From a virus: a DNA stretch of 64,000 nt. The translations under genes and the position numbers were made by a program. Positions within the stretch are counted from its first letter, which is position 1. Every line of letters starts with the position of its first letter. The notes beneath the pieces are model-generated. The model was given only the letters and a program-made list of their open reading frames with translations, had not been told where the DNA came from and searched no databases. The stretch lies in IMG/VR virus record IMGVR_UViG_3300007960_000015, positions 15,507 to 79,506 of that record, one strand, 5' to 3'. Below are positions 1-64,000 of the stretch, piece by piece.

Positions 1-1557
1 TCATCAGGTTTTGGTACCCTAGTTGCTAACCAAGCACTTGTAGTTGATTCAAATAAGAAAATTGATGTTATTAATGTTGATAATATTACCCTTGATGGTA
101 ATACTATTTCAACAACAAATACTAATGGTGATTTAACTATTAGTCCTAACGGTACTGGTTCTGTTGGTATTCAAGCCAGCACAGATATCGTTGGTAATTT
201 AACAGTTTCGGGTACAGCATCCATAACTGGTCAATCATCTTTTACATCAATAAATGTTACAGATCTAACAGATGGTAGAGTACTATTAGCTGGTACTAAT
301 GGTGAATTAGAAGATTCTGGTAATTTAACATTTGATGGATCAACATTAACAGTAACTGGTATTATAGATGCTGATAATGTAAGAATTGATGGTAATACAA
401 TTTCAGCTATCAATACAAATGGTGGATTAACATTAACACCAGCAGGCTCAGGACTTGTTACAGTCGATACTGATCAAGCTATGGTTGTACCGTATGGTAC
501 TTTAGGTACTAGACCTTCAGCGGGAACAATTGGTGATGGTGCTATTCGATATAACACAACAGATAATAGATTTGAAGGATCAGTAAACGGTAATTGGACT
601 GGTTTAGGTGGTGTAGTTGATATTGATCAAGACACTTATATTACTGCTGAAGCTACTTCAGATGATGATACACTAACATTTGTTACTGCTGGCACTACAG
701 AAATGACAGTCGACTCTACAGGAGTTGATATTACAGATAGAGTTACTGTTCCTACAGCAAATATTACCACAGCTAATACTACTACTGAAAATGTTGGTAC
801 TATTAATGTATCCACTCAAATGCAAGTTAATGCTGATGCTAACTTCGCAGCTGGTATTGATGTTACTGCTGGTAATGTAGATATTGCAGATAACTTAAAC
901 GTCGATGGTAATACAATCATTGGTGGTAACCTAACAGTTAATGGTACTACAACTACAGTTAATTCGACAGTTACTGAATTATCAGATCCTGTAATTAAAG
1001 TTGGTGAAGGTTCTTTAGCTGCTGGTGATGCTAATGATCGTGGTGTTAGCTTTGATTGGGGCGATGGTACTGATGTTAAGACTGGTTTCTTCGGTATGGA
1101 TATCCAAACTGGAAGATTCTCTTTCAAGAAAGACGTTGATACTGGAGATGAAAACTATGTAGCTACTTGGAGTGATGCTCAGTTTGATAAGTTATTCCTA
1201 TCAGGTGATGCTTCAGTAGATGATAACTTAATATTAAGTGCTAATGATATTACTACAACTACTGGTGATTTAACAATTGCACCAGCTGGTGGTGATACTA
1301 ATGTTACTGGTACTTTATCAGTTTCTACTGACTTAACGGTTAATGGTGATGTAACATTTGCTAATGACGTTCCAGTAACATCTGGTGGTACTGGCATGAG
1401 TTCATTTACAGGTAATTCAATCTTTGTATCTAATAGTCAAGGCGATGCAATTGCATTTATTGCACCTCCAAGTACTGATCCTGAAGATTATATTATTAAA
1501 TTTAATTCAGCAGGTGTTCCAGTTGCTTCTAACACAATTGATGGAGGTACATTCTAG
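1..1557 (+). CDS. Tail fibre/baseplate-associated structural protein, 5'-truncated by the window
   Basis: Frame 1 is open from base 1 (SSGFGTLVANQALVVD...) through the annotated 481 start. G/T/D/N-rich beta repeats (NITLDGNTIS, GNLTVNGTTTTVNS), GAIRYNT..RFEG motif and C-terminal IDGGTF typical of marine T4-like fibres. Confidence 0.7.
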   Translation, partial: SSGFGTLVANQALVVDSNKKIDVINVDNITLDGNTISTTNTNGDLTISPNGTGSVGIQASTDIVGNLTVSGTASITGQSSFTSINVTDLTDGRVLLAGTNGELEDSGNLTFDGSTLTVTGIIDADNVRIDGNTISAINTNGGLTLTPAGSGLVTVDTDQAMVVPYGTLGTRPSAGTIGDGAIRYNTTDNRFEGSVNGNWTGLGGVVDIDQDTYITAEATSDDDTLTFVTAGTTEMTVDSTGVDITDRVTVPTANITTANTTTENVGTINVSTQMQVNADANFAAGIDVTAGNVDIADNLNVDGNTIIGGNLTVNGTTTTVNSTVTELSDPVIKVGEGSLAAGDANDRGVSFDWGDGTDVKTGFFGMDIQTGRFSFKKDVDTGDENYVATWSDAQFDKLFLSGDASVDDNLILSANDITTTTGDLTIAPAGGDTNVTGTLSVSTDLTVNGDVTFANDVPVTSGGTGMSSFTGNSIFVSNSQGDAIAFIAPPSTDPEDYIIKFNSAGVPVASNTIDGGTF

Positions 1558-1558
1558 A

Positions 1559-1566
1559 TATAAATA
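1559..1566 (+). promoter_or_regulatory. T4-type late promoter TATAAATA
   Basis: Exact consensus directly after a stop codon; gp55 is encoded in the window. Confidence 0.55.
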
Positions 1567-1582
1567 ATCTAGAAGTTAATTT

Positions 1583-1622
1583 AAAAGCCGAGATAAATTA
1601 ACTTTTGCCTCGGCTTTTTTTT
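1583..1622 (+). terminator. Rho-independent terminator
   Basis: AAAAGCCGAG...CTCGGCTTTT inverted repeat followed by a T tract. Confidence 0.7.
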
Positions 1623-1624
1623 AT

Positions 1625-1632
1625 TATAAATA
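1625..1632 (+). promoter_or_regulatory. T4-type late promoter TATAAATA
   Basis: Exact consensus, intergenic, ~33 nt upstream of ATG 1665. Confidence 0.75.
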
Positions 1633-1664
1633 AGAGTAATAAGGTAAATTTCTCATAGGAAAAG

Positions 1665-1934
1665 ATGGCAGGAACCGTTTTAAAAATTAAACAAACATCA
1701 GTAGCCGGTAGAGTCCCTACCCATAATACTGGTAATAACACTGATATCGAACAGGGTGAATTAGCCTTAAATACAGCAGACCAAAAATTATTTTCAAAAG
1801 ATGCTAATGGCAATATATTTACTATTGGTGATCCAGAAATTTCATTGACATCAGACGGTATAATAAGCAAATTAATGAATTTGGGCCACAGTGCTGATGA
1901 AGACGGGGCTACTATAACATTCGATTTAAATTAA
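1665..1934 (+). CDS. Small structural protein (fibre N-terminal-like module)
   Basis: LKIKQTSVAGRVP...GELALNTADQKLF motif common at N-termini of phage fibre proteins. Confidence 0.6.
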   Translation: MAGTVLKIKQTSVAGRVPTHNTGNNTDIEQGELALNTADQKLFSKDANGNIFTIGDPEISLTSDGIISKLMNLGHSADEDGATITFDLN

Positions 1935-1943
1935 AGGTAAACT

Positions 1944-4805
1944 ATGGCAATTAAAATTCAATTTCGTAGAGACACATCAGCAAATTGGAGTAGTAATAAT
2001 CCAATTCTAGCAGAGGCTGAATTAGGTTTTGATACTACTAAAAAACAATTTAAGGTTGGTGATGGTGTAACTGCATGGAATTCATTAGGTTGGTTAAAAA
2101 CCGAACAAGAAGACATAGAAGATATTATCGGTGCGATGACATCAGGAAATACCGAATCAGGTATTTCTGTTACATATGACGACGCAAATGGTGTTATTAA
2201 TTTTGATGTAAATGATCCTACATTAAGCATCTCGGGTGATGCTACCGGTTCTTCTACAATGACTAATTTGGGTAATACCGATATCGTTATTACACATGCT
2301 AATACAGGAGTTACCGCGGGATCTTATGGTTCAGCTTCTGAGGTTCCTATTATCGCAGTTGATTCTAAAGGTAGAATTACATCTGCATCTACAACAAGTG
2401 TTGCTGGTGTTACCGATTTCGATTATAATACTTCTACCGGTGAATTAGATATTGATACAGCCGATGGTGCTAATTTTGCTACTACGGTTACTTTAGATCC
2501 ATTTAGTACTGATGACCTAGTAGAGGGTTCTACTAATCAATATTATACTGATACTAGAGTTAGAAACGCTATATCTTTAACAGATAACGGTGGCGATGGA
2601 TCTTTCACATACAATTCAACAACGGGTGAATTAGCATATACAGGTCCGAGTTCTGCAGAAGTCAGGGCTCATTTAAGCGCAGGTACTGGTGTTAGTTACG
2701 CGGGCGGTCAGTTCTCTATTGGCCAGGCAGTAGCTACTACAGATTCACCAGAATTTGCTGATGTTACTATTAGCGGTGATTCAGTGGCTACACAAGCCTA
2801 TGTTAATACTGAAGTAACTAATTTAATTAATGGCGCGCCTGGTGTTTTAGATACGTTAGATGAATTAGCAGCTGCTATTAATGATGATGCTAACTTTGCA
2901 GCTACAATGACTAATAGCCTTGCATTAAAGGCTGATAAAGCAGTAACATTAACTGCTGGCACAGGATTAACAGGCGGTGGAGATTTATCTCAAAGTAGAA
3001 CATTTAATTTATCAAATACAACTGTTACCGCTGGAACTTATGGAGATGCATCAAATGTCGCGTCGTTTACTGTAAACGCACAAGGACGTATTACAGGCGC
3101 TTCTGATACAGCTTTAGTTACTACTAATATTACTGAAGGTACTAATCTTTATTATACTGATGCAAGAGTCCACGCTGCAGTAAGTGGTACTGGAGATCTT
3201 CAATACGATGCGGCTGGTAACTTTAGTTTCTCATTAAGTGATCACGATACAGACGATGTTGCAGAAGGTTCAACTAACCTTTATTATACAGATACAAGAG
3301 TTAAAAATGCTATTCAAGCTTCTACAGGTTTAACATATAATTCAACAAGTGGTGCTTTTTCTATAACAGATACAACAGTTACGGCAGGATCTTACGGTTC
3401 AGCATCAGAAGTTCCTGTTATTACAGTAAATGCTCAAGGACAATTAACAGCGGCTTCTACAGTTGCAGTAGCTGGTGTTACAGATTTTGATTATGATACC
3501 ACAACTGGTGTTTTAGATATTGATACTGCTGATGGCGGTAATTTTGCTGCTACTGTTACTTTAGATCCATTTAGTACGACTGATTTAGTAGAAGGTTCTA
3601 ATCTTTATTATACTGATACAAGAGCAAAAGCAGCTATTACAGTTTCTAATGCTGGTGGATTTGGTAACCTTAGTATAACGACGAGTGGACAAATAGATTA
3701 TCAAGGTATTACTACGGAAGAAGTACAAGATGTTGTTGGTGATATGATATCTACTAATACCGAATCAGGTATTTCTGTTACTTATGATGATACCAATGGT
3801 AAATTAGATTTTGATGTAAACGATCCTACAATTACTTTAACTGGTGATGTATCTGGTTCTGCTACTATGACAGATCTCGGAAATGTTTCAATTACTACAA
3901 CTGTTGCAGATGATTCACATGATCATACAATTGCTAATGTAGATGGTTTACAAGCAGCTTTAGATACTAAAGCCACTATTACTTATGTAGATAATGAAAT
4001 TACAACATTAATTGGTGGTGCACCAGGTACATTAGATACATTAAACGAATTAGCCGCGGCTATTAATGATGATGCTAATTATGCTTCTACATTAACTACC
4101 GCTTTAGCAACAAAAGCCGATAAATCAACTACATTAACTGCAGGTACTGGTTTAACAGGTGGTGGTGATTTATCAACAGATAGAACTATATCATTAGATA
4201 CTTCTGGTGTAACTGCTGCTTCATATGGTTCAGCAACGCAAGTTCCTGTTATAACTGTTGATACATATGGTAGAATTACATCTGCATCTACAACAAGTGT
4301 TGCGGGAGTATCATCTGTTAGTTATACAGGATCTACTGGAGAATTAACTATTAATACTTCTGATGGTTCAACTTATACAAATGATTTGGGAGTTGGTACT
4401 GGTGATTCACCTACATTTGCTGGATTAACCGCTAATGGTAATATTACTGTGACAGGTACAGTCGACGGTAGAGATGTAGCCACTGATGGTACTAAATTAG
4501 ATGGTATTGAAGCAGGAGCTACAGGAGATCAAACAGCAGCAGAAATATTAACAGCTCTTAAAACTGTCGATGGTGCGGGATCGGGATTAGATGCTGATAC
4601 ATTGGATGGAAAGCATGCTAGTAATTTTGCATCATATACAGAAGCTACTACAGCACCTAGTACTGGCGTGAATAATGGTGATATGTGGTATGATACAGCA
4701 ACTGAAGTTTTATCACAATATCAAGATGGTGTTTGGGTACAGATTTCTACACAAAGTGCTCCGGCAATTATAGTATATGATGTTGCGGGTACAATTGTTA
4801 ACTAA
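1944..4805 (+). CDS. Long tail fibre with Mtd-N/hyaluronidase-like N-terminus and internal repeats
   Basis: IQFRRDTSANW..NPILAEAELGFDT...KVGDGVTAWNSL N-terminus; repeated LDTL.ELAAAINDDAN, GSYGSA.EVP and NLYYTD.R modules; DADTLDG near the C-terminus. Confidence 0.8.
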   Translation: MAIKIQFRRDTSANWSSNNPILAEAELGFDTTKKQFKVGDGVTAWNSLGWLKTEQEDIEDIIGAMTSGNTESGISVTYDDANGVINFDVNDPTLSISGDATGSSTMTNLGNTDIVITHANTGVTAGSYGSASEVPIIAVDSKGRITSASTTSVAGVTDFDYNTSTGELDIDTADGANFATTVTLDPFSTDDLVEGSTNQYYTDTRVRNAISLTDNGGDGSFTYNSTTGELAYTGPSSAEVRAHLSAGTGVSYAGGQFSIGQAVATTDSPEFADVTISGDSVATQAYVNTEVTNLINGAPGVLDTLDELAAAINDDANFAATMTNSLALKADKAVTLTAGTGLTGGGDLSQSRTFNLSNTTVTAGTYGDASNVASFTVNAQGRITGASDTALVTTNITEGTNLYYTDARVHAAVSGTGDLQYDAAGNFSFSLSDHDTDDVAEGSTNLYYTDTRVKNAIQASTGLTYNSTSGAFSITDTTVTAGSYGSASEVPVITVNAQGQLTAASTVAVAGVTDFDYDTTTGVLDIDTADGGNFAATVTLDPFSTTDLVEGSNLYYTDTRAKAAITVSNAGGFGNLSITTSGQIDYQGITTEEVQDVVGDMISTNTESGISVTYDDTNGKLDFDVNDPTITLTGDVSGSATMTDLGNVSITTTVADDSHDHTIANVDGLQAALDTKATITYVDNEITTLIGGAPGTLDTLNELAAAINDDANYASTLTTALATKADKSTTLTAGTGLTGGGDLSTDRTISLDTSGVTAASYGSATQVPVITVDTYGRITSASTTSVAGVSSVSYTGSTGELTINTSDGSTYTNDLGVGTGDSPTFAGLTANGNITVTGTVDGRDVATDGTKLDGIEAGATGDQTAAEILTALKTVDGAGSGLDADTLDGKHASNFASYTEATTAPSTGVNNGDMWYDTATEVLSQYQDGVWVQISTQSAPAIIVYDVAGTIVN
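2148..4303 (+). repeat. Intragenic direct repeats in the fibre gene
   Basis: 26-nt identity at 2148-2173 and 3756-3781; 35-nt identity at 2370-2404 and 4269-4303. Confidence 0.8.
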
Positions 4806-4815
4806 GGAGAATTAA

Positions 4816-5664
4816 ATGGGTTGGTCAGGATTTAGAAGTGGAATGTCGGATGGTCAGATTAGAACCCATACCGACGGCCGTAAATGGCAATGGAGTTCCT
4901 CAAATGGAAGATGGAATGTAGTAAGGAACACGACGACCACACTTGGTAACACAGGCCCAATGCCTGATCACCAATGGAATGGATACGAACTTAGATTCGA
5001 GTCTGATACTGGTGTTTGGGGAAGTTATACCAATCTTCGTGGTGCCACTGGCCCCCAAGGACCTACATTTACAGGTGGAACAAATCAACAAGTTACGGAT
5101 GATGCTTATTTCCTTAGCGAAATATATTATAATAAATGGGCAAGAAATGATGGAACAGAAGGTTTATACTGGACCGCTCATGGCAATCATTTTCATGCTA
5201 TCAATTCACAAGACATCAGAGTAAGAACCGGCTCAGGTAACGGTGGATTACAATTTACTGTTTCTGATACTACTGCTAGAGGATATATACATGCTACTAC
5301 GTCTAATGAAATTGGATTCTTAAATTCAAGTAGAAGTTGGTCCTTTAGATGTGATAATTCAGGAAATGTTACTGCAACATCTAATGTTACAGCTTATTCT
5401 GATAAGCGTCTAAAAGATAATATAAATACTATTGAGAACGGACTTGAGAAAGTAGAAGCCTTACGAGGCGTAACTTATACAAGGAAAGATAATGGTGAAG
5501 CAGGTATTGGTGTTATCGCCCAAGAGATCCAAGAGGTTTTACCTGAGTTAGTAAAAGATAATGGTGAAGCGTTATCTGTAGCCTATGGTAATATTACGGG
5601 CGTACTTATTGAAGCTGTTAAGGAATTATCAGCACGTGTTAAAGAACTAGAAGATAATAAATAG
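4816..5664 (+). CDS. Tail fibre protein with C-terminal peptidase S74 intramolecular chaperone
   Basis: AYSDKRLKDNI...LRGVTY...GVIAQEIQEVLPELV...LIEAVKEL; AAGGAG RBS. Confidence 0.85.
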   Translation: MGWSGFRSGMSDGQIRTHTDGRKWQWSSSNGRWNVVRNTTTTLGNTGPMPDHQWNGYELRFESDTGVWGSYTNLRGATGPQGPTFTGGTNQQVTDDAYFLSEIYYNKWARNDGTEGLYWTAHGNHFHAINSQDIRVRTGSGNGGLQFTVSDTTARGYIHATTSNEIGFLNSSRSWSFRCDNSGNVTATSNVTAYSDKRLKDNINTIENGLEKVEALRGVTYTRKDNGEAGIGVIAQEIQEVLPELVKDNGEALSVAYGNITGVLIEAVKELSARVKELEDNK

Positions 5665-5673
5665 GAATAAAAT

Positions 5674-6018
5674 ATGGCAATTCAATCAACAAACCATACA
5701 ACGTCATCTGGAGTGGAGCTATCTAATGGCTATGCTGTAGTAATTAATGTAATGGTTAATAAAATCCTAAATGATGTGGAACAGGAAAATCCTGAAACAG
5801 GATTTACAGATACAATTCCCGCACATTATGGGATCACCTATTCTGCACAAATCTTTAAGGATGCTGCAGCTAGAGAAGCAGGATTAAATCCTGTTGAATC
5901 TATTGGTGATGCTCCAGGAGATTTATTTTTCACTACAGAAGATATGACTACAGATGTTATAGCGCAGTGTTATGCGCATCTAGCCGGTGTTTTAGAAACC
6001 GATAATACAGAGGTATAA
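5674..6018 (+). CDS. Hypothetical protein, fibre-associated
   Basis: ORF with AGGA RBS directly after the S74 fibre; acidic. Confidence 0.55.
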   Translation: MAIQSTNHTTSSGVELSNGYAVVINVMVNKILNDVEQENPETGFTDTIPAHYGITYSAQIFKDAAAREAGLNPVESIGDAPGDLFFTTEDMTTDVIAQCYAHLAGVLETDNTEV

Positions 6019-6020
6019 TT

Positions 6021-7112
6021 ATGAAATACTACTATCAGCATCCGGACGAAATACACGTCGAGGAAGGAAGTAAAGAAGAAGCAGAAAAAATGATTACAAA
6101 GATTCTGTCGAAAGAATTTAATGCTGCCGTAGTAGATCGAACAGGTAATATTAATACTTTTGTAGAGAATTTATATCCATTACCTGCCCCTGCGGACAGT
6201 CCTATTGATTTTAATCAGTTAATGGATGAAAGAGCAGAAGAAATCGTTGAATATGCAGCGGATAGAGGCAAAGAAATTCGTATGGAATGGAACGGTCTTA
6301 TGACACAAACAGCTGCTTTATTATCTATTATTCGCTATATCACAGATAAGGAAAACATGCCTAAACTTACAGTATTTATTGTGGGTAAGGCTGATACTAA
6401 ACGTCCTGACTTTTATAAGAAATGGATTGAAGATATTGATTTTGTGAATGTAGTACATGTTACTAAGCTGTCCAATAGACTTAATATGGGTAAACCTGGT
6501 AATTATATTACAGTAAATGATGCTGGAGGCCAGAACTTATTTGCTGTAGGATATATGACATTCGCAGATCATAAAACACCTTTCGTAGATGTTTGTGAAC
6601 CTGAATTTTATGAAATTATTAAACCCATTTTAGATGAGATGCCTCAAGATTGGAACAACGAAGATCCTCTTACAACAACATATACAAGTAGTGCTATGCA
6701 TTGGTTGAACTTTGTATTGAAATGGCAATGGGTGGCTGTAAAGAGATATATTAAAACACCTGATAATATAACATTCGATGATATTAAATGTTTCTATCAT
6801 ACAGATAAATTCCAGCAATGGTTTTATCAGGTACCTCCTTTAGCTAAACATGTTGATTTACAGAATAAGAAATCACATTGGCATTGTCGTCAATATATTT
6901 GGCAATTCCATGATGATGAATCTATGCAACAATGCCAGTATGTAACAGGTCGTTCGTACAGAAATATGGAGAGTCAACAACAAGAAACTAATCCTATTTT
7001 ACATAGAGGCAGATATTGTATTGCTATTGATGAGAATTGGGGTAAACACTGGAGGGATCGAGGAAATATTCAATTCGAAGTGGTTGAAGATGATGAGTCT
7101 TTAGCATCTTAA
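6021..7112 (+). CDS. Degenerate asparagine-synthetase-like (PP-loop) paralog
   Basis: Aligns by eye with 9148-10443 (HWLNFVLKWQWV vs HWMNFILKWQWC), but SGGIDS is replaced by WNGLMTQ and GxxGDxIFG by DAGGQNLFA. Confidence 0.55.
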   Translation: MKYYYQHPDEIHVEEGSKEEAEKMITKILSKEFNAAVVDRTGNINTFVENLYPLPAPADSPIDFNQLMDERAEEIVEYAADRGKEIRMEWNGLMTQTAALLSIIRYITDKENMPKLTVFIVGKADTKRPDFYKKWIEDIDFVNVVHVTKLSNRLNMGKPGNYITVNDAGGQNLFAVGYMTFADHKTPFVDVCEPEFYEIIKPILDEMPQDWNNEDPLTTTYTSSAMHWLNFVLKWQWVAVKRYIKTPDNITFDDIKCFYHTDKFQQWFYQVPPLAKHVDLQNKKSHWHCRQYIWQFHDDESMQQCQYVTGRSYRNMESQQQETNPILHRGRYCIAIDENWGKHWRDRGNIQFEVVEDDESLAS

Positions 7113-7125
7113 AGGAAAATATATA

Positions 7126-8559
7126 ATGTCATATCAACGTAAAGCAGATTTAGATTATCAAATAGATACGTATCAGGGTGGAGTACAAGAACTTCACCCT
7201 CGTATTACGATTCAAAATTTAATACGTCGTATTAAATTCTTAAAGACTAAACAAACAGATCAGGCTTTTTTGCATCCAACTAAAATCAAAATCATGGACG
7301 ATACTATTGCCATGATAAAAGAGCAAACAAATATTAGAGATGCTTATGCCATTTTTTTAAGGAGTTTTACCTGGCATCCTAACGCAACGAGTCCGGTTGA
7401 GATTTCTTTTGAGAAGGAATACAGAATGGTTTGCGGCGATGAAATGGTTGACACTTATTGTCCCGAAATATATGCGAGAAATAGAAATGATGATGAATTT
7501 AATGTAGCTGATATTATATTCGGAAGACCTTTAAATAGATTAAATCCTAAAGAAGGTAAGGAAGTATTATCTCCAATTCCTACAGTTACACCGGATACTC
7601 CTCGACAAACATTAGAAGAAATTTGTAATGACAGAGCACAAGAAATAGGAGCGATAGGAAAAGATGTTTATGTTCTTTGGTCTGGTGGTATTGATTCAAC
7701 ATTAGCATTACACTCATTAAATAATAATAATGTCTCATTCCATATTATTATGGATAATGATACTATCATGGAATATCCTGATTTAGCTGATCAAATTACA
7801 GGCGAAGAATGGCCTAATTGCGCTGGTATCGTATTTAATCCTAAGCCAGATAAATATAAAGAAATCTTAGATAACCCTGGGATTATTTTAATATCTGGGG
7901 GACAGGGTGATGAAATCTTTGGTGGTGAACCTAATTGTGCTGGAGAGTTAAAGAACGCTGACCAGCAATATGATTATTATGTGCCGAGTTATGCAATAGA
8001 GGGTACAGATCCATATATTAAACAACTTCTCTCACCTTTATATGGAGAAGATGTTCTTCAGGATATGACCGTTTGTGAATGGCGTTGGGCTATTAATTTC
8101 ATATACAGATATCAACAAATTCAAATCTCATCTGCGTATATGTTGGGTATGAATATGTTAAGGAAAGAAGGAAAGGCGGATGCTCTACATTTCTATGATA
8201 CTGATGCTTTCCAGATTTGGTCAATTCAAAACTATAGGTCATTATGCGGAGACGGTGAAGACAAACAAGTAGCCAAAGATTTAATATATAAGTATGATGG
8301 GAATGAGTGGTTCCATAAGGACAAAACTAAAGTTTGTTCTATGAAGAAAACCAGATATAGATCCGGAAGGGATTATATAGGTACTGGTGGTGCTGTCGGC
8401 ACTGATGTGGGAGTTCTTAGACAGGTAGGTCCTGGAGAATTAGCGCAAGGAACACATTCAAGTTATAGTGATTCGATACTTATAACAGGCGGAGACTATA
8501 CTAGATTATTAAAACCTGGTGTTTTAATTAATGCACTAGATAGAGCAGGAGACAATTAA
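7126..8559 (+). CDS. Asparagine-synthetase-like PP-loop ATP pyrophosphatase
   Basis: WSGGIDST and SGGQGDEIFGG motifs; no N-terminal Ntn glutaminase Cys. Confidence 0.65.
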   Translation: MSYQRKADLDYQIDTYQGGVQELHPRITIQNLIRRIKFLKTKQTDQAFLHPTKIKIMDDTIAMIKEQTNIRDAYAIFLRSFTWHPNATSPVEISFEKEYRMVCGDEMVDTYCPEIYARNRNDDEFNVADIIFGRPLNRLNPKEGKEVLSPIPTVTPDTPRQTLEEICNDRAQEIGAIGKDVYVLWSGGIDSTLALHSLNNNNVSFHIIMDNDTIMEYPDLADQITGEEWPNCAGIVFNPKPDKYKEILDNPGIILISGGQGDEIFGGEPNCAGELKNADQQYDYYVPSYAIEGTDPYIKQLLSPLYGEDVLQDMTVCEWRWAINFIYRYQQIQISSAYMLGMNMLRKEGKADALHFYDTDAFQIWSIQNYRSLCGDGEDKQVAKDLIYKYDGNEWFHKDKTKVCSMKKTRYRSGRDYIGTGGAVGTDVGVLRQVGPGELAQGTHSSYSDSILITGGDYTRLLKPGVLINALDRAGDN

Positions 8560-9128
8560 TGGCTACTTTACCTAATACTAATTTAACGTGGTCGGCTATT
8601 CAGGCTGAATATGGCGGATCAAATCCTATCAGTTTAAGTGAATATTACGGTATTGATAGTGGAATTCCTGGTTCTGGTTCAATTTCTGCTTCTCAATTTA
8701 GAGGTGCTACGCGTGACGTATATTTGAGTATTGGATCATATTCACGTTCACCTACTCCTCATAATCCATCAGGAAATAATGGTGATAAGTATTTCAGAAA
8801 CGTTTCTGTTTCACGTTCTCATACGGTCGGTAGTATTTCATTATCCCAACAAATGAGATTAGATAATCTACACATACGAGGTAATGGTTCAAATAACGTA
8901 GAGACTTATATTGATAAAATATATGTTGGTGGTACTTTAGTATGGGACGGAACACATTATGATGTGTCCACAAGTTCACCTGGTACTAACTTCGAGACTA
9001 ACCATGTGTTTAATTCTGGAAGCCATTCTATCAGAATTGATACTTGGGCACAACATGAAAGTACAGATTCGCTATATATTTCATCAATACGATTTGATTT
9101 TAGGCAGCCAGGTATTGACGGCGTTTAA
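8559..9128 (+). CDS. Putative adhesin/fibre-tip structural protein
   Basis: N-terminal IQAEYGGSNPISLSEYYG..SGSISASQFRG module typical of phage adhesin-like proteins; beta-rich C-terminus. Confidence 0.55.
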   Translation: MATLPNTNLTWSAIQAEYGGSNPISLSEYYGIDSGIPGSGSISASQFRGATRDVYLSIGSYSRSPTPHNPSGNNGDKYFRNVSVSRSHTVGSISLSQQMRLDNLHIRGNGSNNVETYIDKIYVGGTLVWDGTHYDVSTSSPGTNFETNHVFNSGSHSIRIDTWAQHESTDSLYISSIRFDFRQPGIDGV

Positions 9129-9147
9129 CTATGGAGTTTATTAAAAT

Positions 9148-10443
9148 ATGGCAAATGAATTGTATGGTATTAACATACCATCACTAAGTGATGATCACAA
9201 TAGGGTATTACGTTTAAGAGCTAATAATACCAAATACACAGAGTTAGAAATAGATAAATCACATGGTTATTATTATGTAAGAAAGCGCCGTGCTGAAGAA
9301 AATGACGATGAAACCCATGAAAGGTTTGAAAGAGGTTGGGCTCCAATCGACACCTTAGGTAATATATTAAAGGCATTTCTTGTTGATAGAACAAGAACGA
9401 TTGATGATTTCTACGCTATTCTAGGGCCTCTTCCACCTTATCCAGACTACGAAGTAGATTATACAGCAGCTTGTGATAGAAAAGCCATAGAACTTCTACG
9501 AGAATGTAAAGACAAGAATTATGAGATGAGGATCTCATGGTCTGGTGGTATTGATTCTACTAATGGATTTGCTGCGATATACAAGTGGTTAGATACTGAT
9601 GAATTTAAGGATATGAATATTTGGGTATGCTTAAATGAAAAGAGTATAATGGAGTATCCATGGTTTTATGAAAATATTATTCAGAAACATCCTCGTATTC
9701 ATGAATATAGAGGTGAGTTCTTTGAAGATGCTGAAGACGGTGAAAATGAAGCATTAGGTCTTAATATGAATAGACCTGTACAGGAAGGATACGATGACTT
9801 TGTAGTAGTTACTGGTGAACTTGGAGATCAGATATTTGGTGCAAAGATTCTTATACCAGATATTAAAGAAAATGGTACAGAAGGTTTAGTTAAGAAACCA
9901 TATACTGATGTATTCTCACCTGATATGTGCCGTTATTTAAAACCATTGATTGATGCAATGCCTGAACATTGGGAAAGAGATTGTGGACATGTTCTGCATT
10001 GGATGAACTTTATTCTCAAGTGGCAATGGTGTCAGATAAGAATGTTTATTATGTATCCTATTCCATATACAAAGTACAGACATTTTTATGATGATAATAT
10101 TATACAGCAATGGTCATTACAGAATAATATGGATGTGAAGTTTCCTGAATATGATTTAAAGAGATATAAAGAACCAGCGAAGAGATATATTGCGAATGTT
10201 ACTGGTGATGAAGAATACTTTACTAATAAAGAAAAGGAAGATTCACAAAGATGTACAATTAATGTATTTGATACTTCTCCTGAAATTGAAGGGATGGATC
10301 CTACAGTGAGGAGACATTGGACTGCTATGGATATTAATTATAAGAAAGAATGGAAGCAGTGCATTCAAAATAATGTAACACATAATGTCGATGATGAAAA
10401 GGGTATAGAAAGTTTCGAATTAAAAACCACATTGGATCTTTAA
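9148..10443 (+). CDS. Asparagine-synthetase-like PP-loop ATP pyrophosphatase
   Basis: WSGGIDST and VTGELGDQIFG motifs. Confidence 0.65.
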   Translation: MANELYGINIPSLSDDHNRVLRLRANNTKYTELEIDKSHGYYYVRKRRAEENDDETHERFERGWAPIDTLGNILKAFLVDRTRTIDDFYAILGPLPPYPDYEVDYTAACDRKAIELLRECKDKNYEMRISWSGGIDSTNGFAAIYKWLDTDEFKDMNIWVCLNEKSIMEYPWFYENIIQKHPRIHEYRGEFFEDAEDGENEALGLNMNRPVQEGYDDFVVVTGELGDQIFGAKILIPDIKENGTEGLVKKPYTDVFSPDMCRYLKPLIDAMPEHWERDCGHVLHWMNFILKWQWCQIRMFIMYPIPYTKYRHFYDDNIIQQWSLQNNMDVKFPEYDLKRYKEPAKRYIANVTGDEEYFTNKEKEDSQRCTINVFDTSPEIEGMDPTVRRHWTAMDINYKKEWKQCIQNNVTHNVDDEKGIESFELKTTLDL

Positions 10444-10510
10444 ATCTTATATATAAATGCATACGAGTAATTCGTATATTAACTAGTTAATAAGTAAGGA
10501 GTAAAATAAC

Positions 10511-11458
10511 ATGGCAAAACAAAATATCAAGTGGGTAATTGCCCATGAGCCAATTGATTTGTTCTTGCGTGCTGCGAAGAAATTTTCAGACGAGATCAAT
10601 TCAAAAACTGATAAGTTCTCTTTCGAGTGTTTAACTCTTAAAGAATATTCAGACAAGTATAACGGTGGCGTACAAATCAATAAGTACGATCTTCTTGACC
10701 ATATGGATCAAGGTAAAGTAGAAATGGCACAAATGTATACAACTACATTAGGTCAAAAGCACAATAGAGATATGTGGGCTTTGGATATGCCTTTCCTATT
10801 TAAAGATCATGATCACGCTGCTCGTGTTTTAGATGGTCAAATCGGTCAAAAGATTCTATCTGAAATGACTAATGAAGGCAATGTTAGAGGTCTAGCATTT
10901 ACATATTCTGGTGGATTCAGAATGTTACCTTCTGATCGTGATATTAATGTATTGAGCGATCTTCAAGGTATGAGAGTTCGTGTACACGAGCATTCTCCAG
11001 TTGCTTCTGAAACATTTAAAGCTGTTGGTGCAGAGCCAGTTCAGTTAATGTTAGAGGAAATTAACGAGGGTGTTGCTAAAGATATGATTGACGCAGGTGA
11101 GTCTACTTACCCACGTTACTATTCTCTAAAGCAAAACGAAGCTCTTCCTACTATTAATGATACACAACATTCACTATTCTTAACTTCAGTTCTTATCAAT
11201 GATAATTTCTGGGCTGAGATGGATGCTGCGGACCAAGAAGTCATTCAATCAGCTGCTTTATCTGCTGCTGTAACTGAGCGTGCTGAATCAATCGCTGATA
11301 TTAAGAAGGTTGAAGAAGTATGTGCTAAGGATGGTATCAACATTAATAAGATGAGCGAGTCTGTAACTGCAGAGTGGAAAGCTGCTACTGCACACTTATA
11401 TGACAAGTTCGAAGATATGTTCACACCAGGTCTTCTAAAAGCTATTCAAAAAGCTTAA
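10511..11458 (+). CDS. dctP: TRAP transporter substrate-binding protein DctP-like
   Basis: ALDMPFLFKDHDHA, GFRML, DLQGMRVRV, FKAVGAEPV motifs; AAGGAG RBS. Confidence 0.85.
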   Translation: MAKQNIKWVIAHEPIDLFLRAAKKFSDEINSKTDKFSFECLTLKEYSDKYNGGVQINKYDLLDHMDQGKVEMAQMYTTTLGQKHNRDMWALDMPFLFKDHDHAARVLDGQIGQKILSEMTNEGNVRGLAFTYSGGFRMLPSDRDINVLSDLQGMRVRVHEHSPVASETFKAVGAEPVQLMLEEINEGVAKDMIDAGESTYPRYYSLKQNEALPTINDTQHSLFLTSVLINDNFWAEMDAADQEVIQSAALSAAVTERAESIADIKKVEEVCAKDGININKMSESVTAEWKAATAHLYDKFEDMFTPGLLKAIQKA

Positions 11459-11464
11459 AACTTT

Positions 11465-11491
11465 AAGGGGGCTCTTCAACAGAGCCCTTTT
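11465..11491 (+). terminator. Rho-independent terminator
   Basis: GGGCTCT-TCAAC-AGAGCCC followed by TTTT. Confidence 0.7.
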
Positions 11492-11496
11492 ATATT

Positions 11497-12339
11497 ATGC
11501 CCACAATTGAAAAAAACTATATTAATATTAATGAGCTATCCACTGCTTTAAATTGGATGGTTGATCAATATTGGTATGTTAATATTAAACAAGATAGAAC
11601 TCAATGGAATAATGAGGAATCTATCTTATCTGATTCATTAATAACCCAATTAACACCCGATGGAAAGATGAGAGATCCGATGGTTATTGGTGCCCATGAC
11701 CCAAGGCCACCTAGACCTAATGAAGTTTCTTCTATTAAAGGTGTTTGGAGAATGCCATTTGGATGGGATGATGAATCAACTAAAAGAAGATCACCTATCA
11801 TATACGATGTATTTGAAAATATTAATAAACAATTCTTTAATAATGAATTTACATTAGATGGTTATGGGGAAGGTATTAGAGCTACAAGATTAATGTGGCA
11901 AAGTCCTAAACATAAAGATATACCTGGCTGGGGTAATTTTCTGAGGAGAGGCCATACTCCTCCGATTTGGACTTGTTATGCTAATGGAAGACCTAATGGT
12001 ATGCATTGTCATGGTAATCTACCTGAACAAAAAAGTAATGCCCATATGGATAGTCCTGCTAATCCAGATCCTGACGCCTTGCCAGATAAAGATACATATA
12101 CTATATTAGTTAATTTAAATCCTGTGTGGAGACCCAATTCGGGTGGGGAAGTTATTTTCCATAAATTAGGAGATGATAATGGTGTGGGTTATGCTGAAGA
12201 AATTGTCCCACATGAACCTGGTTTAGTCTTGTTGTACTCATCTGACTATATACATAGAACTATACCAAATGTTGTTGCTAATAATAAAGAAAGGTTTCAA
12301 CAGAAATTAGCATTTAGAGTAAGGAGAAAACATGATTGA
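11497..12339 (+). CDS. 2OG-Fe(II) oxygenase-like protein
   Basis: HMD, TILVNLNPVW..GGEVIF, distal H (YIHRT) and KLAFRV strand. Confidence 0.7.
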   Translation: MPTIEKNYININELSTALNWMVDQYWYVNIKQDRTQWNNEESILSDSLITQLTPDGKMRDPMVIGAHDPRPPRPNEVSSIKGVWRMPFGWDDESTKRRSPIIYDVFENINKQFFNNEFTLDGYGEGIRATRLMWQSPKHKDIPGWGNFLRRGHTPPIWTCYANGRPNGMHCHGNLPEQKSNAHMDSPANPDPDALPDKDTYTILVNLNPVWRPNSGGEVIFHKLGDDNGVGYAEEIVPHEPGLVLLYSSDYIHRTIPNVVANNKERFQQKLAFRVRRKHD

Positions 12340-12769
12340 TGAAGGTGAATTCAAAGATGAATTAGAGCAAGATTTTAAGAAGGCTATGAGGTATGATAAT
12401 ATTAAGTTTGAAAATCCTGATAGACTTCGTGAAATAGATAAAAAGAATAATCTATTATCAAGACGAGGTGCTCATATTACATTGCATGATGTAGCAAGTT
12501 TTATAAAGTTTATTGATATTTCAATGCAAAGGGGTATTGTACAAGACCCAGGAGAAAAAGAAGATATTATTGCACTTAAGCAAAGATTGATCAAATTCTT
12601 AAATTTAGCTACTCCAGAAAACTATGATATTTTAGCCGATGCAGAACTGACTCAGAAGTTTGCAGAAGAAGAAAGAGCTAGGATTGAAGCGACTAGAAGA
12701 CCGGATGGATCCCTACCGGCTGATGATGACAAGCAAAAAAAGACTGGAGGAGCTCCATTCCCGATATAA
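12332..12769 (+). CDS. Hypothetical protein
   Basis: 145 aa ORF coupled to the upstream gene; AAGGAG RBS. Confidence 0.55.
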   Translation: MIDEGEFKDELEQDFKKAMRYDNIKFENPDRLREIDKKNNLLSRRGAHITLHDVASFIKFIDISMQRGIVQDPGEKEDIIALKQRLIKFLNLATPENYDILADAELTQKFAEEERARIEATRRPDGSLPADDDKQKKTGGAPFPI

Positions 12770-12783
12770 ATATCTTATAAATA
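12765..12783 (+). promoter_or_regulatory. Tandem T4 late promoters (TATAAATA at 12765 and 12776)
   Basis: Two exact consensus copies upstream of ATG 12809. Confidence 0.7.
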
Positions 12784-12808
12784 TAATTAAACTCTTATAG
12801 GTGTAACT

Positions 12809-13438
12809 ATGGCTCGTCCTTTACAAATTAAATATAATTCTGGCTCATTCCAAGGCATCCAAGAAATTGGATCAAATATGACTTTGGGTGATGAATCTAC
12901 TGCCACTACTAAAATTACTTTTAAGGGGCACACAACTCAACATGGTGAGTTTTATTCACAACATGTTGATACAGATACAGGTTCGCCGAATGCTGGATAT
13001 TCTTTCCACTTTAATTCGACAGAAACCTCCACAAATGTAGTTCTTGATAATGGTGGATATTTCATTGGAACTGCTACTTCAGTTGATTATGCGGACTTGG
13101 CAGAGAAATATTTACCCGATGCAGAATATGGCGAAGGTGTTGTATTAGCTATTGGTGGTGAGAACGAAGTTACTGAATATAAATCAGGCATGCCTTTAGC
13201 AGGCGTTGTTTCTCTTATACCAGCATTTGAAATGAATTCAAGTTTAGAAGGTGGTGTATTTGTAGCACTAAAAGGACGTGTTCCATGTAAGATTAATGGT
13301 TCGGCAAAGAAAGGCGATATTATCATTGCTGATGATAATGGTGCTGGAAAGGCTGTTGATGCTATTACCACATTTGCTGATCAAAAGATTGGTATTGCTT
13401 TAGAAGACGGTGAGGGAATAATTGAAGTAAAAATTTAA
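12809..13438 (+). CDS. Short fibre/appendage protein with peptidase G2-like autocleaving chaperone
   Basis: DYADLAEKY...G.VLAIGGENEVT...GVVS..PAF.MN...VALKGRVPCK..G..KKGD motif. Confidence 0.65.
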   Translation: MARPLQIKYNSGSFQGIQEIGSNMTLGDESTATTKITFKGHTTQHGEFYSQHVDTDTGSPNAGYSFHFNSTETSTNVVLDNGGYFIGTATSVDYADLAEKYLPDAEYGEGVVLAIGGENEVTEYKSGMPLAGVVSLIPAFEMNSSLEGGVFVALKGRVPCKINGSAKKGDIIIADDNGAGKAVDAITTFADQKIGIALEDGEGIIEVKI

Positions 13439-13444
13439 TATATA

Positions 13445-14179
13445 ATGATTGGTATTATTGGTTATGGTATGGTTGGCTCTGCCTTAAAAGAAGCCTTCTA
13501 CAAAGAAACAATAGTTGTTGTAGATCCTAAATTTAATGATGTAACTATTAAAGATTTAGTTAATCGCAAACCCAAAGCAATATTTGTTTGTGTTCCTACT
13601 CCAACAGATAATTCAAACTACATTATAATAAGAAGTGTTCTGGATGAACTCAAACTCTTATATGATGGTTTGGTTATAGTAAAATCTACAATTCTTCCTG
13701 AAGTTCTTGAACCCTATGATGTTATATACAATCCTGAGTTTTTAAGTAGGGCTACAGCTAAAGACGATATGGTTAAACCTCCGATGGTAGTGATTGGTGG
13801 TGATTCAGAAGAAAAATGTAACAAGTTGGCTGCATTATATGCGAAGCACTCTATTATTGATTTAAGTAATTTATTCTTTTGTACAGTAAGACAAGCTTGC
13901 TATATTAAATATATGATGAATACATTTTATGCAACGAAGATAACGTTTATGAATGAAATGTATGATATAATTAATTCAGCTGAAGATTTTGAGGTAGTAA
14001 CTCAGGCTTGCGCAGCACATCCTTGGATGGGTACACATCATTTTCAAGTACCAGGTCCAGATGGAAAGCGTGGATTCGGTGGCCCTTGCCTTCCCAAGGA
14101 TACTAAGGCATTAAATGATATGAATCCGGATTCTTTATTAGGAAAGGTATTGGAGTTAAACGAAACATATAGAAAATGA
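13445..14179 (+). CDS. ugd: UDP-glucose/nucleotide-sugar 6-dehydrogenase (compact)
   Basis: GYGMVG, CVPTP, KST, YNPEFL and GFGGPCLPKD catalytic motif. Confidence 0.85.
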   Translation: MIGIIGYGMVGSALKEAFYKETIVVVDPKFNDVTIKDLVNRKPKAIFVCVPTPTDNSNYIIIRSVLDELKLLYDGLVIVKSTILPEVLEPYDVIYNPEFLSRATAKDDMVKPPMVVIGGDSEEKCNKLAALYAKHSIIDLSNLFFCTVRQACYIKYMMNTFYATKITFMNEMYDIINSAEDFEVVTQACAAHPWMGTHHFQVPGPDGKRGFGGPCLPKDTKALNDMNPDSLLGKVLELNETYRK

Positions 14180-15183
14180 AAACATTATTAGTTGTAATGA
14201 GTGAACAATGCAATTTAAATTGTTCTTATTGCAATGTAGATAAATGGTCAAAGACAAAGATTGACGTTAATACCTTTATAGATTATTATAAAGACCAAAG
14301 AAAGAAATATCCTGATGAGATGTTTAAGATTGATTTCTTTGGTGGTGAACCCCTCCTGCAGTTTGATGTTATGAAGGATATCGTGGCAAGAACAGAACAC
14401 GATCCTTTAGTAAAATATTTTATGCCTACTAATGGATTGGTTATCACCCAGGAGAAATTAGACTTTATAATTGATAAGCAAATAGAAGTATCATTATCAT
14501 TTGATGGTTTATGGCAAGATGATAATAGACCACAATTAAGTGGAAGTGGTACATTAACTAAATACCTAGCCAAGAAAGATATATTAAAACAAATTCCTAA
14601 TCTTAGATGCCACTCTATGATAGGTTCTGGTAATCATAATTTATTAGAAAATCATTTGTTTATTGAAGATGTGTTTGGTGTTGCCTCTGAATTTACATTA
14701 GTTAGAGACATTGGTATTTGGGATAAAGAAGGTGTTGAATCATTAAAGGAAGGTATAAAGGAATTAATGGAATGGTATTCTGTTAATACCCATAGAGAAA
14801 TGCCTTTTTATATACGCTATTATTTAAGACATATGATAATGGCAAAGTATAAACAAGAAGAGGTTGATTCTTGTGGGGCTGGTGAATCTTTATTTACATT
14901 TAATGAAGATAATTCAGTAGTACCTTGTAATAGATTTAAAGATCAACCGGATGTTATTGCGAAGATACCTGAATTTAGAAAGATGTCCCCTTGTCAAACC
15001 TGCGAAGTAAGATCTTACTGCAGAAAGGGATGTTTATATGAGCAGATAAATAATAATGGACCTATTGAAGAATTGTGTGAGATATACAAATATACCTATA
15101 AAAGTATTGGTCAGCTGGTAGCTAATGTACAGGATGATCCAAACTTCCAAGCCGTAGTGAAGGAGGAAATTGAAAATGGCTAG
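14176..15183 (+). CDS. Radical SAM/SPASM protein
   Basis: CNLNCSYC, FFGGEPLL, SFDG; C-terminal CGAG...PC...CQTCEVRSYCRKGC...C. Confidence 0.9.
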   Translation: MKTLLVVMSEQCNLNCSYCNVDKWSKTKIDVNTFIDYYKDQRKKYPDEMFKIDFFGGEPLLQFDVMKDIVARTEHDPLVKYFMPTNGLVITQEKLDFIIDKQIEVSLSFDGLWQDDNRPQLSGSGTLTKYLAKKDILKQIPNLRCHSMIGSGNHNLLENHLFIEDVFGVASEFTLVRDIGIWDKEGVESLKEGIKELMEWYSVNTHREMPFYIRYYLRHMIMAKYKQEEVDSCGAGESLFTFNEDNSVVPCNRFKDQPDVIAKIPEFRKMSPCQTCEVRSYCRKGCLYEQINNNGPIEELCEIYKYTYKSIGQLVANVQDDPNFQAVVKEEIENG

Positions 15184-15394
15184 TATTAAACAAATGAATA
15201 AGGCTTTATTTAAGTCTTCTGCTCATCTATTTGAAGCAGCAAAATATCTATCAAATGTAGAGGAATTTCGTGAAGAGGCGGTGATGCTTCTTGAAATGGC
15301 AGACGAAATGTCTAGTATTATCCAACCTGAAAAAGAGAAAGTATCAAAGGATAAAATGGCCGATATATTATCAGAGATTACAAAAAATGCATGA
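15176..15394 (+). CDS. Small helical hypothetical protein between the two SPASM enzymes
   Basis: AGGAGG RBS before ATG 15176; overlaps both neighbours. Confidence 0.55.
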   Translation: MASIKQMNKALFKSSAHLFEAAKYLSNVEEFREEAVMLLEMADEMSSIIQPEKEKVSKDKMADILSEITKNA

Positions 15395-16523
15395 AATAAG
15401 TAACCAATTTACGTTAGAAATTACCACAGCAGCTCTATGTAACTTAGACTGTACTTATTGCTTTGAAGGTGCAAAGACAAATAAGAGACGTTTAGATACA
15501 GAACAAGTAGCAGCCTTGAAAAAAAGAATCTATGATTTTTTAGATAGTGATTTCTTTAAAGATAATTACGACAATCTGAATATATCTTTTTGGGGTGGTG
15601 AACCCACTCTAAATCCTGATTTAATTATTAACATTATGCAAGAGTATCAGCATATAGACAATGTCGGTTTCCATATTTACACTAATGCTTATGAAAGAAG
15701 AAGATTAGATAAGATTGTAGATAATATTGATAAGAGTAAACTTAATGTACAGATATCATATGATGGCCGGGATATTAATGATGTGTTTAGAGTAACTGCT
15801 ACTGGTAAGTCATCTGCTGATAAAGTATTAGAGAATCTTGAATACTTTGCTAAGAAAGGTGTTGCTATTTCGATGAAATCGACTATACCTCTTAAATCAA
15901 TGAGAACATTATATTCTACTTGGAAAGACTTTGAAAGAATGTATGAGAAGTATAATGCTATTGGTGATCATGTACAAATATCTTATGCCCCTACTATTGA
16001 CTATGTTGATGAATTACCTAGAGATGAAGCAGAAAAGCTTGTTGAAATATTCCGTGAGCAGATGATTAAAGTTGCTGCCGAAGAAATTAAATTTGTTAAC
16101 AAACACCAAAGACATTTATGCACTTGGTTTAATGGTTCTGATTCCAAACAGCATTGTGCTGCTGGTGCACACATGCATGCTATTGATGTGGATGGTAATA
16201 GTTATGCTTGCCATGGTGCTTTATACTCTCCTAATAAAGAAAAGATGCACGGAGGTAATATTGAGGATGAAAACTTTATAAATAAGATTGAGAAGATGAG
16301 TAATGAATATTCATCAGTAATTGGCCGCGGAGTAAGCGACGTCTGTAAAGACTGTGTCGCTACAACGTGTATGATTTGCCCGGTAGCCTCATTCGATATG
16401 AGTAATAAAGAAGACCACATGGATAGGTGGACCGATAGATGGGTAAACAACATGTGCGGATTTTTTAAGGCGTTTGGAGAAATAGATAGAACAGTTCAAG
16501 CGCATTTAGACGGAGATTTATAA
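15387..16523 (+). CDS. Radical SAM/SPASM protein
   Basis: CNLDCTYC, FWGGEPTL, SYDG; C-terminal CAAG...ACHG...CKDC...CMICP...C. Start placed at ATG 15387, overlapping the upstream ORF's end. Confidence 0.9.
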   Translation: MHEISNQFTLEITTAALCNLDCTYCFEGAKTNKRRLDTEQVAALKKRIYDFLDSDFFKDNYDNLNISFWGGEPTLNPDLIINIMQEYQHIDNVGFHIYTNAYERRRLDKIVDNIDKSKLNVQISYDGRDINDVFRVTATGKSSADKVLENLEYFAKKGVAISMKSTIPLKSMRTLYSTWKDFERMYEKYNAIGDHVQISYAPTIDYVDELPRDEAEKLVEIFREQMIKVAAEEIKFVNKHQRHLCTWFNGSDSKQHCAAGAHMHAIDVDGNSYACHGALYSPNKEKMHGGNIEDENFINKIEKMSNEYSSVIGRGVSDVCKDCVATTCMICPVASFDMSNKEDHMDRWTDRWVNNMCGFFKAFGEIDRTVQAHLDGDL

Positions 16524-17242
16524 TGGCATGTTCAGGAAGTCATTGCAGTAATCATGGAACTGGTACTTCTACTTGTTCCAACCATAGAGGTACTTGCTCT
16601 ACTAACAGGGCTTATAGCCCCTCTAGTGAGTTCACTGGAGGTTCAATTACAGCAGCAGATATCAATCTACTAAGAACTAATATTAGAGATGAGATAACAC
16701 GTTATAATCTTCATGCGGATCATTCTCACACACTACGCCAGGGCTCTGCTTATCAAACATCAACTGTAATAGATAATGCTCATATTAATGATATGGAGCA
16801 AATGGTATATGATGGTGAGAATAGAAAAGAAAGAGTTGGATCTAACTATGCATCTGTAGCTGGTGCTACTACCTGGGGTAATAAATCTATATCTTCATAT
16901 TCGGAAGGTTCTGTAATTAATGCATCACACTGGACAACACTTAAATCAAGATACGATAATCTAAGAACAGATTGTATATGTAATTCGGATTGTTCATGTA
17001 ATCTAGTTTGTGCTTGTCATAATGACTGTGGTTGTAACTACTCTGATATTAGATTAAAGAGAGAGATTCAATTCCTTGAAAAACGTGGTGATATTAATTA
17101 TTATTCATTTAAGTATATTTGGGATAATGTTAGAAGAACTGGTGTTATGGCACAAGAGATTCTTGAATCTAAGTGGAAAGATGCTGTGAAACAAGATAAG
17201 AAAGGTTATTATATGGTAGACTATTCAATGCTGCCTCAATAA
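16523..17242 (+). CDS. Cys-rich fibre-like protein with C-terminal peptidase S74 chaperone
   Basis: 4 Cys at the N-terminus, (CxCxxx)4 block, then YSDIRLKREI...GVMAQEI...GYYMVDYS S74 motif. Confidence 0.8.
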   Translation: MACSGSHCSNHGTGTSTCSNHRGTCSTNRAYSPSSEFTGGSITAADINLLRTNIRDEITRYNLHADHSHTLRQGSAYQTSTVIDNAHINDMEQMVYDGENRKERVGSNYASVAGATTWGNKSISSYSEGSVINASHWTTLKSRYDNLRTDCICNSDCSCNLVCACHNDCGCNYSDIRLKREIQFLEKRGDINYYSFKYIWDNVRRTGVMAQEILESKWKDAVKQDKKGYYMVDYSMLPQ

Positions 17243-17258
17243 AAAAAGGAGTTATATT

Positions 17259-17870
17259 ATGATGCTTTATGAACTCGCGTTGGTCGAAGACCGCGGATCC
17301 TATTGGTTTGTTACAAACGTAACAAGAAACACCCTAGACAATTTAGCAGAGGAAGGAGAAACAGTCCTTAAACTTTCTGCTAACTCATTTAAAATTATTA
17401 GTGATGCTATCAATGATGGTAAGGCTGTACATATTACAAAAACACGTATGGCTAGTGAAGTACTACCAATGGAGATTGAGGTACTAGATCATAGTGAGAC
17501 TGATCCATTAGATGAAGCTAGAAAGGCAGCTCTTATTAAGGTTAGAATGTTAGTTACGCCTGAGTTAGCTAAAATATCGGGTTTCGCATTATATGGATTT
17601 ATGATGCTTAATAATGATCTGGCTAATGCAGGATTCTTTATTACTAACGATAATAGGGAAGAGAAGTATCTCTCTATTCTTGAAACAGGTAATGAAGATT
17701 TAATTGAGAAGTTAGAAGATTATTTAAATTATAAAGACGAGATTGAAAATGTAGCTCATCTAGAAAGAAAGTTTTCTAAATTCAAAAAAGATCTTAGAAT
17801 TGCAACCACTGTAGAGGATGTACAAGGAATCCAAGATAGATTCCTAGATAAATTCTATTCAAATTTCTAA
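17259..17870 (+). CDS. Hypothetical protein
   Basis: 203 aa ORF with AAGGAG RBS. Confidence 0.6.
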   Translation: MMLYELALVEDRGSYWFVTNVTRNTLDNLAEEGETVLKLSANSFKIISDAINDGKAVHITKTRMASEVLPMEIEVLDHSETDPLDEARKAALIKVRMLVTPELAKISGFALYGFMMLNNDLANAGFFITNDNREEKYLSILETGNEDLIEKLEDYLNYKDEIENVAHLERKFSKFKKDLRIATTVEDVQGIQDRFLDKFYSNF

Positions 17871-18664
17871 TGAGACTTGCTGTAGTCTATAAGTTTAAAA
17901 ATCATAATAAACTTAACGGAACACTCTTTTATTGCTACGAATACTATAGAAAATTAAGGGAAAGTTATCCTTGTACAAAGTTTGTTATTATAGGCATTGA
18001 ACCTGATAATATTAAACTTATTGAGAAGGTATTTAAAGAAAAGTATAATAACTTTTATCCGATGGATATCATTCCATTCAAATCAGTAATTAGTTTATGG
18101 AAACAAAAGTTTGATCGAACTCTAATATTGGACATTGATACCTTTTATCAATGTAAAGAGTTTTGCACTAACGAAGTCCATGTGTTTAGTAATGATACTC
18201 ATGAGATGTATCGATACCCTGATGATAGACAAGTAACATACTATGGTGTGTATCCATACCAAAGATTCGATAAAGAATGTATGTTAAAACTCAACTTTAA
18301 TATAATGACTCCGGCTCAGAATAAACCTGGTGTGTTTGTTTCCTGTTTAGATATGACTCATCTAAAAAATAATATAAACAGATATGAAAGAGAGTTTCAA
18401 AGGCCTATTATATTAAAGAAAAGTCATGAGGGGTCTGGTTCAATTTTTGATGAAATTAACCAGGTGCATTATGTCCATGTACAAAGAGATACAAATAATA
18501 GAATTATACCCGAAGCATTCTTTCATAATAAGAAACTAACAATAGAAGAAGTATATAATGAAGATGATTCTATTATGAGGCGATATAATGATATTATTAA
18601 TAATGGATTAGATAATTATACTTTAAGTGATAGTGATTTGATGATTAAGGCATGTCTGCGATAG
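17870..18664 (+). CDS. Putative GT-B glycosyltransferase-like protein
   Basis: C-terminal DTNNRIIPEAFFHNKKL resembles the GT4 E-x7-E region; paralog of the next ORF. Confidence 0.4.
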   Translation: MRLAVVYKFKNHNKLNGTLFYCYEYYRKLRESYPCTKFVIIGIEPDNIKLIEKVFKEKYNNFYPMDIIPFKSVISLWKQKFDRTLILDIDTFYQCKEFCTNEVHVFSNDTHEMYRYPDDRQVTYYGVYPYQRFDKECMLKLNFNIMTPAQNKPGVFVSCLDMTHLKNNINRYEREFQRPIILKKSHEGSGSIFDEINQVHYVHVQRDTNNRIIPEAFFHNKKLTIEEVYNEDDSIMRRYNDIINNGLDNYTLSDSDLMIKACLR

Positions 18665-19530
18665 TAAAATTAGAAAATAAAGATCTTTGGCTTACCTATT
18701 CATGGAGTAATAATAACCATGGAATATGTGGACATACCTATGAAGTTATTGATTATTGGTATATCTTAAAAGATAAAATGAATGTGGGTATTGTCTTATG
18801 TGAAGACATTGACTCAGATACATTATTTAAAGCTGTGAGGTGTAGATATAACTTTAATACTTTAGAGATATCGGAATTAGAAAACTCAGTTGTATTTCAT
18901 AATAGACCAAAGATACTTACTGGAGGCTCTAAAATATTATTTACAGATGGTGGTATTGTAAATATGAGTAATGTCACATTATTATATGATAAGATATATT
19001 ATATGGCTTGTGGTAATAAACAGGTAAAAGATAATAATAAAGATAATGTGTATATTCTACAAGATGATAGAGTATATGAGAGAGTTAAAAAGAATGGAAT
19101 ACATTATGTTAAGAAGATTCTATTTGATAAGTTAAAGAAGCCAAGAGGGCAGTTAAATAATACTTTGGTTTATGGAACTAAGAATTGCAGACATATTGAA
19201 GATTATAGTGATTTACATCAATATGGCAATCTTTTAATTGTAACTAATAAAGAGAATAAACCTAAGGGATTGGTATCACTCCAGCCTCCAGTGCCTGATA
19301 TATTCAGATTATTTAAGACATATGTGTATACACCAGTAGCTAGGAAATGGGATTGTTCTCCAAGATTTTTAGCAGAATGTGTATACTTCAATAAAGAAGT
19401 TATCTTTCATAATATAGATTATTGGGAAGAGGATCACGGATTAAGAGTTAGATGGGACGATATCCAAAATAATTTTGAGAGTTTATATCTTAAAGAAGAT
19501 GATCCAATAATAGAGATTTTAAATGATTAG
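18652..19530 (+). CDS. Putative GT-B glycosyltransferase-like protein
   Basis: DCSPRFLAECVYFNKEV motif; paralog of the previous ORF. Confidence 0.4.
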   Translation: MSAIVKLENKDLWLTYSWSNNNHGICGHTYEVIDYWYILKDKMNVGIVLCEDIDSDTLFKAVRCRYNFNTLEISELENSVVFHNRPKILTGGSKILFTDGGIVNMSNVTLLYDKIYYMACGNKQVKDNNKDNVYILQDDRVYERVKKNGIHYVKKILFDKLKKPRGQLNNTLVYGTKNCRHIEDYSDLHQYGNLLIVTNKENKPKGLVSLQPPVPDIFRLFKTYVYTPVARKWDCSPRFLAECVYFNKEVIFHNIDYWEEDHGLRVRWDDIQNNFESLYLKEDDPIIEILND

Positions 19531-20356
19531 CATTGAGATTATCGAAGGCTGTAATTTTAAGTGTTACTTTTGTGCGGCCAAAGATATTGACAAATATAAG
19601 TTTATGGATATTGATGTCTTTAAGAAAGCTGTGCTTGAGGCGAGGGAACTAGGTATTAAGACAGTTGATATGATTCCTTCCAGAGGTGATCCATTTCTTC
19701 ATCCGCACATTTATGAGATGTTAGACTTCATAAATGAGCATATGGAAGAGATTTTAATATTTACTAATGCTACTCCTGTTAATGTAGCTAAGCTAAGTCA
19801 GTGTAATCTATCCCACACTATATTATCCATCTCTCTTTATGGAAAGACAACAGAAAAATTTATTGAGTTAACAAAGACAGATGAGAGAATGTTTAATAAA
19901 TTTAATAAAAAGCTGAGGGAACTAGATGAGGCTGGTATAAAATATAACATAGAGAGAAGGGATGAGGACTATGAATTCGATACTCATGGAGTAGCAAAAA
20001 ACGATTTTGATGCGTCTCAGAAGTGTAAATTTCATCATATACCGAAGATTCTTGTGGATGGTAGTGTAACATTCTGCCGTACTGCCTGGAGTAGTAATGG
20101 TCTTTCTATTGGTAATCTATCTAACAAAGACCTACATGATATGTTATCAGATCCTATAAGATATAAGTTTATGGACTCCCAAAGTATATGTGAACATGCA
20201 TGTGATTCATATGAGATTAATTGTAACACAAAGACAACATTCGCTGCTATAAAACTGATGAGTGAAAGCAGAGCTAGATACTTAAGTAGTCATGTTGATA
20301 CTGAAATTAGATATAAGAAATTAGAAAATGAGACTATACAACGAACTGAGTCATAG
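19523..20356 (+). CDS. Radical SAM protein (twitch/SPASM-like C-terminus)
   Basis: CNFKCYFC, GDPFLHP, TNA; C...DGSVTFC...IGNL...CEHAC. Confidence 0.85.
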   Translation: MISIEIIEGCNFKCYFCAAKDIDKYKFMDIDVFKKAVLEARELGIKTVDMIPSRGDPFLHPHIYEMLDFINEHMEEILIFTNATPVNVAKLSQCNLSHTILSISLYGKTTEKFIELTKTDERMFNKFNKKLRELDEAGIKYNIERRDEDYEFDTHGVAKNDFDASQKCKFHHIPKILVDGSVTFCRTAWSSNGLSIGNLSNKDLHDMLSDPIRYKFMDSQSICEHACDSYEINCNTKTTFAAIKLMSESRARYLSSHVDTEIRYKKLENETIQRTES

Positions 20357-21335
20357 AGAAATTGAAATAGATTATGATACTCCATATTGTAATCGTGGTA
20401 AATTAGATACAGGAACTCACTGTAACTATCGCTGTGGCTTTTGTTATTACTATAATCAGTTAGACCAGAAGACTCCCTTTAAGGAAGTTAAAAAAAGAAT
20501 AGATCATTTGGTTGAATGTGGTATTGCTGAAGCAGATTTATCTGGTGGTGAGAGCTCTATACATGCAGACTGGTTTAATATCCTGGATTACTGTAAAGAA
20601 AAAGGATTGAAAGTTTCTTGTCTCTCAAATGGATCAATGTTTTCTAAGTATGAATTTTTAGAGAAATCAAAGCAGCATGGATTAGATGAGATACTTTTTT
20701 CTTTACATGGCTTTGATGAAGAAAGTCATAATAAATTAGTTGGTGTTAAGGCCGGCTTCAGAAAGATAACTCAATCAATAGTGTTTGCAAATCAGTTAGG
20801 TATTAAGGTAAGACTTAATTGTACTGTAACAAAAGACAATTATAAGGAACTAGATAACAAGTTTGTTGATCTTGTCCATCAGTTTGATGTAGCACAAGTT
20901 AATTTTCTAACTCTAAACTATTGGGACGATGCAAATGCACAGGATGCATTCCCATATAAGGAAGCAACAGAGTCAATAAAAAGAGCTATTGATAAGTTAG
21001 AAGTACCAGACAAAAGAGTACGTTATACTCCCTTCTGCTATCTTAAGGGTTACGAAAAACACCTCTTCGGGTATTATCAACATATCTATGACCTCTCTGA
21101 TTGGAATATCGCTACCTATGGACATACTATTGATCCGAGAGAGTATGTCGGTAACGAGTTAAAGCATTTATATTTAGCTGCTGAGAGGCAGAGAAACGCA
21201 ACTTATAAGAAAAATAAAGAGTGCCTGGATTGTAAACATTATTATATCTGTGATGGATATGAAAAGAAACATGGTGAACTGGAAGTGTTTCCAGAGCCTG
21301 GGGAAAAGATTAAGAAGGTAACACATTACTTATGA
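20328..21335 (+). CDS. Radical SAM protein
   Basis: CNYRCGFC, SGGES, SNG, FSLHG; C-terminal CLDCKHYYICDG. Confidence 0.9.
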   Translation: MRLYNELSHREIEIDYDTPYCNRGKLDTGTHCNYRCGFCYYYNQLDQKTPFKEVKKRIDHLVECGIAEADLSGGESSIHADWFNILDYCKEKGLKVSCLSNGSMFSKYEFLEKSKQHGLDEILFSLHGFDEESHNKLVGVKAGFRKITQSIVFANQLGIKVRLNCTVTKDNYKELDNKFVDLVHQFDVAQVNFLTLNYWDDANAQDAFPYKEATESIKRAIDKLEVPDKRVRYTPFCYLKGYEKHLFGYYQHIYDLSDWNIATYGHTIDPREYVGNELKHLYLAAERQRNATYKKNKECLDCKHYYICDGYEKKHGELEVFPEPGEKIKKVTHYL

Positions 21336-21973
21336 ATATTCTAGTTATTGGTGGTGGCGAATATGGAAAGTTCGGCAACGACTTTGTAATAAAGGCAAGA
21401 GAAGATGGACATAGAGTCCTTGTCTTATCTCATAGAAGAAGAGCAGATGATCCAGATCAGGTTATTGCTAACTTCACATCAACAAATGATATTATAGAGA
21501 AGGTAAATTTTTTATGTAAATTAGTTGACCAAATCGATATTATGTTGTATAATACATCTGCCGATGGGGAGCCCAGGGTGCCTATAGCCTATACGAGTGG
21601 TGGTGTTATTAATGAGAGTCTTTATCTGTTTAACTTCAGACTTCATGCTGTTATTCCTCATGTAATTGCTAATACTGTAATGGAATATATGAGGGGCGGA
21701 AAGATGATCTTTATTACTACCGACATGATTCATGATAGAGAAAGAAGTAAGTATCTTGAGAATGTTGGTTATTGTGGCGGTAAGGCATTCCAGCATCAGT
21801 TAATGTTAGCGTTAGCTGAATATAATGATAGGAACTTAACTGTATCTTCTATCTCTCCTTTCTTTGATTATAATAATAAAGAGTGTTATAAGTCAGTATT
21901 TGATGCCGCATACAATTATATTTTTGATCATGGAGAAGAGATGAATGGAAAGATATTCGAGTGTTTTGATTAA
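21332..21973 (+). CDS. Short-chain dehydrogenase/reductase-like protein
   Basis: ILVIGGGEYGKFG Rossmann motif; YCGGK (YxxxK). Confidence 0.65.
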   Translation: MNILVIGGGEYGKFGNDFVIKAREDGHRVLVLSHRRRADDPDQVIANFTSTNDIIEKVNFLCKLVDQIDIMLYNTSADGEPRVPIAYTSGGVINESLYLFNFRLHAVIPHVIANTVMEYMRGGKMIFITTDMIHDRERSKYLENVGYCGGKAFQHQLMLALAEYNDRNLTVSSISPFFDYNNKECYKSVFDAAYNYIFDHGEEMNGKIFECFD

Positions 21974-22608
21974 TGCATGATGATTACTACCTTGGTGGAT
22001 ATGATGATGAAGGAACATACACCTTATATGTTACCTATAAGTGTAACTGGAGATGTGACTATTGCTCAGAAGATACATGGAATAGACCGAGGGTTAATAA
22101 CCTGCAGGAGAAACTTGACGCCATTGTAGAAGGATCGGATGTATCAATTACTGGTGGAGAGCCAGGTATCCTTCCTAAGGATATAATGGAAGATGTCATT
22201 AGGCAACTGAAAGAAAAGAAATGTATAATAAATGTCAATACAAATGGAACATTTTTTAAGAGGTTTAAGTATCTTGATGAACAGGTAGATAGTTATCTCT
22301 ATCATTGTTCAGAGCAATTAGAGGATGAAGAGATTATTATCCCTGACATTGATCAGAATAAGATACAATACATGTTAGTCATTACAGATGACAATATGGA
22401 TAGGTTAGAATATTATGTAAGTAAGTATCCTAATATAAACTTTTTAGTGTTTGGAGCTGATAATGTTATTGGTAAAGGACTATCAAGGAAGAATGGTTTT
22501 GAGATATCAAGAAAGTACAGGGGAAGGATAGATGATGATTCACATATACATTTGATTACAACCTGCTGGGAAGTAAATCAGATGAGGAATCTAAGAGCAT
22601 TACGATGA
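21973..22608 (+). CDS. Minimal radical SAM protein (short paralog 1 of 3)
   Basis: CNWRCDYC, TGGEPG, TNG, YHCSE. Confidence 0.85.
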   Translation: MHDDYYLGGYDDEGTYTLYVTYKCNWRCDYCSEDTWNRPRVNNLQEKLDAIVEGSDVSITGGEPGILPKDIMEDVIRQLKEKKCIINVNTNGTFFKRFKYLDEQVDSYLYHCSEQLEDEEIIIPDIDQNKIQYMLVITDDNMDRLEYYVSKYPNINFLVFGADNVIGKGLSRKNGFEISRKYRGRIDDDSHIHLITTCWEVNQMRNLRALR

Positions 22609-23177
22609 AGGAAGTAGAATTATCATTAACTAATAAGTGTCAATGGCACTGTGATTATTGTGTAGCTGATATACATAATCAACCTCTTCGTAAATATAAA
22701 GATGTATTAGAAGATGCGAGGAATATATTACCTAAAACAGAAGTAACTTTTTCTGGTGGTGAGCCTGGCCTTCTTAAAAGAGAACAGATTAAGGAGTTAA
22801 TTTCTATACTGGAAGAAAAAAACTGTCCGATAGATCTATTAACTAACGGACTTTTCATAAAGAGATTTCCTGATTTATTAAAACATTTTGGAAAGGTTCA
22901 TTATCATTGTGTAGAATATATCGGAGATGACATTGAATTTCCTAATAGAGATGATGTAATATATTGTGTTGTGGTTGAAGATAAGAACTTATTAGACGGA
23001 AGTTTAATTAAGATGATTAATAGATATCCTCATATTAAATTTTTAACTTTATTTGACGTAAGGAACCAACACAAGATTAATCTTAATAATATGAAGAAGT
23101 TTGTTAATGAATATAAAGATAAGATACATCCTACGGCTTTAGATGAATTCATTACTGTAGTGAGTAGGTGGCATTGA
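22605..23177 (+). CDS. Minimal radical SAM protein (short paralog 2 of 3)
   Basis: CQWHCDYC, SGGEPG, TNG, YHCVE. Confidence 0.85.
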   Translation: MKEVELSLTNKCQWHCDYCVADIHNQPLRKYKDVLEDARNILPKTEVTFSGGEPGLLKREQIKELISILEEKNCPIDLLTNGLFIKRFPDLLKHFGKVHYHCVEYIGDDIEFPNRDDVIYCVVVEDKNLLDGSLIKMINRYPHIKFLTLFDVRNQHKINLNNMKKFVNEYKDKIHPTALDEFITVVSRWH

Positions 23178-23782
23178 TGGCTATACAAGCGAAAGAAAAA
23201 GAAATTGAATTAGTTATTACTTGGACTTGTCAATGGCATTGTGAATATTGTTGTGTAGATACTCATAACAGGCCTAAATTATCTTTTGATGAAGTTAAAA
23301 AGAAATTAGATAAAATTATACCCGGATATAATGTGACATTATCTGGCGGTGAACCTGGTGCTCTAAAAAGAGAGCAATTAGAATTTTTATTAGATGAGCT
23401 TGAGAAGAGAGGATGTGAACCTTCTATCAATACTAATGGTTTATTCTTAAAGAAGTATCCAGATCTTATTGATAGATTCGCCACGATATTGTATCATTGT
23501 AGTGAAGATATTAATTTGGATGATCCATTGTTAATAGGTGATTATGAATATCTATTAATAGTAACCGATAATAACTTTGAAAGGCTAGGACCATTTTTAG
23601 ACAAGTATCCGGATATACAATTTAATTTAGTAGCTGCTACCAATCCGAAGGGAATATACGGTGTTACTTTATCTATTGAAAACAAACATAAAATGTTAAA
23701 ACTATACCATAATAGAATGACTAAAGAATCTATTAAGAGAGTATTTAAAGAGAAAGATTTTGATGCAATCACCTATCTATAA
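23177..23782 (+). CDS. Minimal radical SAM protein (short paralog 3 of 3)
   Basis: CQWHCEYC, SGGEPG, TNG, YHCSE; start at ATG 23177 (TGATG overlap). Confidence 0.85.
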   Translation: MAIQAKEKEIELVITWTCQWHCEYCCVDTHNRPKLSFDEVKKKLDKIIPGYNVTLSGGEPGALKREQLEFLLDELEKRGCEPSINTNGLFLKKYPDLIDRFATILYHCSEDINLDDPLLIGDYEYLLIVTDNNFERLGPFLDKYPDIQFNLVAATNPKGIYGVTLSIENKHKMLKLYHNRMTKESIKRVFKEKDFDAITYL

Positions 23783-24647
23783 AGAACAAAATAAAGAAGA
23801 CATAATCAGGATTGAATTAGAATTAACTTCTCTTTGCAATCTTAAATGTCCCTTATGTGTAAGAGAAACATTTCCGGTTGCCAAATATGATACAAGAGGG
23901 TATAATAGTATTATTGAGCAATTAAATGAGTATTCGAATCTTAAATTTGTAACTATAGCCGGTGCGATAAGTGAACCTACTAGTCATCCCGATCTATTTA
24001 AAATAATACAGTATCTTAATGATAGAGATATTGAAATTTCATTATACATTAACGGTGATACTAAAACAGATTTATATTACTCTAAATTAGGATTAATATT
24101 TAGGGGATGTAAGGGCCATGTCTATTTCACTATTGCTGGATCAACACAAGAACTCCATGAGAGATATAGAGTAGGATCAGATAGACAAAGGGTATTAAGG
24201 CGTTTAGATTTAGTTAACAAATATTCTGGTAATAAAGGCATATTAACGTGGTTGGTATTTAATTATAATCAGGAGGATTTTGAACAGAACTATCAATATT
24301 ATAAAGACAGATATAATACTGAGTTCTTTCATACTCTTCCTTTCCAAGAACATTTTAATTGGGATATAGATATACACCTACCTAAAAAAGAACATGAATT
24401 GTATATAACTCAGATTAATAGAAATGTATATCCAACAACTTGCGTATCTAATCAAAATAACTTTGTACAGATATTACATGATGGGGAGGTAACTCCCTGT
24501 TCTTTATATAGACTCCATGGTGAAAAACATTGTTGGGAGTGCCATAAAGAAAACCTGGATATGTTAAGAAAGAATAAGATTTATAATATAGCAGAGAGTG
24601 AAACTGAGACCTCTGAAATACCATTAAGGTTGTATTATGATTGTTAG
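23763..24647 (+). CDS. Radical SAM protein (SEPT-type paralog 1 of 3)
   Basis: CNLKCPLC, GAISEPT, FTIAGSTQELHERYR; C-terminal Cys cluster. Confidence 0.85.
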   Translation: MQSPIYKEQNKEDIIRIELELTSLCNLKCPLCVRETFPVAKYDTRGYNSIIEQLNEYSNLKFVTIAGAISEPTSHPDLFKIIQYLNDRDIEISLYINGDTKTDLYYSKLGLIFRGCKGHVYFTIAGSTQELHERYRVGSDRQRVLRRLDLVNKYSGNKGILTWLVFNYNQEDFEQNYQYYKDRYNTEFFHTLPFQEHFNWDIDIHLPKKEHELYITQINRNVYPTTCVSNQNNFVQILHDGEVTPCSLYRLHGEKHCWECHKENLDMLRKNKIYNIAESETETSEIPLRLYYDC

Positions 24648-25548
24648 TAAAGCGGATATTGAAGAAATAGAAATGGATTTGGTGGGGATGTGTAATCTAT
24701 CGTGTCCTCTGTGTACTAGAAATTATGTTCATGCAGAACATATGCTATCTAAAAATGTACGCCATATTGATGAGATAATTAAACAATTAGATCAATATCC
24801 CAACTTACAAAGGTTCTTTGTTGCTGGCGCTGTATCTGAACCTACTATGTACAAATACTTCGATGAATTTATTGATTATTTAAATAGCAGAGACATATAT
24901 TATGAAATATTCACTAATGGTAATACAAGAAGTGAAGATTGGTGGTATCAATTAGGACAGAAGGTTCCTTCAAAATGTTTTACAGCATTTACTATATGTG
25001 GAAGCAATCAAGAAATGCATGAGAAATATAGAGTAGGTTCTTCATTAGATGAAATCCTAAGGCATGCCAGGGCTTATAGAAAGGCCGGAAAGAATAATGA
25101 TATGATACAAACTATTAGATTTGATTATAATAAAGAAGATTTAGAGTCATCTCAAATGAAAGAACTTATTGATGAGTTCTCTCTTCATCTTCCTGTTGAT
25201 ACTGAAGGAATAAGAAGGCGTAATGAATATCAAGAAGATGTAGCAGATGGTGTACAGCCCATTGAGATTAGAGATCAACTTATTAAACAATTATTTGCGA
25301 GAAGACCTAAACCAGATGATGGAAAGGAATATACTATACAATGTAACTCCATAAAGAATAAAAAAATATACATTAATCAATATGGACAGGTAGCTGCTTG
25401 TTATATCCACGCAGAGAATGAACAGGATTATTTTGACGATGTAATGGATTATGGTGATATTTTAGAATTTAAATACCCGGATTGTTTTGTATGTGAAAAA
25501 CAAACGAGAACATTTATTGAAAAAATGGGATTAGAATTTATATGTTAA
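24637..25548 (+). CDS. Radical SAM protein (SEPT-type paralog 2 of 3)
   Basis: CNLSCPLC, GAVSEPT, FTICGSNQEMHEKYR; C...ACY...CFVC. Confidence 0.85.
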   Translation: MIVSKADIEEIEMDLVGMCNLSCPLCTRNYVHAEHMLSKNVRHIDEIIKQLDQYPNLQRFFVAGAVSEPTMYKYFDEFIDYLNSRDIYYEIFTNGNTRSEDWWYQLGQKVPSKCFTAFTICGSNQEMHEKYRVGSSLDEILRHARAYRKAGKNNDMIQTIRFDYNKEDLESSQMKELIDEFSLHLPVDTEGIRRRNEYQEDVADGVQPIEIRDQLIKQLFARRPKPDDGKEYTIQCNSIKNKKIYINQYGQVAACYIHAENEQDYFDDVMDYGDILEFKYPDCFVCEKQTRTFIEKMGLEFIC

Positions 25549-26420
25549 TTGAAGAAATTGAAATTGAATTAACCTCTATATGTAATGCGAAATGCCAATT
25601 GTGTTATAGGAATTATAAAAGTTATAAGCCCACTAAAATCATTAGACCTATTGATGATGTTATATCTCAATTGGATAGTTATAAGTCACTTAAACGCATT
25701 AAATTAGTAGGAGTAGAATCGGAGCCTACTATCCATCCTGAGTTTCTTAAATTGATTACTTGGCTAAAATCAGAGGATATTCATATTGAAATATGTACTA
25801 ACGGCGATACTAAAACACCTGCCTTTTGGAGAAAATTGGGTATACTATTAGATAAGGACGATGAAGTTTATTTTACTATATGTGGAAGTACTCAAGAGCT
25901 ACATCAAAGATATAGAAGAAATACCAGATTAGATAAAATACTTAGGAATGCGGCTGCTATGAGGGAAGCAGGAAAGCCGACCGATTATGCACAATGTATT
26001 AGATTCTCATATAATGACGAGGACTTTAATAGTAAGAAATTTCAGGATATGGTATCTGTATTCTCCAACGTCTATTGGACTGAAACCTATCTCCATAAAG
26101 ATTTAAATAATTATGTTGATATTGAAGGGATGGAATATTTAACCCCACCTATACAAAAGCAAGATAGTTATTATAAGGTAGAATTATTAGCTGATGCTTT
26201 ATATAAAGCAGATGGATTTAAAGAGACATTATGTATGGCTGAAGAAAGTAAGTCGATTCAGATAGATGTTCATGGTAATCTATATCCGTGTTATCTTCAT
26301 AAAGAAGCTGATATTCCGTGGACGGGTGAGTATGGAAGTGGAGAGATTGAAACATGCAAGTTTTGTATTAAAGGCGTTAGACAATTATGTCATGATAAAC
26401 AATTGGAGTATGTAATATGA
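25542..26420 (+). CDS. Radical SAM protein (SEPT-type paralog 3 of 3)
   Basis: CNAKCQLC, GVESEPT, FTICGSTQELHQRYR; C...PCY...CKFC. Confidence 0.85.
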   Translation: MLIEEIEIELTSICNAKCQLCYRNYKSYKPTKIIRPIDDVISQLDSYKSLKRIKLVGVESEPTIHPEFLKLITWLKSEDIHIEICTNGDTKTPAFWRKLGILLDKDDEVYFTICGSTQELHQRYRRNTRLDKILRNAAAMREAGKPTDYAQCIRFSYNDEDFNSKKFQDMVSVFSNVYWTETYLHKDLNNYVDIEGMEYLTPPIQKQDSYYKVELLADALYKADGFKETLCMAEESKSIQIDVHGNLYPCYLHKEADIPWTGEYGSGEIETCKFCIKGVRQLCHDKQLEYVI

Positions 26421-27208
26421 AAAATATATTAATTACTGGGGGCGGAGGAACTATAGGTGCTGGCTTAGTTAAAAGTTTATATGAAAGATATAATGTAATA
26501 GCACAAGATATTTCTGAATATAATTTATATAAGTTAAAGCGCGAAATACCCTCGTTAAAGATATCTTGTGGTGATTTAAAAAATAGAAATTATGTGCGTC
26601 GTCTATTTGATAATAATGAGATAGATACCGTATTCCATTGCGCTGCCTATAAACATGTGGATTTACAAGAAGAGGATTTTCAAACGACCTGGGATAATAA
26701 TGTTAAGCCTGTTATTAATATTCTTAATCATGAGTTTGATACATTCGTTTTATTATCTACAGATAAGGCGGTGGACGCTGTGAATAATATGGGGAAGACA
26801 AAGAGAAAATGCGAAACCTTAACAAAATCATCTGATAATCAGAAGAATAGAAAAATCGTAAGGTTTGGTAATGTATATGGATCTTCAGGATCATTTATTG
26901 AGACTATGAATTGGCAAATAGAAAATAATATGCCGGTTACCATTACTGATGTGGACATGTCAAGATATTTTCTTACATTAGATGAGGCTGTAGAAATGTT
27001 AGAAAAGGTGGTTGAAATCGATGAGGGAAATGGGACATATATATTAGACATGGGAGAAGAGGTTAAGATTATTGACCTTGTGCCACCTTTGCATCCTATT
27101 GATATTATCGGAATAAGACCTGGTGAAAAGATTAAAGAAGTATTGTATTCCGGAAACCAGGAATTAATTGATACAAGTGATGAGAAAATTAAAAAAATAT
27201 TATGGTAA
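26417..27208 (+). CDS. UDP-GlcNAc 4,6-dehydratase (CapD/PglF/PseB-like catalytic domain)
   Basis: TGGGGTIG, FHCAAYKHV, STDKAV, VRFGNVYGSSGS, GIRPGEK. Confidence 0.85.
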   Translation: MKNILITGGGGTIGAGLVKSLYERYNVIAQDISEYNLYKLKREIPSLKISCGDLKNRNYVRRLFDNNEIDTVFHCAAYKHVDLQEEDFQTTWDNNVKPVINILNHEFDTFVLLSTDKAVDAVNNMGKTKRKCETLTKSSDNQKNRKIVRFGNVYGSSGSFIETMNWQIENNMPVTITDVDMSRYFLTLDEAVEMLEKVVEIDEGNGTYILDMGEEVKIIDLVPPLHPIDIIGIRPGEKIKEVLYSGNQELIDTSDEKIKKILW

Positions 27209-27801
27209 ATAATAATGATTTTATAGAATTATTTGAAAAGAGGTTATGTGAATTTACCGGTGCACCTTACGCTGTTGCAGTAGATTGTTGTACTAATGCT
27301 ATCCTCCTTAGTGTAGTTGCTTCTAATATTAATAGTATAATCACTCTTCCAAGTAATACCTATCTTTCTGTTCCTATGACGTTAATTAATAATGGCTATG
27401 ATATATCATTCCATGATTATAAGTGGAATGAGTCTTATAAAGTAACACACAATATATGGGATTGTGCTGTTGGTTTTAAAGAAGGCATGTATTCAGTAGG
27501 ACAAGTTCAATGTTTATCCTTCCAACAAAAAAAGAGATTACCTATAGGGAAGGGAGGAGCCATATTAACTGATGATATGGAGTTAGCAAAGAAACTTCGT
27601 AGATTAAGGCACGATGGTAGAGACTCTTCAATTCCTGTTGTTGATGATGATCCCAAGAAAATTACAATAGGTTATCATATGTACATGAGCCCCGATCAGG
27701 CTGCGAAGGGTATACTCCTTCTTAATCAAATCCAAGAATATAAAAAATCAGGATGGTATGATTATCCTGACATTTCTAAATTACCATGCTTTACGCCTTA
27801 A
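27202..27801 (+). CDS. DegT/DnrJ/EryC1/StrS sugar aminotransferase (compact)
   Basis: FE..LCEFTGAPYAVAVD, WDCA, LSFQQKK..IGKGGAILTDD, LRHDG; only 199 aa. Confidence 0.8.
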   Translation: MVNNNDFIELFEKRLCEFTGAPYAVAVDCCTNAILLSVVASNINSIITLPSNTYLSVPMTLINNGYDISFHDYKWNESYKVTHNIWDCAVGFKEGMYSVGQVQCLSFQQKKRLPIGKGGAILTDDMELAKKLRRLRHDGRDSSIPVVDDDPKKITIGYHMYMSPDQAAKGILLLNQIQEYKKSGWYDYPDISKLPCFTP

Positions 27802-28610
27802 TTGCTGCTATAGAATCTGAGTTTAACGACACTAACGTTAATACAGGAATATGTGAATCTTGTAAAAGACGTTTGGAAAGTGAAGCTATTGAATGTTTTA
27901 GTAAGTGGAGAGAGAATGGCGGATGGTTAAAAGATATTCCGATCTATGCTGTATGCCCCACTAAAAACGTTATATCAGAAGATACAAAAGAGAAATTCAA
28001 TGAATTGAATGTAACTTATATTGAAGAATATAAAAGTGTAACCGAAACATTTACTTCAGGATTCTTAAATATTCCTTTAATAGGAATGATGATGGAAGAA
28101 AGATTAAAAGAAGATTTCTTTATTAAAATAGATTTGGATATGAATCTAATTAAACCTCTTCCGAAGAGTATGTTTGAAAATGATATTACATTAGGACAGT
28201 ATGATGATTATTGTACGAAGATGCAAAGAGGTGGTTTAGACGGCTCTAATCCTATGGATACCGGATTCTTAATATCTAAAAGAAAGAGCGGCATATACAA
28301 ACATTGGTTTGATATAGTAATGAGTATAATGGGAAGTGATGATCCTGAGTGGTTAAAGGTAAAAGCACAAACAGGGGAATACTTTTTAGAAGAATTCTGT
28401 ATGGATAAAATAGTATCATCAAATAAATTTGATATTAAATTAATTCAGAAATATCAAATAGGGGAATGGTACACACCTGTGAAAGAATATAGCGACGCGG
28501 AATTAGAAAATGTATATTTTTGGCATGAACATATCGAATATGATAAACAAGGATATGATAAGATTCGTGAGAAAATAGAATATCTAAAGAGAATAAATGG
28601 TAAACAGTAA
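27786..28610 (+). CDS. Putative GT-A glycosyltransferase
   Basis: FIKIDLDM (DxD) and a downstream DTGFLI motif resembling GT8; context. Confidence 0.5.
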   Translation: MLYALIAAIESEFNDTNVNTGICESCKRRLESEAIECFSKWRENGGWLKDIPIYAVCPTKNVISEDTKEKFNELNVTYIEEYKSVTETFTSGFLNIPLIGMMMEERLKEDFFIKIDLDMNLIKPLPKSMFENDITLGQYDDYCTKMQRGGLDGSNPMDTGFLISKRKSGIYKHWFDIVMSIMGSDDPEWLKVKAQTGEYFLEEFCMDKIVSSNKFDIKLIQKYQIGEWYTPVKEYSDAELENVYFWHEHIEYDKQGYDKIREKIEYLKRINGKQ

Positions 28611-29649
28611 TACATCATTTGGAAAACTTAATAAGGTTGTTGTTGGAAGAGAACTACAATTAGAAAGAAGATTATCTGATATAACATTCAGACAATTTTA
28701 TCGTGAAGCCATAGGTGAAAAGATATACGAAAGTCCTATTGACGAATATCATGTTACTATGGACCTTATTGATTTAAGAAATAAGGAATTAGATGATTTA
28801 GAAAAAACACTTTCAAAATATTGTAAGGTATACAGACCCGAACCTTTAACTAAGATTATTCCATTTTCTACACCGTCATTTAAATCAGAATTATCTTCAG
28901 CTTCTAATGTTAGAGATTTAACGTTAGTGTATAATGATAAGTTAATAGAAACACCTACCTTTGTTAGAAATAGGTATTATGAAAATACTTTATTATATGA
29001 TGTATATGATGAAGTAACGGGTGGGCATAATTGGATTAAAGCCCCTCATACTAAACTAACTGAAGATACTATTGATTTAGAACATTGGGGGGATAAGAGA
29101 GATTATAATAACCCTCCTAAAAATTATGTTATGGCTATTGATGGTGCACAATTCCTTAGAATAGGAAGAGATTGTATTGTTAATGTAAATAGTTATAATC
29201 ACTATAAAGGTTATCAATGGGTTAAATCATTCTTTCCTGAAACTGATTTTCATATGATACATGTTGCAGATAATCATATAGATGGTGCAATAGTAAGCTT
29301 ATGTCCTGGTAAATTTTTAGTTGACCCGAAGTATAAAGGAATAGAGAAGTTAATGCCTGACCAATTTAAAAATTGGGAATATCTTTATCCTGAAAATTTA
29401 ACTGAAGAATATAATGGACCTGATATTGAAATGCGGTTAGCTTCATCTCGTGGAATGGATATTAATGTATTAAGTATCGACGAAAATACTGTTGTTGTAA
29501 ATAAGAGAGCTGTTGGTGTTAAGGATATATTAGATAAACATGGATTCAATGTTATTGAAGTTACATTAGAGAATGGTGAAATCTTTGCTGGGGGTATTCA
29601 TTGTTCTACCCTGGACTTAGATAGAGATGATGAATACATATATTATTAA
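28597..29649 (+). CDS. Amidinotransferase (glycine/inosamine-phosphate amidinotransferase family)
   Basis: LNKVVVG, VRD, DGAQFLRIGRD, HIDG..V.L.PG, NVLSIDE, GGIHCSTLD. Confidence 0.85.
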   Translation: MVNSNTSFGKLNKVVVGRELQLERRLSDITFRQFYREAIGEKIYESPIDEYHVTMDLIDLRNKELDDLEKTLSKYCKVYRPEPLTKIIPFSTPSFKSELSSASNVRDLTLVYNDKLIETPTFVRNRYYENTLLYDVYDEVTGGHNWIKAPHTKLTEDTIDLEHWGDKRDYNNPPKNYVMAIDGAQFLRIGRDCIVNVNSYNHYKGYQWVKSFFPETDFHMIHVADNHIDGAIVSLCPGKFLVDPKYKGIEKLMPDQFKNWEYLYPENLTEEYNGPDIEMRLASSRGMDINVLSIDENTVVVNKRAVGVKDILDKHGFNVIEVTLENGEIFAGGIHCSTLDLDRDDEYIYY

Positions 29650-30271
29650 TGAAAAGGTTAGATTAATTAGACAAGCACAATCTGATTATAAAAAAGACTT
29701 TGGATTAGATTACACACCATTTACTCGGAAGAATTTCTTTTATTTTTTCGTAAGAGATAATAAGAAATACGTTCATAAAGAATCATTGCGATTTGTATAC
29801 ACTAATGCAGATACATTCCATAATGATTCAGATCCAACGTTTTGTTATTTACAAAAACAAGTGGATATTCCTGATGTTGTATCTTTCTTAGGATCTGCTA
29901 AATCCAATCTCCTTCCAACTCTATTAGAAGAAACCAATAGCTTTCTGGTATTTGATTATATTCCGGGTGAGCCTGTAAAATCGTTAAATGAAAAAGATTA
30001 TAAATACATTAGAAATGAGGTGGATAAACTTGAGTTGACACCATTCTACAATTCGATGACTTATAATCTTTTAAAGAATAATAATAAAGTATATCTCATT
30101 GATTTGAAGCATTTTGAAAAGAAAGTTGATATTCCTTTCTTTATTTACTTTTATAACTATGATTTTGGTATAAATACATTATACACGGACGAACGAAGTA
30201 ACGTCAGTTTAATTAAGGAAATTATCGATGTTGATTATCCATTCGATAAAGCCAATATAATTTATTATTAG
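29627..30271 (+). CDS. Kinase-like fold hypothetical protein
   Basis: LPTLL...LVFDYIPGEPV and NLL...VYLIDL resemble APH/Kdo kinase subdomains. Confidence 0.4.
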   Translation: MMNTYIINEKVRLIRQAQSDYKKDFGLDYTPFTRKNFFYFFVRDNKKYVHKESLRFVYTNADTFHNDSDPTFCYLQKQVDIPDVVSFLGSAKSNLLPTLLEETNSFLVFDYIPGEPVKSLNEKDYKYIRNEVDKLELTPFYNSMTYNLLKNNNKVYLIDLKHFEKKVDIPFFIYFYNYDFGINTLYTDERSNVSLIKEIIDVDYPFDKANIIYY

Positions 30272-30281
30272 GAACGAGTTT

Positions 30282-31040
30282 ATGTCAATTATTACGCCAG
30301 AAGAAGAGAACGCCATAGATCCAGTATATGGAGATGTCAGAACATCTTTAGATAGGTTTTGTGAATATGATGAGTCATTACAAGAAGGATGCAGAAGAAC
30401 ACAAACTATGTTGGCAATTGAGGAATTATATGACACCGCAGTAATTCCAGAAATGGATTGGGGTCATTGGGATCTTTTCTGTGTTTTAGATAATAAAGTA
30501 TATGTAGATAAGACATGGCTTGAATGGAATATTGAACTCGATGCGAGTGAGGATAATTCTAATGATCCAGTCAATGATGATTTAGAGTATGTTCAAGAGA
30601 AAGCTGGAGCGGATTGGCTGGTTATTGATATGGATAAGATACAAGCAATTGTCGACGATAATAATCATTGCCTTCCTGCTTTAAAAGATTCTAATGATAG
30701 ATTTTATAGATTTAATGATGTAGGCGATTTCGTTGTTACAACTGACAATATCACTAGAGATATATTAACAATGATTGAGTCTGATCTCGCCAGTGAAGAC
30801 GTTAACCCTCTTCTTAATGATTTAAAAGGCTCTGTATACTTGTTAAATGATAGAGCTTATTGTCCAAACCTATTAGCTTATGGCCATAATCCTTTAGCTA
30901 AATTTGGTTTATTATTAACTGATAATAACGATGATGTTTTCTTTTATCCATTTAATGAACTTACTGCTGAACAAGAGGAGTTTGTTAATAAACTAGTTTC
31001 TTCAGAAGGCTTAACAGGAGTAGAAATAGTCAATTTATAA
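30282..31040 (+). CDS. Hypothetical protein, diverged paralog of the upstream kinase-like ORF
   Basis: VLDNKVYVDK vs VRDNKKYVHK; CLPALKDSND vs LLPTLLEETN. Confidence 0.45.
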   Translation: MSIITPEEENAIDPVYGDVRTSLDRFCEYDESLQEGCRRTQTMLAIEELYDTAVIPEMDWGHWDLFCVLDNKVYVDKTWLEWNIELDASEDNSNDPVNDDLEYVQEKAGADWLVIDMDKIQAIVDDNNHCLPALKDSNDRFYRFNDVGDFVVTTDNITRDILTMIESDLASEDVNPLLNDLKGSVYLLNDRAYCPNLLAYGHNPLAKFGLLLTDNNDDVFFYPFNELTAEQEEFVNKLVSSEGLTGVEIVNL

Positions 31041-31041
31041 T

Positions 31042-31947
31042 ATGAATTATTTGTTATTGGGTGGTGCTGGTTTTATAGGTACCCACCTGGCGAGGCGTCT
31101 CTTAGAGGCAGGCCATAAAGTCACTATTATTGATAACCTTAGCACTTCAGAGATGCCTGAGGATTTTTCTTATTTTCACCAACAGGATATTAGAGATGGA
31201 GGACCAATACTGGATTTCTTCATTGAAAAATCCGATGTTGTTTATTTTTTAGCTGCTTCGGTTGGAGTACAACATATTGATAAAGATCCTAAGGGAACTT
31301 TGGAAAATAATATCGAATTAATTCAGGCTGTAATTCCTCTTTTAGAAAAATATAATAAGAAATGTATATTTGCCTCTAGTTCTGAGGTATATGGAGATGG
31401 TCCGTTTTTAGAAGATGGAAACTTATCTATAGGAAACCCTCAAGTATTAAGATGGGGTTATGCAGCTGCTAAATTAACTACAGAGTTTATGATAGCAGCC
31501 TCTTCCTTTCCTTTTATTATTGCTAGATTCTTTAATATAGTAGGACCGGGCCAACTTCCTGACTATGGGATGGTGCTTCCTAATTTTATTAAGGCTATTA
31601 AAAATAAAGAAGATTTAATTGTTCATGGTGATGGAAAGCAAGTTAGATCATTCTGTCATGTTAAAGATGCGGTTGACTTTTTGTTACAATTAGAGTATAA
31701 TAATAGTAAGGAGTTTCCAATTTATAATATTGGAAATGATCAACCAATAACTATTAAGCAATTAGCTGAGAAGGTTATTGAATTATCAGATTCATCTTGT
31801 AAGTTATCAATGACTCCTTATAAAGAAGTGTTTAGTGAGAATACTAAAGACATTAATTATAGAGTACCTGATTTAACAAAACTCAGAAGAAATATAATGT
31901 ATGCCCCGAAGTATTCATTAGATGATATAATAAAGGATATGTTATGA
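31042..31947 (+). CDS. NAD-dependent nucleotide-sugar epimerase/dehydratase
   Basis: GGAGFIG, ASSSEVYG, YAAAK, RFFNIVGP, GDGKQVRSF. Confidence 0.9.
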   Translation: MNYLLLGGAGFIGTHLARRLLEAGHKVTIIDNLSTSEMPEDFSYFHQQDIRDGGPILDFFIEKSDVVYFLAASVGVQHIDKDPKGTLENNIELIQAVIPLLEKYNKKCIFASSSEVYGDGPFLEDGNLSIGNPQVLRWGYAAAKLTTEFMIAASSFPFIIARFFNIVGPGQLPDYGMVLPNFIKAIKNKEDLIVHGDGKQVRSFCHVKDAVDFLLQLEYNNSKEFPIYNIGNDQPITIKQLAEKVIELSDSSCKLSMTPYKEVFSENTKDINYRVPDLTKLRRNIMYAPKYSLDDIIKDML

Positions 31948-32600
31948 AAATATTATTTGTATTTGCCCATCCAGATGATGAGGCTTATGGTCCGGCAGGA
32001 ACTATTAATAAACTCGCGCAGAGTCATGAAGTAGAAATATTTGTATTGTGTAGAGGTGATCGATTTGGTAACGAAGATGTATCTCGTGCAAGAATTGAAC
32101 AATTTAAACAATCATGTGAACATCTGGGGGTGAAGGGAACAATTCTTAATCACTCCGATTGTAATCTTACCTATAATCAGGTTTGCAGTGATATAACAAA
32201 GAAAGTTATGCAATTTGAACCAGATGTAGTATATACACATTCTAATACAGATATACATTTAGATCATAGATTAGTATCTGAGGCTACTATGGTAGCTTGT
32301 CGTCCAACGGCAAATTCTACAGTTAATGCTGTGTATATGTGTGAGATTCCATCTTCTACTGATTGGTCATTTGGTAAGATAAATGGTTCATTTACACCAA
32401 ATGTATATAAAGATGTAACTGATTTTATTCATAAGAAACAACAAGTAATGTCATTATATAAGACTGAATTACATGATTATCCAGATGCTAGATCAACGGA
32501 GTCTATGGAAGTATTAGCTATGCATCGTGGAAAACAGATTGGTGTGCATCGTGCAGAAGCTTTTCAATTGGTGTTCTCTCACGACCGTGGAATTCAGTAA
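31944..32600 (+). CDS. PIG-L/LmbE family deacetylase
   Basis: AHPDDE and HLDH motifs; C-terminal AEAF. Confidence 0.9.
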   Translation: MKILFVFAHPDDEAYGPAGTINKLAQSHEVEIFVLCRGDRFGNEDVSRARIEQFKQSCEHLGVKGTILNHSDCNLTYNQVCSDITKKVMQFEPDVVYTHSNTDIHLDHRLVSEATMVACRPTANSTVNAVYMCEIPSSTDWSFGKINGSFTPNVYKDVTDFIHKKQQVMSLYKTELHDYPDARSTESMEVLAMHRGKQIGVHRAEAFQLVFSHDRGIQ

Positions 32601-33096
32601 AGCCATAACCTTTCAATAATCCTTTATATAAACCATCCATATCATCATTATATGGAAAACAAAATGATGTTGGAACAAAGTTTAAATTTTTATTAAACCA
32701 TTCTAACATCATTTCTGTATCTCGTTTTATATAATCTACCTTCTCCTTCAACGTACTAAAACTTGTTAAGCGTGTATGTGAATGTGAGTGACACCCTATA
32801 TTTGTTCTATATTGTTCCGATAATTCTTTAATTTGATCAATAGTCATATATTGTGAAAAATCACCTTTAAATGCTTGTTGATGTGCCTGATGGCAAGGAA
32901 AGAATAAATCTGATTGTTTATTATTATTACATACTATTCCTGAAGATATAAAGTATGTTTTATCAGTATCGATTTTCTCGAACCGATGCGAATAATAATA
33001 TTGAGAATATAAACCGTCATCGAATGTTAGATTATAATCTTCAAGATTTAACGAAAACATATCTTCGTTAATAACTTCATGAATCATCAGCGTCAT
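32518..33096 (-). CDS. Polysaccharide deacetylase (NodB-like)
   Basis: LTFDDG, IGCHSHSH, FCFPY. Confidence 0.8.
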   Translation of the reverse strand: MTLMIHEVINEDMFSLNLEDYNLTFDDGLYSQYYYSHRFEKIDTDKTYFISSGIVCNNNKQSDLFFPCHQAHQQAFKGDFSQYMTIDQIKELSEQYRTNIGCHSHSHTRLTSFSTLKEKVDYIKRDTEMMLEWFNKNLNFVPTSFCFPYNDDMDGLYKGLLKGYGFTEFHGRERTPIEKLLHDAHQSVFHDA

Positions 33097-33101
33097 AATT
33101 T

Positions 33102-33109
33102 TATAAATA
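33102..33109 (+). promoter_or_regulatory. T4 late promoter TATAAATA
   Basis: Exact consensus upstream of the lipoprotein gene. Confidence 0.7.
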
Positions 33110-33129
33110 AAATAGATTATTTTTTATTT

Positions 33130-33567
33130 ATGGGTAAAATTATGACTTATGTAATTGCGTTAGTGGGAGCCTGTTTTTTATCGGGTTGTGCCACATTAGG
33201 TGAAGGTTCATTAGATCTTAAAAATTTAGGAAAAACCGTAACAACTACGGCGGTTACTAATGTTGTGGCAGGACCAACTGCTGCCGCGGCTAATCTGCTT
33301 ACATCTATGGCTTATGATGAAGTGGCTGAAGAGATATCTCCAGAAAAACCTCAAATTTCTGAAATAGAAGAGGGTAATACAGAACAATTGGTAGCTTATA
33401 TTTGGAGTGAGGCGAAGGAATTAATACTGTATAGTATTATAGGATTTTTGATATTCACTAATATTATAGGGCCTTGGGCTGCTCAAAGAAGAGCTAGGCG
33501 CAGGATGAAATACGAACAATACAAGATCGAAGCTAAAGCTTCAAGGGTTAAGAAAGATGGGCCTTGA
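33130..33567 (+). CDS. Lipoprotein with C-terminal TM helix (u-spanin-like architecture)
   Basis: Hydrophobic signal ending LSG-C lipobox; TM LILYSIIGFLIFTNIIGPW followed by a basic tail. Start at ATG 33130 or 33142. Confidence 0.5.
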   Translation: MGKIMTYVIALVGACFLSGCATLGEGSLDLKNLGKTVTTTAVTNVVAGPTAAAANLLTSMAYDEVAEEISPEKPQISEIEEGNTEQLVAYIWSEAKELILYSIIGFLIFTNIIGPWAAQRRARRRMKYEQYKIEAKASRVKKDGP

Positions 33568-33640
33568 ATTATTTTTAGAAATATTATTCATTGCTGGTTT
33601 AATCGGCGTGGCTGTATGGTTTCATAGTTTAATACCATGA
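33557..33640 (+). CDS. 27-aa single-TM peptide (MGLELFLEILFIAGLIGVAVWFHSLIP)
   Basis: Fills the gap exactly; overlaps the upstream stop and the downstream ATGA. Confidence 0.45.
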   Translation: MGLELFLEILFIAGLIGVAVWFHSLIP

Positions 33641-34212
33641 TAGATTTATTATTACAATTTTGGCAATTTACTTTAGTAGGGCTTTTAATTATTATCGGTT
33701 TCATTATAAACCGTTTCGGCATAGATAGTGATGCTGATAGAGTAGGTTTTTCATACAAAGAAATGCCACATATGAAACCAATTGCTATTCCTACAGCAGG
33801 CAAAGGCTTTTGGGGTGCTATTTGGCTATGGCTAATGGGGACACGTCAATGGGAAATTGCCAAAGATTTTCACTACAGTATTAACGGTGAAGATTTTGTA
33901 ATCCCGAAAGGATTTCAATTTGATGGTGCTAGTATTCCTAAGTTTTTACACACTTGGTTATCACCAACTGGTGTATTACTAATGGGTGGATTAATTCACG
34001 ATTATGGATACAAATACGCAACACTACTTAAAAAAGATAAGAAAACCACTATCGGCATCAAAGATCAAAAGTGGATGGATCAAACATTCAGAGATATTAA
34101 TATTGAACAAAACGGATTTCATTTCTTAAATTATTTGGCTTATTGGGCATTGCGATTGGGCGGTTTCGTTGCATGGAATGGACACAGGAGGAACAATGAG
34201 AAATGTATTTAA
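33637..34212 (+). CDS. DUF1353-family protein with N-terminal TM
   Basis: IPKGFQFDGASIP and LIHDYGY motifs. Confidence 0.7.
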   Translation: MIDLLLQFWQFTLVGLLIIIGFIINRFGIDSDADRVGFSYKEMPHMKPIAIPTAGKGFWGAIWLWLMGTRQWEIAKDFHYSINGEDFVIPKGFQFDGASIPKFLHTWLSPTGVLLMGGLIHDYGYKYATLLKKDKKTTIGIKDQKWMDQTFRDINIEQNGFHFLNYLAYWALRLGGFVAWNGHRRNNEKCI

Positions 34213-34582
34213 GTTTTTAATAATCAGTTTATTAATTCAACCTGTCGCAGCCTTAGACGATTATAATTTAAGGTATTTTGGTCCGGATGCCAAGATAGAA
34301 ATAGGCAGAACTGCAGTTATTGTAAAGGTGATATTCCATCCTGATGAGGAAGCATTAAATGAGGAGTGGATGAGATATAACGAAGGGGATAGATTCGATA
34401 AACACTTTCCGGGTATTAGAGGTTTTACCCTAGTAAATAGTGAAGATCCTGTATGTTATATTCATATGGAAAAGGCTGAAATTTGGGATGATAGAGAGAA
34501 TATGACTATTTTAGGTCATGAGATGTATCATTGTCTGTTAGCAAGCCATCAGGAAGCTGATGAAAGCTCAACTGAAGATTAG
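34196..34582 (+). CDS. Secreted HExxH metallopeptidase-like protein
   Basis: AGGAGG RBS, signal-like N-terminus, LGHEMYHC. Confidence 0.5.
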   Translation: MRNVFKFLIISLLIQPVAALDDYNLRYFGPDAKIEIGRTAVIVKVIFHPDEEALNEEWMRYNEGDRFDKHFPGIRGFTLVNSEDPVCYIHMEKAEIWDDRENMTILGHEMYHCLLASHQEADESSTED

Positions 34583-35117
34583 ACCTTCTCTCTGTAATAT
34601 TTTCAACACTGTGGATAATCCGAGTATCTAAAATATACCAGCAGTTTAAAGGTCCTTTTATTGACTCCAATAATTTAAGATCAGCACTTCTATCTATAGC
34701 TAACCCCCTTTCTCTTTCAATAGGATATCCATTTTCTTGCCAAAATGAAAGGGTGGCGTCAGGTCCTCCTACTTCAAAATTATACAACATAACATAACGT
34801 CGTGTAGTATCCGTATGTGGGAGTTGTTCGTGATCGAAAAACATCACCCCAGAATTGTCTCTTATAAAATCCGGAGTAATATTATTACTCATCCATTCTT
34901 CGTCTTCTCGATTAAATCTATACCTAAGATTGTTATTAGACACCATAGGTTTAATCCAATCATAAGACTGATCCTTCCAATCTTCAACTTCATCGATAGA
35001 GACATAGTCATCCGCAGTAGGACTAAACAGATCTAAATCTGGACGATATCTCATATCGATTTTATTGATCATCCAATCGGGTGGATGAGGTAAATTGGGA
35101 AGGAGCTTAAAGTACAC
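34506..35117 (-). CDS. 2OG-Fe(II)/cupin oxygenase-like protein
   Basis: PHTD...IHSVEN...RSNLQLSF. Confidence 0.55.
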   Translation of the reverse strand: MYFKLLPNLPHPPDWMINKIDMRYRPDLDLFSPTADDYVSIDEVEDWKDQSYDWIKPMVSNNNLRYRFNREDEEWMSNNITPDFIRDNSGVMFFDHEQLPHTDTTRRYVMLYNFEVGGPDATLSFWQENGYPIERERGLAIDRSADLKLLESIKGPLNCWYILDTRIIHSVENITERRSNLQLSFHQLPDGLLTDNDTSHDLK

Positions 35118-35965
35118 TACTTCTTATCTAACCAATGAGCTGTCATCTTATCTACGAATGTTGCCATGTTGTCAATATCATCTTGTGTTACATTGAAAGT
35201 ACCATCAACTAATGACTTTTTCATATAAGCTTGAAATTCAGGATCAGTCGACCATGCTTTTAGTTTTGCTAACAAATCTTCGTTTTTAGTATTTGTATAT
35301 ACTAGGTAACCAATTTTAAAATCAGGTACTTTTAATCCTGGTAGTGCCTTTCCGATATAGTTGTCTTTTTTAGGATCTGTAGTATATAAACATTCTAGAT
35401 TACCTTTTGCCACTTGTTTTTTAGCTAAACCAGAACCAATCCAACCTAAAGAAATATCACCAGCACGTAAAGCATTTACAACAGTCTTTGAACCTGAGTA
35501 AGGAACAATAGTTAGATCGCCTGCACCTGCATCACGCATCTTACTTTCATGTGCCTTTGTTGCATACATAGATGCCATGCCCAAAGCATTTGTTTGTCCT
35601 ACAACTAAATCGTTATCTGTACCAGGTCTACGACAAATCCAAATAGGAGTACCGCCGGCAAATAAAGTATTTTCAGGTGTGGCTAAACTAGGACAATTTA
35701 AACCTTTATTACGAGCACCAAATTCCATTGAGGAGTTGTAAATAAATACAGCATCTTTCTTCTCTTCATAAGCCCTTCCTGCATCTTCACAATTTGAACC
35801 TTGATAATATTTACCACCAACAGACTTCTTTACACCCATAGCAAATACAGTAGTAGGACTTGCTTTAGAGCTAGGCGATACAATTGTTAATTGATCCTCT
35901 CCAAAAAAGGCCATACTTGTTGTAGCGATTGCTGTAAGTATGATTGTAGATAACGTTTTCTTCAT
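35117..35965 (-). CDS. tctC: Tripartite tricarboxylate transporter substrate-binding protein (TctC/Bug-like)
   Basis: Signal peptide; IVPYSGSKTVVNALRAGDI motif; adjacent to tctA. Confidence 0.65.
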   Translation of the reverse strand: MKKTLSTIILTAIATTSMAFFGEDQLTIVSPSSKASPTTVFAMGVKKSVGGKYYQGSNCEDAGRAYEEKKDAVFIYNSSMEFGARNKGLNCPSLATPENTLFAGGTPIWICRRPGTDNDLVVGQTNALGMASMYATKAHESKMRDAGAGDLTIVPYSGSKTVVNALRAGDISLGWIGSGLAKKQVAKGNLECLYTTDPKKDNYIGKALPGLKVPDFKIGYLVYTNTKNEDLLAKLKAWSTDPEFQAYMKKSLVDGTFNVTQDDIDNMATFVDKMTAHWLDKK

Positions 35966-35980
35966 TATATTATTTCTCCT

Positions 35981-37282
35981 TTAATAAAAATAAATGTTAT
36001 AGGTCTGTATATATAACCAAACCAGCTTATCCCCTAAAATTGTGGCGAATAAAAACGGAAGGGGTGATACGTTTTTATATTTTAGAATAAACCCGAGTAA
36101 TGTAAATAATCCTAAAAGGATAAAGTACATTAGGATGGTCAATTCAGATGCCCATAAGTCAACAATAATTAACGAACCCAATAAAACTGCTAGTATGATT
36201 TTCATCTTATGATGAATGGCAACGATGAATTTCGCATACCAGTCAATTAAATGAGTTGATAATATATAGTAAAGTCCTAAACACAATAATAAGATTAACA
36301 TAGAAGCGTCTACTACTCTTAATCCTTCAATAACACTCGGCTCATATATTTCATCAAATATAGTCATACCTTTCATGTCTACAATATTACTCATTAATAA
36401 CGCATTAAAGTTAATAGGTAATGCTAATAACATTAAAGGAATTGAACAAGTAATTACTGAGGAATTATTTGCTGTTTCAGCCGCAATAATCTTTTTCTTT
36501 ACATCTTTCCCTGCTGTCTTGTATGCGGCAATAGCAGCTAAAGAGGAACTTGGACCTGGTATAAGTCCTGCGATAGATCCAATCACCGCTGATTTTATAG
36601 CCAGATAGAATGAATAGGTTTTATCTTTAATAGCTTCGTAGTGATCATCCAATACAGCCCTCCTATCAGTACTCATAAAGACGTCTGGAAGAACCACAGC
36701 CCCTAATGCTAACATATAGAACGTATATCCTTGAGTATAATATTGTAAATTAAACCAAGTATCAGGAATAGCATAATTTTGTTTAGGACCTAGCATTATA
36801 CCGAGTAATACTAAACCTATTGTCCACCACCATCTCTTATCTAAAAATACAAAGGATAACATAGCTAAAGTATACAATGAGGCCTGGAATGGAATACCCA
36901 TTAACCAAGGCATATTAGCAATATTAATATATTCTATACAGAACCATACAAATAATGTAGATAGAGTTCCAGCAATCCAAGAACCATAAGCGGTGGAATG
37001 AAGGAGTGAATTTTTAACTTCATGTGTTAAATTATCTAAGTCACGAATATAAACTAGACTTGATTCTTCTCCAGGTATTTTTGTTGTGATAACGGCGATT
37101 GAGCCGAAGAATTGTGATCCAGATACAACAGCTAACCAAAAGGTAATTAGATGTTCTAAAGGGAAATCATTATAAAAGTAAAATAATAGGAAAGGGCCTG
37201 TGAATACCGGTAATGCAGGTAATAATCCTGTTAATACACCAACGCCTACACCAGCTAAGGCCAATAATAATAATTCGATCAT
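35981..37282 (-). CDS. tctA: Tripartite tricarboxylate transporter permease TctA
   Basis: Multi-TM; GVLTGLLPAL, SQFFGSI...KIPGEESS, GLIPGP, AAETANNS. Confidence 0.85.
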   Translation of the reverse strand: MIELLLLALAGVGVGVLTGLLPALPVFTGPFLLFYFYNDFPLEHLITFWLAVVSGSQFFGSIAVITTKIPGEESSLVYIRDLDNLTHEVKNSLLHSTAYGSWIAGTLSTLFVWFCIEYINIANMPWLMGIPFQASLYTLAMLSFVFLDKRWWWTIGLVLLGIMLGPKQNYAIPDTWFNLQYYTQGYTFYMLALGAVVLPDVFMSTDRRAVLDDHYEAIKDKTYSFYLAIKSAVIGSIAGLIPGPSSSLAAIAAYKTAGKDVKKKIIAAETANNSSVITCSIPLMLLALPINFNALLMSNIVDMKGMTIFDEIYEPSVIEGLRVVDASMLILLLCLGLYYILSTHLIDWYAKFIVAIHHKMKIILAVLLGSLIIVDLWASELTILMYFILLGLFTLLGFILKYKNVSPLPFLFATILGDKLVWLYIQTYNIYFY

Positions 37283-37328
37283 AATATAGATTTATAAAAT
37301 CACTATATTATATATAAGGGTAAGAACG

Positions 37329-37336
37329 TATAAATA
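37329..37336 (+). promoter_or_regulatory. T4 late promoter TATAAATA
   Basis: Exact consensus, intergenic. Confidence 0.65.
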
Positions 37337-37357
37337 TAGTTAATGTGGAGAATAAAA

Positions 37358-37692
37358 TGGAAATTTTAACTTTAGATACGTTTAGTTTACAGGTAGCTGA
37401 TTTAATAACACCCTTTTTGGCGTTATTGATCGTTATCATTACGGGTATATTTGTGAAGGATTTGGCCATTGATTTAGCTAATGGAGTCGCATTTAAACTC
37501 TTTAGTCCTTTCAAAGAGGGTGACGAAGTAATCCTAGATGATAAGAGAGCTACTATAATAAGGATAGGACTAACTGTAACAGTTTTTGGATATAATGATG
37601 ACGCGAAAGGTTACATTTGGAGATACGTCCCTAATGATAAAATTGGCAATTTAAGGCTCGGTAAAATCATTTCTAAGGCAAATAAAATATAA
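37358..37692 (+). CDS. MscS-like small membrane protein
   Basis: TM helix followed by PFKEGDEVILD...IIRIGL..T...YVPND beta domain. Confidence 0.6.
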
Positions 37693-37695
37693 ATA
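37688..37695 (+). promoter_or_regulatory. T4 late promoter TATAAATA
   Basis: Exact consensus at a gene boundary. Confidence 0.6.
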
Positions 37696-37723
37696 TTAAT
37701 AGTATTTGTTAGAAGGAAAACAG

Positions 37724-38110
37724 ATGGAGCATAAGGATTTAAGCGCACTGGAAATAGAATTAGCAGTATTGCAAAGGGATGTGAAGAATTACGAGAATAA
37801 AAAAGCGGAAGTCCCCAATTGGGTTAAGAACTCTTCTGCGGCAATTATATTAGCTATTTTCACACAAACAATAGCTTCAGTTTGGTGGGCTTCGGCTATA
37901 ACCGCCAATGTAGACAATCTACGAAAAGAGGTTAGACTAAATACAGAGTTTAGATTATTGTTTCCTAAAATGAAAGAAGACATAATGATCGAATTGAATA
38001 AACTGGGATCACAAAATAGTCATTTATCTGAAAAAATTGATACAATTAAAGGCATAGTTATTGGTCCTGATAGTGGCCATAATTTTAAAATCACCCCATT
38101 AACGGAATAA
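37724..38110 (+). CDS. Hypothetical membrane/coiled-coil protein
   Basis: Central TM (AAIILAIFTQTIASVWWAS) flanked by coiled coils. Confidence 0.5.
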   Translation: MEHKDLSALEIELAVLQRDVKNYENKKAEVPNWVKNSSAAIILAIFTQTIASVWWASAITANVDNLRKEVRLNTEFRLLFPKMKEDIMIELNKLGSQNSHLSEKIDTIKGIVIGPDSGHNFKITPLTE

Positions 38111-38114
38111 ATTT

Positions 38115-39536
38115 ATGAAATCATTTACTGAATCATTAAAAGGCGATAAAGAAGCATACCAGGCATTTTTTAAAAAAGCACTAAAGAAGTTTGGTGTTGA
38201 TGAACCTGATCAATTATCTGGCGATAAGAAAAAGGAATTTTTTAATTACGTAGATAAAAATTGGAAGGCTGATAATGAGACAGATGTAGATGAGGGACTT
38301 TCTCCACTTTCTAAAGGCACTAGAAAACACATCGACCGTGTTCGTGATGATAATAATGAAAGATTAAAAAAGTTAAGAGCATCGAAGAGAAAGAAGAATC
38401 CTACTTTCATGGACAAGTTTAAAAAAGGATTTAAAAAAGAAGATTTAGATTTAGACGAAGCACTTAACAAAGATTGGATTAAAGCAGTAAATAATCTCAG
38501 TAAGAAAATGGGTGCGAGTGTTGCTAAGTCATCTAAAGGTGGTATTATTCCTTTCGCATCAAGAGTTGGTAAAACTACTAATATTGGTTATACTGATTCT
38601 AAAGGAAAGAGACATGTAGTATTCTCTACTGATAAACCATTATCTAATAAAGAAGAAGATAAAATGATGGCTGATATTCGTAAGAAGTTTGCGATTAAGG
38701 AAGCAAGAGTACCAAGTGATGATAACTTTAAAGGCGCTGGTTATTCTGGTGAAAAGGGTTTCAAAAATAAAGCAGTAGCATCGAGAGGTGGTTCGACTGC
38801 TGGAAGAAATCGTAGTCGAGCAGCACAGAGAAAAGCACAAGAAGGTATGATAGATGCCGCTATAAAACAAGATCTAAAAGCTTTTAGGAAACATGCTGTA
38901 GCAATGTCTAAAAGTATAGCATCGCAGACTAAACAAAAAGAACCAATCCAAACAATGTGGACTAAAGAAAAAGCAAAAGCATTGAAAGACGGAACTTGGT
39001 TTAAGATGAGTTACCAACAACAGAAAAAGATAGAGGGTGACAAACCAAGATATGAACCTTTTGATTGGGGTCAAAGAGAATCGGTAGAAGATATGAATAA
39101 ATTAAATGAAGCTTTTGATGTTCCGAACATAGATTATTCAAAATTAAAAGACTATAAAGGTTTCCAGAATATTAACATCAACAAGATGATTAAGGCAAAT
39201 AATTTCGCTAAGTTTAATGTAAAGACAATACAAGATGTTATTGTTTGGTTAAACATGGTTGCGATGCAATGGAAAGCAGGTAATCTGAAAGAAGAAGTTG
39301 AAATCGAAGAAGCAGTGGCAGTTGATATGAGAACTAAAGGTTATAAGGAAGCGGTGAAGAGAGCTTTACTAAAGAAAAAGAAATGTAAGAAAGATACTTA
39401 TGAAGTAAAGAATGATGATGTTTTGGAAATCGATGGTGTTTCTTCAAAGCCTAAGACAGAGGATGTGACTACAGCTAATGTAGCAACAACCCCTAAACCA
39501 TTATCAACAATGCGCCGTAAGAAGAAAGATTACTAG
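38115..39536 (+). CDS. Lys-rich hypothetical protein, possibly internal head/core protein
   Basis: Basic segments separated by acidic xxE-A/G linkers. Confidence 0.5.
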   Translation: MKSFTESLKGDKEAYQAFFKKALKKFGVDEPDQLSGDKKKEFFNYVDKNWKADNETDVDEGLSPLSKGTRKHIDRVRDDNNERLKKLRASKRKKNPTFMDKFKKGFKKEDLDLDEALNKDWIKAVNNLSKKMGASVAKSSKGGIIPFASRVGKTTNIGYTDSKGKRHVVFSTDKPLSNKEEDKMMADIRKKFAIKEARVPSDDNFKGAGYSGEKGFKNKAVASRGGSTAGRNRSRAAQRKAQEGMIDAAIKQDLKAFRKHAVAMSKSIASQTKQKEPIQTMWTKEKAKALKDGTWFKMSYQQQKKIEGDKPRYEPFDWGQRESVEDMNKLNEAFDVPNIDYSKLKDYKGFQNININKMIKANNFAKFNVKTIQDVIVWLNMVAMQWKAGNLKEEVEIEEAVAVDMRTKGYKEAVKRALLKKKKCKKDTYEVKNDDVLEIDGVSSKPKTEDVTTANVATTPKPLSTMRRKKKDY

Positions 39537-39544
39537 ATTATGAA

Positions 39545-41188
39545 ATGGCTAGCGCAGCAAGAATAGGGGATACAGTATCCGTACATGAATGTGGTGTAAC
39601 CCCTACAGCAGCAACTGGTTCTCCAAATGTTTTTATTAATGGCATAGCTGCCCATAGAGTTGGGGATACAAATACTGCTCATCCATATGCTCCTGTTACC
39701 TGTCCAACGCATGAAACCGCGTTAACATCAGGTTCACCAAATGTATTTGTTAATGGACAACCATTAGGCAGAGTTGGTGATCCTTATTCCTGTGGAATAA
39801 CTGTAACGTCAGGATCCCCTAATGTTCTTATAAACGAATCATACACACCAACTAAAACATCAGAACCTCTGATGAGGAGTTATACCGCATCTAAACTTAA
39901 TGTATTAGAGATGATAGCGGCTCTTACTATTTTCAATCAAGTAAAAGAACATAGTCAACTTACTAAAACACAAAGAAATGATGTTTTGGTAGGAGGTGTA
40001 TTTAAAACTGTTAAAGAATATAATGATCAAATTGATGAAGTATTAAGTAGACAACCACAATACGCTAAAGATATACAATCATTTAGAGGTGCCCAAGGAG
40101 CTTATGTTAAAGGAAAGTGGATTCCATATGAGGAATTCATAACAAAATATAAAGATCAAATAGATAATTTTGGCAGATTAAATAGACAGAGGCGATCTTT
40201 GCACGAAAAAATGTATGAATTTGATGCGACTACCAAAACATTAAAGCTTAAATCAGATATTGCATTAATACAAGCACAATATAGAACAATAAGCGATCTT
40301 ATGATGGAAACTCAGAAGGTTATGATCGATAACATGCACCATCAAAACATTGCTGATGTATTATGGAAACATTCCTCTATTGTATTAGACAAGCCAATAA
40401 TTATTGAAAGAATTCATAAGTTATATGACACATCTTTTGAAGATAATGCTAGTAAGCCTATAAAGAATGCTTCAACATATTCTGCCACAGTCGTGGATGC
40501 AAAGGATATTGAGGTGGGTAAAGAAAAAATGTTCTTTATTATACCAGCAGGCTCTAAGGTTATTCATACCGGAGGTTTATCTGATTTTGCTGAAATACTA
40601 GTATCTGGTGATACTCTTAATGCTGCTAAAATTAAAATGAATGGTACAGTGTATGCCGCATTAAACACATTACAAGATGGTAAATTATTAGATTCTGAAA
40701 CTATTAAAGAGATAAGAGACATATACGTTTCCAGAAATAATTCAGAGCCTCCGAAATGGTGGGCGGATTTAATGGATGATGTTGAAAATACTCCTAATAA
40801 ATCATGGAGGCTTAATTTATTATTAGTAGTATTAACAGGTACTACGTCTTGGTTTAGTGATAACGAAGAATATTGGGATATTTGGAAGTCTAGTGATATG
40901 AAACAACTTAACAGTGCCTTAACCAAATATTATGGAGAGTCCACTTGGAATATGGCTCAATTTGGTAATACCGATATACCATTTCATGATAGAATGGATA
41001 ATCTAGCATTAGCTATGTTTGTACAAACAGTAGATGTTCTTTCTACGCTTCCATTTGCCGCATTTGGTGCTGCAGAAAAATATATTTGGGAAGATAATAT
41101 TGTTGAGGGCTGGATATATTTAATGGAAGGTTTAGGTGATTTAGAGGAAGCAATAGAAGATTTATTGACTCCTCCTGAGGGTTGGTAA
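39545..41188 (+). CDS. PAAR spike-tip protein (gp5.4-like) with ~450 aa C-terminal extension
   Basis: AARIGD, GSPNVFING.AAHRVGD, GSPNVFVNGQPLGRVGD..SCG repeats with His/Cys metal ligands in the first ~97 aa. Confidence 0.85.
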   Translation: MASAARIGDTVSVHECGVTPTAATGSPNVFINGIAAHRVGDTNTAHPYAPVTCPTHETALTSGSPNVFVNGQPLGRVGDPYSCGITVTSGSPNVLINESYTPTKTSEPLMRSYTASKLNVLEMIAALTIFNQVKEHSQLTKTQRNDVLVGGVFKTVKEYNDQIDEVLSRQPQYAKDIQSFRGAQGAYVKGKWIPYEEFITKYKDQIDNFGRLNRQRRSLHEKMYEFDATTKTLKLKSDIALIQAQYRTISDLMMETQKVMIDNMHHQNIADVLWKHSSIVLDKPIIIERIHKLYDTSFEDNASKPIKNASTYSATVVDAKDIEVGKEKMFFIIPAGSKVIHTGGLSDFAEILVSGDTLNAAKIKMNGTVYAALNTLQDGKLLDSETIKEIRDIYVSRNNSEPPKWWADLMDDVENTPNKSWRLNLLLVVLTGTTSWFSDNEEYWDIWKSSDMKQLNSALTKYYGESTWNMAQFGNTDIPFHDRMDNLALAMFVQTVDVLSTLPFAAFGAAEKYIWEDNIVEGWIYLMEGLGDLEEAIEDLLTPPEGW

Positions 41189-41189
41189 T

Positions 41190-41930
41190 ATGAGCAATTG
41201 GTTTTTAGATTATTTTACATCAGCTGTTACTTCTCGTATTTTTCCTCCGAAGAAATTAAATGCTTGTAAGAAGAGCGATAACGCTTTAAAATATTCTGGT
41301 CAATTATTTGGTAGATATACTAGATTCGCTATAATGCTTACTTACGATTCATTAATGAGAAGAAATAAATTAGTGGATGTTTCTTACGATGAATTTGAAT
41401 CTAATATGCTTTGGATGTTATCGGTTATTGTAGATGTAGAAAATGAACCTTGGGAATGGACATTAGCTAATAAGACATCAGGAGCTTATGGGTATTTTCA
41501 AATATTAAATGTTGATTGGTTTCAAACCTCATTAAACAGAATGAATAATCAAATTGAAGCAGCTGCAAAATATAATAATAGAGATTGGTATATGCCAAAA
41601 TTTGAATTTAAGTTACCTTTGGCTATGGAACAAATACAAAGAGATTTAGATGAGAAAAAGACAAAGGAATACATTATTGATGTTAGAAATCCAGATTTAA
41701 TTTCAGCGTTAGTAGTATCACATATAGCAGAAGCATCAGGGACAGATGAGGCATTAATAGGTCTTCAAACAAATCCTGTCGATTCAGCTAAAATTGCTTA
41801 TTATAGAGGTCATCATTTAGATGCTACGTTAATTAATAAATCTAATGCACAATTATTAAATGGTAAGGCTTTCTCTAGTAAAAATAAATCAGTTTACACC
41901 AATGTTGAATCAAAAATCAAATGCTTATAA
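41190..41930 (+). CDS. Putative lytic transglycosylase/lysozyme-like protein
   Basis: IVDVEN...N..SGAYGYFQI resembles the SLT catalytic Glu and GxxQ motifs. Confidence 0.45.
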   Translation: MSNWFLDYFTSAVTSRIFPPKKLNACKKSDNALKYSGQLFGRYTRFAIMLTYDSLMRRNKLVDVSYDEFESNMLWMLSVIVDVENEPWEWTLANKTSGAYGYFQILNVDWFQTSLNRMNNQIEAAAKYNNRDWYMPKFEFKLPLAMEQIQRDLDEKKTKEYIIDVRNPDLISALVVSHIAEASGTDEALIGLQTNPVDSAKIAYYRGHHLDATLINKSNAQLLNGKAFSSKNKSVYTNVESKIKCL

Positions 41931-41933
41931 ATA
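41926..41933 (+). promoter_or_regulatory. T4 late promoter TATAAATA
   Basis: Exact consensus upstream of gp13. Confidence 0.75.
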
Positions 41934-41957
41934 ACTGTATAAAATTAAGGAATTATT

Positions 41958-42698
41958 ATGGCTAAGGTAACCAGTAGAGCAGAATTGGCAGATCATGCTT
42001 TAAGAGCATTGGGTGCACCTGTAATCGAAATTAATGTAGATCCAGATCAAGTAGAAGATAGAATTGATGATGCTATTCAATATTATCAAGAATATCATAC
42101 TGATGCTGTTATCAGGAACTATCGTAAACACCAGTTAACTGCCACAGATATTACTAACTCATATATTGATACCCCGGATTCTGTATTGACTGTTATGCGT
42201 GTTTTAGACTTTGGCAATAGCAATATTAATTTGGAATTTAATGTAGAATATCAGATGAGACTTCATGACATTATGACTTGGGGTGCTTCTGGTAATTTAC
42301 AATTATATGATCAAAGAATGCAACATTTAAATCTGATTGATCATAGATTAAATTCAGCTGAATTATTAAGATTTAATAGGCATATGAATCGCCTTCATGT
42401 AGATCAGGGTTTTGGCGGTTTAGAAGCTGGAGATTATATTGTAATAGAAACTATAGAATCAATCGATCCGGAGCAATACAGTGACGTATATAATGATATG
42501 TTTTTAAAGAGATACGTTACTGCCCTAATTAAAAGACAGTGGGGTGCTAACATGAGTAAGTTTGAAGGTATGCAATTACCTGGTGGAGTTACTATGAATG
42601 GCCTTGAAATATATAATCAAGCAAATGAAGAAATTATGAGAATCGAAGAGGAAATGATTTTGAATTGGTCAGAGCCCGACACATTCCTCATGGGGTAA
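41958..42698 (+). CDS. gp13: Neck protein gp13
   Basis: LRALGAPVIEINV..DQVEDRID, KRQWGANMSKFEGMQLPGG; synteny. Confidence 0.92.
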   Translation: MAKVTSRAELADHALRALGAPVIEINVDPDQVEDRIDDAIQYYQEYHTDAVIRNYRKHQLTATDITNSYIDTPDSVLTVMRVLDFGNSNINLEFNVEYQMRLHDIMTWGASGNLQLYDQRMQHLNLIDHRLNSAELLRFNRHMNRLHVDQGFGGLEAGDYIVIETIESIDPEQYSDVYNDMFLKRYVTALIKRQWGANMSKFEGMQLPGGVTMNGLEIYNQANEEIMRIEEEMILNWSEPDTFLMG

Positions 42699-42701
42699 TA
42701 A

Positions 42702-43622
42702 ATGAAAAATGTTTACTTTTCTGGCAATGTAGTATCTGAACAAGATTTATATGAAGATTTAATTATTGAATCTATGCAAATCTATGGACAGGATATTGTC
42801 TATATTCCAAGACAAGAAATATCCTTGGATGAGATATTAAATGAATCTTATTCAAAATTCACCGATTCATACGTTGTTGAAATGTACATTGAAAATGTGG
42901 ATGGATTTGAAGGTGAAGGTGATCTTCTTACTAAATTTGGTTTAGAAATTAGAGATCAAGCCACATTTATTGTTGCCAAGAGAAGGTGGGAAAAACAGGT
43001 AGGTGCTTATTTATCACCGGCAACAGGTAACTCTGATTCATTCAGACCTATGGAAGGTGATTTATTATATCTTCCAATGTCTAATTCAATATTTGAAATT
43101 AAGTTTGTTGAACATGAACAGCCTTTCTATCAGTTACAAAATCTTCCAGTATATAAATTACAAGCTGAATTATTTGAATATAATGATCAGCAATTTGATA
43201 CTGATATTCCTGGTATTGATAAGTTAGAAACTAATTATGCCACTTCATACACTTATATTATGGCAGCAGGTGCTGGTGATTATGAGATTGGTGAGACGGT
43301 TAGACAATGGACTGGAAATAATGATATAAATGGTGATCCAATTTATATTGAAGGTGAAGTTGCTGCTTGGGAAGATATGGGAGCATCCTCAGGTAATCTT
43401 ACAGTTGTTTCATTAACTAGTGAAGGTAAATTTAGACAATTATATGTAGACGTTAATAATCCAGTTACAGGTACAGAATCTGGTGCTTCATATAATGTAT
43501 TAAGTTTGAAAACAGACGTAACAAATTTCAATAGAGATCCTTTAGCGGATAACGATGCTATTAATTTTGAAGCAGATGATATTATAGACTTTACTGAAAC
43601 AAATCCATTTGGAGAATTTTAA
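42702..43622 (+). CDS. gp14: Neck protein gp14
   Basis: EQDLYEDLIIES.QIYG.D..YIPR, RPMEGDLLY, FTETNPFGEF. Confidence 0.92.
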   Translation: MKNVYFSGNVVSEQDLYEDLIIESMQIYGQDIVYIPRQEISLDEILNESYSKFTDSYVVEMYIENVDGFEGEGDLLTKFGLEIRDQATFIVAKRRWEKQVGAYLSPATGNSDSFRPMEGDLLYLPMSNSIFEIKFVEHEQPFYQLQNLPVYKLQAELFEYNDQQFDTDIPGIDKLETNYATSYTYIMAAGAGDYEIGETVRQWTGNNDINGDPIYIEGEVAAWEDMGASSGNLTVVSLTSEGKFRQLYVDVNNPVTGTESGASYNVLSLKTDVTNFNRDPLADNDAINFEADDIIDFTETNPFGEF

Positions 43623-44350
43623 TGTTTGGTGATCATTGGTATAACGAATCAACTAGAAGAATGGTATCTGTATTTGGATCTCTATTCTCTAATATTTCAG
43701 TAAAGAAATATAATTCTGCTGGTGATGAATTGCAAACTACAAAAGTACCTTTGGCGTACGGACCTCGTCAAAAATTCTTAGCTAGGATGTCTGATTTAAC
43801 AGATACTAAAATGGCTATTAAATTGCCAAGGATGAGTTTTGAAATTGTTGATATGACTTACGATGGGGCGGCAAGAATTAATAAAACTAAAGTATATGCT
43901 AAGGTAGATCCGAATGATCCTAAAAATAGAAAATCATTAGGAGCTCCAGCAGTATATAAAGTTGGTTTTGAATTAAATATTATGGCTAAGGCTCAAGATG
44001 AGGCTTTACAAATTCTAGAACAAATTCTTCCAGTATTTCAACCAGACTTTACCGTAACTATTAAAGATATTCCTGATTTAGATTTAACAAGTGATGTACC
44101 GATTGTATTAACAGGTGTAACGTTAAATGATGAATATGAAGGTGACTTCTTATCGAGAAGAGCTGTAATATACACATTAACCTTTGAAACAAGAATTAGA
44201 TATTATAGAGGTATTCAAGATAGAGGTATTATTGAGAAGACCGAAGTATATTATTTAGATTCTGAATCCAGAGAAAATATTGAGGTACAGAAAGTAGACG
44301 GAACTACAGTACCATACACTGAAACTATTGACTTTTTTAATGAGCCGTAA
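43622..44350 (+). CDS. gp15: Tail sheath stabilizer/terminator gp15
   Basis: FGSLFSNI, VPLAYGPRQKF, LPRMSFE, QILEQILPVFQP. Confidence 0.92.
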   Translation: MFGDHWYNESTRRMVSVFGSLFSNISVKKYNSAGDELQTTKVPLAYGPRQKFLARMSDLTDTKMAIKLPRMSFEIVDMTYDGAARINKTKVYAKVDPNDPKNRKSLGAPAVYKVGFELNIMAKAQDEALQILEQILPVFQPDFTVTIKDIPDLDLTSDVPIVLTGVTLNDEYEGDFLSRRAVIYTLTFETRIRYYRGIQDRGIIEKTEVYYLDSESRENIEVQKVDGTTVPYTETIDFFNEP

Positions 44351-44352
44351 TT

Positions 44353-44697
44353 ATGAGTGATTTAGATGATGATTATAAAAATATAAGAAAGAATTTATAT
44401 GATTTAGCCGCACAAGGTGATGAGGCTATTCAATTAATGATGGAGTTAGCTAGGGAATCAGAACATCCCAGAGCATTTGAAGTTCTCGGTCAACTAATAA
44501 AGCAAAATGCTGAAATTAGCGAGAAATTAATGAAGTTACAAAAACAAACCAAAGAAGTTAAAAATGTTGGAAGTCTATCTAATACTGGCGGCAATGATTC
44601 TATCACTAATAATAATATCTTTGTAGGATCTACTACTGATTTACAAAGAATATTACGCGATGAAACAGTGATTGAACATGACGACAACCAGACCTGA
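44353..44697 (+). CDS. gp16: Terminase small subunit gp16
   Basis: ARESEHPRAFEV, NNNIFVGSTTDLQ. Confidence 0.9.
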   Translation: MSDLDDDYKNIRKNLYDLAAQGDEAIQLMMELARESEHPRAFEVLGQLIKQNAEISEKLMKLQKQTKEVKNVGSLSNTGGNDSITNNNIFVGSTTDLQRILRDETVIEHDDNQT

Positions 44698-46237
44698 ATC
44701 ATATCTAGGGAACGCCCAAGTTAAGAGAGACGGTGTTTCACAGAATTGGACTAAAGAAGATATACTTGAATATAAGAAGTGTATGGAAGATCCTGTACAC
44801 TTCGCAGAAACCTATTGTAAAGTAATATCTTTGGATGATGGTTTAGTTCCATTCAAATTATATCCTTATCAAAAAGAAATGTTTAAACATTTCAATGATA
44901 ATAGATTTTCTATTGTTCTTGCATGTAGACAATCCGGTAAGTCTATATCTACTGTGGCTTATCTTTTATGGTACGCAATATTTAAATCAGAACAGACTAT
45001 TGCTGTATTAGCTAATAAAGGTTCTACAGCTAGAGAAATGTTAGCACGTATAACATTAATGTTAGAGAATCTTCCATTCTTCTTACAACCGGGTTGTAAG
45101 GCATTAAATAAAGGTTCGATAGAATTTTCAAATAATAGTCGTGTTGTTGCAGCTGCAACTTCTGGTTCTTCTATTCGTGGTATGTCTATTAACTTATTGT
45201 ATCTCGATGAGTTTGCTTTCGTAGAAAATGCTACTGAATTTTATACTTCAACTTATCCTGTAATTTCAGCTGGTAAATCTACTAAAGTTATTATTACTTC
45301 TACAGCAAATGGTTTAGGAAACATATATCATAAGTTATATGAAGGAGCTGTGCAAGGTACAAATGAATTTAAACCATTCAGAGTAGATTGGTGGGATGTC
45401 CCTGGTAGAGATGATGAATGGAAACGCATGACTATTGCTAATACTTCCGAATTACAATTCGATCAGGAATTCGGCAATAATTTCCAGGGTACTGGTAATA
45501 CTTTAATTAATGCAGAAACATTATTAGCATTAAAGTCAGTAGAGCCTAATTCTATTCATAATAATGTTAGAATATATGAAGATCCAATAGAGGGCCATCA
45601 TTATTTAATGTTTGTTGATGTATCCAAAGGTAGAGGACAAGATTATTCTACATTTAATATTATTGATGTTTCTGCAAAACCCTTTAAACAAGTAGCGGTA
45701 TTTCAAGATAATATGATATCACCTTTATTATTTCCTGATGTTATATACAAATATGCAAGTTATTATAATGAAGGTTATGTAGTAATTGAATCTAATGATC
45801 AAGGGGCAGTTGTTTGCAATGGTTTATATTATGACTTAGAATATGAGAATGTTTATGTAGAATCCATGGTAAAGGCTAATGCTATTGGTGTTACTATGAC
45901 AAGAAAGATTAAAAGAGTCGGTTGTGCCACGATTAAAGATATTTTAGAGCAGAATAAAGTAGAAATTGTAGATGGGAATACTATTCATGAAATGTCAACG
46001 TTTGTTGCTAGAGGTTCTAGTTATGAAGCTGAACCAGGTAATTATGATGATTTAATGATGAATCTAGTATTGTTTGGATGGTTTACTACAACACCATTTT
46101 TTCAAGAAGCCACTGATGTTAATATGAAAAATATGTTATATGCTGAGAAAGCAAAACAAATTGAAGATGATTTAATACCTGTTGGTATTATGCCCGAATC
46201 TGAACAAGATGATGGCTGGGTAGTATGGGAAGGATAG
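44678..46237 (+). CDS. gp17: Terminase large subunit gp17
   Basis: RQSGKS Walker A, LYLDEFAF Walker B, DVSKGRGQDYS nuclease motif, DDLMM. Confidence 0.96.
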   Translation: MTTTRPESYLGNAQVKRDGVSQNWTKEDILEYKKCMEDPVHFAETYCKVISLDDGLVPFKLYPYQKEMFKHFNDNRFSIVLACRQSGKSISTVAYLLWYAIFKSEQTIAVLANKGSTAREMLARITLMLENLPFFLQPGCKALNKGSIEFSNNSRVVAAATSGSSIRGMSINLLYLDEFAFVENATEFYTSTYPVISAGKSTKVIITSTANGLGNIYHKLYEGAVQGTNEFKPFRVDWWDVPGRDDEWKRMTIANTSELQFDQEFGNNFQGTGNTLINAETLLALKSVEPNSIHNNVRIYEDPIEGHHYLMFVDVSKGRGQDYSTFNIIDVSAKPFKQVAVFQDNMISPLLFPDVIYKYASYYNEGYVVIESNDQGAVVCNGLYYDLEYENVYVESMVKANAIGVTMTRKIKRVGCATIKDILEQNKVEIVDGNTIHEMSTFVARGSSYEAEPGNYDDLMMNLVLFGWFTTTPFFQEATDVNMKNMLYAEKAKQIEDDLIPVGIMPESEQDDGWVVWEG

Positions 46238-46242
46238 GAATG

Positions 46243-46250
46243 TATAAATA
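46243..46250 (+). promoter_or_regulatory. T4 late promoter TATAAATA
   Basis: Exact consensus upstream of gp18. Confidence 0.8.
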
Positions 46251-46311
46251 AGTGTATTGAAATATACGTATTATGAATAACATATTAAATCTTGATTTAG
46301 GAGAATAACAC

Positions 46312-48030
46312 ATGGCCTTTTTAGTTTCACCTGGTGTACAGGTAAAAGAAATTGACCTTACTAATGTTGTTCCGGCTGTATCATCTTCGATTGGTGCAAT
46401 TGCAGGCTCATTTCAATGGGGTCCGGCAGATGTTATCCAGACGGTTGGTTCAGAAGAGCAATTAGTTTCGGTTTTTGGGAAGCCGAATGATGACACTTTT
46501 AGTACATTTTTAACAGCTTCTCAATTTTTAGCATATGCGAACACTTTAAGAGTAGTTCGTAAGGTTGGATCATCCGCACTAAATGCTGGTGACGGTGGTT
46601 CAGGTTCATTAATTAAAAACGATGACGACGCTCAGGTATATTCAGGCGTTGATAATCTAGTAGCAAAATATCCAGGCGTAATTGGTAACTCAATTATCGT
46701 TGAAATTTGTCCTGCTGATTCAGGTGCCTTCGCGGGTTGGGCCAGTAAAGACAATTTTAACTCTGCTCCGGGTACTTCAGCACAAGCAGAAGCATTTAAC
46801 TGTTCAAATGACGAAATGCATATCGTAGTTGCTGACGCTAATGGTGTAATTACAGGTGCTGCAGGTACAATTCTTGAGACATATTCATATGTTTCTCAAG
46901 CTTCAGATGCGAAATCATCAGATGGTACTTCAAACTACTGGAAGAATGTAATTAACACACAATCTAATTGGATTCGTGTAACAACAGCATTCACAAGTGA
47001 GTTTGCAGATTCTGGTACTGCATTTACGGCAATGGGTGGTACAACTGGTAACGTTGTGGCTTATAATACAGCTCCTGCATCAGCTGGTGCTGGTTCTACA
47101 TCTGATACTACTTTATCTGGTGGTGTTTCCGACGATACTCTAACTGTTGGTTTGGTTACTGATGGTATGGATATGTTTGGCGATGCTGAAACAGTAGAGA
47201 TTTCACTATTAATGAATGGTGCTGATCTTTCTGGTGCAGATCATATAACAGCTTGTAATAAGGCAATTGCAATTGCTGAAGGTCGTAAAGACACTGTTGC
47301 ATTTGTTTCACCTAATACTTCAGATAGTATTTCAAATCCAAATGCTGCTACTGATATTATTACATGGAGATCATCGTTAACTTCATCTTCATACGCATTT
47401 GCTGATTCTTCAGCTTTGTATGTTTATGATAAGTACAACGATACTTACCGTTGGGTTCCTGCTTCAGGTTCAATGGCTGGTCTTGCTGCTAACGCAGATC
47501 TAGTTGCTGATGCTTGGTTTAGTCCAGCTGGTTTTACTCGTGGTAATATTAGAAATGTAACTAAATTGGCATTCAATCCTAAACAAGCAGAAAGAGACGA
47601 TCTATATAAGAATGGTATTAATCCTCTGGTTTCATTCCCGGGTGCTGGTACTCTTTTATATGGTGATAAGACTCTACAATATAAAGCTTCTGCATTTGAT
47701 AGAATCAATGTTCGCAGATTGTTCATCGTTCTTGAGAAAGCTATTTCAAGAGCTTCTAAAGCGTCTTTATTTGAATTCAATGATGAGTTCACAAGAGCAC
47801 AATTTAGAAATATGGTTGAGCCATTCTTAAGGGATGTTAAGGGTAGACGTGGTGTTACAGACTTTAAAGTAGTTTGTGATGACACTAATAATACTGGTGA
47901 TATTATCGATACTAATCGTTTTGTTGCTGATATTTACATCAAACCTGCACGTTCTATTAACTTTATAACATTAAACTTCATCGCTACTAGAACTGGTGTT
48001 GAGTTTAGTGAAATTGCAGGAGGTAACTAA
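46312..48030 (+). CDS. gp18: Tail sheath protein gp18
   Basis: SPGVQVKEIDLT, WFSPAGFTRG, FDRINVRRLF, IKPARSINFITLNF. Confidence 0.96.
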   Translation: MAFLVSPGVQVKEIDLTNVVPAVSSSIGAIAGSFQWGPADVIQTVGSEEQLVSVFGKPNDDTFSTFLTASQFLAYANTLRVVRKVGSSALNAGDGGSGSLIKNDDDAQVYSGVDNLVAKYPGVIGNSIIVEICPADSGAFAGWASKDNFNSAPGTSAQAEAFNCSNDEMHIVVADANGVITGAAGTILETYSYVSQASDAKSSDGTSNYWKNVINTQSNWIRVTTAFTSEFADSGTAFTAMGGTTGNVVAYNTAPASAGAGSTSDTTLSGGVSDDTLTVGLVTDGMDMFGDAETVEISLLMNGADLSGADHITACNKAIAIAEGRKDTVAFVSPNTSDSISNPNAATDIITWRSSLTSSSYAFADSSALYVYDKYNDTYRWVPASGSMAGLAANADLVADAWFSPAGFTRGNIRNVTKLAFNPKQAERDDLYKNGINPLVSFPGAGTLLYGDKTLQYKASAFDRINVRRLFIVLEKAISRASKASLFEFNDEFTRAQFRNMVEPFLRDVKGRRGVTDFKVVCDDTNNTGDIIDTNRFVADIYIKPARSINFITLNFIATRTGVEFSEIAGGN

Positions 48031-48031
48031 A

Positions 48032-48559
48032 ATGGCGATCCTAGGCGTAGATGATTTTAAAGCAAAACTAACTGGTGGTGGTGCTCGTTCTAATTTATTT
48101 AAAGCGACATTAGGTTTCCCAGGTTATGTTACTGCTGACGTAGAGAAAGCTTCATTCATGATCAAAGCTGCTCAATTACCAGCTTCTATTATTGCACCTA
48201 TCATGGTACCTTTCCGTGGTAGACAATTACAGATTGCTGGTGATAGAACATTTGAACCTTGGAATATTACAATTATCAATGATACTGATTTTGATGTTCG
48301 TAATTCTTTCGAGGAGTGGATGAATGGTATTAACCAACACAATGCTAATACTGGTTTAACTAATCCGTCTGACTATATGGCAGATATGATTGTGGCACAA
48401 CTGGATAAAGATGGCACTGACTTAAAGAGCTATAATATCCGTGGTTGTTTCCCTACGAACTTAGGTGCTATTGAAGTATCTTATGATCAAGAGAACACAA
48501 TTGAAGAGTTTACTGTTGAGCTACAAGTACAGTATTGGGAGTCTGATAAGACATCATAA
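48032..48559 (+). CDS. gp19: Tail tube protein gp19
   Basis: GGARSNLF, PFRGRQLQIAGDRTFEPW, IEEFTV; AGGAGG RBS. Confidence 0.95.
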   Translation: MAILGVDDFKAKLTGGGARSNLFKATLGFPGYVTADVEKASFMIKAAQLPASIIAPIMVPFRGRQLQIAGDRTFEPWNITIINDTDFDVRNSFEEWMNGINQHNANTGLTNPSDYMADMIVAQLDKDGTDLKSYNIRGCFPTNLGAIEVSYDQENTIEEFTVELQVQYWESDKTS

Positions 48560-48566
48560 AAATATG

Positions 48567-48591
48567 GAGGGGATTAATTTCCCCTCTTTTT
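48567..48591 (+). terminator. Rho-independent terminator
   Basis: GAGGGGA-TTAATT-TCCCCTC followed by TTTTT. Confidence 0.75.
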
Positions 48592-48598
48592 AAAAGGT

Positions 48599-48606
48599 TA
48601 TAAATA
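48599..48606 (+). promoter_or_regulatory. T4 late promoter TATAAATA
   Basis: Exact consensus upstream of gp20. Confidence 0.8.
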
Positions 48607-48636
48607 ATATACGTAATCTTTTAAAAAGAGAAAATT

Positions 48637-50127
48637 ATGGCAGAAGGCAACAACTTATTTGGATTCTTCTTTAAAAGGAAGAAGAGTGAAGAAAAAAAGC
48701 AAGCGTTATCGTTTACATCTTCAAATGAGGATGGATCGTACGAGGTCGCCCCGTCCGGTGGATATTTTGGTCAATACTTAGACATTAGTGGCGATAAGTT
48801 TAAAAGTGATCAGGAGTTAATATTTAAATATAGAGCAGTCGCAGGATATCCTGAAATTGATATGGCGATTGAAGATATTACTAATGAAACTATTGTAACT
48901 TCAGAAGAAGACATTGTAACACTTAATCTTGAAAAATTAGATCAATCAGATAAAGTAAAGAAATTAATTCAAGAAGAATTTACTAAAGTATTACAAAAAT
49001 TAAACTTTGAAGAGAACGCCTACGATTTATTTAAGAGATGGTATATTGATGGACGTTTATTCTATCATGTAATTATTGATACTAAAAATCCAGGTAATGG
49101 TATCCTTGATTTAAAACAAATCGATCCAACCAGAATTAGAAAGGTAAAGGAAGTTGAAAAGGTTAAAGATCCTAAAACTGGTGCTGAATTAGAAAGAGTA
49201 ATTCAGGAATATTACCTATATCAAAATAAATCACATGAACAAAGTGATTCGGGTTTAAAGATCTCTACCGATGCTATTATCCAGGTAAACTCGGGTCTAT
49301 TAAATGAGAGAAGAGATAAAGTTATTGGTTATTTACATAAAGCTTTAAAACCTCTTAATCAATTATCAATGATGGAAGATTCTATGGTAATCTATAGAAT
49401 TAGTAGAGCTCCTGAGCGTAGAATATTCTATATTGATGTCGGTAACCTTCCTAAAAACAAAGCAGAATCTTATTTGGCAGATACTATGAACAAGTATCGT
49501 AATAAGATTGTATATGATTCATCTACAGGTGAAATAAAAGATCAGAGAGATCATAAATCAGTTATGGAAGACTTCTGGTTACCTCGTAGAGAAGGTGGAA
49601 GAGGTACAGAAATTACTACATTACCGGGTGGTCAAAATCTAGGTGAGGTAGAGGATATTGTATATTTCCAGAAGAAATTATATAGAGCGTTAAATGTTCC
49701 ATTATCAAGACTAGAACAGGATTCTACATTTAATGTAGGTAGATCATCTGAAATTACTCGTGATGAATTAAAGTTTCAGAAGTTTATCGATAGAATTAGA
49801 AATAAATTCTCTCATCTATTCTTAGAAGCATTAAAGCGCCAATTAATATTAAAAAATATTATTGTTCCGTCTGATTGGTCACAACTTAGACATGATTTAT
49901 CTATTGAATTTGCTAGAGATAATTATTATGCTGAATTAAAAGAATCAGAAATTCTTAAAGAGCGTTTAGAAAATCTTGCTTTGTTGGATGAGTATGTAGG
50001 AACTTACTATTCTAAGGAATATGTTAAGAAGAAAATATTACGTCAGAGCGATGAAGAAATTGAAGAAATCACCAAACAAAACCAGGAAAGTGGTGATGAC
50101 GAAGAAGACTTTGAGGATGAAATTTAA
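48637..50127 (+). CDS. gp20: Portal protein gp20
   Basis: WYIDGR, YRISRAPERRIFYIDVGNLPK, EDFWLPRREGGRGTEITTLPGG. Confidence 0.97.
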   Translation: MAEGNNLFGFFFKRKKSEEKKQALSFTSSNEDGSYEVAPSGGYFGQYLDISGDKFKSDQELIFKYRAVAGYPEIDMAIEDITNETIVTSEEDIVTLNLEKLDQSDKVKKLIQEEFTKVLQKLNFEENAYDLFKRWYIDGRLFYHVIIDTKNPGNGILDLKQIDPTRIRKVKEVEKVKDPKTGAELERVIQEYYLYQNKSHEQSDSGLKISTDAIIQVNSGLLNERRDKVIGYLHKALKPLNQLSMMEDSMVIYRISRAPERRIFYIDVGNLPKNKAESYLADTMNKYRNKIVYDSSTGEIKDQRDHKSVMEDFWLPRREGGRGTEITTLPGGQNLGEVEDIVYFQKKLYRALNVPLSRLEQDSTFNVGRSSEITRDELKFQKFIDRIRNKFSHLFLEALKRQLILKNIIVPSDWSQLRHDLSIEFARDNYYAELKESEILKERLENLALLDEYVGTYYSKEYVKKKILRQSDEEIEEITKQNQESGDDEEDFEDEI

Positions 50128-50132
50128 TTTTT

Positions 50133-50140
50133 TATAAATA
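50133..50140 (+). promoter_or_regulatory. T4 late promoter TATAAATA
   Basis: Exact consensus, intergenic. Confidence 0.75.
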
Positions 50141-50150
50141 AAGGTAACGT

Positions 50151-50330
50151 ATGGATACAAATGATTTGATTGATAATATTAAAAGCGGCGATGTCGCTAA
50201 GAGTAATAATATTTTTAATAGTATTATGAAAGATAAAATTAACGATGCTCTAGATGCGAAAAAGCAAGAAGTTGCTAGTTCTGTATATGGGGTAGAGGAT
50301 GAGGCACCGGAGACAGATGCAGACGTTTAA
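50151..50330 (+). CDS. gp67: Prohead core protein gp67-like (59 aa, absent from the ORF track)
   Basis: MDTNDLIDNIKSGDVAKSNNIFNSIMKDKINDALDAKKQEVA...; position between gp20 and gp21. Confidence 0.65.
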   Translation: MDTNDLIDNIKSGDVAKSNNIFNSIMKDKINDALDAKKQEVASSVYGVEDEAPETDADV

Positions 50331-50547
50331 AGAAAGTTTTAATTTGCTAATTGAAAAGAAGTTAGGTTTACCTAAAGGCGAAAAAGTCGCTAAAGAACTT
50401 AATAAGTTAGGAAAGAAGAAAAATGTTTCTGCGGTTATTACAAACAAAAATGTTTTGTATGTTAATGGTGATAAATTAGACAAATTCAAATCTGTTAAGG
50501 ATGCTGAAAAGGCACTAAAAGATTTTTTAAAGGTAATGGACCTATGA
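50317..50547 (+). CDS. Small basic protein, gp68-position prohead core candidate
   Basis: Synteny; overlaps the gp21 start. Confidence 0.5.
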   Translation: MQTFKESFNLLIEKKLGLPKGEKVAKELNKLGKKKNVSAVITNKNVLYVNGDKLDKFKSVKDAEKALKDFLKVMDL

Positions 50548-51191
50548 AACTAATTGCAGAATATAACGAATCAAATTTAGGTTTTACTATTCAAGAAGGA
50601 AAGAATGGTAAAAAAGACGTGTTTATCGAAGGTGTCTTTATGCAAGCTGAAGGTAAGAATCGTAATGGGAGAATTTATCCCAGAGAGGTTTTACAAGCAG
50701 CAGTAGATAGATACGTAAACGAACAAGTTAAGACTGGTAGAGCGGTAGGTGAGTTAAATCACCCAGAAGGCCCTTCTATTAATCTTGACAAAGTTAGCCA
50801 CAAAATTACTGAGCTTCATTGGGACGGTAATAATGTGGTTGGTAAAGCACTTATTTTGGATACTCCTATGGGCCAAATCGTAAAGGGTTTGGTTGAAGGT
50901 GGTGTGCAACTTGGTGTTTCAAGTCGCGGTATGGGAAGTTTAACAACAAAGAATGGTGTTGCTACAGTAGGTGACGATTTTCGTCTTTCTACAGTAGATA
51001 TTGTTCAGGATCCATCTGCTCCTAATGCTTTTGTAAATGGCATTATGGAAGGAGTAGAATGGAAAATGGATAAAGATGGACACTATATCCAAGTTGAAGA
51101 GCAATGTGAAGAAGGTGAGACAGAAATGATGGAGGCCGATAAATCTGCAGATCAGATTAAGGCATTTGAACATTTCCTCTCAAAACTATAA
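50544..51191 (+). CDS. gp21: Prohead protease gp21
   Basis: NRNGRIYP, GELNHP, GVSSRGMGS, DIVQDPSAPNAFV. Confidence 0.96.
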   Translation: MKLIAEYNESNLGFTIQEGKNGKKDVFIEGVFMQAEGKNRNGRIYPREVLQAAVDRYVNEQVKTGRAVGELNHPEGPSINLDKVSHKITELHWDGNNVVGKALILDTPMGQIVKGLVEGGVQLGVSSRGMGSLTTKNGVATVGDDFRLSTVDIVQDPSAPNAFVNGIMEGVEWKMDKDGHYIQVEEQCEEGETEMMEADKSADQIKAFEHFLSKL

Positions 51192-51209
51192 CTCTTTTGG
51201 AGTAAATTT

Positions 51210-52265
51210 ATGTCTGAAGAAATCAAACAAGACGACGTTATCGCAGAAGAAGTTGTGGCTGAGGAAACGGTAGTAGAGGAAGTAGAGACTCAAGAAATTG
51301 AAGAATCTGTTTCTGATGACGCGCCTTTAACAGAAGCCCGTACTATTTCAGCAATTAACGCTCAATTGGCAGAGATGTCAAAAGATGACCTTGATTCTAT
51401 TCTAGAGGCAGCAAAAGACAAAACGAAAGTTGAAATGTCTGATGATGACGAAGAAGAAGATGAGGACGATGATGAGGAAGGCGAAGTTGAATCTGAAAAG
51501 AAAATAGAGAAGAAAGAATCTAAAAAGGTTCAGAAAGAAGACGCATTTAAAGCTGATGTTGATGCATTAGTTGAGGGTGAAGATCTTTCAGAAGACTTTA
51601 AGGCGAAAGCTTCTACAATTTTCGAATCAGCTTTACACGCTAAACTCAAAAAAGAAGTTTCTAAATTAGAGGAGCGTTATGCTTCAGATTTAGAAGGTGA
51701 AGTAAAAGCAATTAAAGAAGATTTAGTTGATAAAGTAGATGGTTACCTTAACTATGTAGTTGAGAACTGGATGAAAGATAACGAAGTTGCTATTGAGCAT
51801 TCTTTGAAGTCTGAAATCACAGAATCATTTATCGACGCTATGCACAATGTGTTTACTGAGCATTATATCAATGTTCCTGAAGATAAAGCTGATATCGTTG
51901 ACGCTTTAACTGAAGAAGTTACTGATGCTAAAGCACAATTGGCTGAGGCTACTGATCAAGCTAAAGAGCTTTTAGAGAAAGTTAAAGCTTTCGAAAGAGC
52001 GGAAATTGTTGCTGAAGCATGCGAAGGCCTAGCTGCTACTGAAGCAGATAAACTTAAAGAATTAGCAGAAGGTATTGAAGCTTCTGATAATGAAGAGTTT
52101 TCTGATAAATTAGCAACTATCAAAGAGTCTTACATGAACGTTAAGCAAGATGCAACTGAAGAAAAAGTAGATGCTATTTCTGAAGATGCGGCTGAAGAAG
52201 AAACGCAAGTTGTTGATGCTACAATGGCGTCATATCTTGATGCAATCAAAAACACATCTAAATAA
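51210..52265 (+). CDS. gp22: Prohead core scaffold gp22
   Basis: Acidic coiled coil, LSEDFKAKASTIFE, VDGYLNYVVENWM. Confidence 0.93.
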   Translation: MSEEIKQDDVIAEEVVAEETVVEEVETQEIEESVSDDAPLTEARTISAINAQLAEMSKDDLDSILEAAKDKTKVEMSDDDEEEDEDDDEEGEVESEKKIEKKESKKVQKEDAFKADVDALVEGEDLSEDFKAKASTIFESALHAKLKKEVSKLEERYASDLEGEVKAIKEDLVDKVDGYLNYVVENWMKDNEVAIEHSLKSEITESFIDAMHNVFTEHYINVPEDKADIVDALTEEVTDAKAQLAEATDQAKELLEKVKAFERAEIVAEACEGLAATEADKLKELAEGIEASDNEEFSDKLATIKESYMNVKQDATEEKVDAISEDAAEEETQVVDATMASYLDAIKNTSK

Positions 52266-52277
52266 GGAGAGATCATA

Positions 52278-53414
52278 ATGTCAGATCAAAACACTCACAG
52301 CCTACAAGAAAAGTGGGCTCCTGTACTAGAATCAGAAGATGCTGGTGCAATTAAAGATGCTCATCGTAAAGCCGTAACTGCGGTTGTACTTGAGAACCAA
52401 GAAAAAGCTCTTCAAGAGCAAAAGTTAAACGAAGCTGCTGTAGCTGGTGATGCACAGAATTGGGATCCAGTTCTAATTTCACTAGTTCGTCGTGCTACTC
52501 CAAACCTAATCGCGTTTGACGTAGCTGGTGTACAAGCTATGACTGGTCCAACTGGTCTTATCTTCGCTATGAAGTCAACTTACGACACTACTGCTGGTGG
52601 TACTACAGCTGGTGACGAAGCGTTGTTCAACGAGCCTGATACAGCATTCTCTGGTCCTATGTCAACTGCGACTGCAGAGACAACTACTATGAACCAGATG
52701 GGCTTCACTATCGATAAGACTTCGGTAACTGCTCAATCACGTGCTCTTAAAGCTAACTACACTGTTGAATTAGCACAAGACCTTAAAGCGATTCATGGTC
52801 TTTCTGCTGAAACTGAATTAGCAAATATCTTATCTACTGAGATTCTTGCTGAAATCAACCGTGAAATCATCGACAGAATGAACACTAATGCTGTTGCTGG
52901 TACTGCTTTTGACGGTGCTATCGGTACTGGTTCAACTGGCGGTCGTTGGGAAGTTGAAGTATACAAGAACCTTGTAACTACTATCGAAAAAGAAGCTAAT
53001 GCAATTGCTACAGCTACTCGTCGTGGTAAAGGTAACTTCGCTATCGTTTCTCCAAACGTAGCTGCAGTTCTTAACGCTACTGGTTCTATGAGCTATGGTC
53101 CTACTGCTTCTATGAATGTAGACGCAACTGGTAACCTATTTGCTGGTACTTTAAATGGTGGTATCGCAGTATATGTTGATCCATATGCATCAAGCGATTA
53201 CGTAACTGTTGGTTATAAGGGTTCTAATCCTTATGATGCTGGTATGTTCTATTGCCCATACGTTCCTTTATCAATGATGAAGACTGTTGGTGAGAACGAC
53301 TTCCAACCAAGAATCGGTTTCAAAACTCGTTATGGCATGGCTGACAATCCATTTGTTCAAGCTGGTGCAGGTAACAACGTTTACTACCGTTCATTCTCTG
53401 TTTCTAATATCTAA
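52278..53414 (+). CDS. gp23: Major capsid protein gp23
   Basis: KWAPVLE, LVRRATPNLIAFD.AGVQAMTGPTGLIFAM, ELAQDLKAIHG, FQPRIGFKTRYG. Confidence 0.97.
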   Translation: MSDQNTHSLQEKWAPVLESEDAGAIKDAHRKAVTAVVLENQEKALQEQKLNEAAVAGDAQNWDPVLISLVRRATPNLIAFDVAGVQAMTGPTGLIFAMKSTYDTTAGGTTAGDEALFNEPDTAFSGPMSTATAETTTMNQMGFTIDKTSVTAQSRALKANYTVELAQDLKAIHGLSAETELANILSTEILAEINREIIDRMNTNAVAGTAFDGAIGTGSTGGRWEVEVYKNLVTTIEKEANAIATATRRGKGNFAIVSPNVAAVLNATGSMSYGPTASMNVDATGNLFAGTLNGGIAVYVDPYASSDYVTVGYKGSNPYDAGMFYCPYVPLSMMKTVGENDFQPRIGFKTRYGMADNPFVQAGAGNNVYYRSFSVSNI

Positions 53415-53439
53415 TATTAGTTTAACTAAGAAATATAAG

Positions 53440-53463
53440 AACCCTGCTTCGGCAGGGTTTTTT
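53440..53463 (+). terminator. Rho-independent terminator with C(UUCG)G tetraloop
   Basis: AACCCTGC-TTCG-GCAGGGTT followed by a T run. Confidence 0.9.
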
Positions 53464-53467
53464 ATCG

Positions 53468-53475
53468 TATAAATA
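53468..53475 (+). promoter_or_regulatory. T4 late promoter TATAAATA
   Basis: Exact consensus immediately before gp3. Confidence 0.7.
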
Positions 53476-53480
53476 AAGAC

Positions 53481-53933
53481 ATGAGTAATAATTATTTAAA
53501 TCCGACATCCTTTGTATTGTCATTAGATAATCAAACGAATCCTAATGCTGAATTTACAATACAAACTATGATACTTCCAGATGTTTCGACGACTGGAGCA
53601 GCATTTAATTCTCCATCGCGCAATATACTAGTATCTGCAGATAAGATTGTATATGGTGATTTTGAATGTTCATTTCTAGTTGATGAGGATCTTATTAACT
53701 ATAAAGAAATTTATGATTGGTTATATCAACAAGTAGATACAGATGTTGGCGTTGATACTCGTGATTTAACTCTTACTATTCTATCAAGTGCTAATAATGT
53801 AACAAAACAAATTAAATTTGTAGATGCATTTCCTACAAGTTTATCATCATTACCATTTGATATTACCACTACAGATGTTGAATATCTAACTGCTGTAGTT
53901 TCTTTTTCTTATTCTTATTTTGAGATAATGTAA
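53481..53933 (+). CDS. gp3: Tail tube terminator gp3
   Basis: NYLNPTSF, FLVDEDLINYKEIYDW, DAFPTSLSSLPFD; position after gp23. Confidence 0.85.
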   Translation: MSNNYLNPTSFVLSLDNQTNPNAEFTIQTMILPDVSTTGAAFNSPSRNILVSADKIVYGDFECSFLVDEDLINYKEIYDWLYQQVDTDVGVDTRDLTLTILSSANNVTKQIKFVDAFPTSLSSLPFDITTTDVEYLTAVVSFSYSYFEIM

Positions 53934-53949
53934 AAACCTATATAATATT

Positions 53950-54855
53950 ATGAAAATGTATGATATAGACCCCAGTCTACAGGTCTTTAAAGAATGTGAA
54001 CAATTCCTGAAAGATCAAGAATGGTATGTTGGTGGCACTGGTTTAGGTGCAAAATATGGTAATAATCACGAAGAACAGTCTGTAGAATCACCTGATGAAG
54101 GTGGCATCATAGCTAAACTCAATCCTAATGGAACAATCAAAGGCTCTGCTGATTGGGTTGAAGTTCCTAATGCTTCAGGTGTTTGGAGAACGCCGTTTGG
54201 TTGCAATGATGAATCTGTGAGGAGAAGAGCTCCTAAAGTCTGGGATTTATTTGATTATGTAAATAAAACATTCTTAAATAACTCAATGACAATTGAAGGA
54301 TTCCCTGAAGAAATAGCAGCCACCAGAAAACTCTATAGTCCAAAATATGGTAATGATCCTACAGTACCTACTTATGGCACAATGCCTGAACCTGGTCATA
54401 TGCCAGCCATTTGGACTTGTTATGGAATAGCTAAAACTGGTGGCCCTAGATTAGAAGACGGAAGATCTGTAAATATGAAGGGGTCACAAAGGAGAATTGG
54501 TACTGTTGGTATTCATATGGATGCTATTCCTGAAGAATATGAAGAAGGATATTTTTCTATACTAATTAATATGAATAGTTTTTGGAAACCATCTTGGGGT
54601 GGTGATCTAATATACTATGATTTAGAGGATCCGGAGACTGCTGATGAAGTTCACTTCAGAAGAGGTTATGGTATTGGTTATGCCTCAGGTGTAGCTCCTC
54701 ATAAACCAGCAAGTGTAATTGTTGTACCCGCAAATGCTCTACATACAGCAGCCAATGATAAATTTATGCCTCAAAGAGGTGATTATCTTAGACGTATCAT
54801 GTTTAGATGCAAATACAAAGATTTACATAACCCTTATACGGAAGAAGAAGAATGA
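53950..54855 (+). CDS. 2OG-Fe(II) oxygenase-like protein
   Basis: IHMD, WKPSWGGDLIYY, LHTA, RRIMFR; paralog of 11497-12339. Confidence 0.7.
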   Translation: MKMYDIDPSLQVFKECEQFLKDQEWYVGGTGLGAKYGNNHEEQSVESPDEGGIIAKLNPNGTIKGSADWVEVPNASGVWRTPFGCNDESVRRRAPKVWDLFDYVNKTFLNNSMTIEGFPEEIAATRKLYSPKYGNDPTVPTYGTMPEPGHMPAIWTCYGIAKTGGPRLEDGRSVNMKGSQRRIGTVGIHMDAIPEEYEEGYFSILINMNSFWKPSWGGDLIYYDLEDPETADEVHFRRGYGIGYASGVAPHKPASVIVVPANALHTAANDKFMPQRGDYLRRIMFRCKYKDLHNPYTEEEE

Positions 54856-56111
54856 CTATACCTGTAATAAAAGAATATAATATAGGGAAAGATAATCCCT
54901 TATTAAGAAAAGTTGATACATTAGTTACTAATTCCTATTGGTATTTAGGTGGAAGTGGTTTAGGTGCGAAGTCTGCTTGGGGAGGTAACGTAGAACAAAA
55001 TGTGGTAAACGATAAATCTTTAGTTGATAATCCTGATGGATATACTGGAATGTATGGTGATGGTAAAGCCATGAGAGTAAAATTAAACCGGGATGGAACT
55101 ATACGAGATTCAATGCATTGGAAAAAACATCCTGCTGCATCTGGTGTTTATAGACAACCTTGGGGTTGGAGTAATTCATCGGTAAAGAGAAGAGCCCCTG
55201 AAATATATGAATTATTTCAATATATCAATAAAGAATTTCTGGATGGTCAATTTGCCATGAATGGATTTGGTGAAGAAATTGGTGGTACTCGACCTATGTG
55301 GAGTGAACAATTTGGTGATGATCCTGAAATACCAGGTTATGGTAAATTACCAGATGTAGGAAATCCTCCAGGTATTTGGACCTGTTATGTTACAGGAAAG
55401 GCCGGCGGTATTCTATTAGAAAATCCGAATGGTCCTAAGCCAAGAAGAAGTTCCTTCAGAATGAGAGGTTCAGCCGGTTTACATAGAGATGCTGCGGTTA
55501 TTAAAGAAGAAGATGGAAAAGATTATTATTCATTGGTTGTATGTTTAAATCCTGAATGGTATCCATCTTGGGAAGGTGCTGCACGTTATCACGAAACAAT
55601 TGATAATCCATTTGAGGCAGACGAAACGCATTGGAAACGTGGATATGGTTTAGGACATCCAACATCTATTCATCCACAAAGGCCAGGATCTGTATATTTA
55701 GTACCTGCCACAGCTGTTCATTCAGGATTAGATTTATACATTCCTGGTAGACCTGATTATCAAAGAAGATTGTTATTCAGAATTAAAAGAATTGGAGCTC
55801 CACATTATATAAGTCCTGAATTAAAATGTGAATGTGGCTGGAGTGGCGTTATTCCTGCGAATGCGGAATGTCCTAAATGTGGTAAACATATAGATGTACG
55901 AAATGCCTGGGGTGAACCAACTTGGGTTGATGATAATTCTATAGGCGAACCAAATCCTAGAATCGTTGAATTATTAAATTCAGCTGAAGGAGCTAAGACA
56001 GAAGGCAGATTATACCCGGGCAATGAAGAATATAAACATAACGCTTGGTCGTATGTTGGGTCAAATACTCCCTGGTATTGTCCGGTGCATACAGAATCCG
56101 GCGGACATTAA
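54852..56111 (+). CDS. 2OG-Fe(II) oxygenase-like protein with C-terminal zinc ribbon
   Basis: LHRD, WYPSWEG, VHSG, RRLLFR; CECG...CPKCG. Confidence 0.7.
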   Translation: MTIPVIKEYNIGKDNPLLRKVDTLVTNSYWYLGGSGLGAKSAWGGNVEQNVVNDKSLVDNPDGYTGMYGDGKAMRVKLNRDGTIRDSMHWKKHPAASGVYRQPWGWSNSSVKRRAPEIYELFQYINKEFLDGQFAMNGFGEEIGGTRPMWSEQFGDDPEIPGYGKLPDVGNPPGIWTCYVTGKAGGILLENPNGPKPRRSSFRMRGSAGLHRDAAVIKEEDGKDYYSLVVCLNPEWYPSWEGAARYHETIDNPFEADETHWKRGYGLGHPTSIHPQRPGSVYLVPATAVHSGLDLYIPGRPDYQRRLLFRIKRIGAPHYISPELKCECGWSGVIPANAECPKCGKHIDVRNAWGEPTWVDDNSIGEPNPRIVELLNSAEGAKTEGRLYPGNEEYKHNAWSYVGSNTPWYCPVHTESGGH

Positions 56112-56686
56112 TGGAAGAAATTGATATTGATTTATCATTTCTTAATCCATTATACGATAAAATCAAACAAAAAGATACTAGTAAACTCCCCATTATAGAA
56201 AGAAATCTTAATAGAGGAAAATTCGGAGTATCTGAAAGATATTTGGAAATTGCCAGAGTTGAGAACGATGGTCCTCCAAATATGATGAAAGGTTGTGAAT
56301 TTCTAGATAAGCCTATTGATGGTTGGCAAGATATTATTGATGATGTTAATAATCTCTTACCATTTGGTAAACCTGCTATATTTGCTTATTATCCCAAGAA
56401 TGGATATATTGGTTGGCATGATAATAGTGATGCTCCTGGTTATACTATACTTTTTAATCATTCTGAAGATGGAAATGGTTTTTATAGATTCGTCAATGAA
56501 TATAATCAAATAATAACTATTCAAGATAAAGTAGGTTGGTCTTGTAAAACAGGTTATTATGGAACACGTCCGAATTCTACCTTCCATTGTGCTTATACTG
56601 AGAATCCAAGATGGAGTATCGCATATATTTTCAAAAAAAAGTCAGAATACCGGTTGACATTTAATCAATTATATGGTATAATGTAA
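56111..56686 (+). CDS. 2OG-Fe(II)/cupin oxygenase-like protein
   Basis: YYPKNGYIGWHDN...FHCAYT..PRWS; start at ATG 56111 (TAATG overlap). Confidence 0.6.
   Translation: MEEIDIDLSFLNPLYDKIKQKDTSKLPIIERNLNRGKFGVSERYLEIARVENDGPPNMMKGCEFLDKPIDGWQDIIDDVNNLLPFGKPAIFAYYPKNGYIGWHDNSDAPGYTILFNHSEDGNGFYRFVNEYNQIITIQDKVGWSCKTGYYGTRPNSTFHCAYTENPRWSIAYIFKKKSEYRLTFNQLYGIM
56654..56682 (+). promoter_or_regulatory. Sigma70-type (early) promoter
   Basis: TTGACA-17 bp-TATAAT, perfect consensus with extended -10 TG. Confidence 0.85.
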
Positions 56687-56690
56687 ATAT

Positions 56691-57095
56691 ATGATAAAAA
56701 AGATACAGAACAACTATCCGCATATTGAATTTATTTTTGACGAAGATTTAGAATTATCTATTGATGGTTCTTTCTATCATGATGATGGATCTATAGAAAT
56801 ACATTATAATGATAATACTAGTGAAGAAGAGTTACTTTTAACTTGTGCACATGAGGATCGTCATTTATATCAACATTTAAAAAGAAATAATACAAGACAT
56901 CACAAAGGTTGTTATCTATCAAATCCAGACGAAGTAGACGCATACGGTACTATTGATTTAGTACATGCAGTGTCTAAACACGGTTGGAAAGAAGCATTTA
57001 ATCAAAGTCCATTAAAAGATTACATTCAGGAGTTCGGTTTAAATTCAAAGATCACTAAAAATCTAATTAAAAAAGCATTTATAAATAATAATTGA
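56691..57095 (+). CDS. HExxH metallopeptidase-like hypothetical protein
   Basis: CAHEDRHLYQ...YLSNPDEVDAY. Confidence 0.55.
   Translation: MIKKIQNNYPHIEFIFDEDLELSIDGSFYHDDGSIEIHYNDNTSEEELLLTCAHEDRHLYQHLKRNNTRHHKGCYLSNPDEVDAYGTIDLVHAVSKHGWKEAFNQSPLKDYIQEFGLNSKITKNLIKKAFINNN
57080..57087 (+). promoter_or_regulatory. T4 late promoter TATAAATA
   Basis: Exact consensus just upstream of uvsY. Confidence 0.6.
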
Positions 57096-57101
57096 TATAT
57101 T

Positions 57102-57548
57102 ATGGATTTACAAGAAATATTAAAAATGTGGGAAGAAGATGGACGTATCGATGAGTTTAAGCTCGACGATACTACTATTAAAAATGCATCTCTTCATTCA
57201 AAATACCTTGGTTTAATTACCTCTGCTAAAATGCAGAAGAAACAAAAGGATCTCAATTATAAAACACTCCTGAAAAATAAATGGTTATATTATAACGGAA
57301 AGCTATCTCAAAATCAGATAGATGATTTTGGTTGGCAATATGATCCATTTGAGGGGTTAAGTAAACCTCTTAAAGGTGATATGAATTACTATTATGATTC
57401 AGATACAGATATCCAAAAAGCCCAGGCTGAATTAGAATACTATATAGTTCTTGTAGATACATTAAAAGAAATATTAGATACTATAAAGTGGAGACATCAG
57501 CAGATAGGCAATATCATTAAATGGCGTCAATTTGAGGCTGGTGTATAA
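57102..57548 (+). CDS. uvsY: Recombination mediator UvsY
   Basis: MWEED..ID, LHSKYL, KWLYYNGK, I.NIIKWRQFEAG. Confidence 0.9.
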   Translation: MDLQEILKMWEEDGRIDEFKLDDTTIKNASLHSKYLGLITSAKMQKKQKDLNYKTLLKNKWLYYNGKLSQNQIDDFGWQYDPFEGLSKPLKGDMNYYYDSDTDIQKAQAELEYYIVLVDTLKEILDTIKWRHQQIGNIIKWRQFEAGV

Positions 57549-57551
57549 TGA

Positions 57552-59048
57552 ATGGAATTACAAGTCAGAGCAAAGAATTATGCGTTTCTACACGTTAATT
57601 CAGATGATAAAGGTCTTTTACACGAATTAAACGAATTCTTTACCTTTTTCATACCAGGCTATAGATTTATGCCTGCCTACAAGAATAAAATGTGGGATGG
57701 GAAGATAAGACTTCTTGATATGAGAAGTCAGACAATCTATGCTGGTTTATTCAGATATATCCAAGAATTTTGTGATGAAAGAGGTTATTCTTTAGTAGTA
57801 CAAGATGATAATCCTGTTTACTCAAGGCCTGATATTATATACGATGAGAATATCGATTGGCTTAATGATATTACATTATCCTCTAACGGAAAACCTATTA
57901 CACCTAGAGATTATCAAATTGATGCTGTATCTTATGGATTAAAATATAAAAAAGGATTATTAATAAGTCCTACAGCTTCTGGTAAATCATTAGTTATTTA
58001 CTTATTGATTAGATACTTCTTAACTCATTATAAAAGCAAAGTATTATTGATTGTTCCCACTACATCTTTAGTAAAACAAATGTATGGTGACTTTGCTGAT
58101 TATTCACAATTTGATGATAACTTTGATGTTAAAACATGTCATCAAATTATGCAAGGATGTGAAAAGAATAATAAAAACGCAAGGATATACATTTCCACTT
58201 GGCAATCCATTTATCAAATGCCGGCGAAATATTTTCAGCAATTTGGTATGGTTATTGGTGATGAGGCTCATAATTTTAAAGCCAAATCTTTAACTACCAT
58301 TATGACTAAGTCAAGTGAAGCACATTATAGATTTGGTTTAACAGGCACATTAGATGGAACTCAAACACATAAATTAGTATTAGAAGGATTATTTGGTCCA
58401 GTAAAGAATATTACTACTACTAAGGAATTAATGGATCAGGATCATTTAGCAGGCCTGGATATATCAGTATTATTATTAAAATATGATCCTATCATTTCTC
58501 AACAGAATATTAAAAACAAATACCAAGAAGAAGTTAACTTTATTATAAATTACGCTCCACGAAATAATTTTATTAGAAATTTAGCATTAGATCAAGAAGG
58601 TAATACACTTATTCTTTACCAGTTTGTTGAAAAACATGGAAAACCTCTTTATGATTTAATTAAAGAGAAAGCACATCATCGAAGAAAAATATTCTTTGTA
58701 TCTGGTAATACAGATGCAGAACAAAGAGAGAATATAAGAAAGATAACAGAGAATGAATCCAATGCTATTATTGTAGCCTCATTAGGCACATTCTCAACAG
58801 GTATTAATATTCGTAATTTACATAATGTAATATTTGCTTCACCGTCTAAATCCCAAATCAAAATATTACAATCAATAGGAAGAGGATTAAGAAAATCAGA
58901 TGATGGAAGAGTTACTAAATTATTTGATATAGCTGATGATATGCATCATAGAAGAAAGAAAAATTATACATTAAATCATGCAAGTGAGCGAATAAAAATT
59001 TATGCTAAACAGAAGTTTAAGTTTAAAATCTATGAGATTGATATTTGA
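57552..59048 (+). CDS. uvsW: DNA helicase UvsW
   Basis: PRDYQ, SPTASGKS, GDEAH, GLTGT, QSIGRGLR. Confidence 0.95.
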   Translation: MELQVRAKNYAFLHVNSDDKGLLHELNEFFTFFIPGYRFMPAYKNKMWDGKIRLLDMRSQTIYAGLFRYIQEFCDERGYSLVVQDDNPVYSRPDIIYDENIDWLNDITLSSNGKPITPRDYQIDAVSYGLKYKKGLLISPTASGKSLVIYLLIRYFLTHYKSKVLLIVPTTSLVKQMYGDFADYSQFDDNFDVKTCHQIMQGCEKNNKNARIYISTWQSIYQMPAKYFQQFGMVIGDEAHNFKAKSLTTIMTKSSEAHYRFGLTGTLDGTQTHKLVLEGLFGPVKNITTTKELMDQDHLAGLDISVLLLKYDPIISQQNIKNKYQEEVNFIINYAPRNNFIRNLALDQEGNTLILYQFVEKHGKPLYDLIKEKAHHRRKIFFVSGNTDAEQRENIRKITENESNAIIVASLGTFSTGINIRNLHNVIFASPSKSQIKILQSIGRGLRKSDDGRVTKLFDIADDMHHRRKKNYTLNHASERIKIYAKQKFKFKIYEIDI

Positions 59049-59059
59049 TAAATAATATT

Positions 59060-59395
59060 ATGATTAAATCACCTGTAACATTAGAAGAATTAAACATTAG
59101 ATATTTAAAACTAATGAATGGAGATTCTATAATAGCTTTTGTTCATGAACCAATAAAGGGTACTAATTCTATTCCTATAGAAGAACCTATGAAAATAGCT
59201 ATTGATCATAATCAACATTATACATTAGAAGATTATATGCCTTTTACTACTTCTAAAGTATATAAACTAGATAGTTACAATATATTAATGGAATCTCCTG
59301 TAGATACAGATATGAAAGCTACTTACTTAAAGATAGTGTTAGGTGATGAAGATGAAGACATTGAATTCCCTGATGGGGACTATAAGGTCCATTAA
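59060..59395 (+). CDS. Conserved T4-like hypothetical protein (Sm-like fold candidate)
   Basis: LKLMNGDSIIA motif; position between uvsW and gp55. Confidence 0.55.
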   Translation: MIKSPVTLEELNIRYLKLMNGDSIIAFVHEPIKGTNSIPIEEPMKIAIDHNQHYTLEDYMPFTTSKVYKLDSYNILMESPVDTDMKATYLKIVLGDEDEDIEFPDGDYKVH

Positions 59396-59439
59396 GTATA
59401 TTCTACCCTTCCCTAACAAGTTATTTTATATAGAGGTTT

Positions 59440-59495
59440 TAGCCCAAAAAACTTAAACTATTATGGGCTATAAGCCATAGCCCAAATGGGCTATA
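59440..59495. repeat. TAGCCCA/TGGGCTA palindromic repeat cluster
   Basis: Four half-sites, including the ATAGCCCA-AA-TGGGCTAT inverted repeat at 59477-59494. Confidence 0.75.
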
Positions 59496-59513
59496 GATTT
59501 AATTATGAAAAAA

Positions 59514-59522
59514 TGTTATAAT
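59514..59522 (+). promoter_or_regulatory. Extended -10 element (TGTTATAAT) upstream of gp55
   Basis: TGnTATAAT with no canonical -35. Confidence 0.45.
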
Positions 59523-59550
59523 ATTAATATGTTTAATGTGAGATGAGAAG

Positions 59551-60087
59551 ATGACTGAAAAAATCAAACCTAAAGACAAACCCCATTACGTTAACAATAG
59601 AGACTTTTCTTATGCTGTAGTAGACTACGTTAAGGAATGTAGAAAATGTGATGAGGAAGGAATAGAAAGACCGAAAGTAACAGATTATATCGCTACATGC
59701 TTCATGAAAATTTGTGAAGGATTGTCACATAAATCTAATTTTATTCGTTACACATATCGTGATGAAATGGTAATGGATGCTGTTGAGAATTGTTTAAAGG
59801 CTATTCATAATTATAATATCGAAGCAGCTACAAGAACAGGAAAACCTAATGCATTTTCTTATTTCACACAAATAGCCTATTTTGCCTTTATTAGAAGAAT
59901 CACTAAGGAAAAGAAACAGGCTGATATTAAGACTAGATTTTTAGAACAAGCAGACGTAGAACAATTCATTGATAATATCGATCAAAGTTCACCTGAGGAT
60001 CAAGCTTTTGTGGACAGACTAAGGGATAAGATATCTTCGTTAAAAGAAAAAGACGAAGCTGTTAAAGAATTTGCTAAGAAACAATGA
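59551..60087 (+). CDS. gp55: Late-transcription sigma factor gp55
   Basis: HYVNN, NFIRYTYRDEMVMDAVENC, NAFSYFTQIAYFAFIRRI.KEKKQ. Confidence 0.95.
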   Translation: MTEKIKPKDKPHYVNNRDFSYAVVDYVKECRKCDEEGIERPKVTDYIATCFMKICEGLSHKSNFIRYTYRDEMVMDAVENCLKAIHNYNIEAATRTGKPNAFSYFTQIAYFAFIRRITKEKKQADIKTRFLEQADVEQFIDNIDQSSPEDQAFVDRLRDKISSLKEKDEAVKEFAKKQ

Positions 60088-61145
60088 GTAAAGTTGCTAT
60101 ATTAAACGATACTCATTGTGGTATTAGAAATAGTTCTGAAATTTTTATTGAGTATCAAGAAAAGTTTTATCAAGAAGTTTTCTTTCCTTATTGTGATAAG
60201 CATAACATTAAACAAATAGTCCATTTAGGTGATTATTACGATCATAGGAAAAATATCAACTTTAAAGCATTAAGACGTAATCGTTATATGTTTTTAGAGC
60301 CTATGAAGGAAAGAGGAATGAAAATGGATATTATTCCTGGTAATCATGATACATTCCATAAGAATACTAATGACTTATGTTCTTTAAAAGAATTACTTGG
60401 ATATTACACATCTACAGTTAATATCTTTATGAAGCCAACTAAAGTTAATTATGGCGGAGAAGATATACACTTTATACCTTGGATTAATGAAGAGAATTAT
60501 AAAACATCCATTGATTACATTAAACAAAATAAAGGTATATTAATGGCTCACTTAGAGCTAACTGGATTTGATATGATGAAAGGGATGGTGAATAAGCATG
60601 GTATGGATCATAATATATTCTCTAATTATGATATGGTATTGTCTGGTCATTTCCATACTAAATCATCAAAAGACAATGTTCATTATTTAGGATCTCAAAT
60701 GGAATTTACTTGGAATGATGCTGGTGATCCGAAGTACTTTCATATCTTAGATACCGAATCTAAGGAACTCACTCCTGTATTAAATCCTAATCCATTATTT
60801 GAAAAAGTTTATTATGATGATACAAATAAAGATTACCACAAAATAGATGTGGGATATTTAAGGAATAAATTTGTAAAGGTTATTGTAGATAAGAAAAACG
60901 ACCCGTTTATGTTTGATAAGTTTGTAGACAGGATTTCTGATTTAAACACACATGAGTTAAAGATAGTTGAAAATTTCCAAGAGTTTTTAGGTGAGAATGT
61001 AGAATCTAATATGGAAAATGTAGAAAATACATCAGAACTTATGATGCACTATATCGATTCGGTTACTACTGATTTGGATAAAGACAGAGTAAAAACTTTA
61101 ATGAACTCGCTTCATACTGAAGCACTCGATATGGAGATACAATGA
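60084..61145 (+). CDS. gp47: Recombination endonuclease gp47 (Mre11/SbcD-like)
   Basis: DTHCG, HLGD, GNHD, SGHFH. Confidence 0.95.
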   Translation: MSKVAILNDTHCGIRNSSEIFIEYQEKFYQEVFFPYCDKHNIKQIVHLGDYYDHRKNINFKALRRNRYMFLEPMKERGMKMDIIPGNHDTFHKNTNDLCSLKELLGYYTSTVNIFMKPTKVNYGGEDIHFIPWINEENYKTSIDYIKQNKGILMAHLELTGFDMMKGMVNKHGMDHNIFSNYDMVLSGHFHTKSSKDNVHYLGSQMEFTWNDAGDPKYFHILDTESKELTPVLNPNPLFEKVYYDDTNKDYHKIDVGYLRNKFVKVIVDKKNDPFMFDKFVDRISDLNTHELKIVENFQEFLGENVESNMENVENTSELMMHYIDSVTTDLDKDRVKTLMNSLHTEALDMEIQ

Positions 61146-61240
61146 AAGCCTTGCATACCTACATGGATGATATTTTAAGGGAATTAGAAGAAATCAAAAA
61201 GAAATTGGAAGAACTAGAGAAAAAGTATGATAACATTTAA
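61142..61240 (+). CDS. 32-aa coiled-coil peptide
   Basis: ATGA-coupled to gp47 with GGAG RBS; bridges to gp46. Confidence 0.4.
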   Translation: MKALHTYMDDILRELEEIKKKLEELEKKYDNI

Positions 61241-62909
61241 AAGTGTACAGTTTAGTAATTTTTTATCTTCTGGCAATAATCCAATAAGAATAGAGCTAAA
61301 CAAAAACAAATCTACTTTAATAGTAGGTCATAATGGTGCTGGTAAATCAACTATATTAGATGCTCTATCTTTCGGATTGTTTGGAAAGCCTCATAGATCT
61401 GTATCTAAGAATCAATTAATCAATAGTGTTAATTTAAAAAATACCGTTGTTGAAGTTGAGTTTAATACACATGGGACAGATTTTAAAATTGTTAGAGGTA
61501 TTAAACCTAATATATTTGAGATATGGCAAGACGGAGTAATGATTGATCAAAGTGCCTCTGTAAGGGATTATCAAAAATATTTAGAACAGAATATTCTTAA
61601 ATTAACACATAAATCATTTCACCAAATTGTTGTATTAGGATCAAGTTCTTTTATTCCATTCATGCAATTGCCTTCTAATCACAGAAGAGAGGTTATTGAG
61701 GATCTATTAGATATTAATATATTCTCTAAAATGAAGATTATCTTAAAAGAAAGGGTTCAAGAGAATAAGGCTAAATTTAAAGCTAATACAGCAGAATTAG
61801 AAGTTCTTAAAGGTAAGATTCAATACTTATCGTCTCATATTGATTCTGTTAAAGAGATTAATAAGAAAGTACATAATGAAAATAATAAATTAAATGATCA
61901 AATCGATAGAGATATTGATAAGTTAAAGGCTAAAGGTATGAATATACTTAATGAGCTTCCAGAAGTTAGTCAAGATGCTCTTTCTGAATTAAATAAAATC
62001 TCAATTGATTTAAATACGAAACAGGCAGAGACTAATAAATCTATATCTGATTTAACGAAAGAACATTCATTTTATATGAATAATGATTCCTGTCCTACAT
62101 GTTCACAAGATTTATCACAACAATTAAAAGCTGATAGAATTAATTCAATCAAAGAATCTGCTAAGTCGTTAAAGGAACAAAATGATAAGCTCACGTCAGA
62201 GAAAAACGATAATGATGTGAAGATAGAAGATATTAAATCGTTATTGGATACTCATAGAAAATTAACTAATGAGATGAAGAATATCCAGACACAAATTAAT
62301 ATGTTGGAAACATCAAAGGTTCAGAAGAAAGAAGAAGTAGATTTATCTAATGAAATATCTGAACTAAAGACATTAAAAACAAAAGCCGATGAATGTGCAT
62401 CAGAGGTCCAGGAATTGGCCACTAAAGGCTTGTATTTCGACGTAGCTCAAGAGTTATTGAAAGATTCAGGTATTCGTACTAAAATTATTAAAGAATATCT
62501 TCCTGTAATGAATACATTAATTAATAAGTATCTTCAAACATTAGATTTCTTTGTCCACTTTAATTTAGATGAATCTTTCAATGAAACAATTAAGAGCAGA
62601 CACAGAGATACATTTGTTTATTCCAATTTTTCAGAAGGTGAAAAACAAAGGATTGATTTATCATTATTATTCGCTTGGAGACAAGTAGCTAAAATGAAGA
62701 ATTCAACTAATACTAATCTATTGATACTCGATGAGACATTTGATTCATCTCTTGATACTGATGGTGTAGATAATCTAATGAAAATATTGTATACGTTAGA
62801 TAAAGATACAAATACTTTTGTAATTTCACATAAACCTGATTTATTAGAATCAAAATTAGAACATAAAATAGAATTTAAGAGACCAAATAACTTTTCAATG
62901 ATCGCATGA
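61227..62909 (+). CDS. gp46: Recombination ATPase gp46 (Rad50/SbcC-like)
   Basis: GHNGAGKS, CPTC zinc hook, FSEGEK signature, LILDE, ISH. Confidence 0.96.
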   Translation: MITFKSVQFSNFLSSGNNPIRIELNKNKSTLIVGHNGAGKSTILDALSFGLFGKPHRSVSKNQLINSVNLKNTVVEVEFNTHGTDFKIVRGIKPNIFEIWQDGVMIDQSASVRDYQKYLEQNILKLTHKSFHQIVVLGSSSFIPFMQLPSNHRREVIEDLLDINIFSKMKIILKERVQENKAKFKANTAELEVLKGKIQYLSSHIDSVKEINKKVHNENNKLNDQIDRDIDKLKAKGMNILNELPEVSQDALSELNKISIDLNTKQAETNKSISDLTKEHSFYMNNDSCPTCSQDLSQQLKADRINSIKESAKSLKEQNDKLTSEKNDNDVKIEDIKSLLDTHRKLTNEMKNIQTQINMLETSKVQKKEEVDLSNEISELKTLKTKADECASEVQELATKGLYFDVAQELLKDSGIRTKIIKEYLPVMNTLINKYLQTLDFFVHFNLDESFNETIKSRHRDTFVYSNFSEGEKQRIDLSLLFAWRQVAKMKNSTNTNLLILDETFDSSLDTDGVDNLMKILYTLDKDTNTFVISHKPDLLESKLEHKIEFKRPNNFSMIA

Positions 62910-63142
62910 TTATAACAGATAAACTATTAGAAAGAGTAGGTGCTGTAGTAGGTATCTCAGGTGGCTTATTAGTGGCTTTAAATATCCATGAATATTCAAG
63001 ATGGGGTTTTGTATGCTTTTTAATTTCTTCTGGTGTTTTGGGTTGGTTAGGACTACGTAAACAAATGTATTCATTCTTCTGGATGCAAATGGTATTTCAA
63101 GTAATTAATTCTTTAGGTGTTTATCGCTGGTTTTTCGCATAG
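62906..63142 (+). CDS. Small three-TM membrane protein
   Basis: Hydrophobic 78 aa ORF, ATGA-coupled. Confidence 0.6.
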   Translation: MIITDKLLERVGAVVGISGGLLVALNIHEYSRWGFVCFLISSGVLGWLGLRKQMYSFFWMQMVFQVINSLGVYRWFFA

Positions 63143-63202
63143 CCCATCTGGAGTATATTTCTCTATCCCATCTGGGCTATAAAGATATAGCCCAAAAAAC
63201 TT
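63139..63202. repeat. Second TAGCCCA/TGGGCTA palindromic repeat cluster
   Basis: ATAGCCCATCTGGAGTAT, CTATCCCATCTGGGCTAT, TAGCCCAAAAAACTT. Confidence 0.75.
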
Positions 63203-63223
63203 CAAAAATAATCACTTTTTTCG

Positions 63224-63252
63224 TTGACATTTCCCCAAAATAAGCGTATAAT
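63224..63252 (+). promoter_or_regulatory. Sigma70-type (early) promoter
   Basis: TTGACA-17 bp-TATAAT perfect consensus with an A/T-rich upstream region. Confidence 0.85.
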
Positions 63253-63284
63253 GTAATTATAGCAATTGAGAAAAAGGTAATATT

Positions 63285-64000
63285 ATGAATTTAAACGCGC
63301 AAGAATATCTAGCTAAGTTGCTCGCAAATGAGGACATTACAGTTAGACGCGGTCAATTTGAAACAGCATCGTTTGATGTTGTAAATAGAGTTCTTAATCT
63401 TCCAATCTGGAAGGATCGTGGAAAGGATGTAAATGATCTAATGATCGGTCATGAAGTTGGTCATGCTTTATATACACCTGTAGAAGGATGGCATGATTGT
63501 GAAGAAGAGATACCTGGTGTTCCACGTTCACTAATTAATATCATTGAAGATATTCGTATCGAAGCAAAAATTCAAGAAACATATCCTGGTATTGTTCGTG
63601 CTTTTACTAAAGGTTATAAAGTATTATTCGAAGATGGTTTCTTCGGTCCTGAGTCTAAATTTGCTAATTACAATTTCGCTGATCGTTTAAATATTCATGC
63701 TAAAGGTCGTTCATTATCTACAGTTGAGTTTTCTGCTGAGGAAATGCCTTATTTAAATATGGCAATGAATGTTAAGACATGGGAAGATGTTTTAGCAGCT
63801 GCTAAGGCTATTGCTGAATTTATGGATGTTAAGAAATCTGAAGAAGAAGATGATATGAAAGGTGAAGATGAATCTGGTGATAATGGTGCTGCAAATGATG
63901 GTGCTGGTGAGTCTGATTCTGGTGCACCATCGGATTCTGAAGGTAAAACTGAAGACAAAAAAGAAGCTAAAGATGAAGTATCTGAAGGTGAAGGTGAAAA
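63285..64000 (+). CDS. HExxH peptidase-like (CobT/VWA-associated type) protein, 3'-truncated
   Basis: MNLNAQEYLAKLLANEDI...TASFDV.NRVL.LPIW...GHEVGHALYTP...NIIEDIRIE followed by an acidic linker; open to the window end. Confidence 0.75.
   Translation, partial: MNLNAQEYLAKLLANEDITVRRGQFETASFDVVNRVLNLPIWKDRGKDVNDLMIGHEVGHALYTPVEGWHDCEEEIPGVPRSLINIIEDIRIEAKIQETYPGIVRAFTKGYKVLFEDGFFGPESKFANYNFADRLNIHAKGRSLSTVEFSAEEMPYLNMAMNVKTWEDVLAAAKAIAEFMDVKKSEEEDDMKGEDESGDNGAANDGAGESDSGAPSDSEGKTEDKKEAKDEVSEGEGE

Follow-up and report, generated by a model that had tools for sequence, protein, structure and literature searches.

Recurrent pairing of two radical SAM/SPASM enzymes with a cysteine-array/S74 protein, their candidate substrate, in a T4-like aquatic phage

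A T4-like aquatic phage carries a gene module in which two radical SAM/SPASM enzymes, rSAM1 and rSAM2, are encoded beside a 239-aa protein that bears a cysteine array and a C-terminal S74 domain. The near-obligate pairing of these genes recurs in many unrelated phages as well as predatory bacteria and points to an undescribed enzyme-substrate system, one that probably cross-links a virion protein. The best explanation of the module is that the 239-aa protein is, on balance, probably the dedicated substrate of the two adjacent enzymes; in the best reading, the arrays of a late-expressed, probably trimeric virion protein would be modified by a dedicated rSAM/SPASM pair. Established examples of radical SAM/SPASM cross-linking concern small secreted peptides and a few enzyme subunits, and we know of none from virus particles. 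If the two enzymes modify a virion protein, RiPP-type chemistry would serve phages in building or hardening a structural component that may bind receptors, a use that would constitute a new class of virion post-translational modification. No description of this rSAM/Cys-array system was found in the searchable literature.

The module lies between the tail-fibre genes and the neck/terminase/sheath genes of the phage. Its genes and promoter-like motifs are given below by position in the window, that is, the whole stretch of 64,000 nucleotides that was analysed.

12765-12783, + strand: two TATAAATA motifs (T4-type late-promoter core), just 5' of the fibre-tip-like gene with which the conserved neighbourhood begins
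12809-13438, + strand: tf209, 209 aa, with a tail-fibre-like C-terminal domain (PHROG matches)
14176-15183, + strand: rSAM1, radical SAM/SPASM enzyme of 335 aa (PF04055, Cys motifs)
15176-15394, + strand: acidic helical protein of 73 aa without Cys (alternative start 15170)
15390-16523, + strand: rSAM2, radical SAM/SPASM enzyme of 377 aa (PF04055, Cys motifs)
16277-16284, + strand: TATAAATA motif inside rSAM2, by motif match a possible internal late promoter, 246 nt 5' of the Cys-array gene
16523-17242, + strand: Cys-array/S74 protein, 239 aa
17259-17870, + strand: orf203, directly 3' of the array gene
17870-19530, + strand: orf264 and orf292

The coupling of the SPASM genes, the small helical ORF and the 239-aa protein that was proposed in the preliminary description is borne out by the DNA, as the four genes overlap or abut. 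The rSAM1 stop overlaps the small-ORF start, the small-ORF stop overlaps the rSAM2 ATG (ATGCATGA), and the rSAM2 stop shares one base with the start of the array gene (TAATG), while orf203 follows after a 16-nt gap containing GGAG. For rSAM2, the ORF list gives a TTG start at 15291 and homologue alignments begin at the ATG at 15390. Nearly every gene of the surrounding island of ~20 kb overlaps or abuts its neighbour, however, and translational coupling is consequently not specific to the array module. The island contains ten radical SAM genes along with sugar genes; since eight of the former are additional to rSAM1 and rSAM2 and are accompanied by nucleotide-sugar genes, radical SAM density is not specific to the 239-aa protein either. 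All 17 copies of TATAAATA in the window are on the + strand, several of them just 5' of structural genes (sheath, portal), but their total number equals the chance expectation and the late-promoter reading is therefore only a hint.

The 239-aa protein can be divided into five features.

16523-16609, + strand: N-terminal Cys/His motif MACSGSHCSNHGTGTSTCSNHRGTCSTNR, with C18, C25, R22 and N28 at least 90% conserved
16610-16972, + strand: helical core with three confident helices (residues 44-61, 85-99 and 134-149)
16973-17035, + strand: (CxCxxx)4-type array CIC NSD CSC NLV CAC HND CGC, the proposed modification site
17036-17047, + strand: predicted S74 autocleavage site N-Y/S-D, with the cut expected between 17041 and 17042
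17042-17242, + strand: S74 intramolecular chaperone domain (residues 174-239) and stop codon (PF13884)

The motifs to which attention had first been drawn are all present in the sequence: the N-terminus (MACSGSHCSNHGTGTSTCSNHRGTC) contains CSNH twice, and the array segment encodes CICNSDCSCNLVCACHNDCGC, followed directly by NY and SDIRLK. Twelve cysteines occur in the protein. Across 126 family members C153, C157, C163, C165, C169, C171 and Y173 are invariant, and C151, N154, D156, C159, N160 and N172 are at least 90% conserved, indicating that the array is not a chance feature. The Asn and Asp residues of the array (N154, D156, N160, N172) are about as conserved as its cysteines. An AlphaFold2 monomer built with the 126-row alignment has a compact three-helix core and no obvious long fibre, with pLDDT values of ~90 for the core helices and 84-94 for the S74 domain. 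Low confidence is confined to the N-terminal Cys/His motif and the array (pLDDT <50 in this unmodified monomer), as would fit segments that may need modification or assembly to become ordered. A fold search with the model gave no significant match.

The conservation of these cysteines could also be explained without enzymes, by a metallothionein-type metal-thiolate or a metal-binding trimer core. The array would then be self-sufficient, forming within the core of the S74-folded trimer either a metal-thiolate cluster or a ladder of inter-chain disulfides, and the enzymes would act elsewhere, for example on an island sugar nucleotide, tf209, orf203 or a host molecule. We regard this as unlikely. 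The CxC spacing does recall metallothionein-type motifs, T4 gp37 provides a precedent in the paired HxH residues stacked around iron in its trimeric needle, the S74 domain alone could account for trimer folding, and the island contains sugar-pathway genes in addition to its eight other radical SAM genes. Family searches with the 239-aa protein returned no metallothionein-like family, and the conserved Asn/Asp residues, together with the tandem array genes described below, suit a substrate better.

The membership of both enzymes in the radical SAM superfamily is supported by PF04055 (39.1 bits for rSAM1 and 46.9 bits for rSAM2; Pfam cut-off 29.5) and by CX3CX2C and GGEP motifs that are invariant in the family alignments. 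The SPASM subfamily was recognized by the spacing C...C, then CX2CX4-5CX2-3C, then C, corresponding to two auxiliary 4Fe-4S clusters. Each alignment contains seven invariant C-terminal cysteines with this spacing (233, 251, 273, 276, 282, 286 and 301 in rSAM1; 256, 274, 319, 322, 327, 330 and 356 in rSAM2) in addition to the invariant C12/C16/C19 of rSAM1 and C17/C21/C24 of rSAM2. NCBIfam SPASM-family models align through this region, and the Pfam SPASM model PF13186 falls below threshold for both enzymes. The top NCBIfam match of each is PapB (NF047865; 110.8 bits for rSAM1, 106.9 bits for rSAM2), ~30 bits above the next family. The top PDB match is CteB for both, as 5wgg for rSAM1 (aligned from CteB residue 97) and with anSME second for rSAM2. 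By sequence, the enzymes appear closest to the thioether-forming maturases PapB and CteB, yet they score far below the family cut-offs, and assignment to the PapB family itself was rejected (equivalog cut-off 340 bits). The alignments to CteB begin after its RRE (residue ~97-106), indicating that rSAM1 and rSAM2 have no RRE domain. Together with the scores far below the PapB cut-off, this suggests that the chemistry may differ from thioether formation. A classical RiPP radical SAM maturase system was also rejected, as enzymes of 335 and 377 aa without an RRE are combined with a substrate candidate of 239 aa that has a folded core.

The case for a dedicated substrate draws on co-occurrence. Among 16 IMG/VR viral loci encoding relatives of the 239-aa array protein, an rSAM2 homologue is immediately upstream of the array gene and orf203 is downstream in every case, and an rSAM1 homologue is also present in 15; the remainder of the island (rSAM3-10, sugar genes) is variable. 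In the reverse direction, a same-strand Cys-array ORF lies within 6 kb in 55 of 64 viral loci collected by searching with an rSAM2 profile (matches ≥250 aa long at 22-67% identity) and starts -60 to +300 nt from the rSAM2 stop in 36 loci. The other nine rSAM2-clade loci have no array within 6 kb, and the 15 loci whose radical SAM matches are only weak and partial have no array ORF. When heptad arrays, (CTC[N/D]CNY)n, were located by DNA pattern alone, rSAM1/rSAM2-type genes were present in 30 of 40 loci; nine of the other ten have too little flank, and locus L195 has no rSAM gene in 13.6 kb of upstream flank. The anticipated co-occurrence of Cys-array/S74 proteins with SPASM genes is thus upheld by all three counts, and the feared counter-case, homologues that commonly lack rSAM neighbours, was encountered in neither search direction. 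The pairing holds down to ~25-30% enzyme identity, across array types, phage lineages and predatory bacteria, and rSAM2 is the enzyme most tightly linked to the array genes. These comparisons lend strong support to treating the Cys-array/S74 protein and its SPASM neighbours as a single functional unit. Where the phages are related, however, conserved synteny can reflect shared ancestry. Array type tracks the rSAM2 tree (27 of the 29 rows in one clade are hexad, and other clades are heptad; 8 label changes versus 28.9 in shuffles), an agreement equally expected from vertical co-inheritance. Two to four tandem array genes stand beside one enzyme set at L061, L071, L040 and L047, and RiPP precursor genes are often arranged in this way. 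Longer homologues (400-790 aa) bear the array module C-terminally, some with repeated sequence segments.

The pairing extends to Campylobacter phages and predatory bacteria. In Campylobacter phage CP220, the array-protein gene is ~2.2 kb from an rSAM2 homologue (30% identity), with no adjacent sugar gene and no other radical SAM gene near. This persistence, and the specific pairing of array genes with the rSAM1/rSAM2 clade while other radical SAM and sugar genes come and go, argue further against a self-sufficient array. Among predatory bacteria, Halobacteriovorax and Peredibacter carry the paired genes on their chromosomes, where no capsid genes are nearby. MS/MS of purified virions of Campylobacter phage IBB_35 identified the product of gene 3-9 (PMC3322345 supplement), which a check of its sequence showed to be a CxC-heptad array protein.

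The S74 domain of the 239-aa protein matches PF13884 (Peptidase_S74) with 24.3 bits against a cut-off of 22, residues 174-215 corresponding to profile positions 1-51, and also phrog_6121 (3.8e-12). Profile position 1 falls on S174, and SDIRLK contains the S-x4-K arrangement S174/K179, at least 90% conserved in 126 sequences, which we take, on the model of the endosialidase CIMCD, to be the catalytic dyad. Three C-terminal forms exist in the family: a full S74 domain, a split S74 domain and a stop exactly at ...CGCNY. Split members retain only the first S74 strand, with the remainder of the domain encoded in trans, which is of interest as an intramolecular chaperone turned trans-acting. Judged from sequence, these natural variants would converge on one mature end, ...CGCNY. 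The earlier suggestion that the array forms the C-terminal end after S74 cleavage gains support from the CGCNY-ending and split-S74 homologues, the former stopping at the predicted cleavage point.

These observations bear on two further alternatives to a dedicated virion substrate. Instead of being virion parts, the array proteins could give rise, in the manner of PqqA or QhpC, to a product that is released or to a protein-derived cofactor subunit; rSAM1, rSAM2 and the other island genes would process them, with S74 as a processing protease only. The tandem multi-copy array genes do resemble RiPP precursor sets, rSAM1 has one of its better NCBIfam matches (72 bits) to QhpD, an enzyme that cross-links a small protein subunit, and the module is also found in the bacterial chromosomes described above. 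We nonetheless judge this quite improbable, as S74 domains otherwise mark trimeric fibres and spikes, the module lies in the tail-fibre region, virions of a Campylobacter phage contain an array protein, some homologues form the C-terminal part of long proteins, and among the loci compared neither a transporter nor a leader-peptidase gene consistently accompanies the module. It is very improbable that the 239-aa protein is an iron-sulfur or sulfur carrier supplying clusters to phage radical SAM enzymes during infection. Such a role would suit its cysteine content and an island of ten Fe-S-dependent enzymes, but the protein has no similarity to any Fe-S scaffold family, an S74 domain with split and absent variants makes no sense for a carrier, and the array gene keeps two specific SPASM enzymes as partners even at loci without further radical SAM genes nearby.

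Five known systems stand closest to the module. Similar to PapB, a SPASM enzyme that acts on repeated Cys...Asp in PapA (freyrasin), the phage enzymes are paired with repeated Cys and conserved Asp/Asn. In contrast to PapA, the phage substrate candidate is a protein of 150-240 aa with a helical core and S74 rather than a short leader-core peptide, and there are two paralogous enzymes in a phage structural-gene context. CteB, a thioether-forming SPASM enzyme acting on CteA (thermocellin; 5wgg/5why), is the nearest solved structure for both phage enzymes (E 1e-11 and 1e-13), which differ in having no counterpart of its N-terminal RRE domain. Proteins, not leader peptides, are the substrates of the radical SAM/SPASM enzymes QhpD and anSME; QhpD forms Cys-Asp/Glu thioethers in a small subunit (QhpC), and anSME, which also has no RRE, aligns full-length with rSAM2. 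However, the scores are low (61-72 bits versus cut-offs of 349-453), and the phage module contains neither a sulfatase motif nor amine dehydrogenase genes. Without an RRE and with a substrate candidate of 150-240 aa, the label 'RiPP-like' used in the preliminary description holds as an analogy but not as membership. As in the S74/CIMCD domains of endosialidases and tail fibres, the domain is C-terminal and the match begins at the Ser of the S-x4-K dyad. Unlike in other S74 proteins, it comprises only 66 aa, follows an array on a helical protein of ~170 aa rather than a long fibre, and has natural split (trans) and S74-less forms. The Firehammervirus protein of phrog_26958 (CP220 gp140/IBB_35 gene 3-9; annotated 'unknown function' in PHROG) likewise places a CxC array with a terminal CNY behind a helix, but is 535 aa long with (CTCDCNY)7 heptads, scattered CxC and no S74. 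Many heptad-array proteins open with MAC.GH...C-like motifs resembling the N-terminal motif of the 239-aa protein.

A mechanism may be proposed for modification of the array by the dedicated enzyme pair. First, the module would be transcribed late, probably together with the adjacent tail-fibre genes. Next, rSAM1 and rSAM2 would abstract hydrogen and modify the Cys-rich segments in the reducing cytoplasm, mainly the C-terminal (CxCxxx)4 array but probably also the Cys/His motif at the N-terminus. The likeliest products would be Cys-S-to-carbon thioethers to the conserved Asn/Asp or neighbouring residues; cross-links of this kind are found in ranthipeptides, sactipeptides and QhpC. The S74 domain would then nucleate trimerisation of the array just upstream and cut itself off between Y173 and S174, as the known behaviour of the S74 family suggests. 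Finally, a small and very stable virion-associated protein would be left, with the cross-linked array at its C-terminus. A virion location in this phage is suggested indirectly by the S74 domain, the tail-fibre/host-recognition region, the late-promoter motifs and, by analogy, the IBB_35 mass spectrometry. The orf203 and 73-aa proteins may be obligate accessory factors that present the substrate or aid assembly, replacing the missing RRE.

A wider reading, which we consider possible if somewhat doubtful, is that radical SAM/SPASM enzymes covalently weld the Cys-array tips of trimeric surface fibres in a widespread, undescribed system in which S74 (fused, split or lost) would be a self-removing follower. 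The cassette would be exchanged among T4-like, jumbo and Campylobacter phages and Bdellovibrio-like predators and used by the bacteria on surface structures of their own. Modification of a virion protein by these enzymes would also provide a first function for some of the puzzling radical SAM clusters reported in Campylobacter phages, pelagimyophages and cyanomyophages. Direct tests are within reach, as the proteins are small, the arrays are simple repeats and carriers can be cultured (CP220/IBB_35-type Campylobacter phages, Peredibacter, Halobacteriovorax). Furthermore, repeated CxC scaffolds and RRE-less enzymes may be of use in peptide and protein engineering.

Homologues of the 73-aa protein (41-63% identity, tblastn) occur in 10 of the 16 loci, and five more distant loci have a Cys-poor ORF of 66-100 aa at its position (no Cys in L011, L012 and L013; one each in L015 and L016). 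The small ORF always sits between rSAM1 and rSAM2. The 73-aa protein, modelled as helical, has no family match, and an Atlas structure search gave no lead, RRE-bearing proteins included. Kept in all 16 family loci, orf203 is also present in most heptad-type loci and the predatory-bacteria islands; its AlphaFold2 model (pLDDT 86) combines a small beta-barrel with long helices, and its fold matches are generic helical bundles only. The module is accompanied in most loci by orf264 and orf292, neither with a Pfam match; orf292 matches phrog_24441 (no known function). Finally, tf209 matches the tail-fibre families phrog_19602 (3e-10) and phrog_22593 (1e-13), and its homologues lie upstream of rSAM1 in many related loci. 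A tf209-like ORF, with similarity judged by eye, is also seen at the end of the Peredibacter island.

The evidence suggests that a dedicated pair of radical SAM/SPASM enzymes, together with orf203 and a small helical partner, modifies the Cys arrays of a late, S74-assembled and probably virion-associated protein, a reading that we regard as somewhat probable. A SPASM maturase paired with a Cys-rich substrate is a known type; what is new is the setting, namely virion or surface-fibre proteins with an S74 follower in cis or in trans. No description of such a radical SAM/Cys-array system was found in the searchable literature. The genes and segments concerned are as follows.

14176-15183: rSAM1, radical SAM/SPASM enzyme, 335 aa
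15176 (most likely start): small ORF, 73-aa helical protein
15390-16523: rSAM2, radical SAM/SPASM enzyme, 377 aa
16523-17242: 239-aa array protein
16973-17035: cysteine array, CICNSDCSCNLVCACHNDCGC, third part of the 239-aa protein
17259-17870: orf203
17870-19530: orf264 and orf292

An ORF listing and direct reading of the DNA bear out the ORFs, overlaps and peptide motifs of the preliminary description. The true start of rSAM2 is the ATG at 15390, and the ATG at 15176 is the most likely start of the small ORF. The 239-aa protein is built of four parts: a Cys/His-rich N-terminus, three helices, the array and an S74 region. The array is followed by NY-SDIRLK, where the match to the Pfam S74 profile begins at profile position 1 (24.3 versus 22 bits). 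An AlphaFold2 model (126 homologues, pLDDT 79) is poorly defined in the two Cys-rich segments only, and the three helices are modelled confidently. Prediction of a homotrimer returned a score of 0.00, which is no answer and counts for neither side. In Foldseek comparisons, neither the model of the array protein nor that of orf203 had a significant PDB match, and a wide VIA-align search with orf203 recovered nothing but generic helical bundles, whose Z scores of up to 9 lie inside the background for helical models. An Atlas search with the 73-aa protein gave no lead, the array-family profile yielded only insignificant, syntaxin-like helical matches among PDB sequences, and tblastn matched the S74 part of the array protein alone, in Brucella phages. 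Searches of Pfam, PHROG and NCBIfam assigned neither the array protein nor orf203 nor the small ORF to a curated family.

The pairing of enzyme and array was probed from three directions. The preliminary description had proposed that the SPASM enzymes modify a Cys-rich, S74-cleaved virion fibre, and the association that this presupposes holds whether loci are collected via the array protein (16/16), rSAM2 (55/64) or the DNA pattern of a heptad repeat (30/40). All 16 viral loci found via the array protein have an rSAM2 homologue directly upstream and orf203 downstream, and rSAM1 is present in 15 of them; between the two enzymes there is always a small ORF with few or no Cys, and the remaining radical SAM and sugar genes are variable. 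A search with an rSAM2 alignment that included the homologue of Campylobacter phage CP220 gave 64 viral loci with near-full-length matches, and a same-strand Cys-array ORF lies within 6 kb in 55 of these, directly behind the rSAM2 stop in 36. Such an ORF is absent from all 15 loci whose radical SAM matches are only weak and partial. In many of the loci found via rSAM2, heptad repeats, (CTC[N/D]CNY)n, replace the hexad array of the window. When the heptad repeat alone was scanned for, genes of the rSAM1/2 clade were present in 30 of the 40 loci, nine had too little flank on the relevant side, and one (L195) appears to be without them. This pairing is among the most consistent neighbourhoods that can be expected in metagenomic data.

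Some loci carry two to four tandem array genes beside a single enzyme set. Tandem paralogous heptad-array genes are seen at L061:9765-12362, L071:9489-11555, L040:7132-8280 and L047:7107-8275, resembling multi-precursor RiPP loci. A quick, unrooted maximum-likelihood tree of rSAM2 relatives places hexad and heptad arrays in distinct, supported clades, a split that fits co-diversification of enzyme and substrate; vertical co-inheritance gives the identical pattern. A link between N-terminal Cys count and presence of rSAM1 was sought across loci and is not clean, and we therefore make no claim of one enzyme per Cys segment.

The array family comprises 184 homologues by word-indexed search and 362 cluster representatives at an E value of 0.001 or better when a profile of the mature part was run against 1.84 billion proteins. 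Six array cysteines and Y173 are invariant in 126 aligned members, and conservation reaches at least 90% for C151, N154, D156, C159, N160, N172 and the S174/K179 pair. The main rival reading is that the array is metal- or disulfide-based and the enzymes act elsewhere, which we consider rather improbable. The Asn/Asp residues of the array are conserved as strongly as the cysteines, a pattern that fits Cys-to-Asn/Asp thioethers and is no proof of them. Some relatives are proteins of 400-790 aa with the same module at the C-terminus, and some of these contain repeated sequence segments. At L016:10148-10571, the intact array gene is directly followed by a second copy that appears degraded and is split into ORFs of 96 and 38 aa.

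A CX3CX2C motif is present in both enzymes, as are seven C-terminal cysteines that are invariant and show SPASM spacing. Among NCBIfam models, both enzymes score best with PapB, a maturase that forms Cys-Asp thioethers, at 111 and 107 bits, and the next family trails by about 30 bits; since the PapB cut-off is 340 bits, neither is a PapB member. Of the solved structures, thioether-forming CteB is the closest, followed for rSAM2 by anSME. The alignments begin after the RRE domain of CteB, so that rSAM1 and rSAM2 are without an RRE; this recalls anSME and QhpD, both of which act on proteins. Formation of formylglycine in the manner of anSME was rejected as the primary reading because the sulfatase motif C/S-x-P/A-x-R is absent from the arrays.

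The C-terminus of the array protein occurs in three forms: a full S74 domain, as in the window; a stop exactly at ...CGCNY or at most one residue later; and the first S74 strand only (NY-SDxRLKxxIxY[L/M/F/C]-stop). At six loci with the third form, a separate ORF of ~90 aa just downstream supplies the remainder of the domain.

L034, L038, L041, L053, L076: split S74, viral contigs
L100:7112-7986: split S74, Peredibacter

The Peredibacter fragment matches tail-fibre C-termini in PHROGs. Since the domain is found full, split or absent, it appears usable in cis, usable in trans, or dispensable, and with a split S74, a chaperone that is normally intramolecular would act in trans. All three forms share the array as the end of the mature protein, which supports the earlier proposal that S74 is a removable follower next to the array.

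Homologues of rSAM2 (30% identity over 90% of the length) are also found in the Campylobacter phages CP220, CPt10, CP21 and IBB_35, about 2.2 kb downstream of a gene whose 535-aa product carries (CTCDCNY)7 plus additional CxC motifs. MS/MS of purified IBB_35 virions identified this product, encoded there by gene 3-9 (PMC3322345 supplement). Early work already remarked on the 11-12 radical SAM genes and the amidinotransferases of these phages, with no function assigned (PMC2853527). The nearest cellular relatives of rSAM2 (45-50% identity) come from predatory bacteria, where the whole cassette, from rSAM1 through the small ORF, rSAM2, the array protein and orf203 to orf264 and orf292, is chromosomal and accompanied by further radical SAM and sugar genes.

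L098/L099: cassette of Halobacteriovorax
L100 plus L180: cassette of the Peredibacter chromosome
L101: cassette of a Bdellovibrionales MAG

The bacterial rSAM2 sequences are placed among viral hexad-type ones in the unrooted tree. The Peredibacter cassette lies between cytochrome genes and FtsK, and no capsid genes were seen in the locus. One protein closing this island (L180:10212-11282) combines a type IV pilin N-terminal methylation motif (PF07963) with a C-terminal S74 domain (60.5 bits), and an ORF resembling tf209, the 209-aa tail-fibre-like protein of the window, then follows.

The window belongs to a 79.5-kb record of a T4-like myovirus, and the module stands at the beginning of a radical SAM/sugar island.

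1-5664: tail-fibre genes
13445-32600, + strand: radical SAM/sugar island, ~20 kb, between the tail-fibre and PAAR/neck-to-capsid genes
39.5-53.4 kb: PAAR protein, neck, terminase, sheath, portal, scaffold and major capsid genes

Ten PF04055 radical SAM genes lie in the island, of which three encode just 190-211 aa, together with nucleotide-sugar genes for UDP-glucose dehydrogenase, Polysacc_synt_2, DegT, an epimerase and a PIG-L deacetylase. According to their genome papers, Campylobacter phages possess genes of many of these kinds. The island also corresponds to the 'host recognition cluster' that has been described, along with its radical SAM cassettes, in pelagimyophages and cyanomyophages (PMC7029224). 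The module gave no Megablast match among 50,697 phage records, a set that may lack records close to the source.

There are 17 copies of the T4 late-promoter core TATAAATA in the window, all on the + strand; this total equals chance expectation, so the link to late promoters is a hint only. Two copies lie just upstream of tf209 (12809-13438), and another precedes the array gene by 246 nt.

12765, 12776, 16277, 37329, 46243, 48599, 53468, + strand: examples of TATAAATA sites, motif match

Several copies stand just upstream of structural genes. Scans for sigma-70 promoters and terminators stayed at background level. Two metatranscriptome libraries from a single marine study of 2013 contain contigs that match tf209, parts of rSAM2 and the array gene at 99% identity or more.

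12801-13688 and 16381-17357: stretches matched by metatranscriptome contigs

These matches are compatible with transcription, DNA carry-over being possible; module parts outside contig cover (e.g. 14070-14577, 17372-18387) are uninformative, and contig depth cannot rank genes. The best DNA holders of these stretches are labelled freshwater metagenomes.

Coding in the window is on the + strand with the exception of a TctA-family transporter gene (35117-37282, - strand), downstream of which lies the gene for a 547-aa protein with an N-terminal PAAR domain (39545-41188).
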